Shown here piece after piece: positions 1-64,000 of a stretch of 64,000 nt of DNA. Source of the DNA: Candidatus Latescibacterota bacterium (GTDB lineage: Bacteria; Latescibacterota; UBA2968; UBA8231); assembly GCA_965223905.1 (NCBI GenBank), contig CBDCXV010000010.1, positions 1,920,001 through 1,984,000 of the forward strand, written 5' to 3'. Every line of letters begins with the position of its first letter. Positions within the stretch are counted from its first letter, which is position 1. The translations under genes and the position numbers were made by a program. The notes under the pieces were generated by a model. The model ran no database searches. It was not told the origin of the DNA and saw nothing but the letters and a program-made list of their open reading frames with translations.

Positions 1-27
1 CTGGGGGCGCTGCGGTCGATTTTTTCC

Positions 28-55
28 TTGACCTCCGGGTATTTTTCCATATACT
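28..55 (+). promoter_or_regulatory. Putative sigma70 promoter of the five-gene module (TTGACC-16 nt-TATACT)
   Basis: Near-consensus hexamers. A homologous sequence (TTGAAT-17 nt-TATACT) precedes the paralogous gene at 54031-54059. Confidence 0.6.
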
Positions 56-320
56 GTTACGATTCAATGGAGAGAGACGAGCGCAGGTCATTCACCCATA
101 AAGACCGTAAGTTGTTTATTTACAGCGACTAATAAAGAAGCGGTCGGAGTTGGTTCTGCGCAAAATCACCAGTTCCCGTTTTCTCTCGCTCGCTGAGCGA
201 CTGGTGCGCTGAAAGGAGGTGTCCGACGGAAGCCCGCATTTCAGATATCGGCAGTAGCAATAGTGATCGTTCACGTAGATTTACAGCAGTCATCCTTCCA
301 CACTCAAAGGAGAAGCGAGA

Positions 321-1229
321 ATGAAGAAGATCATTATCATGGGTGCAGTTCTGGGCCTCGTTCTGACCACCTTCACTCCGAGTTCGGCCCACGTGCCATC
401 GGACAAGAACTTTGCGGCAGTGATGGTGCCCATCGGCGTCGATGGAGTCAGGGACCTCTCAGTGGATGGTGATCTCGGCGAGTGGGACAACGTGCCGTCC
501 GCGTTCTGGACCACCCATGATGACCTCGTAGAGTCGATCACCGGTACCCAGGGTGACCCGGATGCGGGCAACCTCGCCGAGCGCATCATCGCCGGCTGGA
601 GCCCAGAGACCAACTTGATTTACGTCATGGAGGAAAAGTTCGACCAACTCTGGTACGGCTCGGTCGAAGAGACCAACGACAACCTCACCATCGCGATCGA
701 TGCGAACCACAGCGGCGGACAGTACTATGGGGAGGCCATAGAGGAGGTATTTTATTCGCGCGAGGCACAGCACTGGAAGACGGTGTTCAACGCGCCCGAC
801 AACCCCATTTTTCTGTGGGGCGGCACGAGTGTGTGGTCCACCGCGGAGCCTTACTCCGGTCTCAGTTTTAGGGTCGACGGCGAGGACGGTGGCGCCGCCA
901 CCCTCTGGGCGGAGAGTTGGTTCACCCCCTTCGACGACCTGCCCAGCGATTCGACCGGTCCCGACGACGAACGCATAATCATCCAAGACCTGACGGAAGG
1001 CAACATCATCGGCCTTGGCTTTGCCGTTCAGGACGATGACAACGGCCCGGGCGAAGGGTACGACGGCTACTGGATCAACACTGGCGACGTCATCATGTAC
1101 TACCACGCCGACGCCCTGGTAGACTACCTGCTACAGGGTTTTAACGAGGACTATTGGGTGGCTGGAGAGAACGTGACAGCGGTCCAGGACGACAGCTGGG
1201 CTCGCATCAAAGCGGGCTTCTCCAACTAA
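321..1229 (+). CDS. Secreted acidic CBM9/DOMON-like protein with C-terminal TAVQDDSWARIKAGFSN motif
   Basis: 302-aa ORF with AAGGAGAA RBS and Sec signal (MKKIIIMGAVLGLVL...SSA). VDGDLGEW and IIGLGFAVQDDD motifs resemble CBM9/DOMON-like folds. Paralog at 54124. Confidence 0.75.
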   Translation: MKKIIIMGAVLGLVLTTFTPSSAHVPSDKNFAAVMVPIGVDGVRDLSVDGDLGEWDNVPSAFWTTHDDLVESITGTQGDPDAGNLAERIIAGWSPETNLIYVMEEKFDQLWYGSVEETNDNLTIAIDANHSGGQYYGEAIEEVFYSREAQHWKTVFNAPDNPIFLWGGTSVWSTAEPYSGLSFRVDGEDGGAATLWAESWFTPFDDLPSDSTGPDDERIIIQDLTEGNIIGLGFAVQDDDNGPGEGYDGYWINTGDVIMYYHADALVDYLLQGFNEDYWVAGENVTAVQDDSWARIKAGFSN

Positions 1230-1273
1230 AGAGAGAGATCGGCTTGTAAGGAGCCAGATCTGGTGTAGTTGAT

Positions 1274-1311
1274 GGGGGGCGAGATCGACGATCCTCGCCC
1301 CCCTTTTTTTT
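1274..1311 (+). terminator. Rho-independent terminator
   Basis: GGGGGGCGAG...CTCGCCCCCC stem followed by T8; conserved after the paralog at 55082-55126. Confidence 0.85.
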
Positions 1312-1327
1312 CGGCAGGGAGAGAAAA

Positions 1328-3979
1328 GTGCGCTCACCGGCGTTTTTGCTAGCAACCTGCTCGGCGTTGACGTTGTCGGCCACATATCCGTGCTGGGGAC
1401 AGGAGGGGTATTCGCTGGAGCCAGGCAGGGTGATCGTCGATTCCAGAGAGCATTGGGAATTCTGGGACTCCGCCGCCAACACGATCCAGATCAGCGATGA
1501 AGGGGTGAAGCCCGCCTTCATCCGCAAGCACACGAGACTGGAAATAGATGGCGGGGAAGTCGTCGTTCCCGGCATCAACGCCGCCCTCAATGCCGCCGAG
1601 TTCGGCGGCGGAATATTAGCTGCCGGATCCAATCGCCCGAGCGACACCGACGTCATGGATGGCAGGATGGACACCTTCTGGGAACCGGACGCGTCCGACC
1701 TGTTGCAAGACCAGTGGCTGCAGATCGATCTGGGGCGGACGGTATCTGCCACCAGGATCGTCCTCAAGTTTGTCGGTGAAGATCTGGGAGACCCCTTTCT
1801 GCAGTTCAGGGTGACCACTTCACAGGGACAGAAGACCCCTACAGGTGGTCAGCTTATTTTCCGGCCACGCTTCACCACGGACAAACCGAGCAAGAACGAG
1901 CGGATTTTCGAGATCGACCTGACCAAACAGCTACCGTCGAGGTGGCCCGATGCACGGGGCGACTTCACCGGCGACGTCATCCGTTACGTCGGGGTGGGCA
2001 TCACGGACAGCGACTTCGGCAGGGGGAGGCAGGTCTCCCAGTCCGAATACGACAGTCTGCCAGCCGACCAGCAGGGAGAGATAGACTACTTCCGACGAGA
2101 GACGTCAGGGAAGGTCAGGTTGCTGGATGGGAAAGAGGATTGGGACGCCCTGGCGGGCACGGAGAGGCAGGGGCCGGTCGAATATTACCGCCGCGAAATA
2201 CCCCGGCTGGCAGAGATCGAGGTCTGGACCATCGGCGACAACATCGGTACGGGCGTACTGGAGCGGGGCGGAAGGGTGACCGACGACGCCGGGGCGAACA
2301 TCAACATTGCGGGGGCCGTGGTAGATGGAGACCTCTACGGCGAGGTGCTGTACTGGACTGCCCTCGCAAGCATTGATCTTGACAGGTTGCCGATTTCGCA
2401 GCCGCGGGATGCGGAGGGCTCGATGTTCATAGATCTCGGAGGCTCCTACTTTGTCGACCATATCAGAATACTCCACGCCATTTCGAACCCACCTCCGTTC
2501 AGAGCCTACCGCATCCAGCTCTCTGACGGCTCCACCAATGCCGGCGGCGAACTGGCCTGGAGGACGGTAGGGTCGATCAGCGACGTCTCGCGGGAGCAGA
2601 CTTTCCACGGCTTCGAATTCCCGCTCACGAAGACGGAGCATTTGGCCTTCACCTACAGGCTCAACGACAAGTCGACGTACGAGCCGGGGCAAGGGAGCCA
2701 CGGCGTGTCGGAGGTCCAGTTTTTCGGGGAAGGCTTCCTGGCGGAGTCGCAGATCTCGTCTGAGTTCGGAGGGGAGTCCCCGTTCATAGAGCTGGGGCGG
2801 ACCCCTCAGAACCTGGCTTCCATCGAGTGGGAGGCCGACGAGCCGCCGGGGACGGATCTCATCCTGCAGACCCGCACCGGCGACACGGTCGAGAGCGTAA
2901 CCCGCTATTTCAAAAAAAACGGGTCCGAATTCCCGGGCACCGAAGAGCAGGCGCGCGAAGCCTGGGAGGACGAAAAGAGTCTCTTCGGGGCTGGCGCTGT
3001 GGGTCCGGTGATAGCCGAGACGAACCCGGGCAGTGACTGGAGTGGCTGGAGTCAACCGTATTTCGATTCCGGTGAAAGGATCACCTCTCCCAGTCCGAGG
3101 AGATACGTCGCCATCCGGGCAATTTTCCTGACGGAAGATCCCATGGCAGCGGCCGCGCTGCGATCCGTGGCGCTGAACTTCGTGACGCCTGTGGCCGGCA
3201 CGATCCTGGGCGAGGTGCTGCCCTCGCGCCTGGAGGAGATCGGCACGAAACAGCAGTTTTCGTATTTCGTCCGCTCCACCTTCCGGTCGGACAGCAGAGG
3301 GTTAGACGAGATCCTCATCGAGGCGCCCGACGGCGTCGACATGAAGCTGAAACAGGTGAACGTAGACGTGACAGGGCAAGAAACCGTAACGTATACGCCA
3401 CAGAGCGAGGGGTTTGAGGTGGTGATGGAGACGGATTCGCTGTGGGTGCGTCTGCCGGCTGCGATCAAGACGACGCGTGGATCGGCGCTGGTAGAGCTTC
3501 AGTTCGAGGCGACCGTGTTCGTCTACAACACGTTTTTCATCGGCTCCATGGGACACTCGCAGTTCGAAGACTCATGGCAGCGGGTGGATGATGGCGACGC
3601 CAACGGGGTTGTGGACAGCGAGACGACGGTGGTGTTGGCACTACTGGAGCAGGGCGAGTTGCTGGGGGATTTGCAGGTCGACAGCGTGTTCACACCCAAT
3701 GGCGACGGCACCAACGACGAGCTGGAGGTCAGTTTTGCGCTGCTGCGGTTGACGGCTGCGGTGCCGGTAGCGATAGAGATCTACGATCTGAGCGGCCGGC
3801 TGGTGACACGGATAGCTCAGGAGACCACGGCGGGTCACCACACGGTGGCCTGGACGGGGGTGGATCAGTCGGGAGCGATCGTGCCACCTGGAATCTATCT
3901 GATGCGCATCGACGTGGATGTGGATTCGACATCCGAGAGCGACACGTCGGTCCATCGATTGGTACACGTCGTCTACTAG
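1328..3979 (+). CDS. Large secreted protein with discoidin-like beta-sandwich segments and C-terminal FTPNGDGxND/FlgD-Ig domain
   Basis: 883-aa ORF with signal peptide, QWLQIDLG and FIDLGG discoidin-like motifs, and C-terminal FTPNGDGTND...IYDLSGRLV...WTGVD...PPGIY...VHVVY. Confidence 0.8.
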   Translation: MRSPAFLLATCSALTLSATYPCWGQEGYSLEPGRVIVDSREHWEFWDSAANTIQISDEGVKPAFIRKHTRLEIDGGEVVVPGINAALNAAEFGGGILAAGSNRPSDTDVMDGRMDTFWEPDASDLLQDQWLQIDLGRTVSATRIVLKFVGEDLGDPFLQFRVTTSQGQKTPTGGQLIFRPRFTTDKPSKNERIFEIDLTKQLPSRWPDARGDFTGDVIRYVGVGITDSDFGRGRQVSQSEYDSLPADQQGEIDYFRRETSGKVRLLDGKEDWDALAGTERQGPVEYYRREIPRLAEIEVWTIGDNIGTGVLERGGRVTDDAGANINIAGAVVDGDLYGEVLYWTALASIDLDRLPISQPRDAEGSMFIDLGGSYFVDHIRILHAISNPPPFRAYRIQLSDGSTNAGGELAWRTVGSISDVSREQTFHGFEFPLTKTEHLAFTYRLNDKSTYEPGQGSHGVSEVQFFGEGFLAESQISSEFGGESPFIELGRTPQNLASIEWEADEPPGTDLILQTRTGDTVESVTRYFKKNGSEFPGTEEQAREAWEDEKSLFGAGAVGPVIAETNPGSDWSGWSQPYFDSGERITSPSPRRYVAIRAIFLTEDPMAAAALRSVALNFVTPVAGTILGEVLPSRLEEIGTKQQFSYFVRSTFRSDSRGLDEILIEAPDGVDMKLKQVNVDVTGQETVTYTPQSEGFEVVMETDSLWVRLPAAIKTTRGSALVELQFEATVFVYNTFFIGSMGHSQFEDSWQRVDDGDANGVVDSETTVVLALLEQGELLGDLQVDSVFTPNGDGTNDELEVSFALLRLTAAVPVAIEIYDLSGRLVTRIAQETTAGHHTVAWTGVDQSGAIVPPGIYLMRIDVDVDSTSESDTSVHRLVHVVY

Positions 3980-3980
3980 A

Positions 3981-5729
3981 ATGATCGGGACATCACCTCG
4001 TAGCGCAGTGGCCCTGCCCGTCTTGTCCGTAGCCCTTCTCGGCCTTGCGACGACGGGCAACGGGGAGACGATCGTCTTCGGAGGCGGCCCAGGCTCTCGC
4101 GCCTGGGATCAGGCTCATTCCGAGGTAACGGCCATCGATTTCGAAGCCACACCCGGTTCCATCCACCCTTTGCTGAACGATCCGGAAGACAATATTGCCC
4201 TGCAGTTGCTTGCACAGGGCGGGCAGATAACATCGCCGAATGCACACATAGAGCTCCAAGTCACCCCGAGTGCGATGGATGGTTTGTTGAACAGGATGGT
4301 GGACGGCAGCGGCAACACCGCCTTCGAGGTCAAGCTCCCGAGGACCACGGGGATCAGATTCAGGGTTGATCTGGGCGAGCGCTTCGGAGTCAACAGGATT
4401 CGATTTGCCCCTCGCGAAGGGTTCGAGGGGTTTTTTCTTAAAGGTTACGAGGTGGCGCTGAACGACGGCAGCGAGGAGCAGACGACCCGTAGCGGATTTC
4501 CCGATTTCCGAGTCTTCAAAAGAACGGAGCGCAATCGAGACCCTGTCGTCGACCTACGCGTGCCGCTGCAGGTCGTCCGTTTCATAGAGGTGAGACAGCT
4601 CGTTCGAGGCGAATGGGAAATCGACGAGTTCCAGGTCTTCGGCGAAGGCTTCGCTCGTGCTGCCGCGTACACCTCGAGCGTGTTCGATGAACGTGGGCCC
4701 GCCGTCTTCGGCGATATCACATGGGCACTCGAGACGATAGGTGAGCCGGTCAAGGTATCTGCTACCGTATCCACCCGGAGCGGCCGCACGCCGGACCCGA
4801 GTGACGGCCAGGAATGGAGTAGATGGTCTTTCCCGTATCCGGCCGGAGCGCCCACACAGATCGAATCGCCTGCTCCCCGTCGCTACTGGCAGTTTCGCGT
4901 TTTGTTTCAGAGCGAGGACATCCGCTCGGCGGCTGTAGTCGATTCGATCGCCGTGGAGGTCTCGCCAGCGCTGGCCGATTCCGTGGTCGGCGAGGTGTGG
5001 CCGCAGAAAGCCGTCGTCGGACCGGCGACCGAGCTGACCTACTGGGTGCGCAGCTACAACAGCGACGGCTTCGACCGGCTCGACATCGAGACGCCGGCGC
5101 GGGTGGAGGTCGTCCGATCGGTGCAGGTCGACGGGTCCGACGTGGCCTGGGACAAGGAGGACATCGGAGACGACCGCGGCGATATCGTCGGCGTCCGCAT
5201 CAGCTTCCCGAGAGTCACTGGCGACGACCGGCTGCTGCGCGTCGTGTTCGAGAGCATCTTGTTGAACTACGACACCGTCTTCGTCGGCAGGGTCTTCGAC
5301 ACCCAGAGACCGCAGCGCCTACCGCTGACGCTGATCCCGGGAGACGTGGCAGCCGACCCGGTGGCCGAGGGCGACGACCTGTCGGTTACCACCCGGGTCG
5401 TCGGCAACCGCATCATCCACGGACTCGATGTCGATCCGACGCCGTTCACGCCCAACGGCGACGGCGTCAACGACGAGACCACGATCACCTACGGCATCGC
5501 CAACCTGACGAGCGTTGCCCCCGTCTCAGTGGTCGTCTACGACCTGGCGGGCCGGCCTCTGAAAGTGGTCTACTCCGGCCACGATGTCAGCCGCAGTTTC
5601 GCAAGACTCTGGGACGGGACCGGCGACGACGGACAGAAGCTGCCACCGGGGCTGTACGTCGTGCGTCTGGAGGTCGATGCGGACACGGGGACGGAGAGCC
5701 GGACGGCGATCGTGCCCATCGTGTACTGA
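3981..5729 (+). CDS. Secreted protein with C-terminal FTPNGDGxND/FlgD-Ig domain
   Basis: ATG at 3981 directly after the previous stop. Signal peptide, VDLGERFGVNRIRF, and C-terminal PFTPNGDGVND...VYDLAGR...WDG...PPGLY...VPIVY. Confidence 0.8.
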   Translation: MIGTSPRSAVALPVLSVALLGLATTGNGETIVFGGGPGSRAWDQAHSEVTAIDFEATPGSIHPLLNDPEDNIALQLLAQGGQITSPNAHIELQVTPSAMDGLLNRMVDGSGNTAFEVKLPRTTGIRFRVDLGERFGVNRIRFAPREGFEGFFLKGYEVALNDGSEEQTTRSGFPDFRVFKRTERNRDPVVDLRVPLQVVRFIEVRQLVRGEWEIDEFQVFGEGFARAAAYTSSVFDERGPAVFGDITWALETIGEPVKVSATVSTRSGRTPDPSDGQEWSRWSFPYPAGAPTQIESPAPRRYWQFRVLFQSEDIRSAAVVDSIAVEVSPALADSVVGEVWPQKAVVGPATELTYWVRSYNSDGFDRLDIETPARVEVVRSVQVDGSDVAWDKEDIGDDRGDIVGVRISFPRVTGDDRLLRVVFESILLNYDTVFVGRVFDTQRPQRLPLTLIPGDVAADPVAEGDDLSVTTRVVGNRIIHGLDVDPTPFTPNGDGVNDETTITYGIANLTSVAPVSVVVYDLAGRPLKVVYSGHDVSRSFARLWDGTGDDGQKLPPGLYVVRLEVDADTGTESRTAIVPIVY

Positions 5730-5770
5730 TCGTTTCCGAATCACTCGAAGAGAGACAGGGGAGGATCGCA

Positions 5771-8479
5771 ATGATGACCGGTCACGCAGTTCGGGTGGCG
5801 GTGCGTGCGTCGCGGCCGCTGGCCATCGCCGCCGCCGTCGTCCTGGTACTGGCGCTGGCCTTCACGCAGGCCGATGCGCAGGGATTCGAGCACGACCGAC
5901 TGACGGGCACGCGACGAGCCGGCGAGCTCACGTTCGAGCCGACCGGGCCCGGTGTCCTGTTCGGCGCTCTGGATCCCGCGGTCAGGAAGTGGTACGTCCC
6001 ACAGGAGCTGTTTCACGAGTTTCGGTGGAAGCAGTGGGAGTACAGCAACTACGCGAGAGATCGCTACCAGCGCTATGTCCGGACCAATCTCCAGGGGGAC
6101 TACTTCTACGACATGTACGGTTCGTACATAACCAGAGGATGGCTGGTCTACGACTGGAGCCAGACCCAGCCCGAGCAGGGGGGAAGCAACCTGTTCAAGA
6201 CCGACATCTTCAGTGGCTTTTTCAGCAAGGTGGTCGTGGCCTCCGACCAGAAGGGACAGCACCATCTGGCTGTCACCGTGGGCGAGAAGATCCGGTCGAC
6301 CCTGACCCCGATGACCTTCTCCAAGCCGGCCTTCGACGGCATTCAGGTGGACTATCAATCCGACAAGTACGAAGTGACGGCGCTCCTCTCGCGCATCAGC
6401 TCGCCGGGTGAAGCCGCCGGAGGGCGAAGCTCCATCAACCAACAGACGAGCTCGACGACCCTTACCGGGGGGCGCGCGACCGCCCAGGTTGGAGACTATC
6501 TCAAACTCGGCGCCAACTACGTGAACGCCCACAACTCCTCTCAGCTCCTCGATGCCTTCGAGGGCAGCCCGCGAAGCGGGTCGATCGTCTCCAGTCAGAA
6601 AGCGGACAACGTCACCCGGGTCTTCGTGCGACTCTCGGACGACTCGCCAGGTGACGGCGAAGGTGCCACGCTGTTCGCCTGGGACTTGATCATAGAGGCC
6701 GACGTCGAGACGATCGATGAAGCGGGGAATGTGAGTTTCGAGAGAGAGGTTGTCCGGGCCAGCGAAGTCGGGCTGATCCCCGCGCCCCAGGGCGGCTTTC
6801 AGAGGCTCGGGTTCTGGGAGGCGAGCGGCTCCGAGCAGATCGAGCTGGTCTACGACTTCTCGGTGGGGACGTACACCGGCCCGGATCCGTCAGAGATAAG
6901 AAGGGTGACCATCGAGCTGGTGGTGGCCAATGACTACAGGATCGAGACGACGTCGGACCGCCAGTTCGACAGGGATTTGGCCAGCGTCTACTTGCTGGCT
7001 GCCAGGGCCGACGACAACGTCAAGGATGGCTCCAACCTGACCGTCCTCAAGATCCCGTATGGTCTGCCGACGGCCACCGAGATATTCGGGCTCACACTGG
7101 AAGCGACCCGCCTCTGGGGATTCGACCTCTACGGAGAATGGGACCGCAGCGTCAGTTACAGGAAGTACCCCAACAGGGCGCACACCAGGCACTTGGGGGG
7201 CTCCGACGAAGCCGACGGCTGGATGGTGAATCTGTCGAGAATCGCCCATCCTTTCTTCCTCTTCGGCGAAGCCTATAGCATGGCCGCCAACTACAACACC
7301 TCCGTTATAATGGCCAGGGGCGAAACCAACATAGACTACTCGGACAAGGGCAGATTCTTCTACGAGCTCGTCGACGACAACGACGATCAGGACAGGTTCC
7401 CCGACTGGCAGAGGCTGTTCCAAGACAAAGACATCGAGGTGTTCCCCGGGTACGACGAGAACCTCGACTTCATATCCGATTTCAACCAGAACGACAGCGT
7501 GGATCTTCCCAATCGCGTCCCGGACTACGACGAACCTTTTCTGCGATACGGAACCGACAAGCCGGAATACCTGTTCGGCATTGACATGAACAACAACCTC
7601 TGGGTGGATCGGTTCGAAAACGACGATGAACCCGATTTCCCCTACCCCAGGGACCACGAGGGATACAACATCTACGGCGGCGTCGACCTGCTTCCCGGCA
7701 TCAGGCTCACCGTCGGACGAACGGATGAGAGATTGATCGCCGGCGGGGGGGAAAACAAGACCCACTACATGCTCTTCGTCCTGGAACAGGACTACCCGGG
7801 TCTCGGAAGGCTGAAGATCTTCGAGAACATCAAAATCGCCAAGGACACCATACCGAACGGTCTTCGCCAGTGGAGCGAGACCGAGCGGCGGAACCTTCCA
7901 ACCGGCGATCCCCTGGCGGCTCGGGACACGTGGATAAACTCCACGTTCATGAGCTTCAAGTCCACGGCGATCGAGGATGTGAATTTCGTGAGTAAACTCA
8001 AATACGATCGCTGGCACCAAAACCAACGACAGCCCGATCTGCGGGAGAACTACACCTTCTTCGGTCTCATCAACAAGGTGGACCTCGAACGCAAGGTGGC
8101 CCGTGTCGATCTCATGCCGAGAATAAAGAACGAGCTCAGGCTCGAGTCTCCGCCGGGCAGATTCGATGCCAAGCGCAGGGAAGACACGGTGCAGCTCTCC
8201 CTGCTGGCGCGATGGCCGCTGTTCGCCTCCTCCTCCGTCCAGGCCGGCGTCGAGTACTCGATCTTCAACCAGCTGCGCAAATCCGAGACCGCGGTCAGGG
8301 AGGGACTGCTCGACGATTTCACCGAAATCGTCGGAGCGCTACAGTTCACGAACAACACCAGCTACCATGGTTACCGCCTGGTGACGAACATGGGCATGAG
8401 ATTGACCAGAAGATCGATAGACGACGAGACCGAGACGGGCAGAGTCGCCTTTGCCACGATGTATGCCGGTCTGGACTAA
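5771..8479 (+). CDS. ~900-aa exported hypothetical protein, probable outer-membrane beta-barrel
   Basis: ATG at 5771 after GGGAGGA. Signal peptide ending ADA-QG, Asp/Asn-rich loop motifs and alternating hydrophobic/polar C-terminal segments. Very similar paralog at 58882-61593. Confidence 0.7.
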   Translation: MMTGHAVRVAVRASRPLAIAAAVVLVLALAFTQADAQGFEHDRLTGTRRAGELTFEPTGPGVLFGALDPAVRKWYVPQELFHEFRWKQWEYSNYARDRYQRYVRTNLQGDYFYDMYGSYITRGWLVYDWSQTQPEQGGSNLFKTDIFSGFFSKVVVASDQKGQHHLAVTVGEKIRSTLTPMTFSKPAFDGIQVDYQSDKYEVTALLSRISSPGEAAGGRSSINQQTSSTTLTGGRATAQVGDYLKLGANYVNAHNSSQLLDAFEGSPRSGSIVSSQKADNVTRVFVRLSDDSPGDGEGATLFAWDLIIEADVETIDEAGNVSFEREVVRASEVGLIPAPQGGFQRLGFWEASGSEQIELVYDFSVGTYTGPDPSEIRRVTIELVVANDYRIETTSDRQFDRDLASVYLLAARADDNVKDGSNLTVLKIPYGLPTATEIFGLTLEATRLWGFDLYGEWDRSVSYRKYPNRAHTRHLGGSDEADGWMVNLSRIAHPFFLFGEAYSMAANYNTSVIMARGETNIDYSDKGRFFYELVDDNDDQDRFPDWQRLFQDKDIEVFPGYDENLDFISDFNQNDSVDLPNRVPDYDEPFLRYGTDKPEYLFGIDMNNNLWVDRFENDDEPDFPYPRDHEGYNIYGGVDLLPGIRLTVGRTDERLIAGGGENKTHYMLFVLEQDYPGLGRLKIFENIKIAKDTIPNGLRQWSETERRNLPTGDPLAARDTWINSTFMSFKSTAIEDVNFVSKLKYDRWHQNQRQPDLRENYTFFGLINKVDLERKVARVDLMPRIKNELRLESPPGRFDAKRREDTVQLSLLARWPLFASSSVQAGVEYSIFNQLRKSETAVREGLLDDFTEIVGALQFTNNTSYHGYRLVTNMGMRLTRRSIDDETETGRVAFATMYAGLD

Positions 8480-8511
8480 GGCATAGACGCGAGCTTGAGT
8501 GGAAGTACACG

Positions 8512-10185
8512 ATGCGCGCTTTTTCTCTCTTCTACGGAGCGCTAGTGGCGAAAGCGGGCTGCGTGTCAGTGGCTCTCCTCTTGGCTTTCGCTGGCTGCGG
8601 ACCCCAGGATGAGAATCCCACGGTCGCGGAGGTCGGAGACCGGGCGATCACGGCCCAGGATGTGCAGGCTTTCATCGACAGACTGCCCGAGAACGCCGGT
8701 GGCGAAGGGGCCGGAAAGGAGCAGCTGAGAGACCATCTGCAGACCATCATCGACTTTGAGCTGATGCTGATGGAAGCCCGAAGCCAGGGCATCGAGAGGA
8801 GTTCCGCCTACCTGACCAGGATGGACCGGATCAGGAAGTCGAAGCTCGTCGGCGAGTACGAGCGAAGGTTTATCGACACAACGCTACAAGAGGGCGAAGT
8901 AGAGGAGTACATAGAGCGGGAGAACCTCGCGCGCGCCATCAAACTGGCCGACATCCTGGTGGCCGACCTCGAGACGGCTGAGCAGGCTGTGAGGGAGATC
9001 GAGTCAGGGGCGAGTTTCGCCGACGTCGCCAGGAAGCTGTCGATGAACGAGCAGACGGCTGCCCGGGGCGGGGACACGGGCCGTTTCCGGACCAGGGACC
9101 AGCTGTTTCCCTCCCTCGCCGAGGAGCTGTTCGGGCTCGAGGTGGGCTCGGTGTCAGATCCGGTGCGAATCGGGAACCGTTACGCCGTCTTCAAGATCCT
9201 CGATGACACGACGGCTCAGCTCAATCGGGGGCAGTTGACGAAGATCGCCGAAAACCTTCAGAGAGAGAAATACAGAGTCGCGAAAGCCGAGCTGGTGGCT
9301 GAACTGACCGATCAATACAGCCTCGAGCCGGTCCCGGACGGCATCGCCGCCTGCGTCGAGGCACTGCGCGCCGGCGCGGGGGACCTCGGCCACGACCCGT
9401 CCGCGATCGTCCTCTTCAGGTACGACGGCGGAGAGGTCACAGCTGCCGACCTGATCGTCGCGGCCAGAGGCCGCAAGGGCACCGTCCTGGAGTCACTCCG
9501 AGACCCTGAGCAGGTGGTCTCCTTTGCCGAGGAGAACATCATCCCGGACAAGATGATTCAGGAGGCGGCCGTGCGCCTGGGCATCGATCGGGAAGAGGCT
9601 GTGGTTCAATGGCTCGAACAGCAGGGGAAGCAGACATTGGCTGAAGCTCTCAGATCCTCCGTGTTGAGAGAGAGAGTGAATATCACCGAAGACGACCTGC
9701 GCCAGTATTACGAGGCCAATGCTGAGAGATTCCTGCACCCCGAACAAACAGAGGTACAGGAGATCCTCGTGGGAACAGAGGCAGAAGCACTACGGCTGAA
9801 AGCGATGATCGAAGACGGCGGCTCCTTTGGCGAGCTGGCGAACAAACATTCTATCCGGTCGCTGGAGGTGCGTGATGACGAGGGTCGATTCCACGTGCAC
9901 CGGCACGAATCGCCTCAGTTCGGCGGTTTCGTGGAGGCAGCGGTCGAGGCCGAAATCGGCGCGCTCACGGGACCGGTTGAGGTGCAGGAGGGCTACTCCA
10001 TCTTCAAGGTGCTCTCCAGGGAGCGCAAGCGCGAGACCTTCGACGAAGCTGAGTTCAGGGTCAAATCCCAGCTCAGACGAAAGACACACCGGGACGCGTT
10101 CAACGGGTATATGGAAGAACTGCGCAGCCGGTACGAGTCAGAGGTGGCGATTCACGAGGACAGGCTCGAGGCGGCAGACACCTGA
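8512..10185 (+). CDS. Peptidyl-prolyl cis-trans isomerase lipoprotein with two parvulin (PpiC/SurA/PrsA-like) domains
   Basis: Lipobox LLLAFAGC and two rotamase motifs (GASFADVARKLS...GGDTG; EILV...GGSFGELANKHS...GPVEVQEGYSIFKV). Confidence 0.85.
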   Translation: MRAFSLFYGALVAKAGCVSVALLLAFAGCGPQDENPTVAEVGDRAITAQDVQAFIDRLPENAGGEGAGKEQLRDHLQTIIDFELMLMEARSQGIERSSAYLTRMDRIRKSKLVGEYERRFIDTTLQEGEVEEYIERENLARAIKLADILVADLETAEQAVREIESGASFADVARKLSMNEQTAARGGDTGRFRTRDQLFPSLAEELFGLEVGSVSDPVRIGNRYAVFKILDDTTAQLNRGQLTKIAENLQREKYRVAKAELVAELTDQYSLEPVPDGIAACVEALRAGAGDLGHDPSAIVLFRYDGGEVTAADLIVAARGRKGTVLESLRDPEQVVSFAEENIIPDKMIQEAAVRLGIDREEAVVQWLEQQGKQTLAEALRSSVLRERVNITEDDLRQYYEANAERFLHPEQTEVQEILVGTEAEALRLKAMIEDGGSFGELANKHSIRSLEVRDDEGRFHVHRHESPQFGGFVEAAVEAEIGALTGPVEVQEGYSIFKVLSRERKRETFDEAEFRVKSQLRRKTHRDAFNGYMEELRSRYESEVAIHEDRLEAADT

Positions 10186-10191
10186 CCCCAT

Positions 10192-13100
10192 CTACTGTTC
10201 CGCAACGCCCAGCGCGCCGATGGTGGCGCCGTCTTTGCCGGCGCCGATGTTCGGGCTGTCAGGCTTGAGGCGGAAGTCCCAGTTCTCAGGATCGACGTAA
10301 AGCGGGTCCTTGAAGATCGTGTGTCTGTCCTTGCCGGTGGTTTCCTGCCAGGCTTTCAGGCTGTTGAAGCGCTTCCCGTTCAAGCGGATCACCGCTTTTG
10401 AGCTGGCGGTACGAAGGAACGGGTCGGCGGGAACGATTTTGTCACCGGGATCCGGGCTCCCCAGAATCGTGGCGAGGTTGTTGTAGTCGCTGTCAAAACG
10501 TCTCGAGTTCTTTCTCGCTCTGGTAGGCGACAAGGTACTGATCATTGCCGCTGAAGCAGAAGGAGTTGTTGTGGCTCACGGTGCCCTCGGCCGAGTAGAC
10601 GAATTTGACGGCCCCGTACATGTTCCTCAGAATGGTGTTGTGCGTCACGCGCGAGTGAGGGCTCTGGAGCAGGTAGATGCCCTGTTCCATTTGGAAGATC
10701 ACGTTGTGGTCCGCCGTCACTCCCGGCGAGCGGTGGGCGAAGATGCCGGAGCCGACCGGCCAGCCCATCCAGAAATCGTTCCAGATGCGGCAGCCCTCGA
10801 CGGTTACGTGGGGGGAGTCGGCGATGTACACCCCGGCCCGCTTGTACCAGCGCAACTCCAGCCCGCGAATCACCACGTACGGTGCCTTGTCAAGACGCAG
10901 ACAGGCCTCGCTCTCGCGTCGCCCGTCGAGCACGACAGTGCCCGCACGCTCCGCCTCGATGGTGATGGGGGCGTCCTCGAGCCCGCCGTGGCTGAGCGTG
11001 GTCTCGCCAGCATAGAGTCCCGGAAGCAGAACCACCCGATCGCCGGGGAGGGCCCGTTCAACAGCGAACTGAAGCGTGCGCCAGGGCGCCTCTCGCGAGC
11101 CGCGTCCGTCCTCGTCCGTGCCCTCCGGGGAGACCCAGTAGGATGCCGGCGCACCCTGCAACGTGAAGCTGGCGTCGTCGGTCACGGTGCGATTCCCCAC
11201 CTCATCCTCAAGCACGAGGCGATAGTGGTAAGTCTGGCCGGGCGTGACGCGGGGCGGAAGCAGCGCGAGGAAGTTGGTTACGCGCGGTTTCGAGCGGATT
11301 TCGACCCAGTCCCCGCCGTCGGCCGCGATCCAGGAGCGCCGCATGTTCTTGGGTTGTTCGAACACCGAACCGTAGGTGGTATCCGCTCCGAACTCCACCT
11401 TCGCCAGACAGGGGACGTCCGTCTCGAATGAGATGACCACGCCGTTGGCATTCGCGTAGAGCACAGGCCCGGCCTTGAGCCGCGGGGCACTGGTGGCCGT
11501 CCGCAGCATGAGTGAAACCGGTTCACTCCAGTTTCCGGCCGCGTCCGTCACGCTGACGCTGACCGCGGTCGGGCCTGCGGTTCGAGGGAGCTTGACGCTC
11601 TTGCGCACGCCTCCGCGTCCGCGTCCGCCACGGACACGCTGACCGCGCAGGAACGGTTCGGGCTCGCCCCCCGGAGCGTTACCGACACGCACCTTCATGC
11701 GGACCGGCCTGCTCACGGCATCTTGCGCAGTGACTTTGAGAGTGACCTCGTCAGTAGGCGAGACCCATTCGTCCAGGCGCCCTTCGGGCGGCAGCGTGCG
11801 CACCAAGTTCCTCCCGCCCCCTTGCCAGGGGTCGCCCTCAAAGTAGAGTTCGCCGGACCCGCCGACACGAGATGCGGGCGGCTCGACGGCGACCTCCACG
11901 TCGGGGGGGCGCTTGTCCTCGAACTCCGGCCCCACTATTCCAAACGCCCCGGCTGACTCGCCGTTCGGGCCCATGCGGGCGCACGGACTCCCCGGCAGCA
12001 ACCGATAGTCTCCCGCAGCCTGGTTGGCGAACAGTGGGTCGGCGACGATTGTGTGCATGCCCGTGCCGACTCTCCGCGGTTCTTCGAGACACTCGTGCAG
12101 CGCACTCGTTTCGCGACTGTCCCAGAAGCAGTTGTAGTCGACCACGTTGGTCGGGTGGAGTATTTCGGGATGCAAAATCATCCGCGAGAACCCCGTGGCG
12201 ATGTTGTAACGGAACACGGACTTCGGACCCCAGCTTCTGCAGCCGATTCCGTAGGTGATGCCGTCCAGACACGTATTGTGCTCGACAATGAACTCACTGA
12301 CCTTGCACTTCACAAAGATGCCGCTGCCAAACCCCACAACCAGATTGCGGCGCACCTCGCCGCCGGAGGCCGGATAATAGTACTGAATGCCGCAGTCGTC
12401 TTGCGGATAGGCCGGGACCATGAAGCCGTCCGGATCTTGTAGAACCGGCAGTCCTCGACCACAGTCCCCGTGCCCATCGAGTACACCCCGCCCGCACAGT
12501 CGTCGGTCCGGCAGCGGACGAAGCGCGTGCCTGTCAGTCCAATTGCGTCGCTGATCTCGCTGACCATGACCTGGAACCCGCGTACGGAGTTCGAGACAGA
12601 GCAATCTTCAGCCGCGGTGTCCGCACCGCGCAGTTCGACCCCGGCCGAATAGCGCCATGCCAAGAAATTGCGGAATTGCAGTCCGCGGACAGTCACGTTC
12701 GGACGCCAGAGTGTGATGCCGTTCTGGTTCCTACTCATCGCCATGTCGTGGGCCGACGGCGGCCGGTTGTCGGACGTGTGGAAGTACGCTTCGGTGTTCG
12801 TATGCCAGAAACTCGCGGGGAACTGCTCGACCGCGGCCAGGTCGGCGACAAGCATGTAGCGCGTGCGCGTGTCCGCCTCCCACATGTGTGTACGGCGGTG
12901 GTAGCTGAATTGACCTTCGACCTTATAGATGCCGGGCTTGCCCGGTACCGGGTCGGCTTTGGTGATCTTCCGTCCCCCGTCCAACACGACGTCCTCGAAG
13001 CTGCCGTCCGGCTTCTTTGCAGCGCGGATCAGCAGGAGGGGTCGCGCTCCGCCCAGCCGGTCGTTGTGGTTGCCGACTTGCACGTCGCCGGGGTAGATGC

Positions 13101-13296
13101 CCTCGTGAATGATGATCTCGGACGGCTCTTTCTCCGGCAGCACAAGGTCAATCGCCTTCCTGACGGTCCGCACCGGCTTCTCTGCGCTGCCGGGATTCCC
13201 GTCATCGCCGTTGACGGCAACGTGCACGGTCGCCGCCGGCAGCCTCGCGGCCAGACATACGAGCAGACCCGCTGCTATGACCCACTCGTGTCCCAT
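10192..13296 (-). pseudogene. Secreted right-handed parallel beta-helix protein (two helix regions plus an FN3-like segment), split by two frameshifts
   Basis: Three overlapping ORFs join into one protein. Two DUF1565-like starts (VAVNGDDGNPGSAEKP; WVSPEGTDEDGRGSREAPWRT) and two DPLF/Y..D(Y/F)RL.P.SP ends. Both shifts (~12431, ~10497) lie in short homopolymers, so the gene may be intact in vivo. Confidence 0.7.
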
Positions 13297-13409
13297 TGTC
13301 GTCGTCCTCCGGTCCCGTTGTCACTGTACCCGGGATTCCCCATATGGCAGCAGTCACCGCGACGGCGCGCTGAACGATGTGCACTATAGGCGCTCGGCAG
13401 ACAGTGTCA

Positions 13410-13865
13410 AGCGCCGCCTCCGCCATCTGGAATGTCACGTATCGGGCATGACGCACGACCTTCGCGCCGATCTTGATCAACTTCTCCCGGAGCGTCGTCA
13501 GCGACCAGTGACGGACATTGCCCGGCAAGGCCAATCGCCGGACGAAGTTGGCCAGATTGTACGCCAGGGCGAAGAGCTGGAGTCGCACCTCGTTGTCCCG
13601 GAAGTCGTGGCAGGACAGCCGTGTCCATTTCACCGCGTACTTGCCCTCCTTGATCCACTGCTCAGCCGTGCCTCGCTTGTTGTAGACCCGAACCACCCGG
13701 TCCACACGCCACGGTAGATTCGTGACAATGAAGCCGACGCGTGGAAAGAGTTCCCCCGCGTGCCACTCCACCTTGGCCACCATGCGGCGGGACCTCTCCC
13801 AACTCTTCGCCTGGTACATGAAGCTTGCGTAAAACACCTTGGGCTTCCTTGACGGACGACCCACC
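13410..13865 (-). mobile_element. IS1380-family transposase C-terminal fragment
   Basis: RRMVAKVEWHAGELFPRVGFIVTNL...YNKRGTAEQWIKEGK...NEVRLQLFALAYNL. Confidence 0.85.
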
Positions 13866-14445
13866 GAAAAGCTGGCTGCCCTCGTACCCCCGCCACGGCT
13901 CAACCTGATTCGGTATCACGGCCTCCTGGCGCCCAACGCGCGAGACCGTGACCGCATCGTGCCGGGCGCCGACGACGAGCCCGAGGCGACTGGCGTATCC
14001 GCCCTACCACCGTGTCCTCACCGCCTGTCCTGGTGCCAGCTGTTGGCGCGCGTGTTCTCGATCGACATCAGCGAATGCCCCGCCTGCGGCGGCCGGATGA
14101 GGATCGTCGCCGCCCTGACCGAGCCGGCCTCGATCCGGTCCTATCTCGAAGGCGTCGGCCTGCCGGCGCGGCCGCCTCCGATCGCGCCGGCACGACCCGA
14201 GCTCGATTTCGCCGCCTGAGCGGACGCGCCTGGCGTGATCCGAACGGATCGATGCGCCCGGAAGGCCCGTTTTCAGGCTGGAAACGGGCTCGCAAGCGTC
14301 CATCGACCGGCTCGCAGGCCCTGATCCACCCCCAATCCACACGCCCATCGCGACCTGCACCCATCCCGCCGCTCACCACCCCTCTCGACACGATTCCGCC
14401 GCCGACCTAGACTAATCATAATTGCGGTTATCGGTCCTATACATA
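13866..14445 (+). mobile_element. IS91-family transposase C-terminal fragment plus oriIS-type tail
   Basis: EKLAALVPPPRLNLIRYHGLLAPNA...LLARVFSID..CPACGGRMRI...RPPP, followed by a non-coding tail ending GCGGTTATCGGTCCTATACAT. Confidence 0.8.
14385..14413 (+). promoter_or_regulatory. Outward-facing promoter in IS91 tail (TCGACA-17 nt-TAGACT)
   Basis: Spacing and hexamers are conserved in related tails at 49965-49993 (+) and 56893-56921 (-). Confidence 0.5.
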
Positions 14446-14469
14446 AGCATAGCGTCAATCCGCACATCC

Positions 14470-15999
14470 ATGTCCTCACCTTCGATGGAGTCTACAAAGT
14501 CTAGGTTGTTCTTGCGCAGATTTATTACGGCCATTTGTGTGGTTAACTGCGTCTCTCTTGTATCCATTGCCGCCGAGCCGGTGGACATCGGCTCGCACCG
14601 CGAGCTATTCGTCGATGACCATTTTGTCGAGAGGATCGAGGGCGATGCGCGGCTTGAATTGCAGCGGCCGGTGCCGCGGGATGTGGCGTTGGTCGCCGAC
14701 GCGCCGTGGGAGGGAAACACCAGTATGTACTACACGCTGTTTCGTGACAAAGATGCTTTCGGCGAGGACATCTGCCGCATGTACTACCGCGGCGCGAACT
14801 ACGACCTGGAGAAGCGCACCGGGACGCACAACCAGGTGGTCTGCTACGCCGAGAGCAAGGACGCCATCCACTGGACGAAGCCGAATCTGGGGCTAGTCGA
14901 ATTCGAGGGCTCGAAAGAGAACAACATTGTGTGGGACGGCGCCGGCGCCCACTGCTTTACTCCCTTCAAGGACACCAATCCGAACTGCCCACCCGGGTCC
15001 CGCTACAAGGCACTCTCGCAGGTCCACAAGAGCGGCAGGCCCCATCATGCGGTGCAAGGCGAAATGACCGTCTTCGCCTACAAGTCGCCCGACGGCATCC
15101 GGTGGACGATCAGCGACGGCCCGCTGATCACCAAGGGGGACTTCGATTCGCAGAACCTGGCCTTCTGGGATCCGCACGCCGGACTATACCGCGAATACCA
15201 CCGCGTCCGCTTTTTTCAAGATCCAAGTGGAGAGCTTGTCTTGGGCGGCATACGCGCTCGTCCGGGATTCCGGTCCATCATGACCTCCACGTCGAGCGAC
15301 TTTTTGAATTGGGTGACCTGGACCGAGCCGGAGCTGCTGGAATTCGACGATGACATCGGCCCGGAGCACCTGTACACGAACGCGGTGATGTCGTACCCCC
15401 GTGCGCCGCAGATCCTGATCGGCTTCCCCACCCGACTGCTTCCCGAGCAGAACAACCGCGTGGAGCCGATCCTGATGACCAGCCGCGACGGACGCAGGTT
15501 CAAGCGGTGGCCCGACCCGGTGATTCCCGAGGACGCGCCGGAGGAACGGGCCGGCAACCGCAGCAACTACATGGCCTGGGGGCTGGTGCCCACCCCGGGC
15601 AACGACCGCGAGTACTCGGTTTACGCCTCCGAAAACTACCTCTCCACGGCCCCCACCCGGCTACGGCGTTTCACGTACCGCCTCGACGGATTCGTGGCGC
15701 TGCGCGGCGGCGCGGATGGCGGCCAGCTCACCACAAGGCCGCTGTTGGTGGGCGGCGGGAAGCTGGAGATCAACTATGTGACCCGGCCCGGCGGCCACGT
15801 GCGGCTGGGGATCGAGGACGCCGACGGCCAGCCGCTGGCCAACTTTTCAGCCGCAGACTGCGACCCGCTCAAGGGCGACCAGATCGCAAAGCTCGTCACC
15901 TGGAAGGGTGATGGGCAGGGTCCGTTTCCCGGAAGGCCAGTGCGGGTGCGGTTTGAGGTCAAAGACGCGGACGTGTATTCGTTTCGGTTCAAGAATTGA
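14470..15999 (+). CDS. Beta-propeller glycoside-hydrolase-like protein (GH32/43/130-like fold)
   Basis: RELFVDD...DAPWEGN...YAESKDAIHWTKPNLG...DSQNLAFWD...RRFTYRLDGFVAL, with C-terminal DVYSFRF. Start uncertain (14470 or 14485). Confidence 0.7.
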   Translation: MSSPSMESTKSRLFLRRFITAICVVNCVSLVSIAAEPVDIGSHRELFVDDHFVERIEGDARLELQRPVPRDVALVADAPWEGNTSMYYTLFRDKDAFGEDICRMYYRGANYDLEKRTGTHNQVVCYAESKDAIHWTKPNLGLVEFEGSKENNIVWDGAGAHCFTPFKDTNPNCPPGSRYKALSQVHKSGRPHHAVQGEMTVFAYKSPDGIRWTISDGPLITKGDFDSQNLAFWDPHAGLYREYHRVRFFQDPSGELVLGGIRARPGFRSIMTSTSSDFLNWVTWTEPELLEFDDDIGPEHLYTNAVMSYPRAPQILIGFPTRLLPEQNNRVEPILMTSRDGRRFKRWPDPVIPEDAPEERAGNRSNYMAWGLVPTPGNDREYSVYASENYLSTAPTRLRRFTYRLDGFVALRGGADGGQLTTRPLLVGGGKLEINYVTRPGGHVRLGIEDADGQPLANFSAADCDPLKGDQIAKLVTWKGDGQGPFPGRPVRVRFEVKDADVYSFRFKN

Positions 16000-16131
16000 G
16001 CGACGTATTACTACGCTATGCCGAAGACAGCCATTGACACGGCCTGCCGACCGCATAGAATGCACATCGAACGGCACGCCGTCTCGGTAACGGCGGCAAG
16101 ATGGGAAATCCTGGGAGAAGGGGAGAAGAGG

Positions 16132-17614
16132 ATGGCAGACGCAACTGCGGCCCGGCCTGTCGGGACACGCAAACAGCTTCTGTTTGACCGTCGCTTCGTC
16201 GAGTCGTCCGAGGGTCTGCAGTTCACGGTCAATCCCCCCCTTCAGCGTACACCCGTCAATCTGCCGTCCCTCTGCGGCCTGCACCACAGCGGCGGTTTGA
16301 CGGTACTCGACGTCGACGGACGTCTATGGCTGTACTACCTCATGACTCCGAACGAGACGCGTGAGCCTGATGTTCTAGCGCAGATGTACTGCCTGGCCTA
16401 CTCGGACGACGGCATCGACTGGGAGCTGGCGCAGGTGGACCGGTTCGAGGTGGCGGGACTGGCTCGGAACAACGTGGTCATGCCCGGCGCGGCCGGTAAC
16501 GGTGTTCCTCGACCCCCAGGAGACGTGCGGTTGCCGATTCTGGTTCGCGGGATCCCTGGGCGAGCGCACCGAGCCGCCGATCTGGGACGAGGGCCGGGGC
16601 GCGTACTTCGGCTACTTCGACAACCGCCGAGTAGTCCATGGCGCGGTCTATCTGCTCCACTCCGAGGACGGCATATCGTGGCGCCGGCTGCGAAGCGGCG
16701 TCGTGGTTCCCTTCCGCTGCGACACGCAGAACCAGGTCCTCTACGATGCCGGCGCCGGCGCCTACGTCGCATATCTGCGCGGCGCGGCGGCCGCGGGTAC
16801 GTGGGGGGCCCGGGCTGGGGGAGAAGGCGGACGGTCGCCCGCCTGACCTCGCCCGAGCTCACGCAGTTGCCGTTCGACTTCCGTGAGGACACGACGCTGC
16901 CCAGGAGCCCGGTCGGGCTTTAGGACCGGCTGCCGCCGCAGTGCGCGCCGGTGGTCAGGCGGGTGACGAGCGCGATCCGCCGGCCACGGACGTCTACACG
17001 CCCTGCGTCAAACCCGTACGTATGGGCGGACGACGCCATCTTTGCCTTCCCATCCGTGTTCCGGCAGTACGACGGGCAGGACAGCCATGGGCGGGACCAT
17101 CGAGGGCACGCCCTACGTTGGTCCTGGTCTGATAGACGAGCCGCAGCTCGGAGGGATGGTCTACATGGGAGTAGGGCTGGTCCGGCGGGGGAACTTCATC
17201 TACCAGTACTACACCGAGGATGCGCGCACCCACAATCTCCCCCGTCTCCAGCACGGCGGCGTGCGCATCTGGCAGGCCAAACAGCGTCTGGACGGTTTCG
17301 TCTCGGCGGACATCGGGCCGGCTGGCGGACATCTCGTCACGCCACCGATCGTGTTTGCAGGGAACCGTCTGCAGCTGAACATCGACTGTGGTGCGACGGG
17401 CGAAGCGTGGGTCGAACTCCAGGATGAAACCGGCAAGCCGTTAGCCGGGTAGACCTTCGAGGACGCCGTTTCGCTGGACCGGAACGGTGTCGCGCAGGAG
17501 GTCTGGTGGCGGCCCGGCCCGGACGTCGGCTCGCTGAGGGGCCGGCCTGTCAGGTTGCGCGTCACGATGCGTTCGTTGAAGCTCTACGCCTTCCAGTTCG
17601 TGGAGGCCGGCTGA
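16132..17614 (+). pseudogene. Degenerate beta-propeller hydrolase-like gene of the same family
   Basis: KQLLFDRRF...AYSDDGIDW...DTQNQVLYD...RLDGFVS...KLYAFQF spread over several frames, with an in-frame TAG at ~17450. Confidence 0.7.
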
Positions 17615-17718
17615 AGGGGGCGCGCCGAGCGGCGATTCTTGAAAAGGCACCGCGGTCCGGTTGGCCGGTCGCTCATATGGCAGATTCCCGACGCACCGTC
17701 CGAAAGGAGATAGCTCAC

Positions 17719-19746
17719 ATGAAGAAGGCAATGCTTGTCATTGTGGCGGCGCTTGTAGTAGCGCTCGCTCTGCTGTTTTCCTGCGGCCGGGAAGAAAGCC
17801 ACGCACCCACCGGCGAACGGGACGCGGCGGGGGCCGCGGTGTCCACCAACGAGCTCGGAAAGGTCGTGAACAAGAGCTACGAGTCCGTGGATCCCAGGAC
17901 CGGGGATACGGGAACGGTCGAGATTGAGCGGTTTCAGGCCTCTCCCATGTGGAAGGAGATGGTTGAGGCCGGCAAGCTCCCACCCATAGACGAGCGATTG
18001 CCTGAAGAGCCCCTGGTTATCAAGCCGATCGAGAGCATCGGGAAGTACGGCGGCTGGATGGTGAACCTGCGGACCGCCCAGCGCCGTGCCTGGTCAAGAA
18101 ATCTGCAGTACGAGTGGCTGGTCAGCTGGACCTATCCCTACTTCGAGCGCCTGAACCCCAACGTGGCCAAGGGTTGGGAAGTCTCCCCCGACACGCGAAA
18201 GACGACTTTCTTCCTGCGCAAAGGCATGAAGTGGAGCGACGGAACGCCCTTCACCGCCGACGCGATCACCTGGTGGTTCGACCACATCATCCTCAACGAC
18301 GAGCTCTACCCAATCAAACCGGGGGTGTTCATGACCAGGGGGAACCTGCCCACCGTCCGCAGGCTCAACGAAACCACGGTCGAGTTCGCATTCACGGATC
18401 CCCACCCCATGTTCGTGGAGAGCATGGCCCGGTGCCGGCCCATGCCGTACGCACCCGGACACTACCTGGAGCAGTTCCATCCCGACTTTGCCGGGAAGGA
18501 AGACATAGAGAAGATGATGGAGGAAGGCGGCTTCGACATCTGGGCCGACTTCTTCCGCAGCAAGTGGGACTTCTACGGCAATCCCGATATTCCCACCATC
18601 AGCGGCTGGAAGGCGATCAACTACCAGGAAGAAGTGATCTTCAAGGTCGAGCGGAATCCTTACTACTGGAAGGTCGACACCGAAGGCAAGCAGTTGCCCT
18701 ACGCGGACGGCATGGAATACGCTTTGGTGCAAAACGCCGAGACATGGCTCTTGAAAGTAATGGCGGGTGAGCTCACCTGGGCTTTCGGCAGCTCCATTGG
18801 CGGATTGGCCAACCTGCCGCTCGTGCTGCAGAACCAGGACAGGGGAAACTACCGGGTCGTGAACCCATATTGGCCCCCCAACAACGTCTGCACCACGTAC
18901 TTCAATTTCGTCAATTCTAATCCCGCAAAGAGGAAGATCATCAACGACCGGAAGTTCCGTCTTGCCCTGCTCAAGGCCATCGACTGGGAAGAGGTGAACG
19001 AGATCATTTACGACGGCGGCGCCGTGCCGACGTGGCCGCGATCAGTGGCGCCGTACGATCCGGATAGCCCTCTGTTCCAGACCCACATCGGCCGGGACAT
19101 CAGCGAAGCCAATCGGCTTCTGGATGAGATGGGTCTCACGGCCAGGGACAGCGACGGCTTCCGGCTCGGCCCGGACGGGAAGGAGCTCATCTTCGTGACG
19201 GTTACTATGACGAACTCGCCCCCCGAGGCCGCCGAGGTCGCTGAGCTCTATCGCGGGTACTGGCGGGAAGTGGGCATCAGGACCGTGGTCAAGTCGCAGA
19301 GCCCCCAGTTCGTCACGGAGATGATGCTAGCGGGTGAGTACGATCTCCACCTGCGCTGGGGGGCCCCGGGCGGGCGTCCCATGAACGTCTTCACTCGCGG
19401 GCAGTTGCTTCCCATCCATGGGTGGTGGTTGGTTTGCCCCCCGTGGGGCAGGTGGACGTCCAGCGGCGGCGAGGAAGGTGAGGAGCCGCCGGAGTACATC
19501 AAGCGGCTCTACGCGATCTACGAAGAGGGCATGGTCGAGCTGTCGGACGCGAAGCGCAAGGATCTCGTCATGGAGGCATTCAAGATCTACGTTGACCATC
19601 TCCTGATGCTTCCGGGATTCGAAGCGAAGCGAGCCACGTACACCGTGGTGACGAAATCGCTGCGGAACTTCAGTGTGAACGACGAGCCGTATGGAACAAC
19701 GGAGTTCCCCATTATTCCCTCGCAGACTTTCTATTTCGACGACTAG
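17719..19746 (+). CDS. ABC transporter substrate-binding lipoprotein, family 5 (Dpp/Opp type; could bind oligosaccharides)
   Basis: GAAAGGAGA RBS, lipobox LLFSC, GKLPPIDERLPEEP, FLRKGMKWSDGTPFTAD, ERNPYYWKVD. Confidence 0.9.
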   Translation: MKKAMLVIVAALVVALALLFSCGREESHAPTGERDAAGAAVSTNELGKVVNKSYESVDPRTGDTGTVEIERFQASPMWKEMVEAGKLPPIDERLPEEPLVIKPIESIGKYGGWMVNLRTAQRRAWSRNLQYEWLVSWTYPYFERLNPNVAKGWEVSPDTRKTTFFLRKGMKWSDGTPFTADAITWWFDHIILNDELYPIKPGVFMTRGNLPTVRRLNETTVEFAFTDPHPMFVESMARCRPMPYAPGHYLEQFHPDFAGKEDIEKMMEEGGFDIWADFFRSKWDFYGNPDIPTISGWKAINYQEEVIFKVERNPYYWKVDTEGKQLPYADGMEYALVQNAETWLLKVMAGELTWAFGSSIGGLANLPLVLQNQDRGNYRVVNPYWPPNNVCTTYFNFVNSNPAKRKIINDRKFRLALLKAIDWEEVNEIIYDGGAVPTWPRSVAPYDPDSPLFQTHIGRDISEANRLLDEMGLTARDSDGFRLGPDGKELIFVTVTMTNSPPEAAEVAELYRGYWREVGIRTVVKSQSPQFVTEMMLAGEYDLHLRWGAPGGRPMNVFTRGQLLPIHGWWLVCPPWGRWTSSGGEEGEEPPEYIKRLYAIYEEGMVELSDAKRKDLVMEAFKIYVDHLLMLPGFEAKRATYTVVTKSLRNFSVNDEPYGTTEFPIIPSQTFYFDD

Positions 19747-19758
19747 ACTGCCCCTACT

Positions 19759-19782
19759 GGGGACAACCTTCGGGTTGTCTCT
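19759..19782 (+). other. UUCG-tetraloop hairpin between the binding-protein and permease genes
   Basis: GACAACC-TTCG-GGTTGTC with no U-tract; position typical of an mRNA-stabilising stem. Confidence 0.5.
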
Positions 19783-19827
19783 GGTGTTTCGTGTCACTGC
19801 ACAGATCGTCCGGAGACAAGCTTTGTC

Positions 19828-20814
19828 ATGTTGCGTTTCATAGGCCGTCGTTTGCTCCTGATGGTTCCCACGCTCATCGCGATCTCCATGCTCTCGTTCC
19901 TCATCATCCAGCTTCCCCCAGGTGACTTTCTTTCCTTCTACGTGGCCAATCTGACGGAGCAAGCCGGGGAGATAGACGAAGCTGAATTGGAGGCCATCAA
20001 GGCCCGCTATGGCCTCGATCAACCCATGCCGCTGCAGTACCTGAGATGGCTGTGGGGATTCATCCGTGGAGACATGGGCAGGTCGATGCAGTGGGGAGCG
20101 CCAGTGGAGAGCCTCATCGCCGCCCGACTCCCCATGAGCATGGCAATCTCGCTTGCCTCGTTGATATTCGTCTACCTCGTGGCCATACCCATCGGGACGT
20201 ATTCCGCGACTCATCAGTACTCGATTGGTGACTACGTCTTCACGACGGTCGGTTTCATCGGATTGGCCATTCCGAACTTCTTCTTGGCGCTGGTTCTGCT
20301 CTACTATTACTACGTGGCCACTGGAGACGTCCTCGTGGGATTCTTCTCCAGAGCCTACCAGGATGCGCCGTGGAGCTTCGCCAGGCTCTGGGACATGATG
20401 AAGCACCTGTGGCTGCCCACTGTGGTGGTAGGCACCGCCGGTACCTGCGGTCTCATTCGTGTGATGCGGGCCAATCTGCTCGATGAGCTGCAGAAGCCGT
20501 ACGTTATGGTCGCTCGGTCCAAAGGGCTTTCGAGACGACGCGTTCTGTACAAGTATCCCTTCCGGATGGCGATCAATCCCATGATTAGTACCATCGGGTG
20601 GATGCTCCCCACCTTGTTCGGGGGCGAGCTCCTCGTGTCGCTGGTGCTCAACATTCCCACCATTTCTCCGTTGTTCGTGGGCGCGCTTCTGAGCCAGGAT
20701 ATGTTCCTCGCGGGATCAATCGTGATGATCGTCAGCTCGTTGACGGTGATCGGGACGCTCATATCTGATATCGCCCTGGGGTGGGTGGACCCCCGTATCC
20801 GGGAGGCCGTGTAG
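19828..20814 (+). CDS. ABC transporter permease (DppB/OppB type)
   Basis: RYGLDQP..QYLRW, ARSKGL, multiple transmembrane helices, VDPRIR end. Confidence 0.92.
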   Translation: MLRFIGRRLLLMVPTLIAISMLSFLIIQLPPGDFLSFYVANLTEQAGEIDEAELEAIKARYGLDQPMPLQYLRWLWGFIRGDMGRSMQWGAPVESLIAARLPMSMAISLASLIFVYLVAIPIGTYSATHQYSIGDYVFTTVGFIGLAIPNFFLALVLLYYYYVATGDVLVGFFSRAYQDAPWSFARLWDMMKHLWLPTVVVGTAGTCGLIRVMRANLLDELQKPYVMVARSKGLSRRRVLYKYPFRMAINPMISTIGWMLPTLFGGELLVSLVLNIPTISPLFVGALLSQDMFLAGSIVMIVSSLTVIGTLISDIALGWVDPRIREAV

Positions 20815-21918
20815 GTGAAGAAGAATACAACTGGGGATCGCCTGCTGGTCGCTTCGCAATGGCAGCTCATTCGCTGGAAGTTCTTCCGGCACAAGCTCGC
20901 CGTGGGAGCGCTGGTTGTTCTTGGTCTCTTGTACTTCGGGGCGATCTTCGCAGAGTTCGTGGCGCCCATGGATCCGACACAGATCAATGCCAGGCGCAAG
21001 CTCTGCCCGCCGACGAAGATCCACTTCAGAGACGAGAATGGCCTACACCTGCGGCCGTTTGTCTATGGTCTCACCCACACCAAGGATCCCGAGACGTTGC
21101 TGAGGACCTACTCCGAGGACAAGAGTGTCACCTATCGGATACGTTTTTTCGTTCGCTCCTCGGAGTACAAGCTGTGGGGCCTGTTCAGGAGCGAGATCCA
21201 TCTCTTCGGGGTCGAAGAAGGTGATTTCTTCCTATTCGGGACGGACCTTTATGGCCGAGACGTCTTTTCCCGCATCATCTACGGTTCTCGAATATCCCTG
21301 TCCATAGGGCTCGTGGGCATCGCACTCGGCTTTGTCTTGGGGGTATTGATTGGCGGCGTCTCCGGGTACGTGGGCGGAACCGTGGACGTGGTGATCCAGC
21401 GCATCATCGAGTTTGTCAAATCCATTCCGACCCTGCCGTTGTGGATGGGGCTGAGTGTAGCTCTCCCGCCACACTGGTCCATGATCAAGGTCTACTTCGG
21501 TATCGTGGTCATTCTTTCTCTCATTGGCTGGACGGATCTTGCCCGGGTGGTGCGCGGCAAGTTCATGGCCCTTCGGGAAGAGGACTTCGTCATGGCGGCT
21601 CGATTGCACGGAGCAGGGCAGCTCAAGATCATCCTGAAGCACATGCTGCCTTCATTCTACAGCCACATCATCGCCTCGTTGACTCTCTCGGTGCCAGGGA
21701 TGATTCTGGGTGAGAGCGCGTTGAGTTTCATAGGCCTGGGGCTGCAGGCGCCGGCCATAAGTTGGGGGGTGCTTCTGCAGCAGGCCCAGGCTATCCGGGT
21801 ATTGGCGAACGCGCCTTGGCTCATGATGCCGGGGTTGTGGATAATCGTAACGATCTTTGCGTTCAATTTCCTTGGTGACGGGTTGCGGGATGCAGCAGAC
21901 CCGTACGCGGCGGTGTGA
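20815..21918 (+). CDS. ABC transporter permease (DppC/OppC type)
   Basis: GTDLYGRDVFSRIIYGSRISL; FNFLGDGLRDAADP. Confidence 0.92.
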   Translation: MKKNTTGDRLLVASQWQLIRWKFFRHKLAVGALVVLGLLYFGAIFAEFVAPMDPTQINARRKLCPPTKIHFRDENGLHLRPFVYGLTHTKDPETLLRTYSEDKSVTYRIRFFVRSSEYKLWGLFRSEIHLFGVEEGDFFLFGTDLYGRDVFSRIIYGSRISLSIGLVGIALGFVLGVLIGGVSGYVGGTVDVVIQRIIEFVKSIPTLPLWMGLSVALPPHWSMIKVYFGIVVILSLIGWTDLARVVRGKFMALREEDFVMAARLHGAGQLKIILKHMLPSFYSHIIASLTLSVPGMILGESALSFIGLGLQAPAISWGVLLQQAQAIRVLANAPWLMMPGLWIIVTIFAFNFLGDGLRDAADPYAAV

Positions 21919-21929
21919 GGAATTTCGAT

Positions 21930-22937
21930 ATGGGGTCCAAGAGTGATGACTACCTGCTGAAGGTTGTGGACCTGGGGACCCATTTCTTCTCCCGTGAAGG
22001 GACTCTGAGGGCTGTAGATGGCGTGGACTTCGCGGTCAGACGAGGACAGACCCTGGGCATCGTCGGTGAGAGTGGGTGTGGCAAGAGTGTTACGGCGCAG
22101 TCCATTCTGCGGATAGTGCCAAAGAACGGCAAGATCGTCACCGGACAGATACTTCTGAAGACTGCAGACGCGGTCGTGGATCTCGCGCAACTCGATCCCG
22201 AAGGGGATGAGATTCGCGCCATCCAGGGTAAGGAAGTCGCCATGATCTTCCAGGAGCCCATGACATCGTTTTGCCCGGTGTACACCATCGGCAATCAGAT
22301 TACCGAAGTGATCCGGCTTCATCAGGAGGCCACCAAGGGAGAGGCTCACGAGCGGGCTCTGGACATACTACGTCACGTCAGTATGCCCAATCCTGAACAG
22401 GCCATTAATGCCTATCCCTTCAATCTCAGTGGCGGTATGCGCCAGAGAGCCATGATCGCCATGGCGCTATCGTGCCGTCCCAGCCTGCTCATCGCGGACG
22501 AACCCACCACAGCCGTGGATGTCACGATTCAGGCCCAAGTGCTCGATCTGATTTCCAGACTCCAGCGGGAGCTGGGCATGGCTGTGATCCTCATTACCCA
22601 CGATCTGGGAGTCGTTGGTGACCTGGCAGATGACGTGTTGGTCATGTATCTGGGAAGAAACGTGGAGTCGGCCGAGGCTCGCCAGCTCTTCCGCGATCCC
22701 AAGCACCCCTACACCCAGGGGCTCCTCGCATCCATTCCCAAGCTCGGTGAGGCCGGCGGGCGCAAGATAGAGCCTATTTCCGGTTCGGTGCCGAGCATCT
22801 ACGAGATGCCGAAAGGATGCAGATTTCATCCCCGTTGCCCCGAGTTCATCAGTGGTGTGTGCGACGAGCGGGAGCCGCCCTCTGTGGAGACGGCGCCGCA
22901 TCACTTTGTGAGTTGCTGGCTCTACGCGGACAGGTAG
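21930..22937 (+). CDS. ABC transporter ATP-binding protein (DppD/OppD type)
   Basis: Walker [29 protein letters not shown] and C-terminal Cys cluster. Confidence 0.93.
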
Positions 22938-22943
22938 GATGAG

Positions 22944-24002
22944 ATGAACAACAGAGTCCTTCTTCAAGTAGAGGATCTAAAGAAGCACTTCGTTCGAACG
23001 CACGGCCTCCGGAGAAAGGTAACGGGGATAGTGAAGGCCGTCGACGGCGTCAGCCTCCACATACGCTCCGGGGAGACCCTCGCTCTGGTGGGGGAGAGCG
23101 GCAGCGGTAAGACCACCCTGGGCCGATCGGTGCTGCGGGCGATAGAGCCGACCTCCGGATCCGTCAGCTATCGCCTGAAAGACGACACGCCCACCAACTT
23201 CCTGGCCTTGGGCAGGACAGGCTTGACGGAGATGCGCCGTCACCTGTCCATGGTATTTCAGGACCCTTACTCCTCCCTCAATCCTCGGATGAGTGTGCTG
23301 GACATCGTGGGGGAACCCCTCGTCAACTACGGCGTCATGAGGCGCCGGCGGCAGGTCCGGGAGCGGGTAGCCGAGCTCCTGCGCATGGTCCTATTGGACC
23401 CGGAGTACATGGGCAGATATCCCCACGCCTTCAGCGGCGGACAACGCCAGAGAATCGCGATTGCTCGTGCCCTGTCGTTGGATCCGCAATTCATTGTGCT
23501 CGACGAGCCGGTTTCGGCCCTCGATGTGTCGGTGCAGGCCCAAGTGCTGAATCTGCTCAAGGAGCTCCAGGACGAGCTCAACCTGACGTATCTGTTCATC
23601 GCGCACAATCTCGCCGTGATCGAGTACGTAAGCAGCCGAGTGGCGGTGATGTATGTCGGCCAGATCGTGGAGATGTCGGCGACCCAGGAAGTCTTCAGAA
23701 GTCCCCGTCACCCCTATACGGAAGCGCTCTTGTCCGCCGTTCCGAAAGGCGATCCGGACAACAGAAGCGAGCGGATCGTCCTGGAAGGTGATGTAGCGGA
23801 CCCTGCCAATCCTCCGTCGGGCTGCTACTTCCATCCCCGTTGCGGTTACGCCAAAGCCATCTGCAGGGAGCGCACGCCCGAGCTGATTGATGTGAGCGCC
23901 TCGCACGAGGCCGAGCATTTGGCGGCGTGTCATTTCGCCGAAGAGCTCAAGCTGGCCGGCGTTGGTGGACAGGGCCGGCAGGGAAAGGTGCCGACCGAAT
24001 GA
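22944..24002 (+). CDS. ABC transporter ATP-binding protein (DppF/OppF type)
   Basis: [36 protein letters not shown]. Confidence 0.93.
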
Positions 24003-24075
24003 CCAGGAGAATTGTCGGGGTCGCTCAGACGCATCCGGCTGCAAGGCCGGACGGCGCCCCGGCTCGAGGCGGCGT

Positions 24076-25812
24076 TTACCGTGCAGTAGGGGCGATTCCG
24101 CTTCCCTCGCGAATCACCAGGACCCTGTTGGAAGGCAGATTCTCGAAGCGCTCGACCAGACCGCTCGGCCAGGATACTTCCAGCCGGTCTACCTCGGTAC
24201 ACTCCCCCAGACCGAAGTGGAGCCTCGGATCATTCTGCGATAAATAGCTCGAACCGCTACGCACCTCGTTGACCTGGGTCACGTTGCCGCACGTGAGTTT
24301 CACCCGAGCCCCGATGCCGTCCCTGTTGCTCTCGGTGCCTTCCGTCCGGACCAGCAGATGGTTGTTTCGATTGCCACCATCGTTGCGCAGCAGCGTCGGG
24401 AGATCGTTGAGCTCCAGGACGAATATGTCGAGGTCGCCGTCCTCATCGTAATCTCCGAAGGCGGCGCCCCTGCTTACCTTCTCGATCCGCAGTCCCGCAC
24501 CCGAGGTCTGGGATACCTCCTCGAACTTGCCATCTCCCACATTCTCGAACAGCTGGTTGGTCTGGGCATAGCGGACACCCAGGTTTGCCCTGTCGATCTG
24601 CGGATAGACATGGCCGTTGGCGACGAAAAGATCCTTGTCCCCGTCGTTGTCGTAGTCGAAGAACTCGGTGCCCCAGGCGAGGAACTGAAAGCTCTCCAAC
24701 CCCACCCCCGCATCGAACGTGAGATCCGAGAAAAACTGCCCTCCGTCGTTGTGATACAGGGTATTCGTCTCTTCCCAGAAATTGGTGACTAGTATATCCG
24801 GATATTCGTCGTTGTCGTAGTCTCCGAAAGCGATGCCCATGCACCCCTGTGACTCGCCGCCCTCGCCGTATGCCGCACCCTTCATCCAGGCCACGTCGGT
24901 GAAGGTCCCGTCGCCCGAGTTCTCGTAGAGATAGTTGGGTCCGGTATCGTTGGCCACGTAAACGTCCGCATCGCCGTCGTTGTCGTAGTCTCCCGCCACG
25001 ACGCCGAGTCCGTACAGCAAGTCGCGATCCACCAGACCGGCGGCGGCCGTCGCATCGGAAAAGACGCCGTCACCGTCGTTGCGGTAGAAGACGTCCGCTT
25101 CCCCCAGCATACCCTGCGGTCCGAAGTGGACGGTCAACCCCCGCCATTCGTGCTTCCTGTCGGGAGTCGTCGCCATGAAGTGATCGAAGTCGACGTAGTT
25201 CGCCACGTACAGGTCGAGATCACCATCGCGCTCGTAGTCGAAGAAAGCGCAGCCGGTGCTGAATGTCTCTACTCCGATTACTCCGGCGCGCTGCGCGACA
25301 TCTACGAAGCCCCCATCTGCCCGATTCTCGTACAGCCCGTTGCTGCCGTAGTTGGTCACGTAGACGTCCGCGTCCCCGTCGTTGTCGTAATCGGCGACGG
25401 CGCAACCCATCCCCCAACGGGCGTCGCCAAGGCCCGATGCTGCTGTGGCGTCCGAAAACATCGCGCCGTCGTTGCGGTAGAGGGCGTTGCGCGGACGATC
25501 CGGGCCGGAAAACCCTTCGACCGTCGACCCGTTCAGCACGTACAGGTCCAGGTCTCCGTCCCGATCGTAGTCGAAGAAGGCCGACCCCCCCATGAAGGCA
25601 TCGACCACGTACTGCTGTTCGCCATCACCGGAGACGTTCATTGTGGTGACGCCGACCTCTGCCGCGACATCGACAAACTGCACGCCCGTGCTTGGCACGG
25701 GCGCGTCGTCGGCAGCCTGCAAGTGGCCGGCGGCCAGCAAGTGGCCGCTGAGAACAATCGATATGAGAAGCTGTCTTGAGAATCCTGATCCGCGAGCCCT
25801 CCGCCAGCTCAT
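24076..25812 (-). CDS. CRTAC1-family protein (FG-GAP repeats + ASPIC/UnbV domain)
   Basis: Repeated DYDNDGDxDxYV motifs; C-terminal NRDGIGARV...SGSSYLSQNDPRLHFGLG...WPSG. Confidence 0.9.
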   Translation of the reverse strand: MSWRRARGSGFSRQLLISIVLSGHLLAAGHLQAADDAPVPSTGVQFVDVAAEVGVTTMNVSGDGEQQYVVDAFMGGSAFFDYDRDGDLDLYVLNGSTVEGFSGPDRPRNALYRNDGAMFSDATAASGLGDARWGMGCAVADYDNDGDADVYVTNYGSNGLYENRADGGFVDVAQRAGVIGVETFSTGCAFFDYERDGDLDLYVANYVDFDHFMATTPDRKHEWRGLTVHFGPQGMLGEADVFYRNDGDGVFSDATAAAGLVDRDLLYGLGVVAGDYDNDGDADVYVANDTGPNYLYENSGDGTFTDVAWMKGAAYGEGGESQGCMGIAFGDYDNDEYPDILVTNFWEETNTLYHNDGGQFFSDLTFDAGVGLESFQFLAWGTEFFDYDNDGDKDLFVANGHVYPQIDRANLGVRYAQTNQLFENVGDGKFEEVSQTSGAGLRIEKVSRGAAFGDYDEDGDLDIFVLELNDLPTLLRNDGGNRNNHLLVRTEGTESNRDGIGARVKLTCGNVTQVNEVRSGSSYLSQNDPRLHFGLGECTEVDRLEVSWPSGLVERFENLPSNRVLVIREGSGIAPTAR

Positions 25813-27338
25813 GGATCCATCTCGTCTGCCGGCTCCAGCCTGCGAACGATCTCGAACTGCTCATCCGCTTCCTGGTACCTGCCCGTCTTCAGGTAGGCGT
25901 CGCCCAGACGACGATGGTATTCGGCATTGGCAGGGTCGAGAGCGATGGCTAGCTTGTACTCGTTGATGGCACTGAGGTCGCGTCCTTGTCTCGAATACTG
26001 CACCGCGAGCTGGAAGTGGAACCGGGGGTTGTCGGGGACCAGGGCGACGCTGCGTTCGAGTTCGGCGATGTTGCCTTCGCGCTGTGTCCGGAATATCTGC
26101 ATTTCCCTCTCGCCCTTCTCGCGATTCCCTTGCTTGAAATTAGCGTTGGCGAGACCGAAGTGCGCTTCTGTGTTGAAGTAGTCGAGTTCGATGGCCTTCT
26201 CATACTCCGCGATGGCCTCTTCGGCTCTTCCGGTCCGGGTATACACAGCGCCCAGGGCGTAGTGGAAGAGCGTGTTGTCCGGCTCGCGCTCGATGGCCTG
26301 CCTGTACTGGTCGACAGCCTCCTCGTAGTTCCTGTTTCTGGAGTAGATAATGCCGAGGCGGTAGCGCGTGTACGCAAGGTCGGGATCCACCGTCAGGGTC
26401 TTCCTGTACTGCGCCGCCGCTTCCTCGTAGTTGCGCTGCCGCTCGTAGGCCATCCCGAGGTTGTGCTGGAACCAGCCGTTGTCGGGAGCCAGCTCGACCG
26501 CCGTGCGGTGTTCCTCCACGGCGGCGGCGAGTTTGTCCTGGTCTGCCATTGCCGCTCCCAAGAGCACGTGTGACTGTTCGGTGTAGACGAGCCCCAGCTT
26601 GTCGTGCACATCTGCACGACGGGGGTCGAGCCGCAGGGTTGCGGCAAATTCGTCTGCCGCTTCGCTCAGCCTGCCGATGGCCATGTACGCTTGGCCAAGG
26701 ACGTAGTGGACCGACGGTTCATTCTCGACCAGCTCAGCAGCCTGCCGCAGCTCTTCTATCGCTTCTGCGTATTTCTGTTGCTGGAGATTGATGGCTCCGA
26801 GTCGATAGCGAGAGGGGCCGTAGTCGGACTTGAGCCGGAGCACAGTCTCGAAGAGCTCCGTCGCCTCCTTGGGTTTTCCCTCCTGCGAGTAGATCATGCC
26901 GAGTCCGTGGTGAGCGGGGAAGTACGTCGGCTCGGATGCGATCACTCGTTCATAGGCATCCTTCGCTCTTTCCCGATCCTGGTGGATCAAGTAGATCTTG
27001 CCCAGCTTGTAGAGGGACGGCGCGTAGTCGGGGTCGAGCTCCAGCACTCTCTCGAATGCTGCCTCTGCCTCCCCGAATCTCTTGTGCAGAGCATGGATGA
27101 AACCGAGGCCGTCGAGAGCGCGGACGTGGGTGGAGTCCAGCTCGACGACCATCCGGTACTTCTCCTCGGCGCATCCGTAGTCGCCGCTCTGGGCACAGCG
27201 CTGTCCGAGCCGGTAGAGCCGTTCACTCTGTCGAGACGCGCCGTCGGACTCCTGGCCGAGGAGCTTCTGGGTACATGCCAGGAAACAGATGGCGAATACC
27301 ACACCGCCTACGACATTGCGAAGCTCAGTGCCGGTCAT
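25809..27338 (-). CDS. Exported tetratricopeptide-repeat protein
   Basis: More than ten TPR-like repeats (e.g. YRLGIIYSRNRNYEEAVDQYRQAIEREP); stop overlaps the CRTAC1 start. Confidence 0.9.
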   Translation of the reverse strand: MTGTELRNVVGGVVFAICFLACTQKLLGQESDGASRQSERLYRLGQRCAQSGDYGCAEEKYRMVVELDSTHVRALDGLGFIHALHKRFGEAEAAFERVLELDPDYAPSLYKLGKIYLIHQDRERAKDAYERVIASEPTYFPAHHGLGMIYSQEGKPKEATELFETVLRLKSDYGPSRYRLGAINLQQQKYAEAIEELRQAAELVENEPSVHYVLGQAYMAIGRLSEAADEFAATLRLDPRRADVHDKLGLVYTEQSHVLLGAAMADQDKLAAAVEEHRTAVELAPDNGWFQHNLGMAYERQRNYEEAAAQYRKTLTVDPDLAYTRYRLGIIYSRNRNYEEAVDQYRQAIEREPDNTLFHYALGAVYTRTGRAEEAIAEYEKAIELDYFNTEAHFGLANANFKQGNREKGEREMQIFRTQREGNIAELERSVALVPDNPRFHFQLAVQYSRQGRDLSAINEYKLAIALDPANAEYHRRLGDAYLKTGRYQEADEQFEIVRRLEPADEMDP

Positions 27339-27415
27339 GTTGCGCTGGTCTTACTGATGGTGGGCTGCTCCCTTGACGCGCGCTCCGGGGGTGGAGCTGG
27401 GGAGCTCTGTCTGCC

Positions 27416-29401
27416 TCAATAGGCCACCGCGACGACGCCGGTGTTGGTCTCCTTACCTGACTGCACGTCCACCACGAGCCGGTACAGATACAGCGCGGGC
27501 GGTACGAGCTCGTCCGAGTCGTCCCGGCCGTCCCACGCGTGGCTGTACTCACCCACGGGATCCTCCCCCTCATACACCCGTCTCACCGGCCTGCCCGACA
27601 GATCGTAAATCTCGAGTGAAACCGGCACCGCCGAGGTCAACCGCAGCAGCTTGTAGGATATGTTCGCCGCCTCATTCACCCCGTCAGCCGTTCGGCGTAA
27701 ACGGATTCGGCGAAATCCGAGGCGAAAACACCAGCGATTCGCTCAGAGCTGTTCTAACCGACAAACGATCACCTTCGATCTCATCGGTAGCATTGCCCGG
27801 CACAACCCGCTGCCGCACCTCGTGCGGCCTGGTCGTGTCGAACACTCTGCCTGCAAACTCGGTGCCCACTTCTCTCAGCACCGGAGCGGTGAACACCACC
27901 TCCACCAGCGCACCGGTTTGCGTCGAATCCAGCCGGCTCGGGAGCAGGACCTCGAACCCCAGACTATCTTCGTGGATGATCGACGAGAAATCCTTCTGAT
28001 CGACGCCGGCTATGCGCAGCGAATCGACCGACACCACCCCTGAAGGCGTCGCGATCTCCACCCCGTCAAAGCTTCTCTCGCCGGACCGGATCGTCGGACT
28101 GAGGTAATACGTAAACTGCGTCGCTTCGCCCACCCGGGTCTGGATCGGGTGAATCTCCCCGACCAGGCGGCGGACCAACGGCGGTACCGATGCCTTGAAC
28201 TCTATGTAGTCGAGCTTGCCCGCGTCCGCGACGGTGGTGGAGGCAAAATCCACTCTGATCTGGACGAACTTTCGAGGGCCGGGGGATACGATAGGGACCC
28301 CGGGATTCCCGAACGCATACGGACGCGAATAGAAGCTCCAGTGCTCCGTGTCGGGAGTCGTCCTGTCCAGCTCGTTTTCCGGTTTGTCAAAATCTTCCAC
28401 TCTGTCATACCGGCTCTTGTACTCCGTCATACTCAGGTCGCCGCCCCCCAGCAGAAACCTGACGAAGTCATGCTGTTCGTGGCGGGTCTCCCAGAAAATG
28501 ACCGGGTGCGGGTCGGCGCCTGCCCGGGTGCGGATGGCGACCCGGGCGCGGGGATCCTGCCGTCCAGACCAGCGGACCTCGCCCAGACTGGCGATGTCGT
28601 CCAGCTCGATGACGTCGGATTCATACGAGGCCTGCTTCGCGTACCCTCCTCCGTACAGCTCGAAAGCAGCCAACCGTACAGCTCGAAAGCAGCCAACCCG
28701 ATCTCCTTGGGCGTCTGCCGCAGGATCAACAACTGCACGAAGTTGGTCGTCACCGGAGGATCGAGCTTCAAGCTGACGTCGGGTTCGGTGTTGTCTTCCA
28801 CCTCCACAACAGGTCCGAGATTCCCGGTCCAGTTACAGCAAGGGTACACCCGGTCGCTGACACCGATGACGAATCGCTCCAGGAAGTGGTCCGTCCTGTC
28901 CGGCAGAGTCCGGAATCTCACTTCCCTGATGAAGAATCGCCCGCCTAAATCGAAATTCACTCTCAAGGATGCAAAAGGGTCGTTGCAACAGGAGGCGCGA
29001 TTGTCGAGGTGCCCCTGATCTACGGCCTTCCACGAGTACCCCGTACCCGGATCCTGATCGACCAGTCGATTTGCGGCCGTTTGTTCGAGGATACCTTTGC
29101 CAGCCTCCCGCTGCGCGACCACCCAGCCGCCTCTGCTCAACGACGATGCGGCAATATCGTCGTCTCCCCCGATGAAATGGGGCTGCAGGATACCGACCTG
29201 TAGCGAGTCCGGATCGAGGGCATCCTCCAGCTGCGAGTTCTCCGACCACCCGAGCTCCCTGAGCTCAATGCCGATCCCCTCCAGGCTATCCCTTTCCGCC
29301 TCGGAAAAGGGCTGGCCGATGCGGTAGATGGTCACACCCGAAGCGACGCGCGCATTGAGAGCGAGGGCCATCGAGACAAGCAGGAGAATTCCCGTCGTCA
29401 T
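27416..29401 (-). pseudogene. FTPNGDG/FlgD-Ig C-terminal-domain secreted protein, frameshifted
   Basis: Homologous to 3981-5729 (FDLGGRFFIREVRF, IVSPGPRKF, PFTPNG|DGVNE...VAVAY). Broken by a 23-bp tandem duplication (28651-28696) and a 1-nt insertion at ~27686. Confidence 0.8.
28651..28696. repeat. 23-bp perfect tandem duplication
   Basis: CCGTACAGCTCGAAAGCAGCCAA x2. Confidence 0.95.
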
Positions 29402-29449
29402 CTGGCAGAGAGATTTGGAGGAGGCGGATAGCATCGAATATGTCAAGCG

Positions 29450-29593
29450 CCCTCGGATTGTGAATGTCCGGGCTGCGGCTCGCTGCGCGAGGGCGTCGAT
29501 GCTGGTAACGCACAATGAAAGTATGCAATTGTCTGGAGAGGAACAAGATACGTGCGGGATGCGGTGCGATTAGCGTGGCGGGCTGTGGATCGA
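29450..29593 (+). repeat. Non-coding repeat B (second copy inverted at 57088-57244)
   Basis: Shared blocks TCGGATTGTGAATGTCC...GCTGCGCGAGG...GAGGAACAAGATAC...GCGGGATGCGGTGCGATTAGCGTGGC.GGCTGTGGA. Confidence 0.8.
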
Positions 29594-29659
29594 CACACCC
29601 AGTGGCAGGTGAGCTACCTCCTCGTCGCCGGCACCGACACCCGAGGATGGCACTCCTCA

Positions 29660-29975
29660 CACGCCGGGCCACGACTTCATCGAAGCCGGCGACGTCATCG
29701 GAGGCCGGGGCGGACTCATCTACTTCGTCAAGGACATCGAGGTCGGTCCGTGGGACCTGGTCGACATCCACCTCGGCTACGACGGTCCGGTGAAGGTGTG
29801 GTGGAATGGGCAGGAGGTTTTCGAAGGCCCCGGGACGAGTCCTGAGGTGCAGGACGCGACCTCGCTGCGCCTCGAATCCAGACACGGCACCAACCGTCTG
29901 GCCGTTGCCCTCGACACGCGGGGCGGCGAAGCGCGGGGGATATATCCGCGGTGGGAGCGAACCTGGGAGTCGTAA
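29660..29975 (+). pseudogene. C-terminal fragment of an unknown beta-sandwich-containing enzyme
   Basis: Reads LIYFVKDIEV...HLGYDGPVKVWWNGQEVF...GTNRLAVALDT with no start or RBS. Confidence 0.4.
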
Positions 29976-30026
29976 CTGCCAGTGGCTGCGAATGTTACGC
30001 GGGCTACCGCCTAGGTTTTCAGTCGC

Positions 30027-31352
30027 TCACTCACGCCGCGAGCGATTATTTTTCAGCACCAGGACTTGGGGTCCGGAGCGAAGCAACCGCTCAAACAAGG
30101 CCTTTTCCGGTATGCCGCTTGGGATATACCCTCCCCCCAGCACGACATCGGGGTCCCCGTCACCGTCGATGTCGCCTACGTCCATGGTCAGCCAGCGCCC
30201 ACCCATCACCGTCTCGTCAGTGTACGGCAGGAAGTCGAATCCGCCTCGATTCTCGAGATACGCGAACGACTCCCACCTGTCGGACGCGTAGTGAGGGTAG
30301 AAGGCGATCGCCGCGAGATCCAGATCACCGTCGCCGTCGAAGTCGGCCGCCCTGGCGTCATAGGCTCCGTACATCGGATAGAAATACGCTTCCTCGAATC
30401 GGTAGTCGCCGCGGTTCAGGTAGATGCGAATCCCGTGGTAGTTCCTGGGCGCATTGTACAGATCGACGATATCGCCATTGGTCACCAACACGTCGGTCAG
30501 ACCGTCGCCATTGAAGTCTTGCAGCTGGAATCGAGTGTGGCCGTAGGCAGGACCGGTCTCGAACAGCAGGTGGTGCGCGAACTCCCCGCCACCCTCGTTG
30601 ACGAACAGGTGCAGCCCCTCACGGGCATCGGACATCAAGACCATGATGTCGTCTCTTCCGTCCCCGTCAAAGTCGGTCACCTCAACTGCGACCGCACCGG
30701 ACAGCGGCAGCAAGACGTGCTCCGAGAACTCCCCGTTCGGCCCTGCTTCGAACCACGAGAAACTCCCGAACACGACACCGAATCCACACACGGCGAAGTC
30801 CGCCCGCCCATCCTGGTTGAAGTCGGCCACGTCCATGTCCGCCAGTCGGAACAGGTTTTCCAGCACGACCTTCGAGGTCGCTGGTAGGATTCGGTGGTCG
30901 GCGAGTCGCACCGACGAGATGAGCGCAGGCTTCGCCAACGACGGCTTGCTCCCGCCGAAGTCGCCGATCGAGGCGATGTACGCCGTCGTCCCCACGAACT
31001 CGATGTCGACGGGACTGATCTCCGGCTTCAGACGCATCGGTGGCCCCTTGGTCTGTCCGTTGTGGTCGAGCACGGCCAACGTATGGCTCGCCCCATCACC
31101 AATGTAGACCTCCCGGGTGGCCTCCCGGATGCGGACCATCGTGGTGAGCGCGCGACGGACCGAATAGTCGGATTCCACGATGTCGAACTGCGGCAGGCTC
31201 CAGTTCAGTGACGGTTTGCCCTGTTGCGGTAGAGGGACATCCGGCGCATTGGCCACGTAGTAGTGCCACAGCGCCGCCCACTCGTCCGGTGTGAGAGCTG
31301 GACTGTCCGGAATCGCGGATTCGCGCTTCAGAATCTGGTATATGGACTTCAC
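30027..31352 (-). pseudogene. FG-GAP/VCBS repeat protein, probably N-terminally truncated
   Basis: DFNQDGRAD, DFDGDGRDD, DFNGDGLTD, DFDGDGDLD and DIDGDGDPD repeats. No signal peptide; begins abruptly next to IS debris. Confidence 0.7.
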
Positions 31353-31569
31353 ATTCGGCTTTTTCCTGACGGAGGTATGTGGCAGGTCGGGCTTGAAAAC
31401 GACAGTGGGTAGGATTGGTTACACTGTATCGCGTAATCGGCCGGTCTGTTGCTGATTTCGTTTCAAGGCCCTGCTCGTCGCGAGTGTGGTGTTCGGCGTA
31501 CGGTTCGACCGAGGATCTCCTGCTCTCAGCTGCGGTCTCGGCAGGTACAGTCGTCCGATAATGCCTCTT

Positions 31570-31682
31570 GGTCTTGCAGGTGACGGGCGTGGATCCAAGC
31601 GTGTGCCCTGCGTGCGGCCAAGGACGTATGCACACTGTGCAGATTCTCAGCCCATCGGAACAGCGCGCACCACCTGAATGGC
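31570..31682 (+). mobile_element. IS91-family transposase extreme C-terminal remnant
   Basis: LQVTGVDPSVCPACGQGRM...RAPP matches the typical IS91/IS801 C-terminus. Confidence 0.6.
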
Positions 31683-31756
31683 GTCAGCGGACTCTGGCGC
31701 TCGGGCCGTCAGCGAATACGGGTACGCGGGCCGCCCTCAGAACGCCTGCGATGATA

Positions 31757-32164
31757 ATGATTGAAAAACGAGTCCCGTTCCCGCGTCCCATTGTTTCGCT
31801 CCTGGGTATGTGTCCCCTCCTGCTGCTGCATTGCGGGCCTCCGAGGGCCCTGGATCGCCGTGTGGGCGACATGGTGCAGGCGCTTGGAGCGAACGACCTG
31901 GTAGACAATACTATCCTCTGGCTTCGTCCCTGGGACCGCCGGGACCGGCCAACCTTCGAGGCCTTCCCCCTTGTCGAAGACGGGCTGCTGATGGTGGTGA
32001 TGGTGAGCTACGTTGGATCCACCTACGATACGAATCTGGTCTTGAGGCCCCCTGAGGCAGGGCGTGACGGGATGACGCTCAAGGAGCTTTCTCGGGCAGA
32101 GAGATCGGTCTCGAAGTGGTGGGACGCAACGGAGCCTGCAGATCCCTATTCATATGACGGGTGA
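31757..32164 (+). CDS. Hypothetical protein, possible lipoprotein (may be partial)
   Basis: Hydrophobic N-terminus with LLLLHC; no recognised motif. Start uncertain. Confidence 0.35.
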   Translation: MIEKRVPFPRPIVSLLGMCPLLLLHCGPPRALDRRVGDMVQALGANDLVDNTILWLRPWDRRDRPTFEAFPLVEDGLLMVVMVSYVGSTYDTNLVLRPPEAGRDGMTLKELSRAERSVSKWWDATEPADPYSYDG

Positions 32165-34113
32165 AGAGCTGTGGCGCGTCTACACCCTGGAATGGTAGCC
32201 GGGAGAGTCCGATGTCCTCGATGACAGAGCTGTTTCTGGATGACGAGATGATCGAGATGGCCGCGGGGGTCGTGCGCAGGATCCATCAACCCGCCAAGCA
32301 CCGCATGAATCCCGTGGTGCGGGCCGAGGAGTGGTGGGAGGGTAATCAGCTTGTGCCCTACTGTACGATGTACGACGAGGAGGAGAAGCTTTTCAAGATG
32401 TGGTGCCGATGTGGGTCGGACTCCCCCGAGAAGCACGTGGACGGGCACGCCGCCTGTTCCACCTATCTCACATCGAAGGACGGGGTCCACTGGGAGAGGC
32501 CCATCCTGGGTGTGATGGATTTCGGGGGCCGGAGGGACCACAACGTGATCTTCACCGGAGATGAGACCACGAAGTTGAGACCCCAGGGGAGGAAGGGGGT
32601 CATCATCTCGGTGGTGCGGAATCCGCACGCGAAGGACGAGGATGAGAAGTACGTCGGCATGGCCTTCCGGTTGAGGAAACGGGGTGCTTACCTGGGGTAT
32701 TCCGTGGACGGGATCCGCTGGCGGTTCGACGAGGAGCCCTTCTGGCAATCGCGGCTCGACCCGGCTTCGTGGGGCGATGACAATGTCAAGCAGCTTATTT
32801 ACGCCCTTGTTATTCATGCAACCCGCGCATAAGGGGCATAGGCGCTTCCGAGACCCCTTCGCCTAGCCTCAGAGGCATGCCTAGCAACTATAGTTGCCTT
32901 TTTGGGTAGAGGCGTCCCCTTATCTCTACCGACCTTGGTGAAATGGTACGCGCCTTCTCCACGACGCTTGCCTTCCGAGCCGATCCCCCGACCGACCCGG
33001 CCTGCGCCTACGCCATCGCCCCGTCCGCCGGTTTGAGCGTGGCCAGAAATCTCCACAGACGATACCAGGCAGCGGCCATCCCTTGGGTCAGGATGACGCC
33101 CACCCTGCGCCCGTGCAAGGTAACGCGGCAGGGCCGGCGCAGGTAGCGCCGGCGAAAGCTGTCCAGGCTCAGGGCCGTCGTCGTGCGTCCGTACTTGCGG
33201 GGCCGCCCGCGCCGGGCCTCGGCGCGCTCGGCGGCCTGGCGGCCGAGGTGAAGCAGGTTGCAGGCCAGCAGGTTCAAGGTCAGGATCGCCTGGTTGGCGG
33301 CGAAGGCGTCCCGGGACGGGGTGCGCTGACGCGGCTCTCGACCCCGGTAGTGTCGCTTGCGGCGGGTGGTCGAGGAGAGCTGCGGCTGGAGGGTGGAGCT
33401 CAACTCGCCGAGCATGCGCTCGAAGAGGCCGCGTTGACGATAAAAAGCGACCAGCTCCCGGCCGCTCATCCTCTTCGTGCTCAGGTCGGTGATCAGGAAG
33501 AAGTGGCGGGCGATGGGCAGCTCCTCCGTCTGGGAGGGGACCAGGACCAACACCACCCGCCGGGGCTGCGGCCAGGAGCGGGCCTGATAGACCAGCTCGC
33601 GACAGCCAAAGCCCTCTTCCCGCAGCCGCTCCGGGTGCCGGGCCAGTTCCTGCTGATAGCCTTCCACCCAGGAACGAGCCAGCTCCTCCAGGCGCGTATT
33701 CTTCTTGATGCGCGCCACGTACGAGGTGTCGGCCCGGTCTTCCAGCTCCCTCAGGAAAGACCCGCTCACCGAGGCCGCGTCGAAACGCAGGATGAGGCGC
33801 CGGGCCAGGTGCGACTGAATCCAGTCCAGGCGCTTGCCGAGAGCCTCTGAGGCGCCCTCGTGGGCGTGCACGTTGCCCGGCCGCAGCACGGCACCGAAGA
33901 AATCGCCCGTCTGCGCCGAGCCCAGCATCAGGGGATGGTACCCCGAGGCGTGGAAGTAGCCGTTGTATTCGACCCCCGCCTGGTGCCCGTGCACCGGCAT
34001 CGGCAGGGCATCCAGGTCGACGGCCAACTCCTCGTATTTCATCCGTCGTTCGAGCAGCTGGCACCGGGACCGGGCGCTGCGCAGCACCGCTTCCTCCAAC
34101 ACCTCGCGGTTAT

Positions 34114-37067
34114 CAGGCCGTTGAAAAACCGGGATGTTCCGGAAATCGGAAGGATTCAGAATGTAGGGTTATGTTTCCCGGTTAATTGGACAATTGGAGC
34201 ATCATTCTCATATAGAGAAGACGAGCTCGAAAAGGTAACGAAAGAAGCTTCAAACAGCGGCGTATTCGGCTGAAGAACTCAAAAACGCTTTTAAAACGAT
34301 CAGAACCGGCCCTGAAAACCGATGCCAGCCCATGAAACCCCCTCGGGGTTCCCCTTCCGATGAGCTTGCGCAGCACCAGCCCGAGATTAAACTGGACTTT
34401 TGCAAACTCCACTTTTACTAAAGTTTGAGATGTGCGACAATTCTCTGCTCTGTCCACCCTATTGTGGCTTGGTCCACTACCCAGGAGATAGTCATACTGA
34501 GCGTTTCTCGCGACACCGCTCGACAGGCTTCGCCGATGGTCGTCAGCACGCTATGAGCCCAGTCACGCGCACGGCCCTGCCGCATCCGTGCCATGAGCAG
34601 ACTGTGCGTCAGCATCACGAGGTACATATGCCGGGTTTGGCCCTCGCCGCTGCGTAACTGACAGTCTCCCATGCCCAGATGGTGCTTGCCGTCCCGATGA
34701 AAGGTCTCGGTGCCCGTCCAGCGTTTGCGATACACGTTCAGTATACGACTGACCTCCCAATGCACGCGGTTGGTGAGCAGAAACTTGACCGCTCCCCTGC
34801 CGTTCTTGCGATCCCACAGGATCACCAGACGAACGCGGTGACCGAGCTTGGGCAGGCGCACGGTCCGGGTGAAATACCATTGCTTGCGGTCGCCGATGCC
34901 GACGCGTTTGCGGTCTTCGGATGGAATGGTCGCGGCCACTTCGGCGGCCTTCATCTGACGGCCCTGAAACTCGACCTTGCGGTTGCTCTTCAGGGCGCTT
35001 ACGTAGCCAAAGCTCATGAGTATGGATGTGATCGAGACTCTCGACACTGCTGAAGTAGCAGTCAAAGGCGAAATCGCCCGGGATCTGTCGGAAAACAACC
35101 CAGTCCACCAGCTCTTTGAACAGCTCGGTATGGCTCTTGAAGGACGTGTCCGTGTCGTCCTCCTGGCGCTTGCGAAAGCGCCGGAATTCCAACGGATAGT
35201 ATTTCCCCGACGGTGCACACGTAGTTGGCGATGACGTAGTCGTGCGCAATCATATGGCGCTTGTCGGAGTGATCCCAGAACCACCCCACGTCCTCGATCT
35301 TGTCTCCGCTGTGGCCGACCAGGGTGTTGTCGATGGCGATCACCCCGCGCGCCGAATAGCGCGTCGAGGGGGAGTCCTGCAACCAGTCCAAGCGATGTTC
35401 GTTGAGCAGCTTTTCATCCCAGGACACCTGCGTAATCCAGCGATTCAGGCAGGATTGATCCGTGGTGTCGGCAAACTCGGCGTTGATCGCCGATACGTTT
35501 TTGCGCTCCGTCACCACAAGCCCGGTCAGGTATTCGCCGAAATGCCGGCGCTCCGGGGCATTGGCAAACAGCCCGCCAAACTCCTCCAGCGCCTCCTCGA
35601 CCACGGTGGGAAAAGCAATAATGCCTGGCATCGACGACCTCTCTCATCGCATCGCCAGGGGAGACCAAGGCGGGGGATGCCTTCGTTCTACCAAAAATAC
35701 CAAAAAAACCGGCCAGCTTGGGGATGCCTGAATTCTTGACCGGTCATCCTGGAATTGGGCTTTTTGCAAAAGTCCAGATTAAAGGCGCCGCCATGAATAC
35801 ACAGGCGCTTGTAGATGTTGCTGTGGCCGCGCAAGTGAGTACGTCGCATACCCCCGGTTTCATAGGTATGAGCAAAACTGCGTTCCGCATACTCGGCGCG
35901 CCGCCGCTGCAGCCTCTTGCCTCGCTCTCCTCGTATGCGCCGGCGATTGGCATACACCGCCACTTTGGCCGCCGCATCCTTTTTCCAGTTTCGACGGCCG
36001 CGATCCGGTTCCGAAACGTAGCTGCGGATCTGGGCATCCTTCAACGTCTTCATCGTCTGATTGCTGTGATATCCCTTATCCGCCACCACTTCGCCGAGCG
36101 CCGTCTTCTCATCGACCTGGCCGACCTCTTGCAGAGTGCGATCGGCCTGGGCCAGACTCCCGGTCAGCGACTCGGGGTCCCCTGCATCGGCGCCCCCCAC
36201 CTGGATGGCCACCAGCGCCTGGGTGTCCACATCGACCGTATGTTCGGCCTTGTGAGCCAAGTGGGTGCGTCCGTCTTTCATCTTGGTAATGCGGGCATCC
36301 GCATCATGGGGATGCTCCCAGTCCTTGTTGGACGCCTTGTTCGCCCGCTTCTTGTCGAGCCGGGCCAGGTCCTGCTTCGTCGGGGTTTGGATCCCTTCGG
36401 CCTGGGCCAGCCCTTGCAGGTATTCGGAGTAGGTTTTGCCCGTGTCCCGGCGCACGATGCTGCGCATGGCGGCGTTGGCTTCCAGCGTGGTGGCGTCCAC
36501 CGCCACCGTCTTGCCCTTGAGCAGGTCGTGGTCGGCCAACACCTTCAACACCCAGTCGAAGACCGCTTGGTGCACCTCCACCGGCAGGCGCCCGCGAATG
36601 CGCGACAGACTCGAGTGCTCCGGGGGGGGATTCGCTCAAGCGGTAGCCCAGAAAGCGGCGCAGGGCCAGCGAATCGGCGACGCGCCAGGCGATGCCCCGC
36701 TCCGAACCCAAACCCTCGAAATAGCCGATCATGAGCATGCGAAAATAGACTCCGGGGGGGATACTGGGACGCCCCAGCGTCTCGGCGTAATACGGGGCGC
36801 AGAGCGCTTCTACGAAGGAATCGAATTCATGCTCGGCCAGCAGCTGGTTGAGTCGAGTGTAAAACGGATGACCCGGCACCTCGGACAGGGTGCTGCTCGG
36901 CACCCACATTTCTTGCTGCTGACTTTCTTGACGCTTGCTCATCGACATCACCGACCTCCTCCGGACAGCGGCCTTTTTCTTTGGTGTTTTCTAAATCTAG
37001 AAATGGCTGGTTCGACAAGCAATCCCGGTGTGTGTTTTTTAGAAAATCAGACTTTTTCAACGGCCTG
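34114..37067 (-). mobile_element. IS1182-like element (middle), interrupted
   Basis: 15-bp TIR CAGGCCGTTGAAAAA and TSD TTAT. Transposase GRPSIPPGVYFRML...AVDATTLEANA...ADKGY, with a frameshift in the G8 run at ~36622. Confidence 0.88.
34392..35777 (-). mobile_element. IS701-like element (inner)
   Basis: 15-bp TIR CTGGACTTTTGCAAA with ATTAAA duplicated on both flanks. Transposase 35631-34418 (HFGEYLTGL...IAIDNT...YRKRWTGTETFHRDGK) in three frames. Confidence 0.85.
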
Positions 37068-38604
37068 TTATAGGCAGTAGAGGCTTGCTCGAGCAGGCGC
37101 GACAGTGTCGGCTGACTGGCCAGTCCCTGCGGCCGGTTTCCGTCCGGGGTGCGCAACGGCGCCTGCCCTTTGCGATCGCTGACCGCCAGGCGCAGGACCG
37201 GATCTTCGCGCAGCGCGTCGGCGTCGTCGGCGTGGGTCCAGCCCTGCGCCAGCAGCACGATCTGCGTGCGCAGCAGCTCCGGCAGCGGATGCGTGATCTG
37301 GTCTTGGGTACGGAGGTCCTCGAAGTGGGCGTCCACCCAATTCAGGACCTGGCTGTGATCGAGCAGTTGCCGCAGCACCAGCGCACCGGGGTCGCTGCTG
37401 AGGTGAGTGGGACGGGCTTCGATGTGGATGGAGCGGTTGAAAGACGGCTGGATCGGCCCGCCTTGCTCGGACTGGGAGTGTGACGGTAATTCACCCATCG
37501 GGTGTCCTCCTGTGTGCTTGGGTCAAAGGGCGATGCTGACGTGTGTTTCCCTCTGAAACCTAGGCATGGGAGGCACCCCAGTACAGCCCTCTCCACTAAA
37601 ATTCCATGAATAACAAGGGTTACGACAAGCTGAAGAAGAAATGGGTGATGTATCGCCGGGTGATTCCCCAGGAGAGCGAACGGATGGTGGCTCAGCCCGG
37701 GGACGAGGACTGGCCGCCCGTGGACCGATACTTCCGCGTCTGGGGCTACGCGGACAGCGAGGATCTTCAGGAGTGGGGCAACTACCAGATCGTCTTGAGC
37801 ATGGACGGGGACGATCCGGCGGACACGGAGGCCTACAACCTGACCTGCTACAACTACGAACAGGTCTACGTGGGATACCTGAACGTATTCCACATGGCGC
37901 CTGGCACCGGCAATATCGATGTTCAGCTCGTGACTAGTCGCGACGGAACCAACTTCACGCGGGTGTGTCGGCGGGAGGTGTTCATTCCGTCCGGTTCGGA
38001 TGGCTACTTCGACTACATGGTATCCACGGGCTTCCAACCGGAGCCCCTGATTGTGGACGATACGGTTTACCTCTATTACGAGGCGGTGAACTTCCCGCAC
38101 GACGTACGTCAACGGCCCCCTCACTCAGGGACTTCTGTTGGACTGGTGACTTTCAAACGAGACCGGTTCGTGAGCATGCAGACCGGGCCTCCGGGTCCCC
38201 ATCGGCTGGTGACCAAGCCCTTCGTGCTGCCGTATCCGAAGCTGTCCCTAAATGCCGCGACCTGGGGCACCGGGTCGATTCGCGTGGAGGCGCTCACGCG
38301 GGACTGGGAGCCTATCGACGGCTTCACAGAGGGAGACTGTGATCCTGTCCAGGGGGACGCACTCGCCCATCCGGTCCGCTGGAAAGACAACTCCGATCTT
38401 CAGAAACTCGTGGGCAGGGAGATCCGCCTGAAGTTCTACATGGCTGACGCGCGGATCCACGCGATGGCCCTGGACGAAGACGAGCGTGAGCCTAAACCCG
38501 TGTCCGACCCATGCGGGTTCGAGGTATCCGAGGACTACGCCCCGAAGGGAATCTGACGGGGGATTTGGCAATCACCGTGGATATCGTGACGGCCTCGTGG
38601 AGAG

Positions 38605-38630
38605 CATAACGGCCGTTTTGATTCCTATCC
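38605..38630 (+). mobile_element. IS91 oriIS-like end remnant
   Basis: CATAACGGCCGTTTTGATTCCTATCC; the first 11 nt are identical to 49997-50007. Confidence 0.5.
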
Positions 38631-38685
38631 GTTCATAGAGCTGCCGGCAGTGATCCCCGTTACTGGTCACCACTTTCTGCCGACC

Positions 38686-38722
38686 GTCAACATTTGACAA
38701 TATCTCCTACTCTCGTCACGAT
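38686..38722 (+). promoter_or_regulatory. Putative promoter TTGACA-17 nt-CACGAT with overlapping GTCAA-N3-TTGAC inverted repeat
   Basis: Perfect -35 at 38694-38699 in AT-rich DNA upstream of the C45 gene. Confidence 0.4.
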
Positions 38723-38772
38723 GATTTTAATGAAATATCCGGGTAAGATGTTGAACACAGAGGATACCGACG

Positions 38773-39816
38773 ATGCGAACAGATGATCTTACAGTAGTCG
38801 AGACCCGCGGCAACCTTGTCGAACGCGCCCGGCAACTCGGCGAAGCGGTGCGCGAGAACCATCGGACGACCGCGGGACTGTTCGAACCGCACCGGCCATT
38901 GCTGACGACCAACCAGGGCCGGACAGTGCTCGAGAACGTCACGCGACGATACCTGTCCGACTGCGCCGACATGCTGCCCTATCTCGACGCCTTCGCCGAC
39001 GGCCTCGGCACCACGCGGGAAGAACTGCTGGAGCTGAACGTGCTGGTCAGCCTGGCCAAATCGAAGCGTGATGAGTGCTCCGGCGTGATCCTCGCCCGCG
39101 AGGGCCGGATCGTCGTCGGGCAGAACTGGGATACCGGCGAGTCGGCGGTCCCGATGGCGCTGCTCGAGATCGGTCGCGACCCCGACGGCGTCGATACCGC
39201 GAGGTTCGCGTCCTGCCTGACCCTGGACTTCTGGTCGGGCGTTAATCCCTTTGGCCTGGCCATGGGAGGCTGTTCCGGGGGCGGCGACCCGATCGGCAGC
39301 GGCCAGGGAATCCCCGTCACCCTCTGGCGGGGGCCGTTGTTCTATCGCAGCCGGTCCGTCGCTGAAGTCAAAGACAGGGTCGAATCGGTCCCCATGCCCG
39401 GCAAGGGCGCCAATTGCGTCTTCGTCGACCGCGAGGAGCACATGCTCTGGGTTCAGCAGGGCGGCAGCCGGTACGGCACGGTCGCCCCGGAAAGGCCCTT
39501 CTGCGCCGCGACGGGCTATCGACCCGCCATCAATGAACCCTCCACGCCTCAGGAACAGGCCGAATTCCATCGCTGGCAACGATTCATGACCCTCTGCGAC
39601 AAAGCGACAACCGCTATGGGCGACTTGGTCGAAGATATGAAAACCATCCTCGCCGATCATCACACCGTCGATGATCGTCCCAACAGCGCCCCCTGCCGGC
39701 ACGACGGACCTCGTAATTCCACGCAGTTCTCGATCATCACCGACCTGACGAGCCGCGAGATCCATTACTGCGGACGGCCATGTGAAAACCCTTGGCGGCG
39801 GATCGACCTGGCCTGA
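38773..39816 (+). CDS. C45-family Ntn-hydrolase (acyl-CoA:6-APA acyltransferase-like)
   Basis: AGAGGA RBS; autoproteolytic E-CS nucleophile (KRDECSG) followed by VGQNWD and SGVNPFGL. Confidence 0.8.
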   Translation: MRTDDLTVVETRGNLVERARQLGEAVRENHRTTAGLFEPHRPLLTTNQGRTVLENVTRRYLSDCADMLPYLDAFADGLGTTREELLELNVLVSLAKSKRDECSGVILAREGRIVVGQNWDTGESAVPMALLEIGRDPDGVDTARFASCLTLDFWSGVNPFGLAMGGCSGGGDPIGSGQGIPVTLWRGPLFYRSRSVAEVKDRVESVPMPGKGANCVFVDREEHMLWVQQGGSRYGTVAPERPFCAATGYRPAINEPSTPQEQAEFHRWQRFMTLCDKATTAMGDLVEDMKTILADHHTVDDRPNSAPCRHDGPRNSTQFSIITDLTSREIHYCGRPCENPWRRIDLA

Positions 39817-40130
39817 CCGTCAGTCGACCACCGAGGCGATCATCGTCACGATCAGACCGATCAGTGCGACCAGCAGAATGATCCGCGCGATCCGACGCAC
39901 CAGTTCCGAACCGGCTGCGGGACGGTACACCGCATTGTCCGCCCCTTCGATGGGCTCCCCGCACGACGGACACGTCTCAGACGGAAATGGGTGGACTTGG
40001 CGATCGAGTTGTGTAAGCTTAAGCAGAACGCTGGCTCAGACACGTAAGAACTCGGTACTCTCAAGAAACGAAGCGGCACCTGAGATTCCGTAACGTTCCA
40101 CAATTCATGCGAGTGAGGGGAGGCCCTAAC

Positions 40131-41948
40131 ATGTACATCTCAAGGCGATACGTGAATCCGACGTGGGTCGCGATCTTGGCTGTTTTGTCGCTGCCGCTGT
40201 GCGCAGCGGGAGCGGAAGCGGGCAAGCCCAGTTCCGTTGGACCAGCCATGAAGGGCCGATCCTACTTGCTCTGGCAAAAGGACATCTGGGGCCCAGTTTC
40301 CCCTGACGAACGAATTGCCTTGGATGTGCATGAATTGACCGACGTCAACGTGTTCTCTGCGCAGAACACCCGTGCTGCCACGGGATTTCTGGTGAGTAAC
40401 CTCAGCGCCAAACCACTGATGGGGCGCCTCAAGCTGTTGAAGGCGAGCGAGGATGATCCACTTGCGGAAGGGGTCACGCTTCTTGAAGCTGACCGTATTC
40501 AGTTCCGGCGAGGGATGTACATTGAGTTGCCCAGCGGCGTGATGACCCCTGATGCGTTACCGGCGTTGCTGCCCTACCATCTCGTGGAGGTGCCTGCGAG
40601 GACGACGGTTCTGCTCTGGACCGAGATCGACACGCGTGACTTGTCCGCAGGCAGATACACTCGGAAGGTCGAGTTCTTCCCCTCCTATTCGGACTTTCCA
40701 AAGACGTCCTTCGATCTGAACCTCGAGGTCGCGCCCGTTGACCTGTCTGCCCCGAGGGTCAAGCAGTTCACCTATTCCACCCCGAACGCGCAGGTCCGTC
40801 GGCCCGTGTCGGAAGATCTGGTTCGGCATGGCATAACGATGGTTCACGCAATGCCGAGTCTACGCCTCCCGGGCCGCGGCATCCATGGTTGGCCCAAACT
40901 GGACGCGGATGGAAACATCGTGTCTGTGGACCAGTCGCACTCGCTCCTCGATTCGCAGATTGCCAACATGGGAGCCGCAGGGCTTCCGAAGGAACGAATG
41001 GACATCATTATTGCTCTTGACTTCAACCACGGATACAAGCGTGATCTTCCCTTATCTAATTTGTACGGTGACAAGGAGGGCCACCTTGTCTACGGGACTG
41101 AGGCATGGAAGAGAGGATTCGCCAATTCTCTCAAGTCCTTCCGCGACCACCTCTTTAAAAAGGGGTTCACCTACGATCAAATCGTCTTCTATATATCTGA
41201 CGAACCGCATGGAGACCCCGCCGATCCCGAAAGCACGACCGCCTGGGCGATCAAGGGATCCCGCTATGTCAAGGAAGTGGATCCCAGGTTTCGCACCATG
41301 GCGAACCCGGGGCTTTCCGACGGGAAGGAGAAATACCTCGATGCGTACTTGAAGGAATTTGACGTCCTCGAACCCTACCGGCCCGACTTGCAAAAAGATC
41401 CCGCACTCATTGAGCGACTGCAGGAGAGCGGCCTCGAAATCTGGACCTACATTATCTTGGTCAAGCAGAATGGCCCAAGTGCCTATCGGAACCAGTCATG
41501 GCTGTCGGCACGCGACGGGTTCACGGGTGTTTGTGCATTTTGGGCCTATGACAGAAGCGCTGGGGACCCCTTCTACTCGTACGATCACCATCCGGGCAGT
41601 CCACGTATGATCGCAGACTACGCCGTCGTCTATGCGAACTTTGTGTGGGAAGGACATGCAGCCACCCCGACCACGATCATCCCGAGCCGTCGCTGGGAGG
41701 CCTCGTATCAAGGCAACCAGGACTATCGCGCGGTCGTCATTTGCCGCGAACTCATCGGGAAGTTGAAGGCTGCGGGCCGGGACGCATCTATGTTTCAGGC
41801 GGTTGTGGAAGAGGCGATTGCAGCCGCCGTGAACCAGTCGGGTGCCGCCATGGACGCTTCTCGGGAGAGACTGATTCGCGCCGCCGTAGAGATGCAGAAA
41901 TCTCTTGACGGGCGCCCAACCAACTCGGCAACCGAGGATCGCCAATGA
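40131..41948 (+). CDS. Secreted glycoside-hydrolase-like protein (GH123/DUF4091-like)
   Basis: Signal peptide; YISDEP catalytic-like motif and C-terminal SRRWEASYQGNQDY. Confidence 0.55.
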   Translation: MYISRRYVNPTWVAILAVLSLPLCAAGAEAGKPSSVGPAMKGRSYLLWQKDIWGPVSPDERIALDVHELTDVNVFSAQNTRAATGFLVSNLSAKPLMGRLKLLKASEDDPLAEGVTLLEADRIQFRRGMYIELPSGVMTPDALPALLPYHLVEVPARTTVLLWTEIDTRDLSAGRYTRKVEFFPSYSDFPKTSFDLNLEVAPVDLSAPRVKQFTYSTPNAQVRRPVSEDLVRHGITMVHAMPSLRLPGRGIHGWPKLDADGNIVSVDQSHSLLDSQIANMGAAGLPKERMDIIIALDFNHGYKRDLPLSNLYGDKEGHLVYGTEAWKRGFANSLKSFRDHLFKKGFTYDQIVFYISDEPHGDPADPESTTAWAIKGSRYVKEVDPRFRTMANPGLSDGKEKYLDAYLKEFDVLEPYRPDLQKDPALIERLQESGLEIWTYIILVKQNGPSAYRNQSWLSARDGFTGVCAFWAYDRSAGDPFYSYDHHPGSPRMIADYAVVYANFVWEGHAATPTTIIPSRRWEASYQGNQDYRAVVICRELIGKLKAAGRDASMFQAVVEEAIAAAVNQSGAAMDASRERLIRAAVEMQKSLDGRPTNSATEDRQ

Positions 41949-44187
41949 GGGGAAACGCCGAAATTCCGCATCTTGACCGGCTGAAAGACCTGTCCATGAA
42001 CGCAGATAACCTCTACGGATTCGATACGTTTGACTTTCCAACTTCTTCAGCGTACGGGCGAAACTGACGTGGCCCAGCATTGTGGAGGAGACCAGAGATG
42101 ATTGGTCCTGGCGTACGCCGAGTCGCCTTCCTGGAGGATTACCGAAATCGGGACGCGGAACTCAAGAATTTCCTTCCGGAGATTATTGGCGAAGGGGTAT
42201 CATGCTGTGGTTCTCAGGGTCGAGGTGGGCAACGAACACACGTTCACCGAACTGGCGCAAGAAGCTGCGCGGTTGGGCCTCGAGGTCATCGGTTTCACGC
42301 AATATATGAAGGCTCAGACCAGACATCTGATTGACCACCCCGACCAGCGCATGATCATGAACACGGATGCGGTCGCTAATATGGGCTGTCCGTTCAACCC
42401 GGACTTTCTGAAACGCTATCTTGATTTCCTGGAGCGAATTGCAGGCGTCCCGAACCTTACCGAAGTGCTGCTCAACGATGAATCCTCCCTCGGTAAGATG
42501 GCTGACCGCCTGGGCTGTTACTGTCATGTTTGCCAGGAGGCGTGGAGAGAAGAATTCGGCGGAGAGTTGCCGCGACCTCCCTTCACGGCTCGCGAAGAGA
42601 AGCGGCGATTTGTTCGGTGGCGATTCCGGCGGTGGAATCACGTTCACGGGCTCATGAAGGATGCGCTCAACAAAGACCATCCCGTCCGGGCGGTGTTTCA
42701 AGCTTCGCCGAACGAATGTCTGCTTGGCAAGAATCCATGGGTGACGGCGGTTGACCTCTCCAGCATGGTTGAGGCCATTGACGGGATCACGACCGACCCG
42801 TCACTACACCTTCCATATTGCGGGCGCCGCCGGCCCCTTTGTCCCGAGAGAGGTCTATCTGAGCGAGCACTGTCGGTTTCTGAGCGGCCTGGTGTCAGGC
42901 GACAAGACAGCGGAACTCTGCCCGCAGGCCTTTTCCCATCCGACCTTCACTCGGCCGCTGGATGAACGCGACGGGTGGTGGGCCGGTGTCATTCCGGCAG
43001 CCTTGGGGATCGATGCCGTAGCGCCATACACGTACCTGCTCCAGAAGATCTCTCCCATGCAGAAGACGTACGAAGCGTCCTTCGCCCTCGACAAGTACTT
43101 CGCAGAGGTACGCCCGGTGGACTTCGTTGCCGTTGTCAACAGTCTTGAGACTCAGTGCTTTCACATGGATGCAGACACGGCAGCCAATGGGGACGCATTC
43201 TGGCTCCACTCGCGGATGATGCCGGTCGGTGCCGTCATGCGGCATCAATGCCTGCCGTACGTCTACTTCCCCTCCCGACGGATTCATGTCGAGACGTTAC
43301 AGCAATGGCCTGTGGTCGTTCTGCCAAACGTCACCTGCCTGAGCTTGGCGGCGCGGAACCATCTTCGTGAATACGTGCGTTCAGGTGGGGTCTTGTGGGG
43401 TCTTGTGGGCTTTCGGCGAGAACGCGACACGCGACGAGGTTGGTGAGCCGTTTGACGACGGTTTTATGCAAGAGGTGTTCGGAATCCGGGAAGTGTCTAT
43501 CGGCAACGTTGCGCTGCGCTTTGAAGCCATTGGCGAGCAGCGGCCCTTTGCCGATCTGCCGTGGCCGGACGAGATCACGTCCGGGTTTCATGATGGGACC
43601 TGTTGCCCCATGCTCTCCTTGAACCATGCCGCACGGGTGGAAACGGAAGCCGACGCGCAGACTATTGCCGCCTTCGTCGAGGGTCCGACTCCCGCACCGA
43701 CAGTCGGGCATTCCGCCATGACGATCAAGTCGTTTGGCAAGGGACATGCCGTTTACGTCGCCGGCATTCCATCCCACGAAGGGATACGAGAAGAATTCGG
43801 CGGCATGAAGGTCCTGAATTTTGCGGGGCGTGTCATTAGTGAGATCATCATGCAGCTCGCAGGCGACAAGGCTCCCCTGCGCGTTTTGCCGCGGCCGCCG
43901 GAGACGGCCATGCAGAAGATCAGGCCGCTCGACGTCTGGTGCCGGCGTCGGAGTTCCTGCCGTGCGCAGGGCCGAAGCTATACCTTGCGACTATCGCGTC
44001 GTACTTCAAGGAGCCGTTGCGATTCCAGATCGAGGCCGACCTTCACGGAAAGAAATGTCGGGAAACCCGGGAGTTGGTCTCGAACCAGCGGATGCCGAAG
44101 CCTGAGCAAGAGAACGATACTGTCCGAATAGACGTTCAGTTCTCGTTCGACGATGCTCTCAAGGTATTCGCCTTCTTTCTGGAATGA
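41945..44187 (+). pseudogene. GH42-like protein with beta-galactosidase trimerisation-type domain, multiply frameshifted
   Basis: LNDE...GCYCHVCQ; VVVLPNVTCLS...REYVRSGG; KSFGKGHAVYV spread over at least four frames. 10-bp tandem duplication at 43387-43406. Confidence 0.6.
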
Positions 44188-44280
44188 AAGGCAAGTAAAG
44201 CATGCGAGCCGAACAGAGACCGGCCCTCCAAGAAGACTGGGGTCTGAAAAGACGTGGGGTCTGAAGAGATGCCATCGGCG

Positions 44281-45816
44281 TCATCTGAACGCCACACTGT
44301 AAAGCTCGGCGCAGCGCATCTTGAAGCACAAAGTGATGGGACCGTCGCCGTTGTGGCTTAGATTGGCCTCGCCCTTCCAGGTGATCGCCCGCTCCAAGTG
44401 ATCACCGACGATCCAGTCACAGTCCGCAAAAGCGCGCCCCGGCAGCACCGTGCCGGCCGGACCGAGCACTTCCACCTGCACCGAGCCGGCCGGCGCGGTC
44501 CGACAGTTGAGGATCGCGTGGCGCTGTGCGATCTTGAGCGGCTGGAGCGCGAACGATGCCTCGACGTCCGCCTTCAGCGCCACGAGCCGACCCTTCGGCC
44601 ACCACGCCCAGCCGATGGCACCTAAGGGGGCCTTGCGCGGGTATTTGTGCGGCACCTTCGATCCGACCAAGGGCACGCCCATACGCCCTCCGGGCAGCTC
44701 CACCAGCCCGATCCCCGGGGCGACCACGCCGCCGTCCCAGTCACCCGGATCGCCCACCTCGCAGACAGGTCCCCCGGGCACGCGGTGCCAGCTCAGGTTG
44801 TCCGGGCTGGTGAACAGGTGGAAGTCGAATTTGTCGTGGCGGATGCTCCAGCGCTTGGGGAACATGACGTGATAGTCGGTCGTGCCAGGCATCTTTGTCT
44901 TGCCGTTGGCGTACCACAGCTCATCCGGGTCCATGGTGGGATCGGGCCAGAGTACCTCCTCGGAGAGCGGGAAGCGGCGGAAGTTGTGCGAGACAATGCG
45001 GCCGATGCTCCGGCGGGAGAAGAACCAGTTGCGGCAGTAGGCCACGTACCGCTCCAGCACAGGATCGTACTCGCACATGTTGTGGGTGTCGCTGTACTGG
45101 GCGACCAGCGGCTCCTCCAGCGGAGTCCAGCGCAACCCGTCGGGTGAAACCGCGCCGAAGAAGCCGGACCAATCCGGTCGTCCCCGGTTGATACCGTCCA
45201 CGTCGTCGGGTCGCTCGCGTAGGTAGCGTTCCTTCGTCGCCTCGGAGGGATGGCCCTGGTAGATCATCTTGTAGCGCTCCCCAGGAGGCGCGGACGGATC
45301 CTTGAACACGGAGCCGTAGAAGTAGCCCGTCTCCGGGGTGAGCGACGGGCCGTACACCACGTTGTTGTCCGCGCTGCCGTGGCGTTCGATCAAGTTGAGC
45401 TTCGGGAAGGTCCAGTTCTCCCCATCGTCCGACTCGCCATAGCGTACATGGTTGAACATGCCCGTCTTGTAACGCTCGTGGTGGGTGTGGTCTGTGGGCC
45501 AGCAGTCGAACCAGAAGCGATAGCGACCCTCGTCGCGTATGACTGTGCCGGCGAAGAGGATCATCTCGTCATCCATTTGGGGTTCGAGGAAAGGCGCGGT
45601 CTTCTGTGCCGGCTGCGCGCACAGGCGAATGCCGACGGGCAGAAGGCGCGGCTCGTACCGCATAGGCGGCACCGGGTCAGTGGTCGACATGGGGGTCCTG
45701 CCGCCGTCCTCGGACCAACCCACGCTGCCGTGGTGCACGTAGCGCCAGTCATGAAAGTACACGATGTCGGAGGGGAGTGTATAGGGATATCCCAGGTTTC
45801 TGTAAGGTGAGATCAT
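44281..45816 (-). CDS. Beta-propeller glycoside-hydrolase-like protein (same family)
   Basis: AGGAGGA RBS; YGESDDGENWTFPKL, AVSPDGLRW, SDTHN, C-terminal ELYSVAF. Confidence 0.7.
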   Translation of the reverse strand: MISPYRNLGYPYTLPSDIVYFHDWRYVHHGSVGWSEDGGRTPMSTTDPVPPMRYEPRLLPVGIRLCAQPAQKTAPFLEPQMDDEMILFAGTVIRDEGRYRFWFDCWPTDHTHHERYKTGMFNHVRYGESDDGENWTFPKLNLIERHGSADNNVVYGPSLTPETGYFYGSVFKDPSAPPGERYKMIYQGHPSEATKERYLRERPDDVDGINRGRPDWSGFFGAVSPDGLRWTPLEEPLVAQYSDTHNMCEYDPVLERYVAYCRNWFFSRRSIGRIVSHNFRRFPLSEEVLWPDPTMDPDELWYANGKTKMPGTTDYHVMFPKRWSIRHDKFDFHLFTSPDNLSWHRVPGGPVCEVGDPGDWDGGVVAPGIGLVELPGGRMGVPLVGSKVPHKYPRKAPLGAIGWAWWPKGRLVALKADVEASFALQPLKIAQRHAILNCRTAPAGSVQVEVLGPAGTVLPGRAFADCDWIVGDHLERAITWKGEANLSHNGDGPITLCFKMRCAELYSVAFR

Positions 45817-45984
45817 GATGTGTGTCCTCCTCTGGATGTGTGCATGGACGGATCTCATCCAGGCACCAATCAGCACATTTTCACGAGCCAGGCATAGAAG
45901 CCCTCGAGTGCCCTGGTACCAGCTCTTCCAGCGGCGGCCTGGAATGATTATGATCTCCTTCGCCTTCTCCTGGCAGTCAATCCG

Positions 45985-46096
45985 TAACCCGGAAACTGGA
46001 GCTGGATCGACGCGTCGGCGACGCGCCAGTGACGCCGCGCTCCGAGCCCAAGCCCTCGAAGTAGCCCACCATCAGCATGCGAAAGTAGACCCCGAG
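45985..46096 (-). mobile_element. IS1182-like transposase internal remnant
   Basis: GVYFRMLMVGYFEGLGSERG, homologous to 36650-36755. Confidence 0.7.
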
Positions 46097-46101
46097 GCAA
46101 C

Positions 46102-47262
46102 GTGCACAACCCATACGCGCGGGTAGACTGGAAGAAAGTGAGCCGGGTCCCTTCGGCCTCCCACATGCATCTGGTCAATCAGAGGCAGCTCGACAACGCC
46201 TATCGGTATGGCATCCGGCACTTCCCCATATCGAACTACTACCCATCGGCACCGTACAGGGCCGACACGAGGCTGAGCGACTTCAAGCTCCGGCAGTGGT
46301 GGCCGGCCATACGCGACGGCAAGCGGATCGATCCACCGATCGACTGGAATGGGATCATCGACTGGCAGGATGAACTGGCGGACGAATACAGGTCCCAGCT
46401 TCCATTCCAGGAGACAGATCCCACCTATTCGGCGATCCCCAGTGATGCGATACTGAGCAGCAACGCCGAACACCACGGATTCTGCAACTCACAGGCACAC
46501 ACCTGCAGCCCCGGATCGTCCTTCGCGTCCGGGACCTTCGATGTACACAACAAATTCAATCTGAACCGCCACGGTTTTCCGGTGGGTTTCGGCGGCACCT
46601 GGCAAGAGGCCTTCGAGGGGATGATCGACGGTCTTGATTACCCCGACGGCGGCGGCATCACGGTCAACCACCCGACGTGGTTCTCGAGGTTCACGGACGA
46701 GCAGGTACTGGAGATGCTCGACTTCGACGACCGCGTTCTGGGAATCGAGATCTACAACGATTACAGCTGGAAGCGAGACTGGTACCAGAAACCCAACTAC
46801 GAAGCCCCGGACGAGCCAGAGCAAGGCTTCTCCACGAACATGTGGGATCGCATTCTGCTGACGGGTCGCCGGAGCTGGGGATTCTGCGTGCCCGACCACA
46901 GCGCTGGCGACGGCAACTGGCGAGGCCGATGCGTGCTGCTCGTTCAGGAATACAGCGAACACGCGTGCCTCAAGGCATACCGGGACGGCAGCTTCTACGG
47001 TTGCCTCACCGGCGAGGGCGTGTCACTGACGGGGTTCGAGGCATCGGAGACAAGCGTCTCTGTGAGTCTGAGCGGGCTTGCAGAGATCCGGTTTGTGGCT
47101 GACGCCGCCGTCGTCAAGACAGTTACCGGAGACCGTGCGGCATTCGAAGTGCCGCAGAGGAACGGTTCGCCGGGAGTGGTCTACGTGCGCGTAGAAGCCC
47201 GGGACAAAACTGGCGAGCGGCTGTTCCTTCAGCCCGTGCGTTTCGGCGCCGGGAGGAGGTGA
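46102..47262 (+). CDS. PHP-like metallohydrolase
   Basis: SHMH, EHH, NHP, GIEIYN, WDRIL...PDH metal-binding pattern. GTG start abuts the IS remnant. Confidence 0.6.
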   Translation: MHNPYARVDWKKVSRVPSASHMHLVNQRQLDNAYRYGIRHFPISNYYPSAPYRADTRLSDFKLRQWWPAIRDGKRIDPPIDWNGIIDWQDELADEYRSQLPFQETDPTYSAIPSDAILSSNAEHHGFCNSQAHTCSPGSSFASGTFDVHNKFNLNRHGFPVGFGGTWQEAFEGMIDGLDYPDGGGITVNHPTWFSRFTDEQVLEMLDFDDRVLGIEIYNDYSWKRDWYQKPNYEAPDEPEQGFSTNMWDRILLTGRRSWGFCVPDHSAGDGNWRGRCVLLVQEYSEHACLKAYRDGSFYGCLTGEGVSLTGFEASETSVSVSLSGLAEIRFVADAAVVKTVTGDRAAFEVPQRNGSPGVVYVRVEARDKTGERLFLQPVRFGAGRR

Positions 47263-47342
47263 GATCGCCCGCCCCGGTATCGTACCGGTGAAAGGCGTAG
47301 AGGCCCGTGAACCCGTCTCGCGCGAGCTCAACATCGCGCCGC

Positions 47343-49328
47343 TCAAACTTGTGTGAGAAAGCTGCCGGTGTGGCCGGCGAAGTAGTCGGCCACCAGGAAG
47401 ATGCCGGCGGCGATGATTTCGCCCAGGATCAAGCCCAGAAAGAACGGCCGCAGACTGCGGAACAGTTGGGGACCGCCGTAACGCAGGATCACCAGTTTGA
47501 GGAACCAGGCCAACAGGGCGGAGCAGAAGATGTGCCCGGTTTTCCAGTTGGCGCTGATCACGTAGCCCAGCGGGTTCAGCGGCCACCACAGGAAATTGTG
47601 CCGCGCCCACATCAGGAACCCCATCACGCTTCCACCGATGCTCATGAACAGCCATGCATCCCAGCGTGGCCCGGTCAACTCCGCGGCGATACGAGGCGCC
47701 ATGTCGCGGGGGGCGTACTGGGACGCCTGATTGAAGAAGAACAGTGGGTTGAGGTTGATGCCGCCGTATTCGTAGGCCATCACGATCGTTACATACGACG
47801 AGCCCGCCAGGCTGACCAGCACCGCGATGACCACGGCCCAGAACAGGCGGCGCTTCGACCCGGCCATGATCTCGCTCATCTTCAGGCCATTGGCGACGGA
47901 CGACATCACGAACGAGCGGATCTCGGCGTGCCAGCCGTACGAGAACCCTAGGGCCACCAGACCGTTGGCACCCAGGGACGAGGTGCCGAGCGCCGAGATC
48001 ACGAAACTCGAGGTCATGATAGGCGGCCGCATCGCCGGGATGCCCCCCTGGGCGACCACCCGCGTCAGCCCCATGAACAGCACCATCGCCCCGAACACCA
48101 TCAGCAGGGCCGCCGGAAACGGGAGCCCGATCGCCGACAGCCAGAACGCGACCAGCAGCAGCCCGGCAATCAGGCCAAACACCGCCAGCCGGTAGGAGAT
48201 CATCTCGCCGCTGTCGTCGACTGCGGGATCGCCGCGGAACGCCTTTCGCCAGACGTCCTTGAGGTGCCCGCGGGCCATCCACAACCCGACGAGGACAAAG
48301 ACGATCATCGCTCCCATGCCCTGGTGGGCGAGGTAGGGGTCGATCGTGTAGTTGTCGATGCGCTGCGTGCTCTGCACTCCGACGATGTTGAAAATGCCGC
48401 GCTGCAACTGGGTGATGGTGTAGAAGATCCAGATCGAGGCCGAGATATCGAGGTTGACGAAGTAGAAGAATCCGGTCCACGGCGGGCTGAACCAGAAGCT
48501 CAGACCCTGATTCCCCGGCAGGGGCAGTGCGAAGGACCGGTTGAGATAGGGGAAGCTCGGGTAGTATGAATGTATCCCGTTGACAGCCAGCAGGATGAAT
48601 GAGATGGCGAATCCCAGCCACATCGCCTTGTTGGTGAAAAACGACCTGCCGATGATCCCGCCCTCTTCCTTCTGGATCATCTCCATCGGTACTTGGACGA
48701 GGGGGTAAACGAGTTTTTCGCGATCGACCCACTGCTTGCGCAGGATGACCATGCTGCAGATCATAGCGGAGGCCAGCGCCAGGAAGAAGCCGTACCACAG
48801 ACTCAGGGGACCCACCCACGCTTCCCACGGAATCGTGGCACCCTTAGGCAGCCCTTCGAAGAAATAGCGCGCTACGTTCTCGCCCCGCGGGATCATCCAC
48901 TGCGGGATGTACTGGTTGTAGAGGAAGTCCCAGTTGTTCTCGGGCGTGGCGTAGTACGTCGATCCGAGCAGGCTGGGGATCATGAACTGGGTGAAGCCCA
49001 TGCCGGGGATGCAGCAGGCCACGACCAGCATGATGTAGATGGTGATCAGCTCCGACCGCGTGAGCGCCAGGGTGCGGTGGATGAGTCCGACCATGCCGGC
49101 TGCGATCACTACGAAGAAGAAGAAGAAGAGGGCTGCCGGGGTGCTGAAGTTGAGGGTCAGATAGGAGCCGCGGATGATGTTCGTCGCGTACGCGTCTAAC
49201 ACATTGAGCAGGCAGGAGAGCACCGCGCCGATCAGGATGCCCCGCACCGGAATACCCTCGAGGTCGCTCGGGGACGGCTGACCCTGCGACATCGAGGTTG
49301 TATGGGTGGGGGGGATCTGTTTCGTCAC
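47343..49328 (-). CDS. Polytopic membrane protein, DUF6785/DUF6784-like (putative transporter)
   Basis: Many transmembrane helices; YYATPENNW, LRKQWVDREKLVYP, WWPLNPLGY, RYGG...PFFLGLILG. Confidence 0.7.
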   Translation of the reverse strand: MTKQIPPTHTTSMSQGQPSPSDLEGIPVRGILIGAVLSCLLNVLDAYATNIIRGSYLTLNFSTPAALFFFFFVVIAAGMVGLIHRTLALTRSELITIYIMLVVACCIPGMGFTQFMIPSLLGSTYYATPENNWDFLYNQYIPQWMIPRGENVARYFFEGLPKGATIPWEAWVGPLSLWYGFFLALASAMICSMVILRKQWVDREKLVYPLVQVPMEMIQKEEGGIIGRSFFTNKAMWLGFAISFILLAVNGIHSYYPSFPYLNRSFALPLPGNQGLSFWFSPPWTGFFYFVNLDISASIWIFYTITQLQRGIFNIVGVQSTQRIDNYTIDPYLAHQGMGAMIVFVLVGLWMARGHLKDVWRKAFRGDPAVDDSGEMISYRLAVFGLIAGLLLVAFWLSAIGLPFPAALLMVFGAMVLFMGLTRVVAQGGIPAMRPPIMTSSFVISALGTSSLGANGLVALGFSYGWHAEIRSFVMSSVANGLKMSEIMAGSKRRLFWAVVIAVLVSLAGSSYVTIVMAYEYGGINLNPLFFFNQASQYAPRDMAPRIAAELTGPRWDAWLFMSIGGSVMGFLMWARHNFLWWPLNPLGYVISANWKTGHIFCSALLAWFLKLVILRYGGPQLFRSLRPFFLGLILGEIIAAGIFLVADYFAGHTGSFLTQV

Positions 49329-49334
49329 CGACGG

Positions 49335-49751
49335 CTACTTTCGCATCCGGACCAGTCGCGCCCCGAGGTCGCTGAAGCGCAGAGACGGGTCGTAGCTGTA
49401 GCGCTTGGCAGAGCGCACGTTGCGCGCGTGGTTGACGAACCCGCCGCCGCGCATGACCCGGGCGGTGCCGGCTGCCGGGCCGGTGGGGTCGACCTGCCGC
49501 CCAGCCGCGTAGTACGGAGAGTACCAATCCTGCACCCACTCCCACACATTCCCGTAGATGTCGTAGAGCCCCCACGGATTGGGCAGCTTCGGGGACCCCA
49601 TCGAAAGCAACCCGGGTTGTATCCACACGAACTCCATCATCGTCCCGTCGTGAAGGTCTACTGAGATGGTTCCGACTGTCTCGTCCGCACCGGCGGCGCT
49701 GATGAGGACGATGAGTCCGACCCCAATTACGGTCCCAACATCCTCTACCAC
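49335..49751 (-). pseudogene. Formylglycine-generating-enzyme (SUMF1)-domain protein with large internal deletion
   Basis: MEFVWIQPG..MGSP fused directly to KLPNPWGLYDIYGNVWEW...RVMRGG...GARL; the usual central region is absent. Confidence 0.75.
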
Positions 49752-49843
49752 AACCGGGGCAACGGGTCATTCCGAGACATTACCGCAGCCGCGGGCGTGG
49801 CGGGTGACGACTACAGCGCCAGTGCCGCCGTTTTCGACTGCGA

Positions 49844-50020
49844 CATCGGGTCTTGTCCGTAAAACGGCCAGAAACCGATACATCGACCCTCCGCGCACGG
49901 GTAATACACGCCCGATCGTGCCGCTGCACCCATCGGCCCCTCAGTCCAGCCTCAAATTTCTGACTCGACAGCATCTCCCAGCCGACATACACTACTCATA
50001 ACGGCCGCTTATAATTCCTC
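49844..50020 (+). mobile_element. Repeat A: orphan IS91-type ori-end tail
   Basis: 49844-49993 is identical by eye to the reverse complement of 56893-57042 and homologous to the IS91 tail at 14300-14445. Confidence 0.8.
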
Positions 50021-50024
50021 GTTG

Positions 50025-50138
50025 ATGCCGTTTTTCATGGGGCTGGCACTGGGACAGATTTGCAACGCCGGCTTCTGGGTCGTAATCGACGCATGCACGG
50101 GCACAACCGGCAACCACATAGGAGCGCTCTTCTGGTGA
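50025..50138 (+). pseudogene. 3' remnant of a second DUF6784-like membrane protein
   Basis: MPFFMGLALGQICNAGFWVVIDACTG aligns with PFFLGLILGEIIAAGIFLVADYFAG of 47343-49328. Confidence 0.65.
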
Positions 50139-50297
50139 GCCAGTCTGAGGGCCCGCGGCAAAAAAGTCCATTTGGGGCTGCGGCCGGCCTGCTCGCTGCG
50201 CCCCCGCCCCAAACGGCCGCCTGGGGCGACTTTGACAACGACGGTTGGGTGGATCTGTTCGTGGGCAACGAATCCGTCGGCGAGGATACACTCGCAT

Positions 50298-51151
50298 GAA
50301 CCTATCTCAAAATAGGCAAACTTAAACTTGTTTTCGAAATGACAGTGATGTACCATTGGTGTATGGTCAATCTGACCGACATGCAATGGCAACGAATCCG
50401 CCATCACTTTCCTGAAGAACTTCGTCCCAAGAGCCATCCGGGTCGCAAACCGGTTTGCACCCGTGATGTTTTTGAAGCCGTCCTTTGGATTCTAAACACC
50501 GGGGCTCAATGGCATATGTTGCCGCAGTGCTATCCGAACTACAAAACCGTGCATCGCCGTTTTCAAAACTGGTGTCGTCAAGGGGTGTTACGCGAAGTTC
50601 TCATGGACCTGGCCCAGACCCTTCACGAGCAAGGGGGCCTGGACGAATCGGAGGCTTTCATCGATGGCATGTTCTCGGCGGCCAAGGGTGGAGGTGCCGA
50701 TATCGGCCACACCAAGCGAGGTAAGGGGGTGCGGGTCATGGGGATCGTGGACGGCAATGGGCTTCCCTTGTCGGTGAGCACGCATGCAGCGAACCATCAT
50801 GAAGTGACGCTGGTTCAGTTGACCTTTGACTTTTACCTGATCGAAGACAAACCTGACAACTTGATCGGTGACAAAGCGTACGACAGCGATTCGTTGGATG
50901 AAGAACTTAAGAAAGACGGGATCGAGATGATCGCCCCGCATCGCCAGAATCGGACCAAGAAAAAGACTCAGGATGGACGGCGATTGCGGCGTTATGTGCG
51001 GCGTTGGATGGTTGAGAGATTCTTTGCTTGGCTTCAATGGCAGCGTCGAGTGATCACGCGCTGGGAATTGTATCCGGAGAATTTCCTTGGCTTCGTCCAA
51101 CTTGCATCCATTTTGATTTTACTTAAACAATTTCAATTTTGAGATAGGTTC
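50298..51151 (+). mobile_element. IS5-family element (IS427-like), apparently complete
   Basis: 16-bp TIR GAACCTATCTCAAAAT and 2-bp duplication AT. Single-ORF transposase 50363-51142 (TGAQWHMLP, IDG, GDKAYDSD, RWMVERFFAW). Confidence 0.92.
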
Positions 51152-52120
51152 ATGCGAACTGTTCCGCAACGGGGGCGACGCCGATCGAGACCCGGTTCGC
51201 TTCAGCGATGTGGCCGAGGAAGCGGGAGTCGCGGTCGTCGGTTATGTAAAGGGGGTCGTTTGGGGCGACTACGACAACGACGGACTCGTGGACTTGTACG
51301 TGTCGCGTCTATTCGCCGATCCCAACCTCCTCTTGCGCAACGAAGGGGAGGATGCCCATGGCCGGTGGCGTTTCACCGATGTGACGGCGACGGCAGGAGT
51401 TCCCGGACCGACCTACAGTTTTCCGACCTGGTTCTGGGACTACGACAACGATGGCTGGCAGGACATCTTCGTCGCCGGGTTCAAAGGCGATGTGGCTGAC
51501 GTCGCCGCCGACTATCTCGGTCTGCCGCACAACGCCGAAGAACCGCGTCTCTACCGCAACAACGGAGACGGCACATTTGCCGACGTGACACGCGAGGCCG
51601 GACTCGACGAGCCGCTGATAGCCATGGGCAGCAACTTCGGCGACCTCGATAACGACGGATTCCCCGACTGCTACATCGGCACGGGCGACCCGTACATGGT
51701 GACCATCGTTCCCAACCGCATGTTTCGCAACGCTGCCGGCCGGTTCTTTCAGGACGTCACCACGTCAGGTGGGTTCGGGCATCTGCAGAAGGGTCACGGC
51801 GTCGCCTTCGGCGACATCGATCACGACGGCGATCAGGACGTCTTTGCCGTTATGGGTGGCGCGTACACGGGCGATGTCTATCAGAACGTCCTCTTCAGAA
51901 ACCCCGGACACGGCAACCGCTGGATCAAGCTCAGACTCGAAGGCCGTCGCTCAAACCGCGCCGCGATCGGGGCGCGCGTCGTCGTGCGCGTGAATACGGC
52001 GGACGGAGTTCGCGAGATTCACTCGACGGTGAGCAGCGGGGGCAGTTTCGGCGCCTCGACCCTGCAGCGGGAAATCGGCCTGGGGCAGGCTACCTCCATT
52101 CGCGCAATCGAAGTTTTCTG

Positions 52121-53744
52121 GTAACCGTTCAGTTCCCCTGGCAGGTTGGGGCGGGGGCGGAATGGTAGCAGGTTGACTATTAACGAATGGGGGAGTGGGT
52201 TGAAGGCAGCAGCGAGGGCGCCGGCTGCTTAGACACGGCCGCGTCACAGGCCATCCTGAGATAGTCGAGGACGTTGCGCTGCTGCTGGCGCAGGGTATCG
52301 CGCACCGTGAGCAGGCGCTCTACGAAACGGCTGCCTTCGGCACTGTGGGTGCCGAAGCTGGTGTGACGCCACAACACGCCATGGCGAAGGGCTCGTTCGG
52401 CGTCGTTGTTGGTCGGCTCGACGCCGGGCCGGCGTGCGAAGGTCCACAGGGCCGGCCCGAGGTCGAGGAGATTGGCGCAGGTGGCCGCCGTCTTGGCGTC
52501 GGCGAACTGCTGCCCATAGCACAAATGAAACCGAAAGCGCAGACACAAATCGTCGATATAGTCCTGGAAGCGGGCGCGGGACAGGGTACCGTCGCGGACT
52601 TGATGCCACCAGGTAAACAGCTGCTCGCTGCGGTCCAACAGGTGTTGACCGACGCGCTCGGCCTCTCCGCCCCGGGCCACGAACTCCTCGAAGGCGCGCC
52701 GCAGGTGAGCCCAGCAGACTTGCCGGCGTCGCAGCGGCAGATGCGCGTAGGCCGAATAGCGATCGCAGCCGACCACCGCCCGGTTGTCCGCACCCAGCAT
52801 CTCATCGACCCCGTCGCGGTTACGTCTTTTGCGGATGGAGAACACGGTGACGCCGTCCGTCACCGCGGTCCACAACCAGGCCTTGGCGCGGCGCTGGCGC
52901 CAGCCGGTCTCGTCGACGTTGACGATGCCCTGTCGGCGAACGAAGGCGCGCGCCTCCTCGACCGCACCCGCCAGGGCCGTGGCCACTTCCTGTTCCAGCC
53001 GGCTGACGGTACCCAGCGACACCTCCAGGCCGAAGGCGTCGGACAACAGCGCCCGGATGTTGCGCTTGCTCAGCCGGTAGGCCCCGGCCAACAGGCCGAC
53101 CCAGGCTTGCACGCTGGGACCGAAGGTGTGCCGCGATACGCCCTCGGGCCAACCGGCTTCGGTCAGGCGGTCGCAGTGACCGCAGCGCAGGGTGTGCAAC
53201 TGATACTCGATGACCTCGGCCCGCACCGGCGGGATGACGACTGCCTGGTGACGCTGCGGATGGGGATCGTCTCCCGTCAACAGGTGCCCGCATCCGTGGC
53301 ACGTACTCGGCTTGACCGGGATCAGTTCGTCCACCTGCTCCACCGATACCCACGAGCGGCCGTGTCCTTCGTGCCCGGGCTGTCCGCCCGGCGAGCGCCC
53401 CGAGGATCGGCGTCGGGAGGCGTCGGTGCGAGGCGAGGAGGAAGCGCCCGATTCCGACGAGGCGGCCCGGGCACCGCGGCGGGACCGCCCCTTGCGGCGG
53501 GCCAATTCCCGCTCCAGCTCGGCGATCCGCGCCGTCTGTTGTTCCACGATTTGCTCGAGCTGGACAATGCGCTGACGCAAGTCGCCTTCGGAAATCGCAC
53601 TCTCAGGGGGTCTCTTCATGGGGTCGCCGTATCCAGGAAAATCTGCAACACACAACCGATTCCCGAAGATACCGACGAACCCCAAAACCCGCGTAGGTAT
53701 TTCTTTATATGCTCAAACTACTGCAGGGGGGACTGAACGGTTAC
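52121..53744 (-). mobile_element. IS66-family element, TnpC-only (ISBst12-like)
   Basis: TIR GTAACCGTTCAG and 8-bp TSD GTTTTCTG. Transposase 53619-52180 (GGQPGHEG, VDETGW, QVCWAHLRR, EPTNNDAERALR). Confidence 0.93.
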
Positions 53745-54030
53745 GTTTTCTGGCCCGCCAGCGGTGACGTGCAGGTCTTTGAGAATGTCGAAATGGGCCA
53801 GACCCTCGTCATTCGCGAGGGGGACCCCCTTCCGACCGCGCTCAGGTTCGAGCCCTTCGAGATTCCTGGCATGGACGGGTCGGGGCAGCACGAGCACGCC
53901 CGCCATGGGCCTGGCCACCAGGACTAGCCCGTGGCTGGAGCTGAAGTCCATTGCATTGTGAGCGAACCTTCGAGCTGTCCCACGGCCGTATGCACCATGG
54001 GCTCCTGGGGGCGCTGCGGTCGATTTTCCC

Positions 54031-54059
54031 TTGAATCTCCGGGTATATTTTCATATACT
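54031..54059 (+). promoter_or_regulatory. Putative sigma70 promoter (TTGAAT-17 nt-TATACT)
   Basis: Homologous to 28-55. Confidence 0.6.
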
Positions 54060-54123
54060 GATGCTTACAATTTCCATAACTGTATGATTCAATTCTACAG
54101 ATGAGATGAAAGGAGAACCAACC

Positions 54124-55038
54124 ATGAAGAGGATTATCATCATAGCTGCCGTTCTGGGCCTCGTTCTCGCCACCTTCACGGCGAGTTCGGCCCACCTGCG
54201 GACAGACCGGAACTGGGCGGCGGTGGAGGTGCCCATCGGCGTCGATGGAATCAGGCCTGTCCAGATGGACGGTGATATCAGCGAGTGGGGCAACGTGCCG
54301 TCTGTCTTCTGGGTAACCCAGGATGACCTCATCGAGACCGTCAAGGGCTTAGGAGACCCGGATGCCGCCAATCTCGCCGAGCGCATCATATTCGGCTGGA
54401 GTCCAAAGACCAACCTTGTGTACTTCATGGAGGATAGGTTCGACGACTTCTGGTACGCAACCCAAGATGGCACCCACGAAACTGTCGAAATTGCGTTCGA
54501 TGCCGACCACAGCGGCGAAGTAGCGTACGTGGACGTGGCAAGTGAAGGACTGGATCCGGAACGATGGGAGGGGGCCACCGCGCAGAACATTCGCTACCAG
54601 CTCTTTAAGGGGGAAGGATCAGAAATTTGGTTATGGGGCGGCGGACAATGGGCTGCTGTAGAGCCTTATTCCGGCGTCAGATGGAGCGTCGACGGCGAGG
54701 CCGGTGGCGCCGCTTCCCTCCAAGTGGAGATGTGGTTCACCCCGTTCGACGACCTGCCTGCCAGTTCGACTGGTCCTGACGATCCCGACCTGATAGTGCA
54801 CACCCTGCGGGAAGGCGAGATCGTGGGCATCGGCTTCGCCGTTCAGGACGATGACAATGGCCCAGGCGGAGCGTACAACGGCTACTGGACCAACAGCGGT
54901 GACACCGAGCTCTACTTCAGAGCCACGTCCTTGGTAGACTACGCCCTACTCGGCTTCGACCGGAGCATCTGGGTGTCGGACCCGACCGCCGTCGAGGCAG
55001 ATGCCTGGGGCCGCATCAAAGCGAGCTTCTCCAACTAG
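54124..55038 (+). CDS. Secreted CBM9/DOMON-like protein, paralog of 321-1229, ending TAVEADAWGRIKASFSN
   Basis: AAAGGAGAA RBS, signal peptide, and co-linear homology to the first gene. Confidence 0.78.
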   Translation: MKRIIIIAAVLGLVLATFTASSAHLRTDRNWAAVEVPIGVDGIRPVQMDGDISEWGNVPSVFWVTQDDLIETVKGLGDPDAANLAERIIFGWSPKTNLVYFMEDRFDDFWYATQDGTHETVEIAFDADHSGEVAYVDVASEGLDPERWEGATAQNIRYQLFKGEGSEIWLWGGGQWAAVEPYSGVRWSVDGEAGGAASLQVEMWFTPFDDLPASSTGPDDPDLIVHTLREGEIVGIGFAVQDDDNGPGGAYNGYWTNSGDTELYFRATSLVDYALLGFDRSIWVSDPTAVEADAWGRIKASFSN

Positions 55039-55081
55039 GGAGAAAGATCGGCTGTAAGGAGCCAAAACGGCTGTTGTTGAA

Positions 55082-55126
55082 GGGGGGCGAGATCGTCGTT
55101 GATCCTCCTCGCCCCCCCTTTTCTTT
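55082..55126 (+). terminator. Rho-independent terminator
   Basis: GGGGGGCGAG...CTCGCCCCCC followed by a T-rich tail. Confidence 0.8.
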
Positions 55127-55271
55127 GCCGGCGCCTAACGGCGCTTCCGACAATGAGCAGGGCGCAAGCGCCTCGAGATACAGATTCGCCTGGCGGCGAA
55201 TCTGCCAGAGTCCAGACAGATGGGTAAACGGACTGTAAGCTGACGAAGACGGACGAGGCGAGAGGCCCGGC

Positions 55272-56807
55272 TCACGCATTGGATGATGAGTTCGGCTTGG
55301 GCAACTCGATCCCGCTGATGTCTGGCGCCGCGGGATCGGGCTCGTACGGCACGAACTGGAACGCGTACAGGTCTGCGTCTCGCATCACAAACCGCAGTCG
55401 CACCGGCCTGGCCGACAGCGGTCGGACATCGCCGCCCACTTCCCTCCACCGCACGATGCAACGCAACGAATCGCAGAAGATGGACGGGCAATCGGCCAAA
55501 GCGTACCCCTTGATGGGTGTCCCTGCCGCGTCCTGAACCTCAACCTGGACTCCACCGGCGCCCGACGTCTCCACATTCAGCGCCAGATTGCCGCCTTGGA
55601 AGGTGATGGGCTTGGTCACGATCTCCCCGCCCGACAGAGGCGCGGTTGCCGACACAAAGCCATCCTGACGGAAGGTGTATCGCCGGACGCTGTTGGAGAT
55701 GCCCTCCCAGTAGCCCTCGCACGCGTACATCGAGATCTCCCTGGGTGCGTCCTCGGTGGCTGACGGCGTCTCGACCATTCCCCAGAACACGTAGTTGTCC
55801 CCGTAGACCCAGCTTTCCCGCAGCCGCGGCCCCGGGCGGATGAGCGCTTCGGGCCAGCGCTTGAAGCTGAGTCCGTCGCGACTGGTCATAAACAGAGCGT
55901 CAGTGATGGCCGCGCCGCGCCGCTCATGGGCTTTGGCCCGCGCCAGTCGCTCGTCCAGACCGGGCACCTCGTAGAGCGGATCGGACCACTCGCGCTTTGT
56001 GTAGCGCGCCGGGAAGCCCATGAAGATGTGCGGCGCGCGGTAATACGGGACGATCTGGTTGTTGTACAGTTGCTCTATGGGAGCGTCAGGATACGAGAGC
56101 CATCTCGGCTCTGGGAAGTGCAGAGGGTCGGGTGACGTGGCCGTCATGATGTCGCGAACGCCCTCTCTGACGCCACGGTGATACTCCCGATACTCTCGTC
56201 GCACGGGATCCCAGAACATCAGGTTCTGGGAATCGAACGTTCCCTGTGTGATCGCAGGCTGTTCGCCCATCAGTGAGAAGTGGAAGCCGTCACTGGACTT
56301 CAGCAGGTACAACCCCTTGGACTCGTTGCCGGCCATCACGATCTTAAATCTCGCGTCCGGAGGACAGTCGGGATTATCATCCCTAAAGACGGCTGTGTGC
56401 GCAGGATCGCCGCCAACTTTGGCGACGGCATCCGGCGTTAGGACGATGTTGTTGGCCTTGGACCCCGCGAACTCGAACAGGCCCAGTTCGGGCCGACGCC
56501 AGTGGATGCCGTCCTCGCTCTCGATGACGCATAGCCACGCGGGATGATCGTCCAAGGCTTGGGCCGGCTCCCCGCCGTTCCGGTAGTGAAGGCCATGGTA
56601 ATAGATGCGATGGCGTCCGCCGTCGCTGACGATGGATGGGTAGCCACAGGCATTCCCTTCCCAACGCGCATTGGTCTCGAACACGATCTCCCGGCGTACC
56701 GGATGGTGAAGGTTCAGCCGCGCTCCGCCGGCCAGGGACTGGATGAGATGCTCGTCCACCATGAGTTCCAGTCTCGAGCCGATGTTCACTGTCTCCTGTG
56801 CTGACAT
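55272..56807 (-). CDS. Beta-propeller glycoside-hydrolase-like protein (close relative of 14470-15999)
   Basis: IGSRLELMVDE...RWEGN...SEDGIHWRRPELG...FDSQNLMFWD...RRYTFRQDGFVS...DLYAFQF. Confidence 0.72.
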   Translation of the reverse strand: MSAQETVNIGSRLELMVDEHLIQSLAGGARLNLHHPVRREIVFETNARWEGNACGYPSIVSDGGRHRIYYHGLHYRNGGEPAQALDDHPAWLCVIESEDGIHWRRPELGLFEFAGSKANNIVLTPDAVAKVGGDPAHTAVFRDDNPDCPPDARFKIVMAGNESKGLYLLKSSDGFHFSLMGEQPAITQGTFDSQNLMFWDPVRREYREYHRGVREGVRDIMTATSPDPLHFPEPRWLSYPDAPIEQLYNNQIVPYYRAPHIFMGFPARYTKREWSDPLYEVPGLDERLARAKAHERRGAAITDALFMTSRDGLSFKRWPEALIRPGPRLRESWVYGDNYVFWGMVETPSATEDAPREISMYACEGYWEGISNSVRRYTFRQDGFVSATAPLSGGEIVTKPITFQGGNLALNVETSGAGGVQVEVQDAAGTPIKGYALADCPSIFCDSLRCIVRWREVGGDVRPLSARPVRLRFVMRDADLYAFQFVPYEPDPAAPDISGIELPKPNSSSNA

Positions 56808-56879
56808 GAGCAAGATCTCCGACTGGTGAGGGATGGCTTCCCTGTGTTCCTTCTGTCGCGCGCAGGCGCTGTGAACGTA

Positions 56880-57042
56880 CGAGGAATCATGAAGTGTATG
56901 TCGGCTGGGAGATGCTGTCGAGTCAGAAATTTGAGGCTGGACTGAGGGGCCGATGGGTGCAGCGGCACGATCGGGCGTGTATTACCCGTGCGCGGAGGGT
57001 CGATGTATCGGTTTCTGGCCGTTTTACGGACAAGACCCGATG
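56880..57042 (-). mobile_element. Repeat A, second copy (IS91-type ori-end tail)
   Basis: 150-bp match to 49844-49993, then ...ATTCCTCGT end. Confidence 0.8.
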
Positions 57043-57087
57043 ATCCAGGCGCACCGATCCCGCCTCCGCGAGTCAACGTCCGACAAC

Positions 57088-57244
57088 TCGCTCCACAGCC
57101 TGCCACGCTAATCGCACCGCATCCCGCCTGTATCTTGTTCCTCCCCCGACAGTTGCATATTTTCATTGATCATAGTGCGTTTGGCAGCATCAATCAACCA
57201 TCCTCGCGCAGCCGGCCTTGCCTGGACATTCACAATCCGACGGG
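57088..57244 (-). repeat. Repeat B, second copy
   Basis: Diverged inverted copy of 29450-29593, fused to the 3' end of the PPIase paralog. Confidence 0.8.
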
Positions 57245-58864
57245 AGCCTGTTCTCGTGGATTGATACCTCTGACTCGTAGCGGCTGCGCAGTTCTTCCAT
57301 GTACTCGTTGAACGCGTCCCGGTGTCTCCGGCGTCTGGAGCTGAGATCTGACCCTCATCTCAGCTTCGGCGAAGGTCTCGCGCTCCTCAACCGGCCCGGT
57401 GAGCTCGCCGATGTCGGCCTCGACCGCGGCTTCCACGAAACCGCCGAACTGGGGCGATTCGTGATGGTGCACGTGGAACCGACCCTCGTCATCACGCACC
57501 TCGAGCGATCGAATCGAATGTCTCTTCGCCAGGTCGCCAAAGGCGGCGCCGTCTTCGATCATCCCTTTCAAGCGTAGTGCCTCTATTCTGTTCTCACGAG
57601 GATCTCCTGCACCTCGGTCTGTTCGAGATGCAGGAATCTCTCAGCGTTGGCCTCGTAGTACTGGACCAGGTCGTCTTCGGTGATAGACACTCTCTCCATC
57701 AAACACGGAGGCCCTGAGGCCTTTGGCCAACTCCTGCTTCCCTTGCTCTTCGAGCCATTGGACCAGCTTCTCTTCGCGATCGATCCCCAGGCGCACAGCC
57801 GCCTCTTGAATCATCATGTCCGGGACGATGTACTGCTCGGCGAAGGAGACCACCTGCTCAGCGTCGCGGAGTGTCTCCAGAACATTGCCCTTGCGGCTTT
57901 TGGCCGCGGCGATGAGGTCGGCAGCTGTGATCTCTCCGCCGTCGTACTGGTAGAGGACGATCGCAGATGGGTCATGGCCGACGGCCGCCTCACCGGTGCG
58001 CAGTGCCTCGACTGCAGCGGCTATGCCGTCTCGGACCGGCTCGAGGCGGTATTTGTCCCTCAATTCCGCCACCAGCTCGGCCTTCGCGATTCCGCGCTTC
58101 TTTCGTTCGAGTTCTTCAGCGATTCTCATCCGCTGCCGCGGATTGAGCTGAGCGGTCGTCTCATCGAGGATCTTGAAGACGGCGTATCGGTCACCGATTC
58201 GAATCGGATCCGACACCGAGCCTACCGCGAGCCCGAACAGCTTGTCGGCGAGGACGGGAATCATCTCGTCCCTGGTGATGAACCGGCCTATGTCCCCGCC
58301 CCGGGCAGCGGTCTCTTCGTTCATCGACAGCTTCCTCGCGACGTCCGCGAAGCTCGCCCCTCCCTCGATCTCCCTCGCGGCCTTCTCTGCCGTCTCGAGG
58401 TCGGCGACCATGATGTCGCCCAGTCTGACAGCGCGGGCGAGCCCCTCCCGGTCTATGAACTGTTCTACTTCACTGTCTTCTACCGTTGCGTCGATCGTTC
58501 TTCGCTCGTACTCACTGACGAGCTTCGCCTTCCTGATCCGGATCATCCTGGTCAGGTAGGCGGAACTCCTCTCGTGGCCTTGGCTTCGGGCTTCCATCAG
58601 CAGCAGTTCCATGTCGATCATGGTCTGCAGATGGTCTCTCACCTGCTCCTTCCCGGCCTCTTCGCCCTTGGCATGCTCGGGCAATCTGTCGATGAAATCC
58701 CGCACGTCCTGGGCTGTGATCGCCCTGTCCCCGACCTGGGCGACGGTCGGATTCTCCTCGTGCGACGCGCAGCCCGTGTATGACAAAAGGAGGGTCAATG
58801 TCAAGCTGCCCGCTTTCGTCACTGGCCTCCCGTAGGAGAGACAAAAATTCAAGCTCGCGATCAT
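57245..58864 (-). pseudogene. Two-parvulin PPIase lipoprotein paralog with degenerate 3' third
   Basis: Co-linear with 8512-10185. Frameshifts from ~57700, a deletion at GPVE|ERETF, and the last codons replaced by repeat B. Confidence 0.85.
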
Positions 58865-58881
58865 CCCGTATGATGCTCCTG

Positions 58882-61593
58882 CTAATCAAGACCGGCGTAT
58901 ACCGCGGCAAAGGCCACTCTGCCCGTCTCGGTCTCGTCATCTATCGATCTTCTGGTCAATCTCATACCCATTTTGGTCACCAGGCGGTAACCCAGGTAGC
59001 TGGTGTTGTTCGTGAACTGGAGCGCTCCGACGATTTCGGTGAAATCGTCTACCAGTCCCTCCCTGACCGCCGTCTCGGATTTGCGCAGCTGGTTGAAGAT
59101 CGAGTACTCGACACCGGCCTGGACGGAGGAGGAGGCGAACAGCGGCCATCGCGCCAGCAGGGAGAGCCGCACCGTGTCTTCCCTGCGCTTGGCATGGAAT
59201 CTGCCCGGCGGAGACTCGAGCCTGAGCTCGTTCTTTATTCTCGGCATGAGATCGACACGGGCCACCTTGCGTTCGAGGTCCACCTTGTTGATGAGACCGA
59301 AGAAGGTGTAGTTCTCCCGCAGATCGGGCTGTCGTTGGTTTTGGTGCCAGCGATCGTATTTGAGTTTACTCACGAAATTCACATCCTCGATCGCCGTGTA
59401 CTTGAAGCTCATGAACGTGGAGTTTATCCACGTGTCGCGAGCCGCCAGGGGATCGCCGGTTGGAAGGTTCCGCCGCTCGATCTCGCTCCACTGGCGAAGA
59501 CCGTTCGGTATGGTGTCCTTGGCGATTCTGATGTTCTCGAAGACCTTCAGCCTTCCGAGACCCGGGTAGTCCTGTTCCAGGACGAAGAGCATGTAGTGGG
59601 TCTTGTTTTCCCCCTCGCCGGCGATCAACTTCTCATCCGTTCGTCCGACGGTGAGCCTGATGCTGGGAAGCACGTTGACACCGCCGTAGATGTTGTATCC
59701 CTCGTGGTCCCTGGGGTAGGGGAAATCCGGTTCATCGTCGTTTTCGAACCGATCCACCCAGAGGTTGTTGTTCATGTCAATGCCGAACAGGTATTCCGGC
59801 CTGTCGGTTCCGTATCTCAAGAACGGCTCGTCGTAGTCCGGGAGGAGATTGCGAAGGTCCCTGGTGTCGTTCTGGTTGAAATCGGATATGAAGTCGAGGT
59901 TTTCGTCGTACCCGGGAAACACCTCGATGTCTATGTCTTGGAATATCCTCTGCCAGTCGGGGAACCTGTCCTGATCGTCGTTGTCGTCGACGAGCTCGTA
60001 GAAGAATCTGCCCTTGTCCGAGTAGTCTATGTTGGTTTCGCCCCTAGCCATTATGACGGAGGTGTTGTAGTTGTGGGCCATGCTGTAGGCTTCGCCGAAG
60101 AAGAAGAACGGATGGGCGATCTTCGACATATTCAACATCCAGCCATCGCCTTCGTCAGAGGTCCCCAGGTGCTTTGTGTGCGCCCTGTTGGGGTACTTCC
60201 TGTAGCTCACGCTGCGGTCCCATTCTCCGTAGAGGTCGAATCCCCAGAGGCGGGTCGCTTCCAGTGTGACCCCGAATATTTCGGTGGCCGTCGGCAGACC
60301 ATACGGGATCTTGAGGACGGTCAGGTTGGAGCCATCCTTGACGTTTTCATCGGCCCTGGCAGCCAGCAGGTAGACGTTGGCCAAATCCCTGTCGAACTGG
60401 CGGTTCGAGGTCATCTCGATTCTGTAGTCGTTGGCGACTACCAGCTCGACTGTCACCATTCTTATCTCTGACGGATCCGGGCCGGTGTACGTCCCCACCG
60501 AGAAGTCGTAGACCAGCTCGATCTGCTCGGAGCCGCTCGCCTCCCAGAACCCCAGCTGCTGAAAGCCGCCCCGGGGCGCGGGAATCAGCCCGACTTCGCT
60601 GGCCCGGACAACCTCTCTCTCGAAACTCACATCCCCCGCTTCATCGATCGTTTCGACGTCGGCCTCTATGATCATGTCCCACGCGAACAGATAGGTACCG
60701 CCTTCGTTGTCCCCTGGCGAGTCGTCCGAGAGTCGCACGAAGACCCGGGTGACGTTCTCCGCGTTCTGACTGGAGACGATCGAACCGCTTCGCGGGCTGT
60801 CCTCGAAGGCGTCGAGGAGCTGAGAGGAGTTGTGGGCGCTCACGTAGTTGGCGCCGAGTTTGAGATAATCTCCAACCTGGGCCGTCGCGCGCCCGCCGGT
60901 CAGGGTCGTCGAGCTCGTCCTCTGGTTAACAGTGGGGCTTCGCGGGCCGGCGCCTCCGGGCGAACCGACTCGGGAAAGGAGCGCCGTGACCTCGTACTTG
61001 TCGGACTGATAGTCGATCTGGATGCCGTCGAACGCCGGCTTCGAGAAGGACATCGGAGTCAGGGTCGATCGGATCTGATCGCCTATGGAGATGGCCAGAT
61101 TGTGCTGTCCCTTCTGATCGGAGGCTACGACCAGATTGCTGAAGAAACTGTTGAACCGTTTGGTCTTGAACAGGTTGCTTCCCCCCTGCTGGGGCTGGGT
61201 CTGGCTCCAGTCGTAGACCAGCCATCCTCTGGTGATGTACGAACCGTAGATGTCGTAGAAGTAGTCCCCCTCGAGATTGGTCGTTACATAGCGAGTGTAG
61301 TGATCTCTCGCGTAGTTGCTGTACTCCCACTGCTTCCACTGATATTCGCGAAACAGCTCCTGTGGGACGTACCACTTCCTGACCGCGGGGTCTAGAGCGC
61401 CGAACAGGACGCCGGGCCCCGTCGGTTCGAACGTGAGCTCGCCGCCGCGGCGAACCCCCGTTATCCGATCTCGATCGGGACCCTGGGCTTCCGAGCGAGT
61501 ACTGTACAGCAGGATCGCCGAGACGATGGTGCACCATATGGCCAGCGAACCGACCAGGCGCATCGCGGCTCTGATTGTATGACCGGTCACCAT
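58882..61593 (-). CDS. ~900-aa probable outer-membrane protein, paralog of 5771-8479
   Basis: AGGAGGGAG RBS; long identical peptide blocks shared with copy 1; ends AVYAGLD. Confidence 0.75.
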   Translation of the reverse strand: MVTGHTIRAAMRLVGSLAIWCTIVSAILLYSTRSEAQGPDRDRITGVRRGGELTFEPTGPGVLFGALDPAVRKWYVPQELFREYQWKQWEYSNYARDHYTRYVTTNLEGDYFYDIYGSYITRGWLVYDWSQTQPQQGGSNLFKTKRFNSFFSNLVVASDQKGQHNLAISIGDQIRSTLTPMSFSKPAFDGIQIDYQSDKYEVTALLSRVGSPGGAGPRSPTVNQRTSSTTLTGGRATAQVGDYLKLGANYVSAHNSSQLLDAFEDSPRSGSIVSSQNAENVTRVFVRLSDDSPGDNEGGTYLFAWDMIIEADVETIDEAGDVSFEREVVRASEVGLIPAPRGGFQQLGFWEASGSEQIELVYDFSVGTYTGPDPSEIRMVTVELVVANDYRIEMTSNRQFDRDLANVYLLAARADENVKDGSNLTVLKIPYGLPTATEIFGVTLEATRLWGFDLYGEWDRSVSYRKYPNRAHTKHLGTSDEGDGWMLNMSKIAHPFFFFGEAYSMAHNYNTSVIMARGETNIDYSDKGRFFYELVDDNDDQDRFPDWQRIFQDIDIEVFPGYDENLDFISDFNQNDTRDLRNLLPDYDEPFLRYGTDRPEYLFGIDMNNNLWVDRFENDDEPDFPYPRDHEGYNIYGGVNVLPSIRLTVGRTDEKLIAGEGENKTHYMLFVLEQDYPGLGRLKVFENIRIAKDTIPNGLRQWSEIERRNLPTGDPLAARDTWINSTFMSFKYTAIEDVNFVSKLKYDRWHQNQRQPDLRENYTFFGLINKVDLERKVARVDLMPRIKNELRLESPPGRFHAKRREDTVRLSLLARWPLFASSSVQAGVEYSIFNQLRKSETAVREGLVDDFTEIVGALQFTNNTSYLGYRLVTKMGMRLTRRSIDDETETGRVAFAAVYAGLD

Positions 61594-61629
61594 GTGACTC
61601 CCTCCTACCTTTCGAGTAATTGCGAACAA

Positions 61630-63360
61630 TCAATAGACCAAAGGCACGATCGCAGTCTTGCTCTCCTTACCTGTATCTGCAGCGACTTCCACGCGCACGA
61701 GGTAGACTCCCGGCGATAGCATTTGTCCGTTGTCGTCCGCGCCGTCCCAGACTCTCTGATATCTTCCACTGATGTCGAGGTCGGAGTAGATCACCCTTCT
61801 GAGGCTGCCGGCGAGGTCGTAGACTTGTACCGACACCGGAGTACCGCCTGTCAGGTAAGCGATGTCGTAAGTGACAATGGCTTGGTCGTTAACTCCATCG
61901 CCATTGGGCGTAAACGGAGCCGGGGCAACCTCGAGGAGGTGGATAAGATTCTCAGCGATCAGGACCGTGACGGAAAGGTCATCTCCGCTGGCGAGGGGAT
62001 CTGAAGCCGCATCTCCGGCGACGATCAATTGAGGCAGATCCTGCTCCCTCAAACTGTTGAAGACCTTACCGGCGAATACAGTGTTGTACTGCAGCGCTAT
62101 GCTCTCGAATACCACTGTGAGGGTCCTGTCTCCTCTGATCGCGGGAAAACTTACCTGAACACCGCCTTCGATGTCTGTTTTTTCCCACTCGACATCGTCT
62201 CCGTCGATCTGTACCGAGCGGATCACATCCACCGGTGCCTGAGTCTCAATTTCGAGTCGATCGAACCCGCGACTGTTGAAGCTCTTGACGGTGTAGGTCA
62301 ACTCGGTGTTGCGCCCGACCGTGGCTCTCTGCGGCCATATCTCTCCCAGCAGCGAATCGGCCAGCGCTGGCGAGACCTCCACGGCGATCGAATCGACCGT
62401 CGCTGCCGAAAGGATGTCGCTGTTCTGGAACAGAACGCGAAACTGCCAGTACTGGCGGGGTGCAGGTGATACGATCTGTGTACGCACTCCGGCCGGATAG
62501 GGAGGAGACCATCCGCTCCACTCCAGGCTATCGCTCGGGTCCGGCGTGCTGCCACTTCGGGTGGATACGGTAGCAGATACCTTGGTAGGCTCTCCTATCG
62601 TCTCCTTTGCCCACGTTATGCCGCCGAAGACGGCGGGCCGATCCTCATCGAACACATTCGAAGTGTACGCAGCAGCAGATGCGAAACCTTCGCCGAAGAT
62701 CTGAAACTCGTCGATCTCCCATGCCCCCCGTACTTCCTGCTGCACCTGTATGTAACGCACGAACTGCAGCGGCACGTCTATGTCGACGACCGGGTCGCGA
62801 TTGCGTTCGACTGTCCTGAAGAGTCTGAAATCGGGATTTCCGGCCTCGGTCGTCTGCTCCTCGCTGCCGTCGTTCAGCCACACTTTGTAACCCCTCAGGA
62901 AGAACTCCTCGAACCCCTGGCGGGGGAAAAATCTGATCCTGTTGACTCCAAAACTCTCGCCCAGATCAAACCTGAATCGGACCCCTGTGGCCCTCGGGAG
63001 CTTGACTTCGAAGGCCGTGCTCTCGTTGTCCGCCATCTTGTTCAGCAAGGCAGGCAACTCAATCGGCTTGACTCCGAGAACGATGTGCGCATTCTGCGAC
63101 GTTATTTCCCCCTCCTGTTTGATCACCTTCAGGGAAATATTGTCTTCAGGATCGTTCTGTGAAGGTTGAATGGAACCGGGATTGGTTTCGAAATCGATGA
63201 TCGTTGTCTCGTTCTCGGAATACTCCTGATCCCAGGCGCGGGAACCCGGGCCACCTCCGAAGACGATCGTCTCTCCATTGCCTGTCGCCGCAAGTCCGAG
63301 GAGAACGATAGACAGAACGGGCAGGGCCACAGTTCTATGAGGTGATGTCCCGATTGTCAT
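61630..63360 (-). CDS. FTPNGDGxND/FlgD-Ig C-terminal-domain secreted protein, paralog of 3981-5729
   Basis: Same signal peptide and motifs; ends VPLVY. Confidence 0.8.
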   Translation of the reverse strand: MTIGTSPHRTVALPVLSIVLLGLAATGNGETIVFGGGPGSRAWDQEYSENETTIIDFETNPGSIQPSQNDPEDNISLKVIKQEGEITSQNAHIVLGVKPIELPALLNKMADNESTAFEVKLPRATGVRFRFDLGESFGVNRIRFFPRQGFEEFFLRGYKVWLNDGSEEQTTEAGNPDFRLFRTVERNRDPVVDIDVPLQFVRYIQVQQEVRGAWEIDEFQIFGEGFASAAAYTSNVFDEDRPAVFGGITWAKETIGEPTKVSATVSTRSGSTPDPSDSLEWSGWSPPYPAGVRTQIVSPAPRQYWQFRVLFQNSDILSAATVDSIAVEVSPALADSLLGEIWPQRATVGRNTELTYTVKSFNSRGFDRLEIETQAPVDVIRSVQIDGDDVEWEKTDIEGGVQVSFPAIRGDRTLTVVFESIALQYNTVFAGKVFNSLREQDLPQLIVAGDAASDPLASGDDLSVTVLIAENLIHLLEVAPAPFTPNGDGVNDQAIVTYDIAYLTGGTPVSVQVYDLAGSLRRVIYSDLDISGRYQRVWDGADDNGQMLSPGVYLVRVEVAADTGKESKTAIVPLVY

Positions 63361-63379
63361 TGCTAAGCACTGGCTCCTG

Positions 63380-64000
63380 TCAGTAGGCGACGTGCACCAA
63401 TCGATGGACCGAGGTGTTCTTCTTGGATGTCGAATGCACATCCAGGTCGATGCGCATCAGATAGATCCCCGGTGGCACGATCGCTCCCGACTGATCAACT
63501 CCCGTCCACGCCACCGTATGACGACCCGCCGTTATGGTCTCCTCAGTTATCCGCGCCACCAGCCGGCCGCTCAGATCGTACACTTCCACCTGAACCGGCG
63601 TCGAAGCAAGCACCCGCATCAGCGAAAAACTGACCTCCAGCTCGTCGTTGATGCCGTCGCCATTGGGCGTGAACCCGCTATCGACCTGCAGATCCCCCAG
63701 CAGCTCGCCGCGCTCCAGCGCCAACACCACCGTCGTCTCGCTGTCCACAACCCCGTTGGCATCGCCGTCATCCGCCCGCTGCCACGAGTTCTCGAACTCC
63801 GAGTGCCCCAGGGAGCCGATGAAAAACGTGTTGTACACGAATATGGTCGCCTCGAACTGAAGCTCCACCAGCGCTGATCCACTCGTCGTCTTGATCGCAG
63901 CCGGCAGACGCACCCACAGCGAATCCGTCTCCATCACCACCTCGAACCCCTCGCTCTCCGCCGTATACGTACGGCTTCCTGCCCCGTCACGTCTACACTC
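63380..64000 (-). CDS. 3' part of the paralog of 1328-3979 (runs off the window)
   Basis: DSLWVRLPAAIKTT...FTPNGDGIND...VHVAY, nearly identical to the C-terminus of 1328-3979. Confidence 0.85.
   Translation of the reverse strand, partial: ECRRDGAGSRTYTAESEGFEVVMETDSLWVRLPAAIKTTSGSALVELQFEATIFVYNTFFIGSLGHSEFENSWQRADDGDANGVVDSETTVVLALERGELLGDLQVDSGFTPNGDGINDELEVSFSLMRVLASTPVQVEVYDLSGRLVARITEETITAGRHTVAWTGVDQSGAIVPPGIYLMRIDLDVHSTSKKNTSVHRLVHVAY

Follow-up and report, generated by a model that had tools for sequence, protein, structure and literature searches.

This sponge-associated Latescibacterota genome carries a multi-copy module of lectin and barrel genes that is typical of its lineage. 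Latescibacterota, a phylum of the FCB group without cultured members, are often found in sponges and sediments. The conserved core of the module is a gene for a discoidin-domain protein that ends in a T9SS-type C-terminal domain (CTD) and, just downstream, a gene for a putative outer-membrane barrel, G4. Genes for a secreted protein with a modelled CBM9 fold (G1) and for a parvulin lipoprotein (G5) are frequent but dispensable companions of this core. We consider that the lectins may be exported by the T9SS and held on the cognate G4 barrel, as type-B cargo is on PorP/SprF, giving a glycan-capture complex, and we put the probability of this reading at about 0.5.

The five co-oriented genes of the initial annotation are borne out as open reading frames (ORFs) G1-G5 at 321-10185 of the window, by which we mean the whole 64,000-nucleotide stretch that was analysed (Table 1). 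The spacers between successive genes are 98, 1, 41 and 32 nt. Export signals are likewise apparent on all five proteins, whose N-termini are charged and then hydrophobic with a 10-residue hydropathy maximum of 2.1-3.2, as judged by reading the sequence without a dedicated signal-peptide predictor. Both repeats that had been noted are recovered by blastn. Positions 3362-10167 align with 63996-57244 in inverted orientation at 83.3% identity over 6851 nt, preserving the order of G2-G5, and positions 306-717 and 846-1311 around G1 match 54109-54517 and 54661-55125 at 74-77%. Protein identity between the two copies is 55% for G1, 68% for G3 and 88% for G4. The copy at 321-10185 is intact and the other is decayed in part: relative to G5, G5b has indels of +1, -1, -45 and +1 and ends prematurely, and G2b is broken up by two insertions beyond the end of the window.

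Table 1 Features of the cassette and of its second copy, in window coordinates
Feature	Position	Strand	Description
Sigma-70-like promoter match	28..55	+	TTGACC-16-TATACT, 10/12 positions; upstream of G1
G1	321..1229	+	302 aa; predicted secreted; CBM9 fold in the structure model; C-terminal tag
Intrinsic-terminator-like hairpin	1274..1311	+	GC hairpin + U8, between G1 and G2
G2	1328..3979	+	883 aa, GTG start; discoidin (F5/8 type C) + CHU_C/FlgD-Ig CTD
G2 CTD	aa 783-883, nt 3674-3976	+	CHU_C/FlgD-Ig, T9SS-type
G3	3981..5729	+	582 aa; possible upstream ATG at 3918; lectin-like paralogue of G2
G3 CTD	aa 488-582, nt 5442-5726	+	Same CTD type as G2
G4	5771..8479	+	902 aa; predicted outer-membrane β-barrel
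G5	8512..10185	+	557 aa; lipoprotein, SurA-like N-terminal region, two parvulin PPIase domains
Second G1 copy	54005..55126	+	ORF 54124-55038; conserved upstream stretch and terminator hairpin; 55% protein identity
Second G2-G5 copy	57244..64000	-	Inverted (blastn), partly decayed
G5b	57244-58864	-	Frameshifted
G4b	58882-61593	-	Second barrel copy
G3b	61630-63360	-	Second G3 copy
G2b	63380-64000	-	Runs past window end

The proposal that all five genes stand behind one promoter holds in part. The single sigma-70-like site upstream of G1 falls within a 56-nt stretch (1-56) that is 89% identical to 54005-54060, upstream of the second G1 copy. Across 10.6 kb there are three such sites compared with 1.9 ± 1.2 in shuffled sequence, which is no excess. 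The hairpin 3′ of G1 has a folding energy of -24.7 kcal/mol when folded directly (z -3.94; 1 of 200 shuffles equally good) and is followed by U8, and G1 is therefore probably transcribed on its own, some read-through reaching G2-G5. A hairpin of the same kind lies 3′ of the second G1 copy. The terminator scan missed the G1 hairpin, the loop of which probably exceeds the limit of the scan.

G2 and G3 both carry a T9SS-type tail. G2 matches the Pfam families F5_F8_type_C_2 (46.4 bits) and F5_F8_type_C (35.1 bits), and the F5/8 type C match of G3 is weak. Both tails pass the CHU_C cut-off of 27 bits (33.3 for G2 and 34.1 for G3), covering positions 2-77 and 6-77, respectively, of the 86 in the profile (PF13585), and the G2 tail also passes FlgD_ig (33.1 bits, cut-off 27). 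This upholds the earlier assignment of a type-B CTD to two proteins at the level of Pfam. The model for the type B sorting domain (TIGR04131) scores 21.4 bits on G2 and 20.8 on G3 where 35 are required, and the type A model (TIGR04183) gives 22 and 17.8 where 23 are required. By these scores the tail is intermediate between the two models. Because TIGR04131 remains below its cut-off and the type-A-like models do equally well, the CTD could either stay on the protein (type B) or be removed by PorU (type A).

There are 21 G4 loci in the genome and at least 27 G4-like stretches. A discoidin-CTD gene lies within 1 kb of 20 of the 21 loci, a G1 gene within 10 kb of 12 and a G5 gene within 10 kb of 11; all three companions are found at 7. 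Counted from the other side, 40 of the 54 places with a discoidin-CTD gene are within 10 kb of a G4. Among the best 80 of 462 related loci, the discoidin-CTD gene is found in 79, G1 in 65 and G5 in 64, and for the 60 of these that have full 9-kb flanks the counts are 60, 55 and 57. In these related loci a CTD-tailed ORF ends no more than 450 nt upstream of 78 of the 91 barrel genes; what precedes the other 13 is a further barrel (10), a parvulin (2) or a different gene (1). The core discoidin-CTD gene resembles G3 and is often accompanied by extra paralogues such as G2. Synteny, which the initial annotation had proposed as a check, is thus strongly conserved. Its notion of a single lineage-specific system has to be given up: the cassette is one of 21 paralogous loci, and public data contain at least 720 clusters of the G4 family at 50% identity (E up to 1e-10).

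G4 is predicted to be an outer-membrane β-barrel of a new family. A soluble enzyme had been named as the outcome that would speak against a surface role, and the structure model is instead a membrane β-barrel, with residues 228-900 all-β (pLDDT 66, pTM 0.65). Residues 28-227 and 535-625 have pLDDT below 50 and hence lie effectively outside the fold comparison. The best-conserved parts of the protein are the N-terminal ~170 residues and an Asp/Asn-rich insert (residues ~535-625). The fold matches are membrane barrels throughout (SlpA/SDBC, FhaC, TamA, FimD, OprB, LptD and SusC) and are generic, with TM below 0.25 or rmsd of 5-14 Å and no family assignable. The top matches are to SlpA (7zgx_A, Z 13.8; 8ae1_A, Foldseek E 1.6e-7); others are to FimD (Z 13.2), PapC (Z 11.1), LptD (Z 10.9) and TonB-dependent/SusC barrels (5t3r_D, Z 11.9; 8aa4_A, Z 9.3), and neither the SusC rows, at rmsd 8-9 Å, nor the usher rows stand above other barrels. 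Although the giant SlpA-type barrels of Deinococcus head the structural matches, G4 has no SLH domain and differs from them in genomic context and copy number. The SlpA_C model (PF21620) does not match G4 itself and reaches 19.9 bits (cut-off 35) in one of five divergent G4-like paralogues.

At the sequence level G4 has no relative in Pfam, NCBIfam or the PDB, and a profile search of PDB sequences with the G4 alignment found nothing at E up to 1. HMM searches of the five proteins agree with the initial annotation that none is PapC/PapD, PorP/SprF or SusC/SusD. In G4 and 42 homologues there is no match to Plug, TonB_dep_Rec, CarboxypepD_reg or PorP/SprF (PF11751) at E up to 10, and none in Pfam to Usher (PF00577), LptD, OstA or Bac_surface_Ag. 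The 30 nearest clusters to G4 in the ESM Atlas are all uncharacterised. A lead from the same source to DUF6029 (PF19494; 0.88-0.89) was rejected: the HMM matches none of 43 family members, and its only match in the genome, at C11:981936-982748, is not a G4 gene. Complex prediction for G4 (residues 36-902) with the G3 CTD scored 0.00 in two runs without controls, which speaks neither for nor against their pairing.

The fifth gene encodes a parvulin, as had been annotated, with two stretches each matching Rotamase_2 (83.8 bits) and Rotamase (72.4 bits). G5 has in addition a SurA_N_3 match of 25.6 bits, below the cut-off of 27.2, and a lipobox-like motif, LAFAG↓C, read from the sequence. With its two parvulin domains, SurA-N-like region and export it resembles SurA, PrsA and PpiD, from which it differs in being a lipoprotein and in having ~19 copies per genome. 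That number of copies, 11 of which lie beside a barrel cassette, suggests client-specific chaperones and not one general chaperone.

G1 has no match in Pfam or NCBIfam; CBM9_1 (PF06452) does not match it at E up to 0.1, and a profile search of PDB sequences with the G1 alignment found nothing at E up to 1. Its structure model (pLDDT 80.5) superposes on the CBM9 structure 1i82_A with Z 18.7 and rmsd 2.5 over 185 of 189 residues, and Foldseek matches the model to 7nwn at E 1.8e-10. CBM9_1 gives 22.3 bits, against a cut-off of 23.4, for another protein of this genome that bears the C-terminal tag. The predicted likeness is to CBM9-2 of Thermotoga maritima Xyn10A (PDB 1i82) and to the wider CBM9/DOMON-like fold (EbdC, 2ivf_C; NxrC, 7b04_C), and G1 has in common with CBM9 the motif DG-x-L-x-EW at its start. 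Whereas CBM9 modules sit in enzymes, G1 is a stand-alone secreted protein with an invariant His at the N-terminus of its predicted mature form and a sorting-type tag at its C-terminus. This residue, His24, directly follows the predicted signal peptide (cleavage site placed by eye) and is present in all 36 of the aligned homologues of G1, across which H130 is nearly invariant. Histidine-brace copper proteins (LPMO-like) likewise have a His as first residue when mature, and His24 could form such a copper brace, for which H130 is a candidate second His; G1 might then be a new family that acts oxidatively on polysaccharides.

The G1 tag reads TAVxxxSWARIKAGFSN, and its consensus, xAVExxSWGRIKAxF, is common to ~100 secreted proteins of at least seven unrelated families, mostly encoded far from any G4. 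Even within the G1 family, 30 of 43 genes are more than 10 kb from any barrel. The idea that the tag targets G4 is weakened by its distribution, since 4 of 46 tag proteins from other families lie within 10 kb of a G4, compared with 6.5% of the genome.

A search for the T9SS components that had been proposed as a check gave a mixed result. SprA is present (607.6 bits, neighbours in frame), as is PorU (617 bits, over its cut-off), which adjoins a PorV-like gene scoring 91 bits, below the cut-off of 250. Nearly all of the 51 matches listed for the PorU profile represent its own CTD-like tail on other ORFs. GldK is not detected beyond partial matches of 92 bits against a cut-off of 350, and GldL and GldM have no match genome-wide in an assembly of 93.6% completeness, with the controls for these two models also silent. 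The ring and motor of a canonical T9SS (GldK/L/M, or PorK/L/M) are to that extent unconfirmed here. The PorP/SprF model (TIGR03519) likewise has no match genome-wide, its controls being equally silent, so the PorP/SprF role appears unfilled in this genome.

These features are consistent with G4 doing for its cargo what the small PorP/SprF barrels, which are about one third of its 902 residues, do for type-B CTD cargo in Bacteroidota. In such a scheme G2 and G3 would use Sec to pass the inner membrane and the T9SS to pass the outer one, and would then be handed to the cognate G4 barrel and held there. Together with G1 they would make up a glycan-binding complex at the cell surface, G5 would act as periplasmic chaperone for either the barrel or the cargo, and Sus-like import of the captured glycan through G4 could be an added role. 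A function in glycan capture fits the modelled CBM9 fold of G1 and also the discoidin domains that G2 and G3 carry. In the initial annotation the 900-residue protein served as platform and the PPIase as dedicated foldase, both of which remain inferences.

Precedent comes from PMC9143113, in a passage of which type-B cargo is bound and anchored by PorP-like barrels, and from PMC12618676, which in its relevant text links type-B cargo genes to cognate PorP/SprF shuttle genes that are needed for secretion. As with the SprB-SprF pair of Flavobacterium johnsoniae and the PG1035-PorP pair of Porphyromonas gingivalis (from the same passages of PMC9143113 and PMC12618676), a CHU_C cargo gene here adjoins a barrel gene, there are many cognate pairs per genome and some orphan cargo genes, and SprA and PorU are present. 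G4 is set apart from PorP/SprF by its size, by its conserved N-terminal domain and Asp-rich insert, and by the lack of the PorP/SprF signature. The cassette also differs in its order of cargo then barrel, in its parvulin lipoprotein and CBM9-fold protein, in a CTD that falls between the type A and type B models, and in belonging to an organism outside the Bacteroidota in which GldK, GldL and GldM are not detected.

The genomic surroundings bear on what such a complex would do. A gene for a β-helix/chondroitinase-B-like protein lies next door at 10493-12604, an Opp-type ABC importer is encoded within the window at 17506-24002, and a PL22-like gene lies beside another cassette of the genome. FG-GAP/ASPIC-UnbV genes are within 20 kb of a G4 in 27 of 51 cases, against 11% of the genome, and sulfatases are not enriched around the cassettes (3 of 22 within 20 kb). 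Pfam identified no glycoside hydrolase or other catalytic partner among the five operon proteins. Runs labelled sponge metagenome contain 71-78% of the words sampled from the DNA. A number of the related MAG records derive from assemblies of a similar kind, and the G4 family also occurs in MAGs whose record titles show no host. In four sponge RNA libraries from one study, contigs fall on 28-29 of 30 bins of the region at 95% likeness or more; these contigs may contain DNA, and bins with little or no cover (for example 2833-3540 in some runs) are uninformative. Our literature search, for which supplementary gene tables were outside the scope, found no publication on a T9SS in Latescibacter or on this cassette, nor any for 'T9SS' with Gemmatimonadetes and Fibrobacteres; the relevant text of PMC4454575 describes non-specific porins and Plug-domain receptors and no such cassette.

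The putative lyase, ABC importer and FG-GAP/ASPIC genes nearby, with an amplified barrel of ~900 residues and surface proteins of carbohydrate-binding type, recall the SusC/SusD PULs of Bacteroidota, and G4 might be read as a gated nutrient channel with its N-terminal ~170 residues as plug and with the discoidin-CTD proteins and G1 as glycan-binding partners. Such uptake would amount to SusC with a SusD/E/F analogue, T9SS cargo taking the place of surface lipoproteins. G4 belongs to the SusC size class and TonB-dependent/SusC barrels are among its matches, its N-terminal domain and Asp-rich insert are the most conserved parts, as a plug or gate would be, and 21 loci per genome resemble a PUL-like expansion. 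We nevertheless regard this reading as rather unlikely. The barrel matches are generic, the HMM searches give no Plug or TonB-dependent receptor signature, no TonB box was recognised in G4, and the operon contains neither a SusD-like gene nor a CAZyme, its binding proteins carrying T9SS tails or a separate C-terminal tag in place of lipid anchors. More improbable is the bolder version in which T9SS lectins on gated ~900-residue barrels with their own parvulins import glycan as a substitute for a Sus PUL, with G1 as a histidine-brace family bearing a new tag. Alternatively, the discoidin and CBM9-like proteins may be adhesins that bind sponge or matrix glycans, with G4 as an anchor and no import. 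The sponge-labelled runs, the related MAG records, the lectin domains without a catalytic partner in the operon and the precedent of type-B cargoes that are adhesins (in excerpts of PMC9143113 and PMC12618676) all point this way. We think it unlikely, because the G4 family extends to MAGs without a host in their titles, the 21 diverged loci fit substrate diversity at least equally well, and putative lyase and ABC importer genes are close by.

Two analogies with known assembly systems fare worse. The initial annotation likened the operon to a fimbrial one, which would have G1 as an abundant subunit that polymerises, G4 as usher and G5 as chaperone. G1 does have its own terminator hairpin, its contig depth in the RNA libraries is 65-114 compared with 1-10 for G2-G5 (a depth that cannot rank genes), and the barrel matches include FimD and PapC. 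The analogy fails on every defining feature and is very unlikely: G1 is modelled as a complete CBM9 jelly-roll and not with the incomplete Ig fold of a pilin, G5 has two parvulin domains and is not a PapD-type Ig-fold chaperone, G4 has no Usher match in Pfam, and the G1 tag is spread over at least seven families mostly distant from G4. E. coli has an lptD-surA operon, and a large barrel gene followed by a SurA-like gene, with LptD among the structural matches, might suggest a housekeeping pair for envelope biogenesis in which G4 is an LptD/BamA-type barrel. Such a pair is refuted for practical purposes by copy number, with 21 loci, at least 27 G4-like stretches and 19 parvulin places in the genome, and by linkage, the barrel being invariably tied to lectin-CTD genes; nor do LptD, OstA or Bac_surface_Ag match.

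To our knowledge, almost all that is known about T9SS biology and about glycan capture at the outer membrane comes from Bacteroidota. The Latescibacterota genome described here devotes some twenty loci to a cassette whose barrel lacks a relative in Pfam, NCBIfam or the PDB. If tested positive, the tag or the N-terminal His of G1 could represent a new sorting signal or a metal-binding lectin family. If G4 anchors or shuttles the neighbouring CTD protein, the cognate-barrel rule for type-B cargo would reach beyond the Bacteroidota with a very different barrel, and if G4 also transports, the cassette would solve the same problem as SusCD a second time, by independent means.

The initial annotation placed five co-oriented genes, G1–G5, at the start of the window, and ORF calls confirm all five on the + strand. 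Successive genes are separated by gaps of 98, 1, 41 and 32 nt. Judged by eye from the sequence, all five proteins have a signal-peptide-like N-terminal segment and G5 carries a lipobox. [quoted passage not shown] FlgD_ig is matched as well, and the same tail is below cut-off on both the NCBIfam type A and type B models. For G5, the Pfam search gives a pair of parvulin domains and an N-terminal region resembling SurA.

Coordinates of the cassette genes and associated features in the window
Feature	Position	Strand	Remark
G1	321-1229	+	ORF
G2	1328-3979	+	ORF
G3	3981-5729	+	ORF
G4	5771-8479	+	ORF
G5	8512-10185	+	ORF
His24 of G1	390-392	+	invariant first residue after predicted signal peptide
C-terminal tag on G1 tail	1185-1229	+	conserved motif
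IS66-family transposase gene	52180-53685	-	between both cassette copies
FG-GAP/ASPIC-UnbV (CRTAC1-like) genes	24076-25812, 30027-31352	-	another just upstream of window at G000:C10:1919591

G4 has no match in Pfam or NCBIfam and no sequence relative was found for it in the PDB; an alignment of 42 G4 homologues likewise gave no relevant Pfam match even at E up to 10. In the structure model (pLDDT 66, pTM 0.65) residues 228-900 are all-beta, with 27 strands of at least 7 residues. All structural matches of this model are membrane barrels, with none outstanding: Z scores are 13.8 for SlpA/SDBC, 13.7 for FhaC, 13.3 for TamA, 13.2 for FimD, 10.9 for LptD and 9-12 for SusC, and the Foldseek TM scores are below 0.25. 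The best-conserved regions, the N-terminal ~170 residues and an Asp/Asn-rich insert at ~535-625, coincide with the low-confidence parts of the model.

The G4 barrel is amplified in its own genome (7.9 Mb, 93.6% complete), where 50 stretches match it, including 20 full-length ones at 39-100% identity. These merge into 21 loci, several with tandem barrels. A discoidin gene with a T9SS-type CTD lies within 1 kb at 20/21 loci; G1-type and G5-type genes lie within 10 kb at 12/21 and 11/21, and all three partners are present at 7/21. In one-per-species genomes, a relative is encoded at 462 loci, of which the best 80, almost all from Latescibacterota MAGs (depositor labels of some read Gemmatimonadota, Handelsmanbacteria or Planctomycetota), were analysed for partners. 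Discoidin-CTD genes accompany 79/80 of them, G1-type genes 65/80 and G5-type genes 64/80, rising to 60/60, 55/60 and 57/60 at the 60 loci with full flanks; the counts are not independent, since a few dozen related genomes supply all these loci. Within the same best 80 of 462 loci, a CTD-tailed ORF directly precedes 78 of the 91 barrel genes, the remaining 13 being preceded by another barrel (10), a parvulin gene (2) or another gene (1).

In a phylum sample, G4 matches with E ≤ 1e-20 occur in 70/121 genomes, among them every one of the 40 other genomes in the window's family; two sister families have none in 29 and none in 13 genomes. Among 1.84 billion 50%-identity representatives the G4 family has at least 1000 matches with E ≤ 0.001, and thresholds of 1e-10 and 1e-30 leave at least 720 and 333.

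Of the T9SS core, SprA (607.6 bits, neighbours in frame) and PorU (617 bits, above cut-off) are both present in the genome, with a PorV-like gene beside PorU (91 bits, under cut-off). Nearly all of the 51 matches listed for the PorU profile are CTD-like tails on other ORFs. GldK gives only partial, weak matches; PorP/SprF, GldL and GldM have no match in this genome, and the control genomes were silent as well for PorP, GldL and GldM. The SprA gene (G000:C10:1147256-1152502) lies ~5 kb from another lectin–barrel cassette (G000:C10:1123030-1142603), maybe by chance.

G1 has no match in Pfam or NCBIfam, and none of its 106 database homologues, all unnamed or 'hypothetical', contains a Pfam domain. 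A structure model built on 36 homologues (pLDDT 80.5) superposes 185/189 residues on the CBM9 module of Thermotoga Xyn10A (Z 18.7, rmsd 2.5; Foldseek E 1.8e-10 to 2.3e-9). The next-best matches, a Bacteroides putative carbohydrate-binding protein and the haem subunits EbdC and NxrC, share this superfold. A histidine directly follows the signal-peptide cleavage site, predicted by eye from the sequence, in 36/36 aligned homologues (24-62% identity), and would therefore be residue 1 of mature G1. H130, within a DxDHSGG motif, is nearly invariant, and a set of Asp/Glu residues is fully so; a sub-group of G1 paralogues in the same genome carries Gln at the position of the N-terminal His. An N-terminal metal site on the CBM9 fold is a possibility.

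G1 ends in a C-terminal tag, xAVExx(S/T)W(G/A)x(I/V/L)Kxx(F/L), followed by 1-4 residues and the stop, which no Pfam or NCBIfam model matches. A six-frame search of the genome gave 123 core-motif matches; 83 have a stop codon no more than 4 residues away, and for about a dozen others the distance is no more than 20. The tag is found on ~100 secreted proteins, often in tandem arrays (for example, G000:C6:3073-7683 and G000:C1:171589-175433). When the tail was removed and the 89 tagged ORFs of at least 150 aa were grouped, they formed at least seven unrelated groups of two or more (43 G1-like, then 9, 6, 6, 4, 2 and 2) plus singletons; PD40 propeller, BNR/sortilin and FlgD-Ig proteins are among them. 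In the three genomes of the window's genus, the strict WGRIKA coding pattern is present 30, 52 and 68 times and its backwards reading 0 times; barrel-less sister families have the pattern only rarely. Among the tagged families, enrichment near barrels is limited to that of G1: 13/43 of its members lie within 10 kb of a barrel, against 4/46 other tagged proteins and 6.5% of the genome. The tag is therefore a candidate for a new, general signal for sorting or anchoring rather than a barrel-specific element.

G1 is followed by a strong hairpin plus U8 (1274-1311; -24.7 kcal/mol, z -3.9), and the G1 paralogue in the window likewise has a hairpin with U8 downstream. Because of these elements, G1 is best seen, on sequence grounds, as a separate unit ahead of a tightly packed G2–G5 operon. 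A sigma-70-like site at 28-55 (10/12 positions) falls inside a stretch conserved upstream of G1, although the region's 3 such sites are not above the 1.9 ± 1.2 expected by chance. In RNA libraries labelled sponge metagenome, which may include DNA, 71-78% of the region's sampled words are present, and contigs of four such libraries from a single study cover 28-29 of 30 bins at ≥95% likeness. Mean contig word depth is 65-114 for G1 and 1-10 for G2–G5; contig depth cannot rank genes, so that a far greater abundance of G1, with the hairpin ending most transcripts, is only hinted at. The many G1 homologues on ~1-1.3 kb contigs point the same way. A 34-nt stretch coding FTPNGDGVND (5444-5477 and 63641-63674) keeps 94% identity between CTD genes that have diverged elsewhere; at this point RNA contigs from several paralogues join and diverge, with loose ends at 5448 and 5478.

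The reported recurrence of the cassette is borne out: 3362-10167 matches 63996-57244 in inverted orientation at 83.3% over 6851 nt, and 54005-55126 contains a further G1 together with 56 nt of its upstream flank and the hairpin that follows it. The second copy (57244-63996 and beyond the window) appears to be decaying. Its parvulin gene (G5b, 57244-58864, -) has +1, -1, -45 and +1 indels and a premature stop, and its G2 counterpart (G2b), past the window end (G000:C10:1984880-1989690), is split by two insertions which, from ORF N-termini, we take to be an IS21-like element and a group II intron with reverse transcriptase. The frameshifts may be assembly indel errors. An intact third G2-like gene comes next (G000:C10:1990419-1993064). 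The IS66 transposase gene and the inverted duplication suggest a recent rearrangement. An orphan discoidin-CTD gene (27419-29386, -), with no barrel gene beside it, is at most 43% identical to G3 in the CTD and lies in three frame segments, reflecting either a pseudogene or assembly indels.

Convergent with G5 is a gene for a 703-aa right-handed beta-helix protein (10493-12604, -), possibly a polysaccharide lyase by its weak, below-cut-off chondroitinase B match (20.7 bits). An Opp/Dpp-type ABC importer (17506-24002, +), comprising a family 5 solute-binding protein, two permeases and two ATPases, could import oligosaccharides or peptides released at the surface. The window also encodes a DUF6785 + DUF6784 protein (47343-49328, -; 423 bits), and a PL22-like gene adjoins another cassette in the genome. 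Of 51 FG-GAP/ASPIC-UnbV genes in the genome, 27 are no farther than 20 kb from a G4 barrel, against an expectation of 11% of the genome; sulfatases show no such enrichment in this genome (3/22 within 20 kb). The lyase-like genes, ABC importer and FG-GAP/ASPIC genes fit nutrient acquisition, without proving it.

The discoidin and CBM9 binding-type folds point to glycan capture as the function of the operon, as does the finding of no catalytic domain in G1–G5. In the reading we favour, at a probability of roughly 0.5, lectins exported by the T9SS would dock on their cognate G4 barrel and capture glycans. That the cassette is primarily a Sus-like importer is a weaker contender, at about half that weight, with SusC among the lower-scoring structural matches of G4 and an ABC importer nearby. 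Pure adhesion, which the same binding folds could serve, is less probable again. The FimD match might recall a chaperone–usher-like fibre, which we consider improbable given G4 has no outstanding match, and a housekeeping LptD–SurA pair, suggested by the barrel and the SurA-like parvulin, is scarcely credible for a cassette at 21 loci.

Docking of T9SS cargo on a cognate barrel has a precedent in the Bacteroidota, where type-B CTD cargo genes adjoin genes for cognate PorP/SprF barrels, which are reported to be required for cargo secretion and to hold the cargo at the surface (PMC9143113; PMC12618676). The cassette follows the same logic as these pairs, with a discoidin-CTD gene and then a barrel, a CHU_C-type tail and a T9SS translocon, but its barrel is unrelated to PorP/SprF, and PorP itself is undetected in the genome. 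G4 is also roughly three times the size of a PorP/SprF barrel. Our literature search found no paper tying Latescibacterota to T9SS, and main-text passages of one Latescibacteria genomics paper do not mention the cassette. A cognate barrel for T9SS cargo is a known arrangement; here it would occur in a PUL-like amplified cassette, and the barrel family itself is new.
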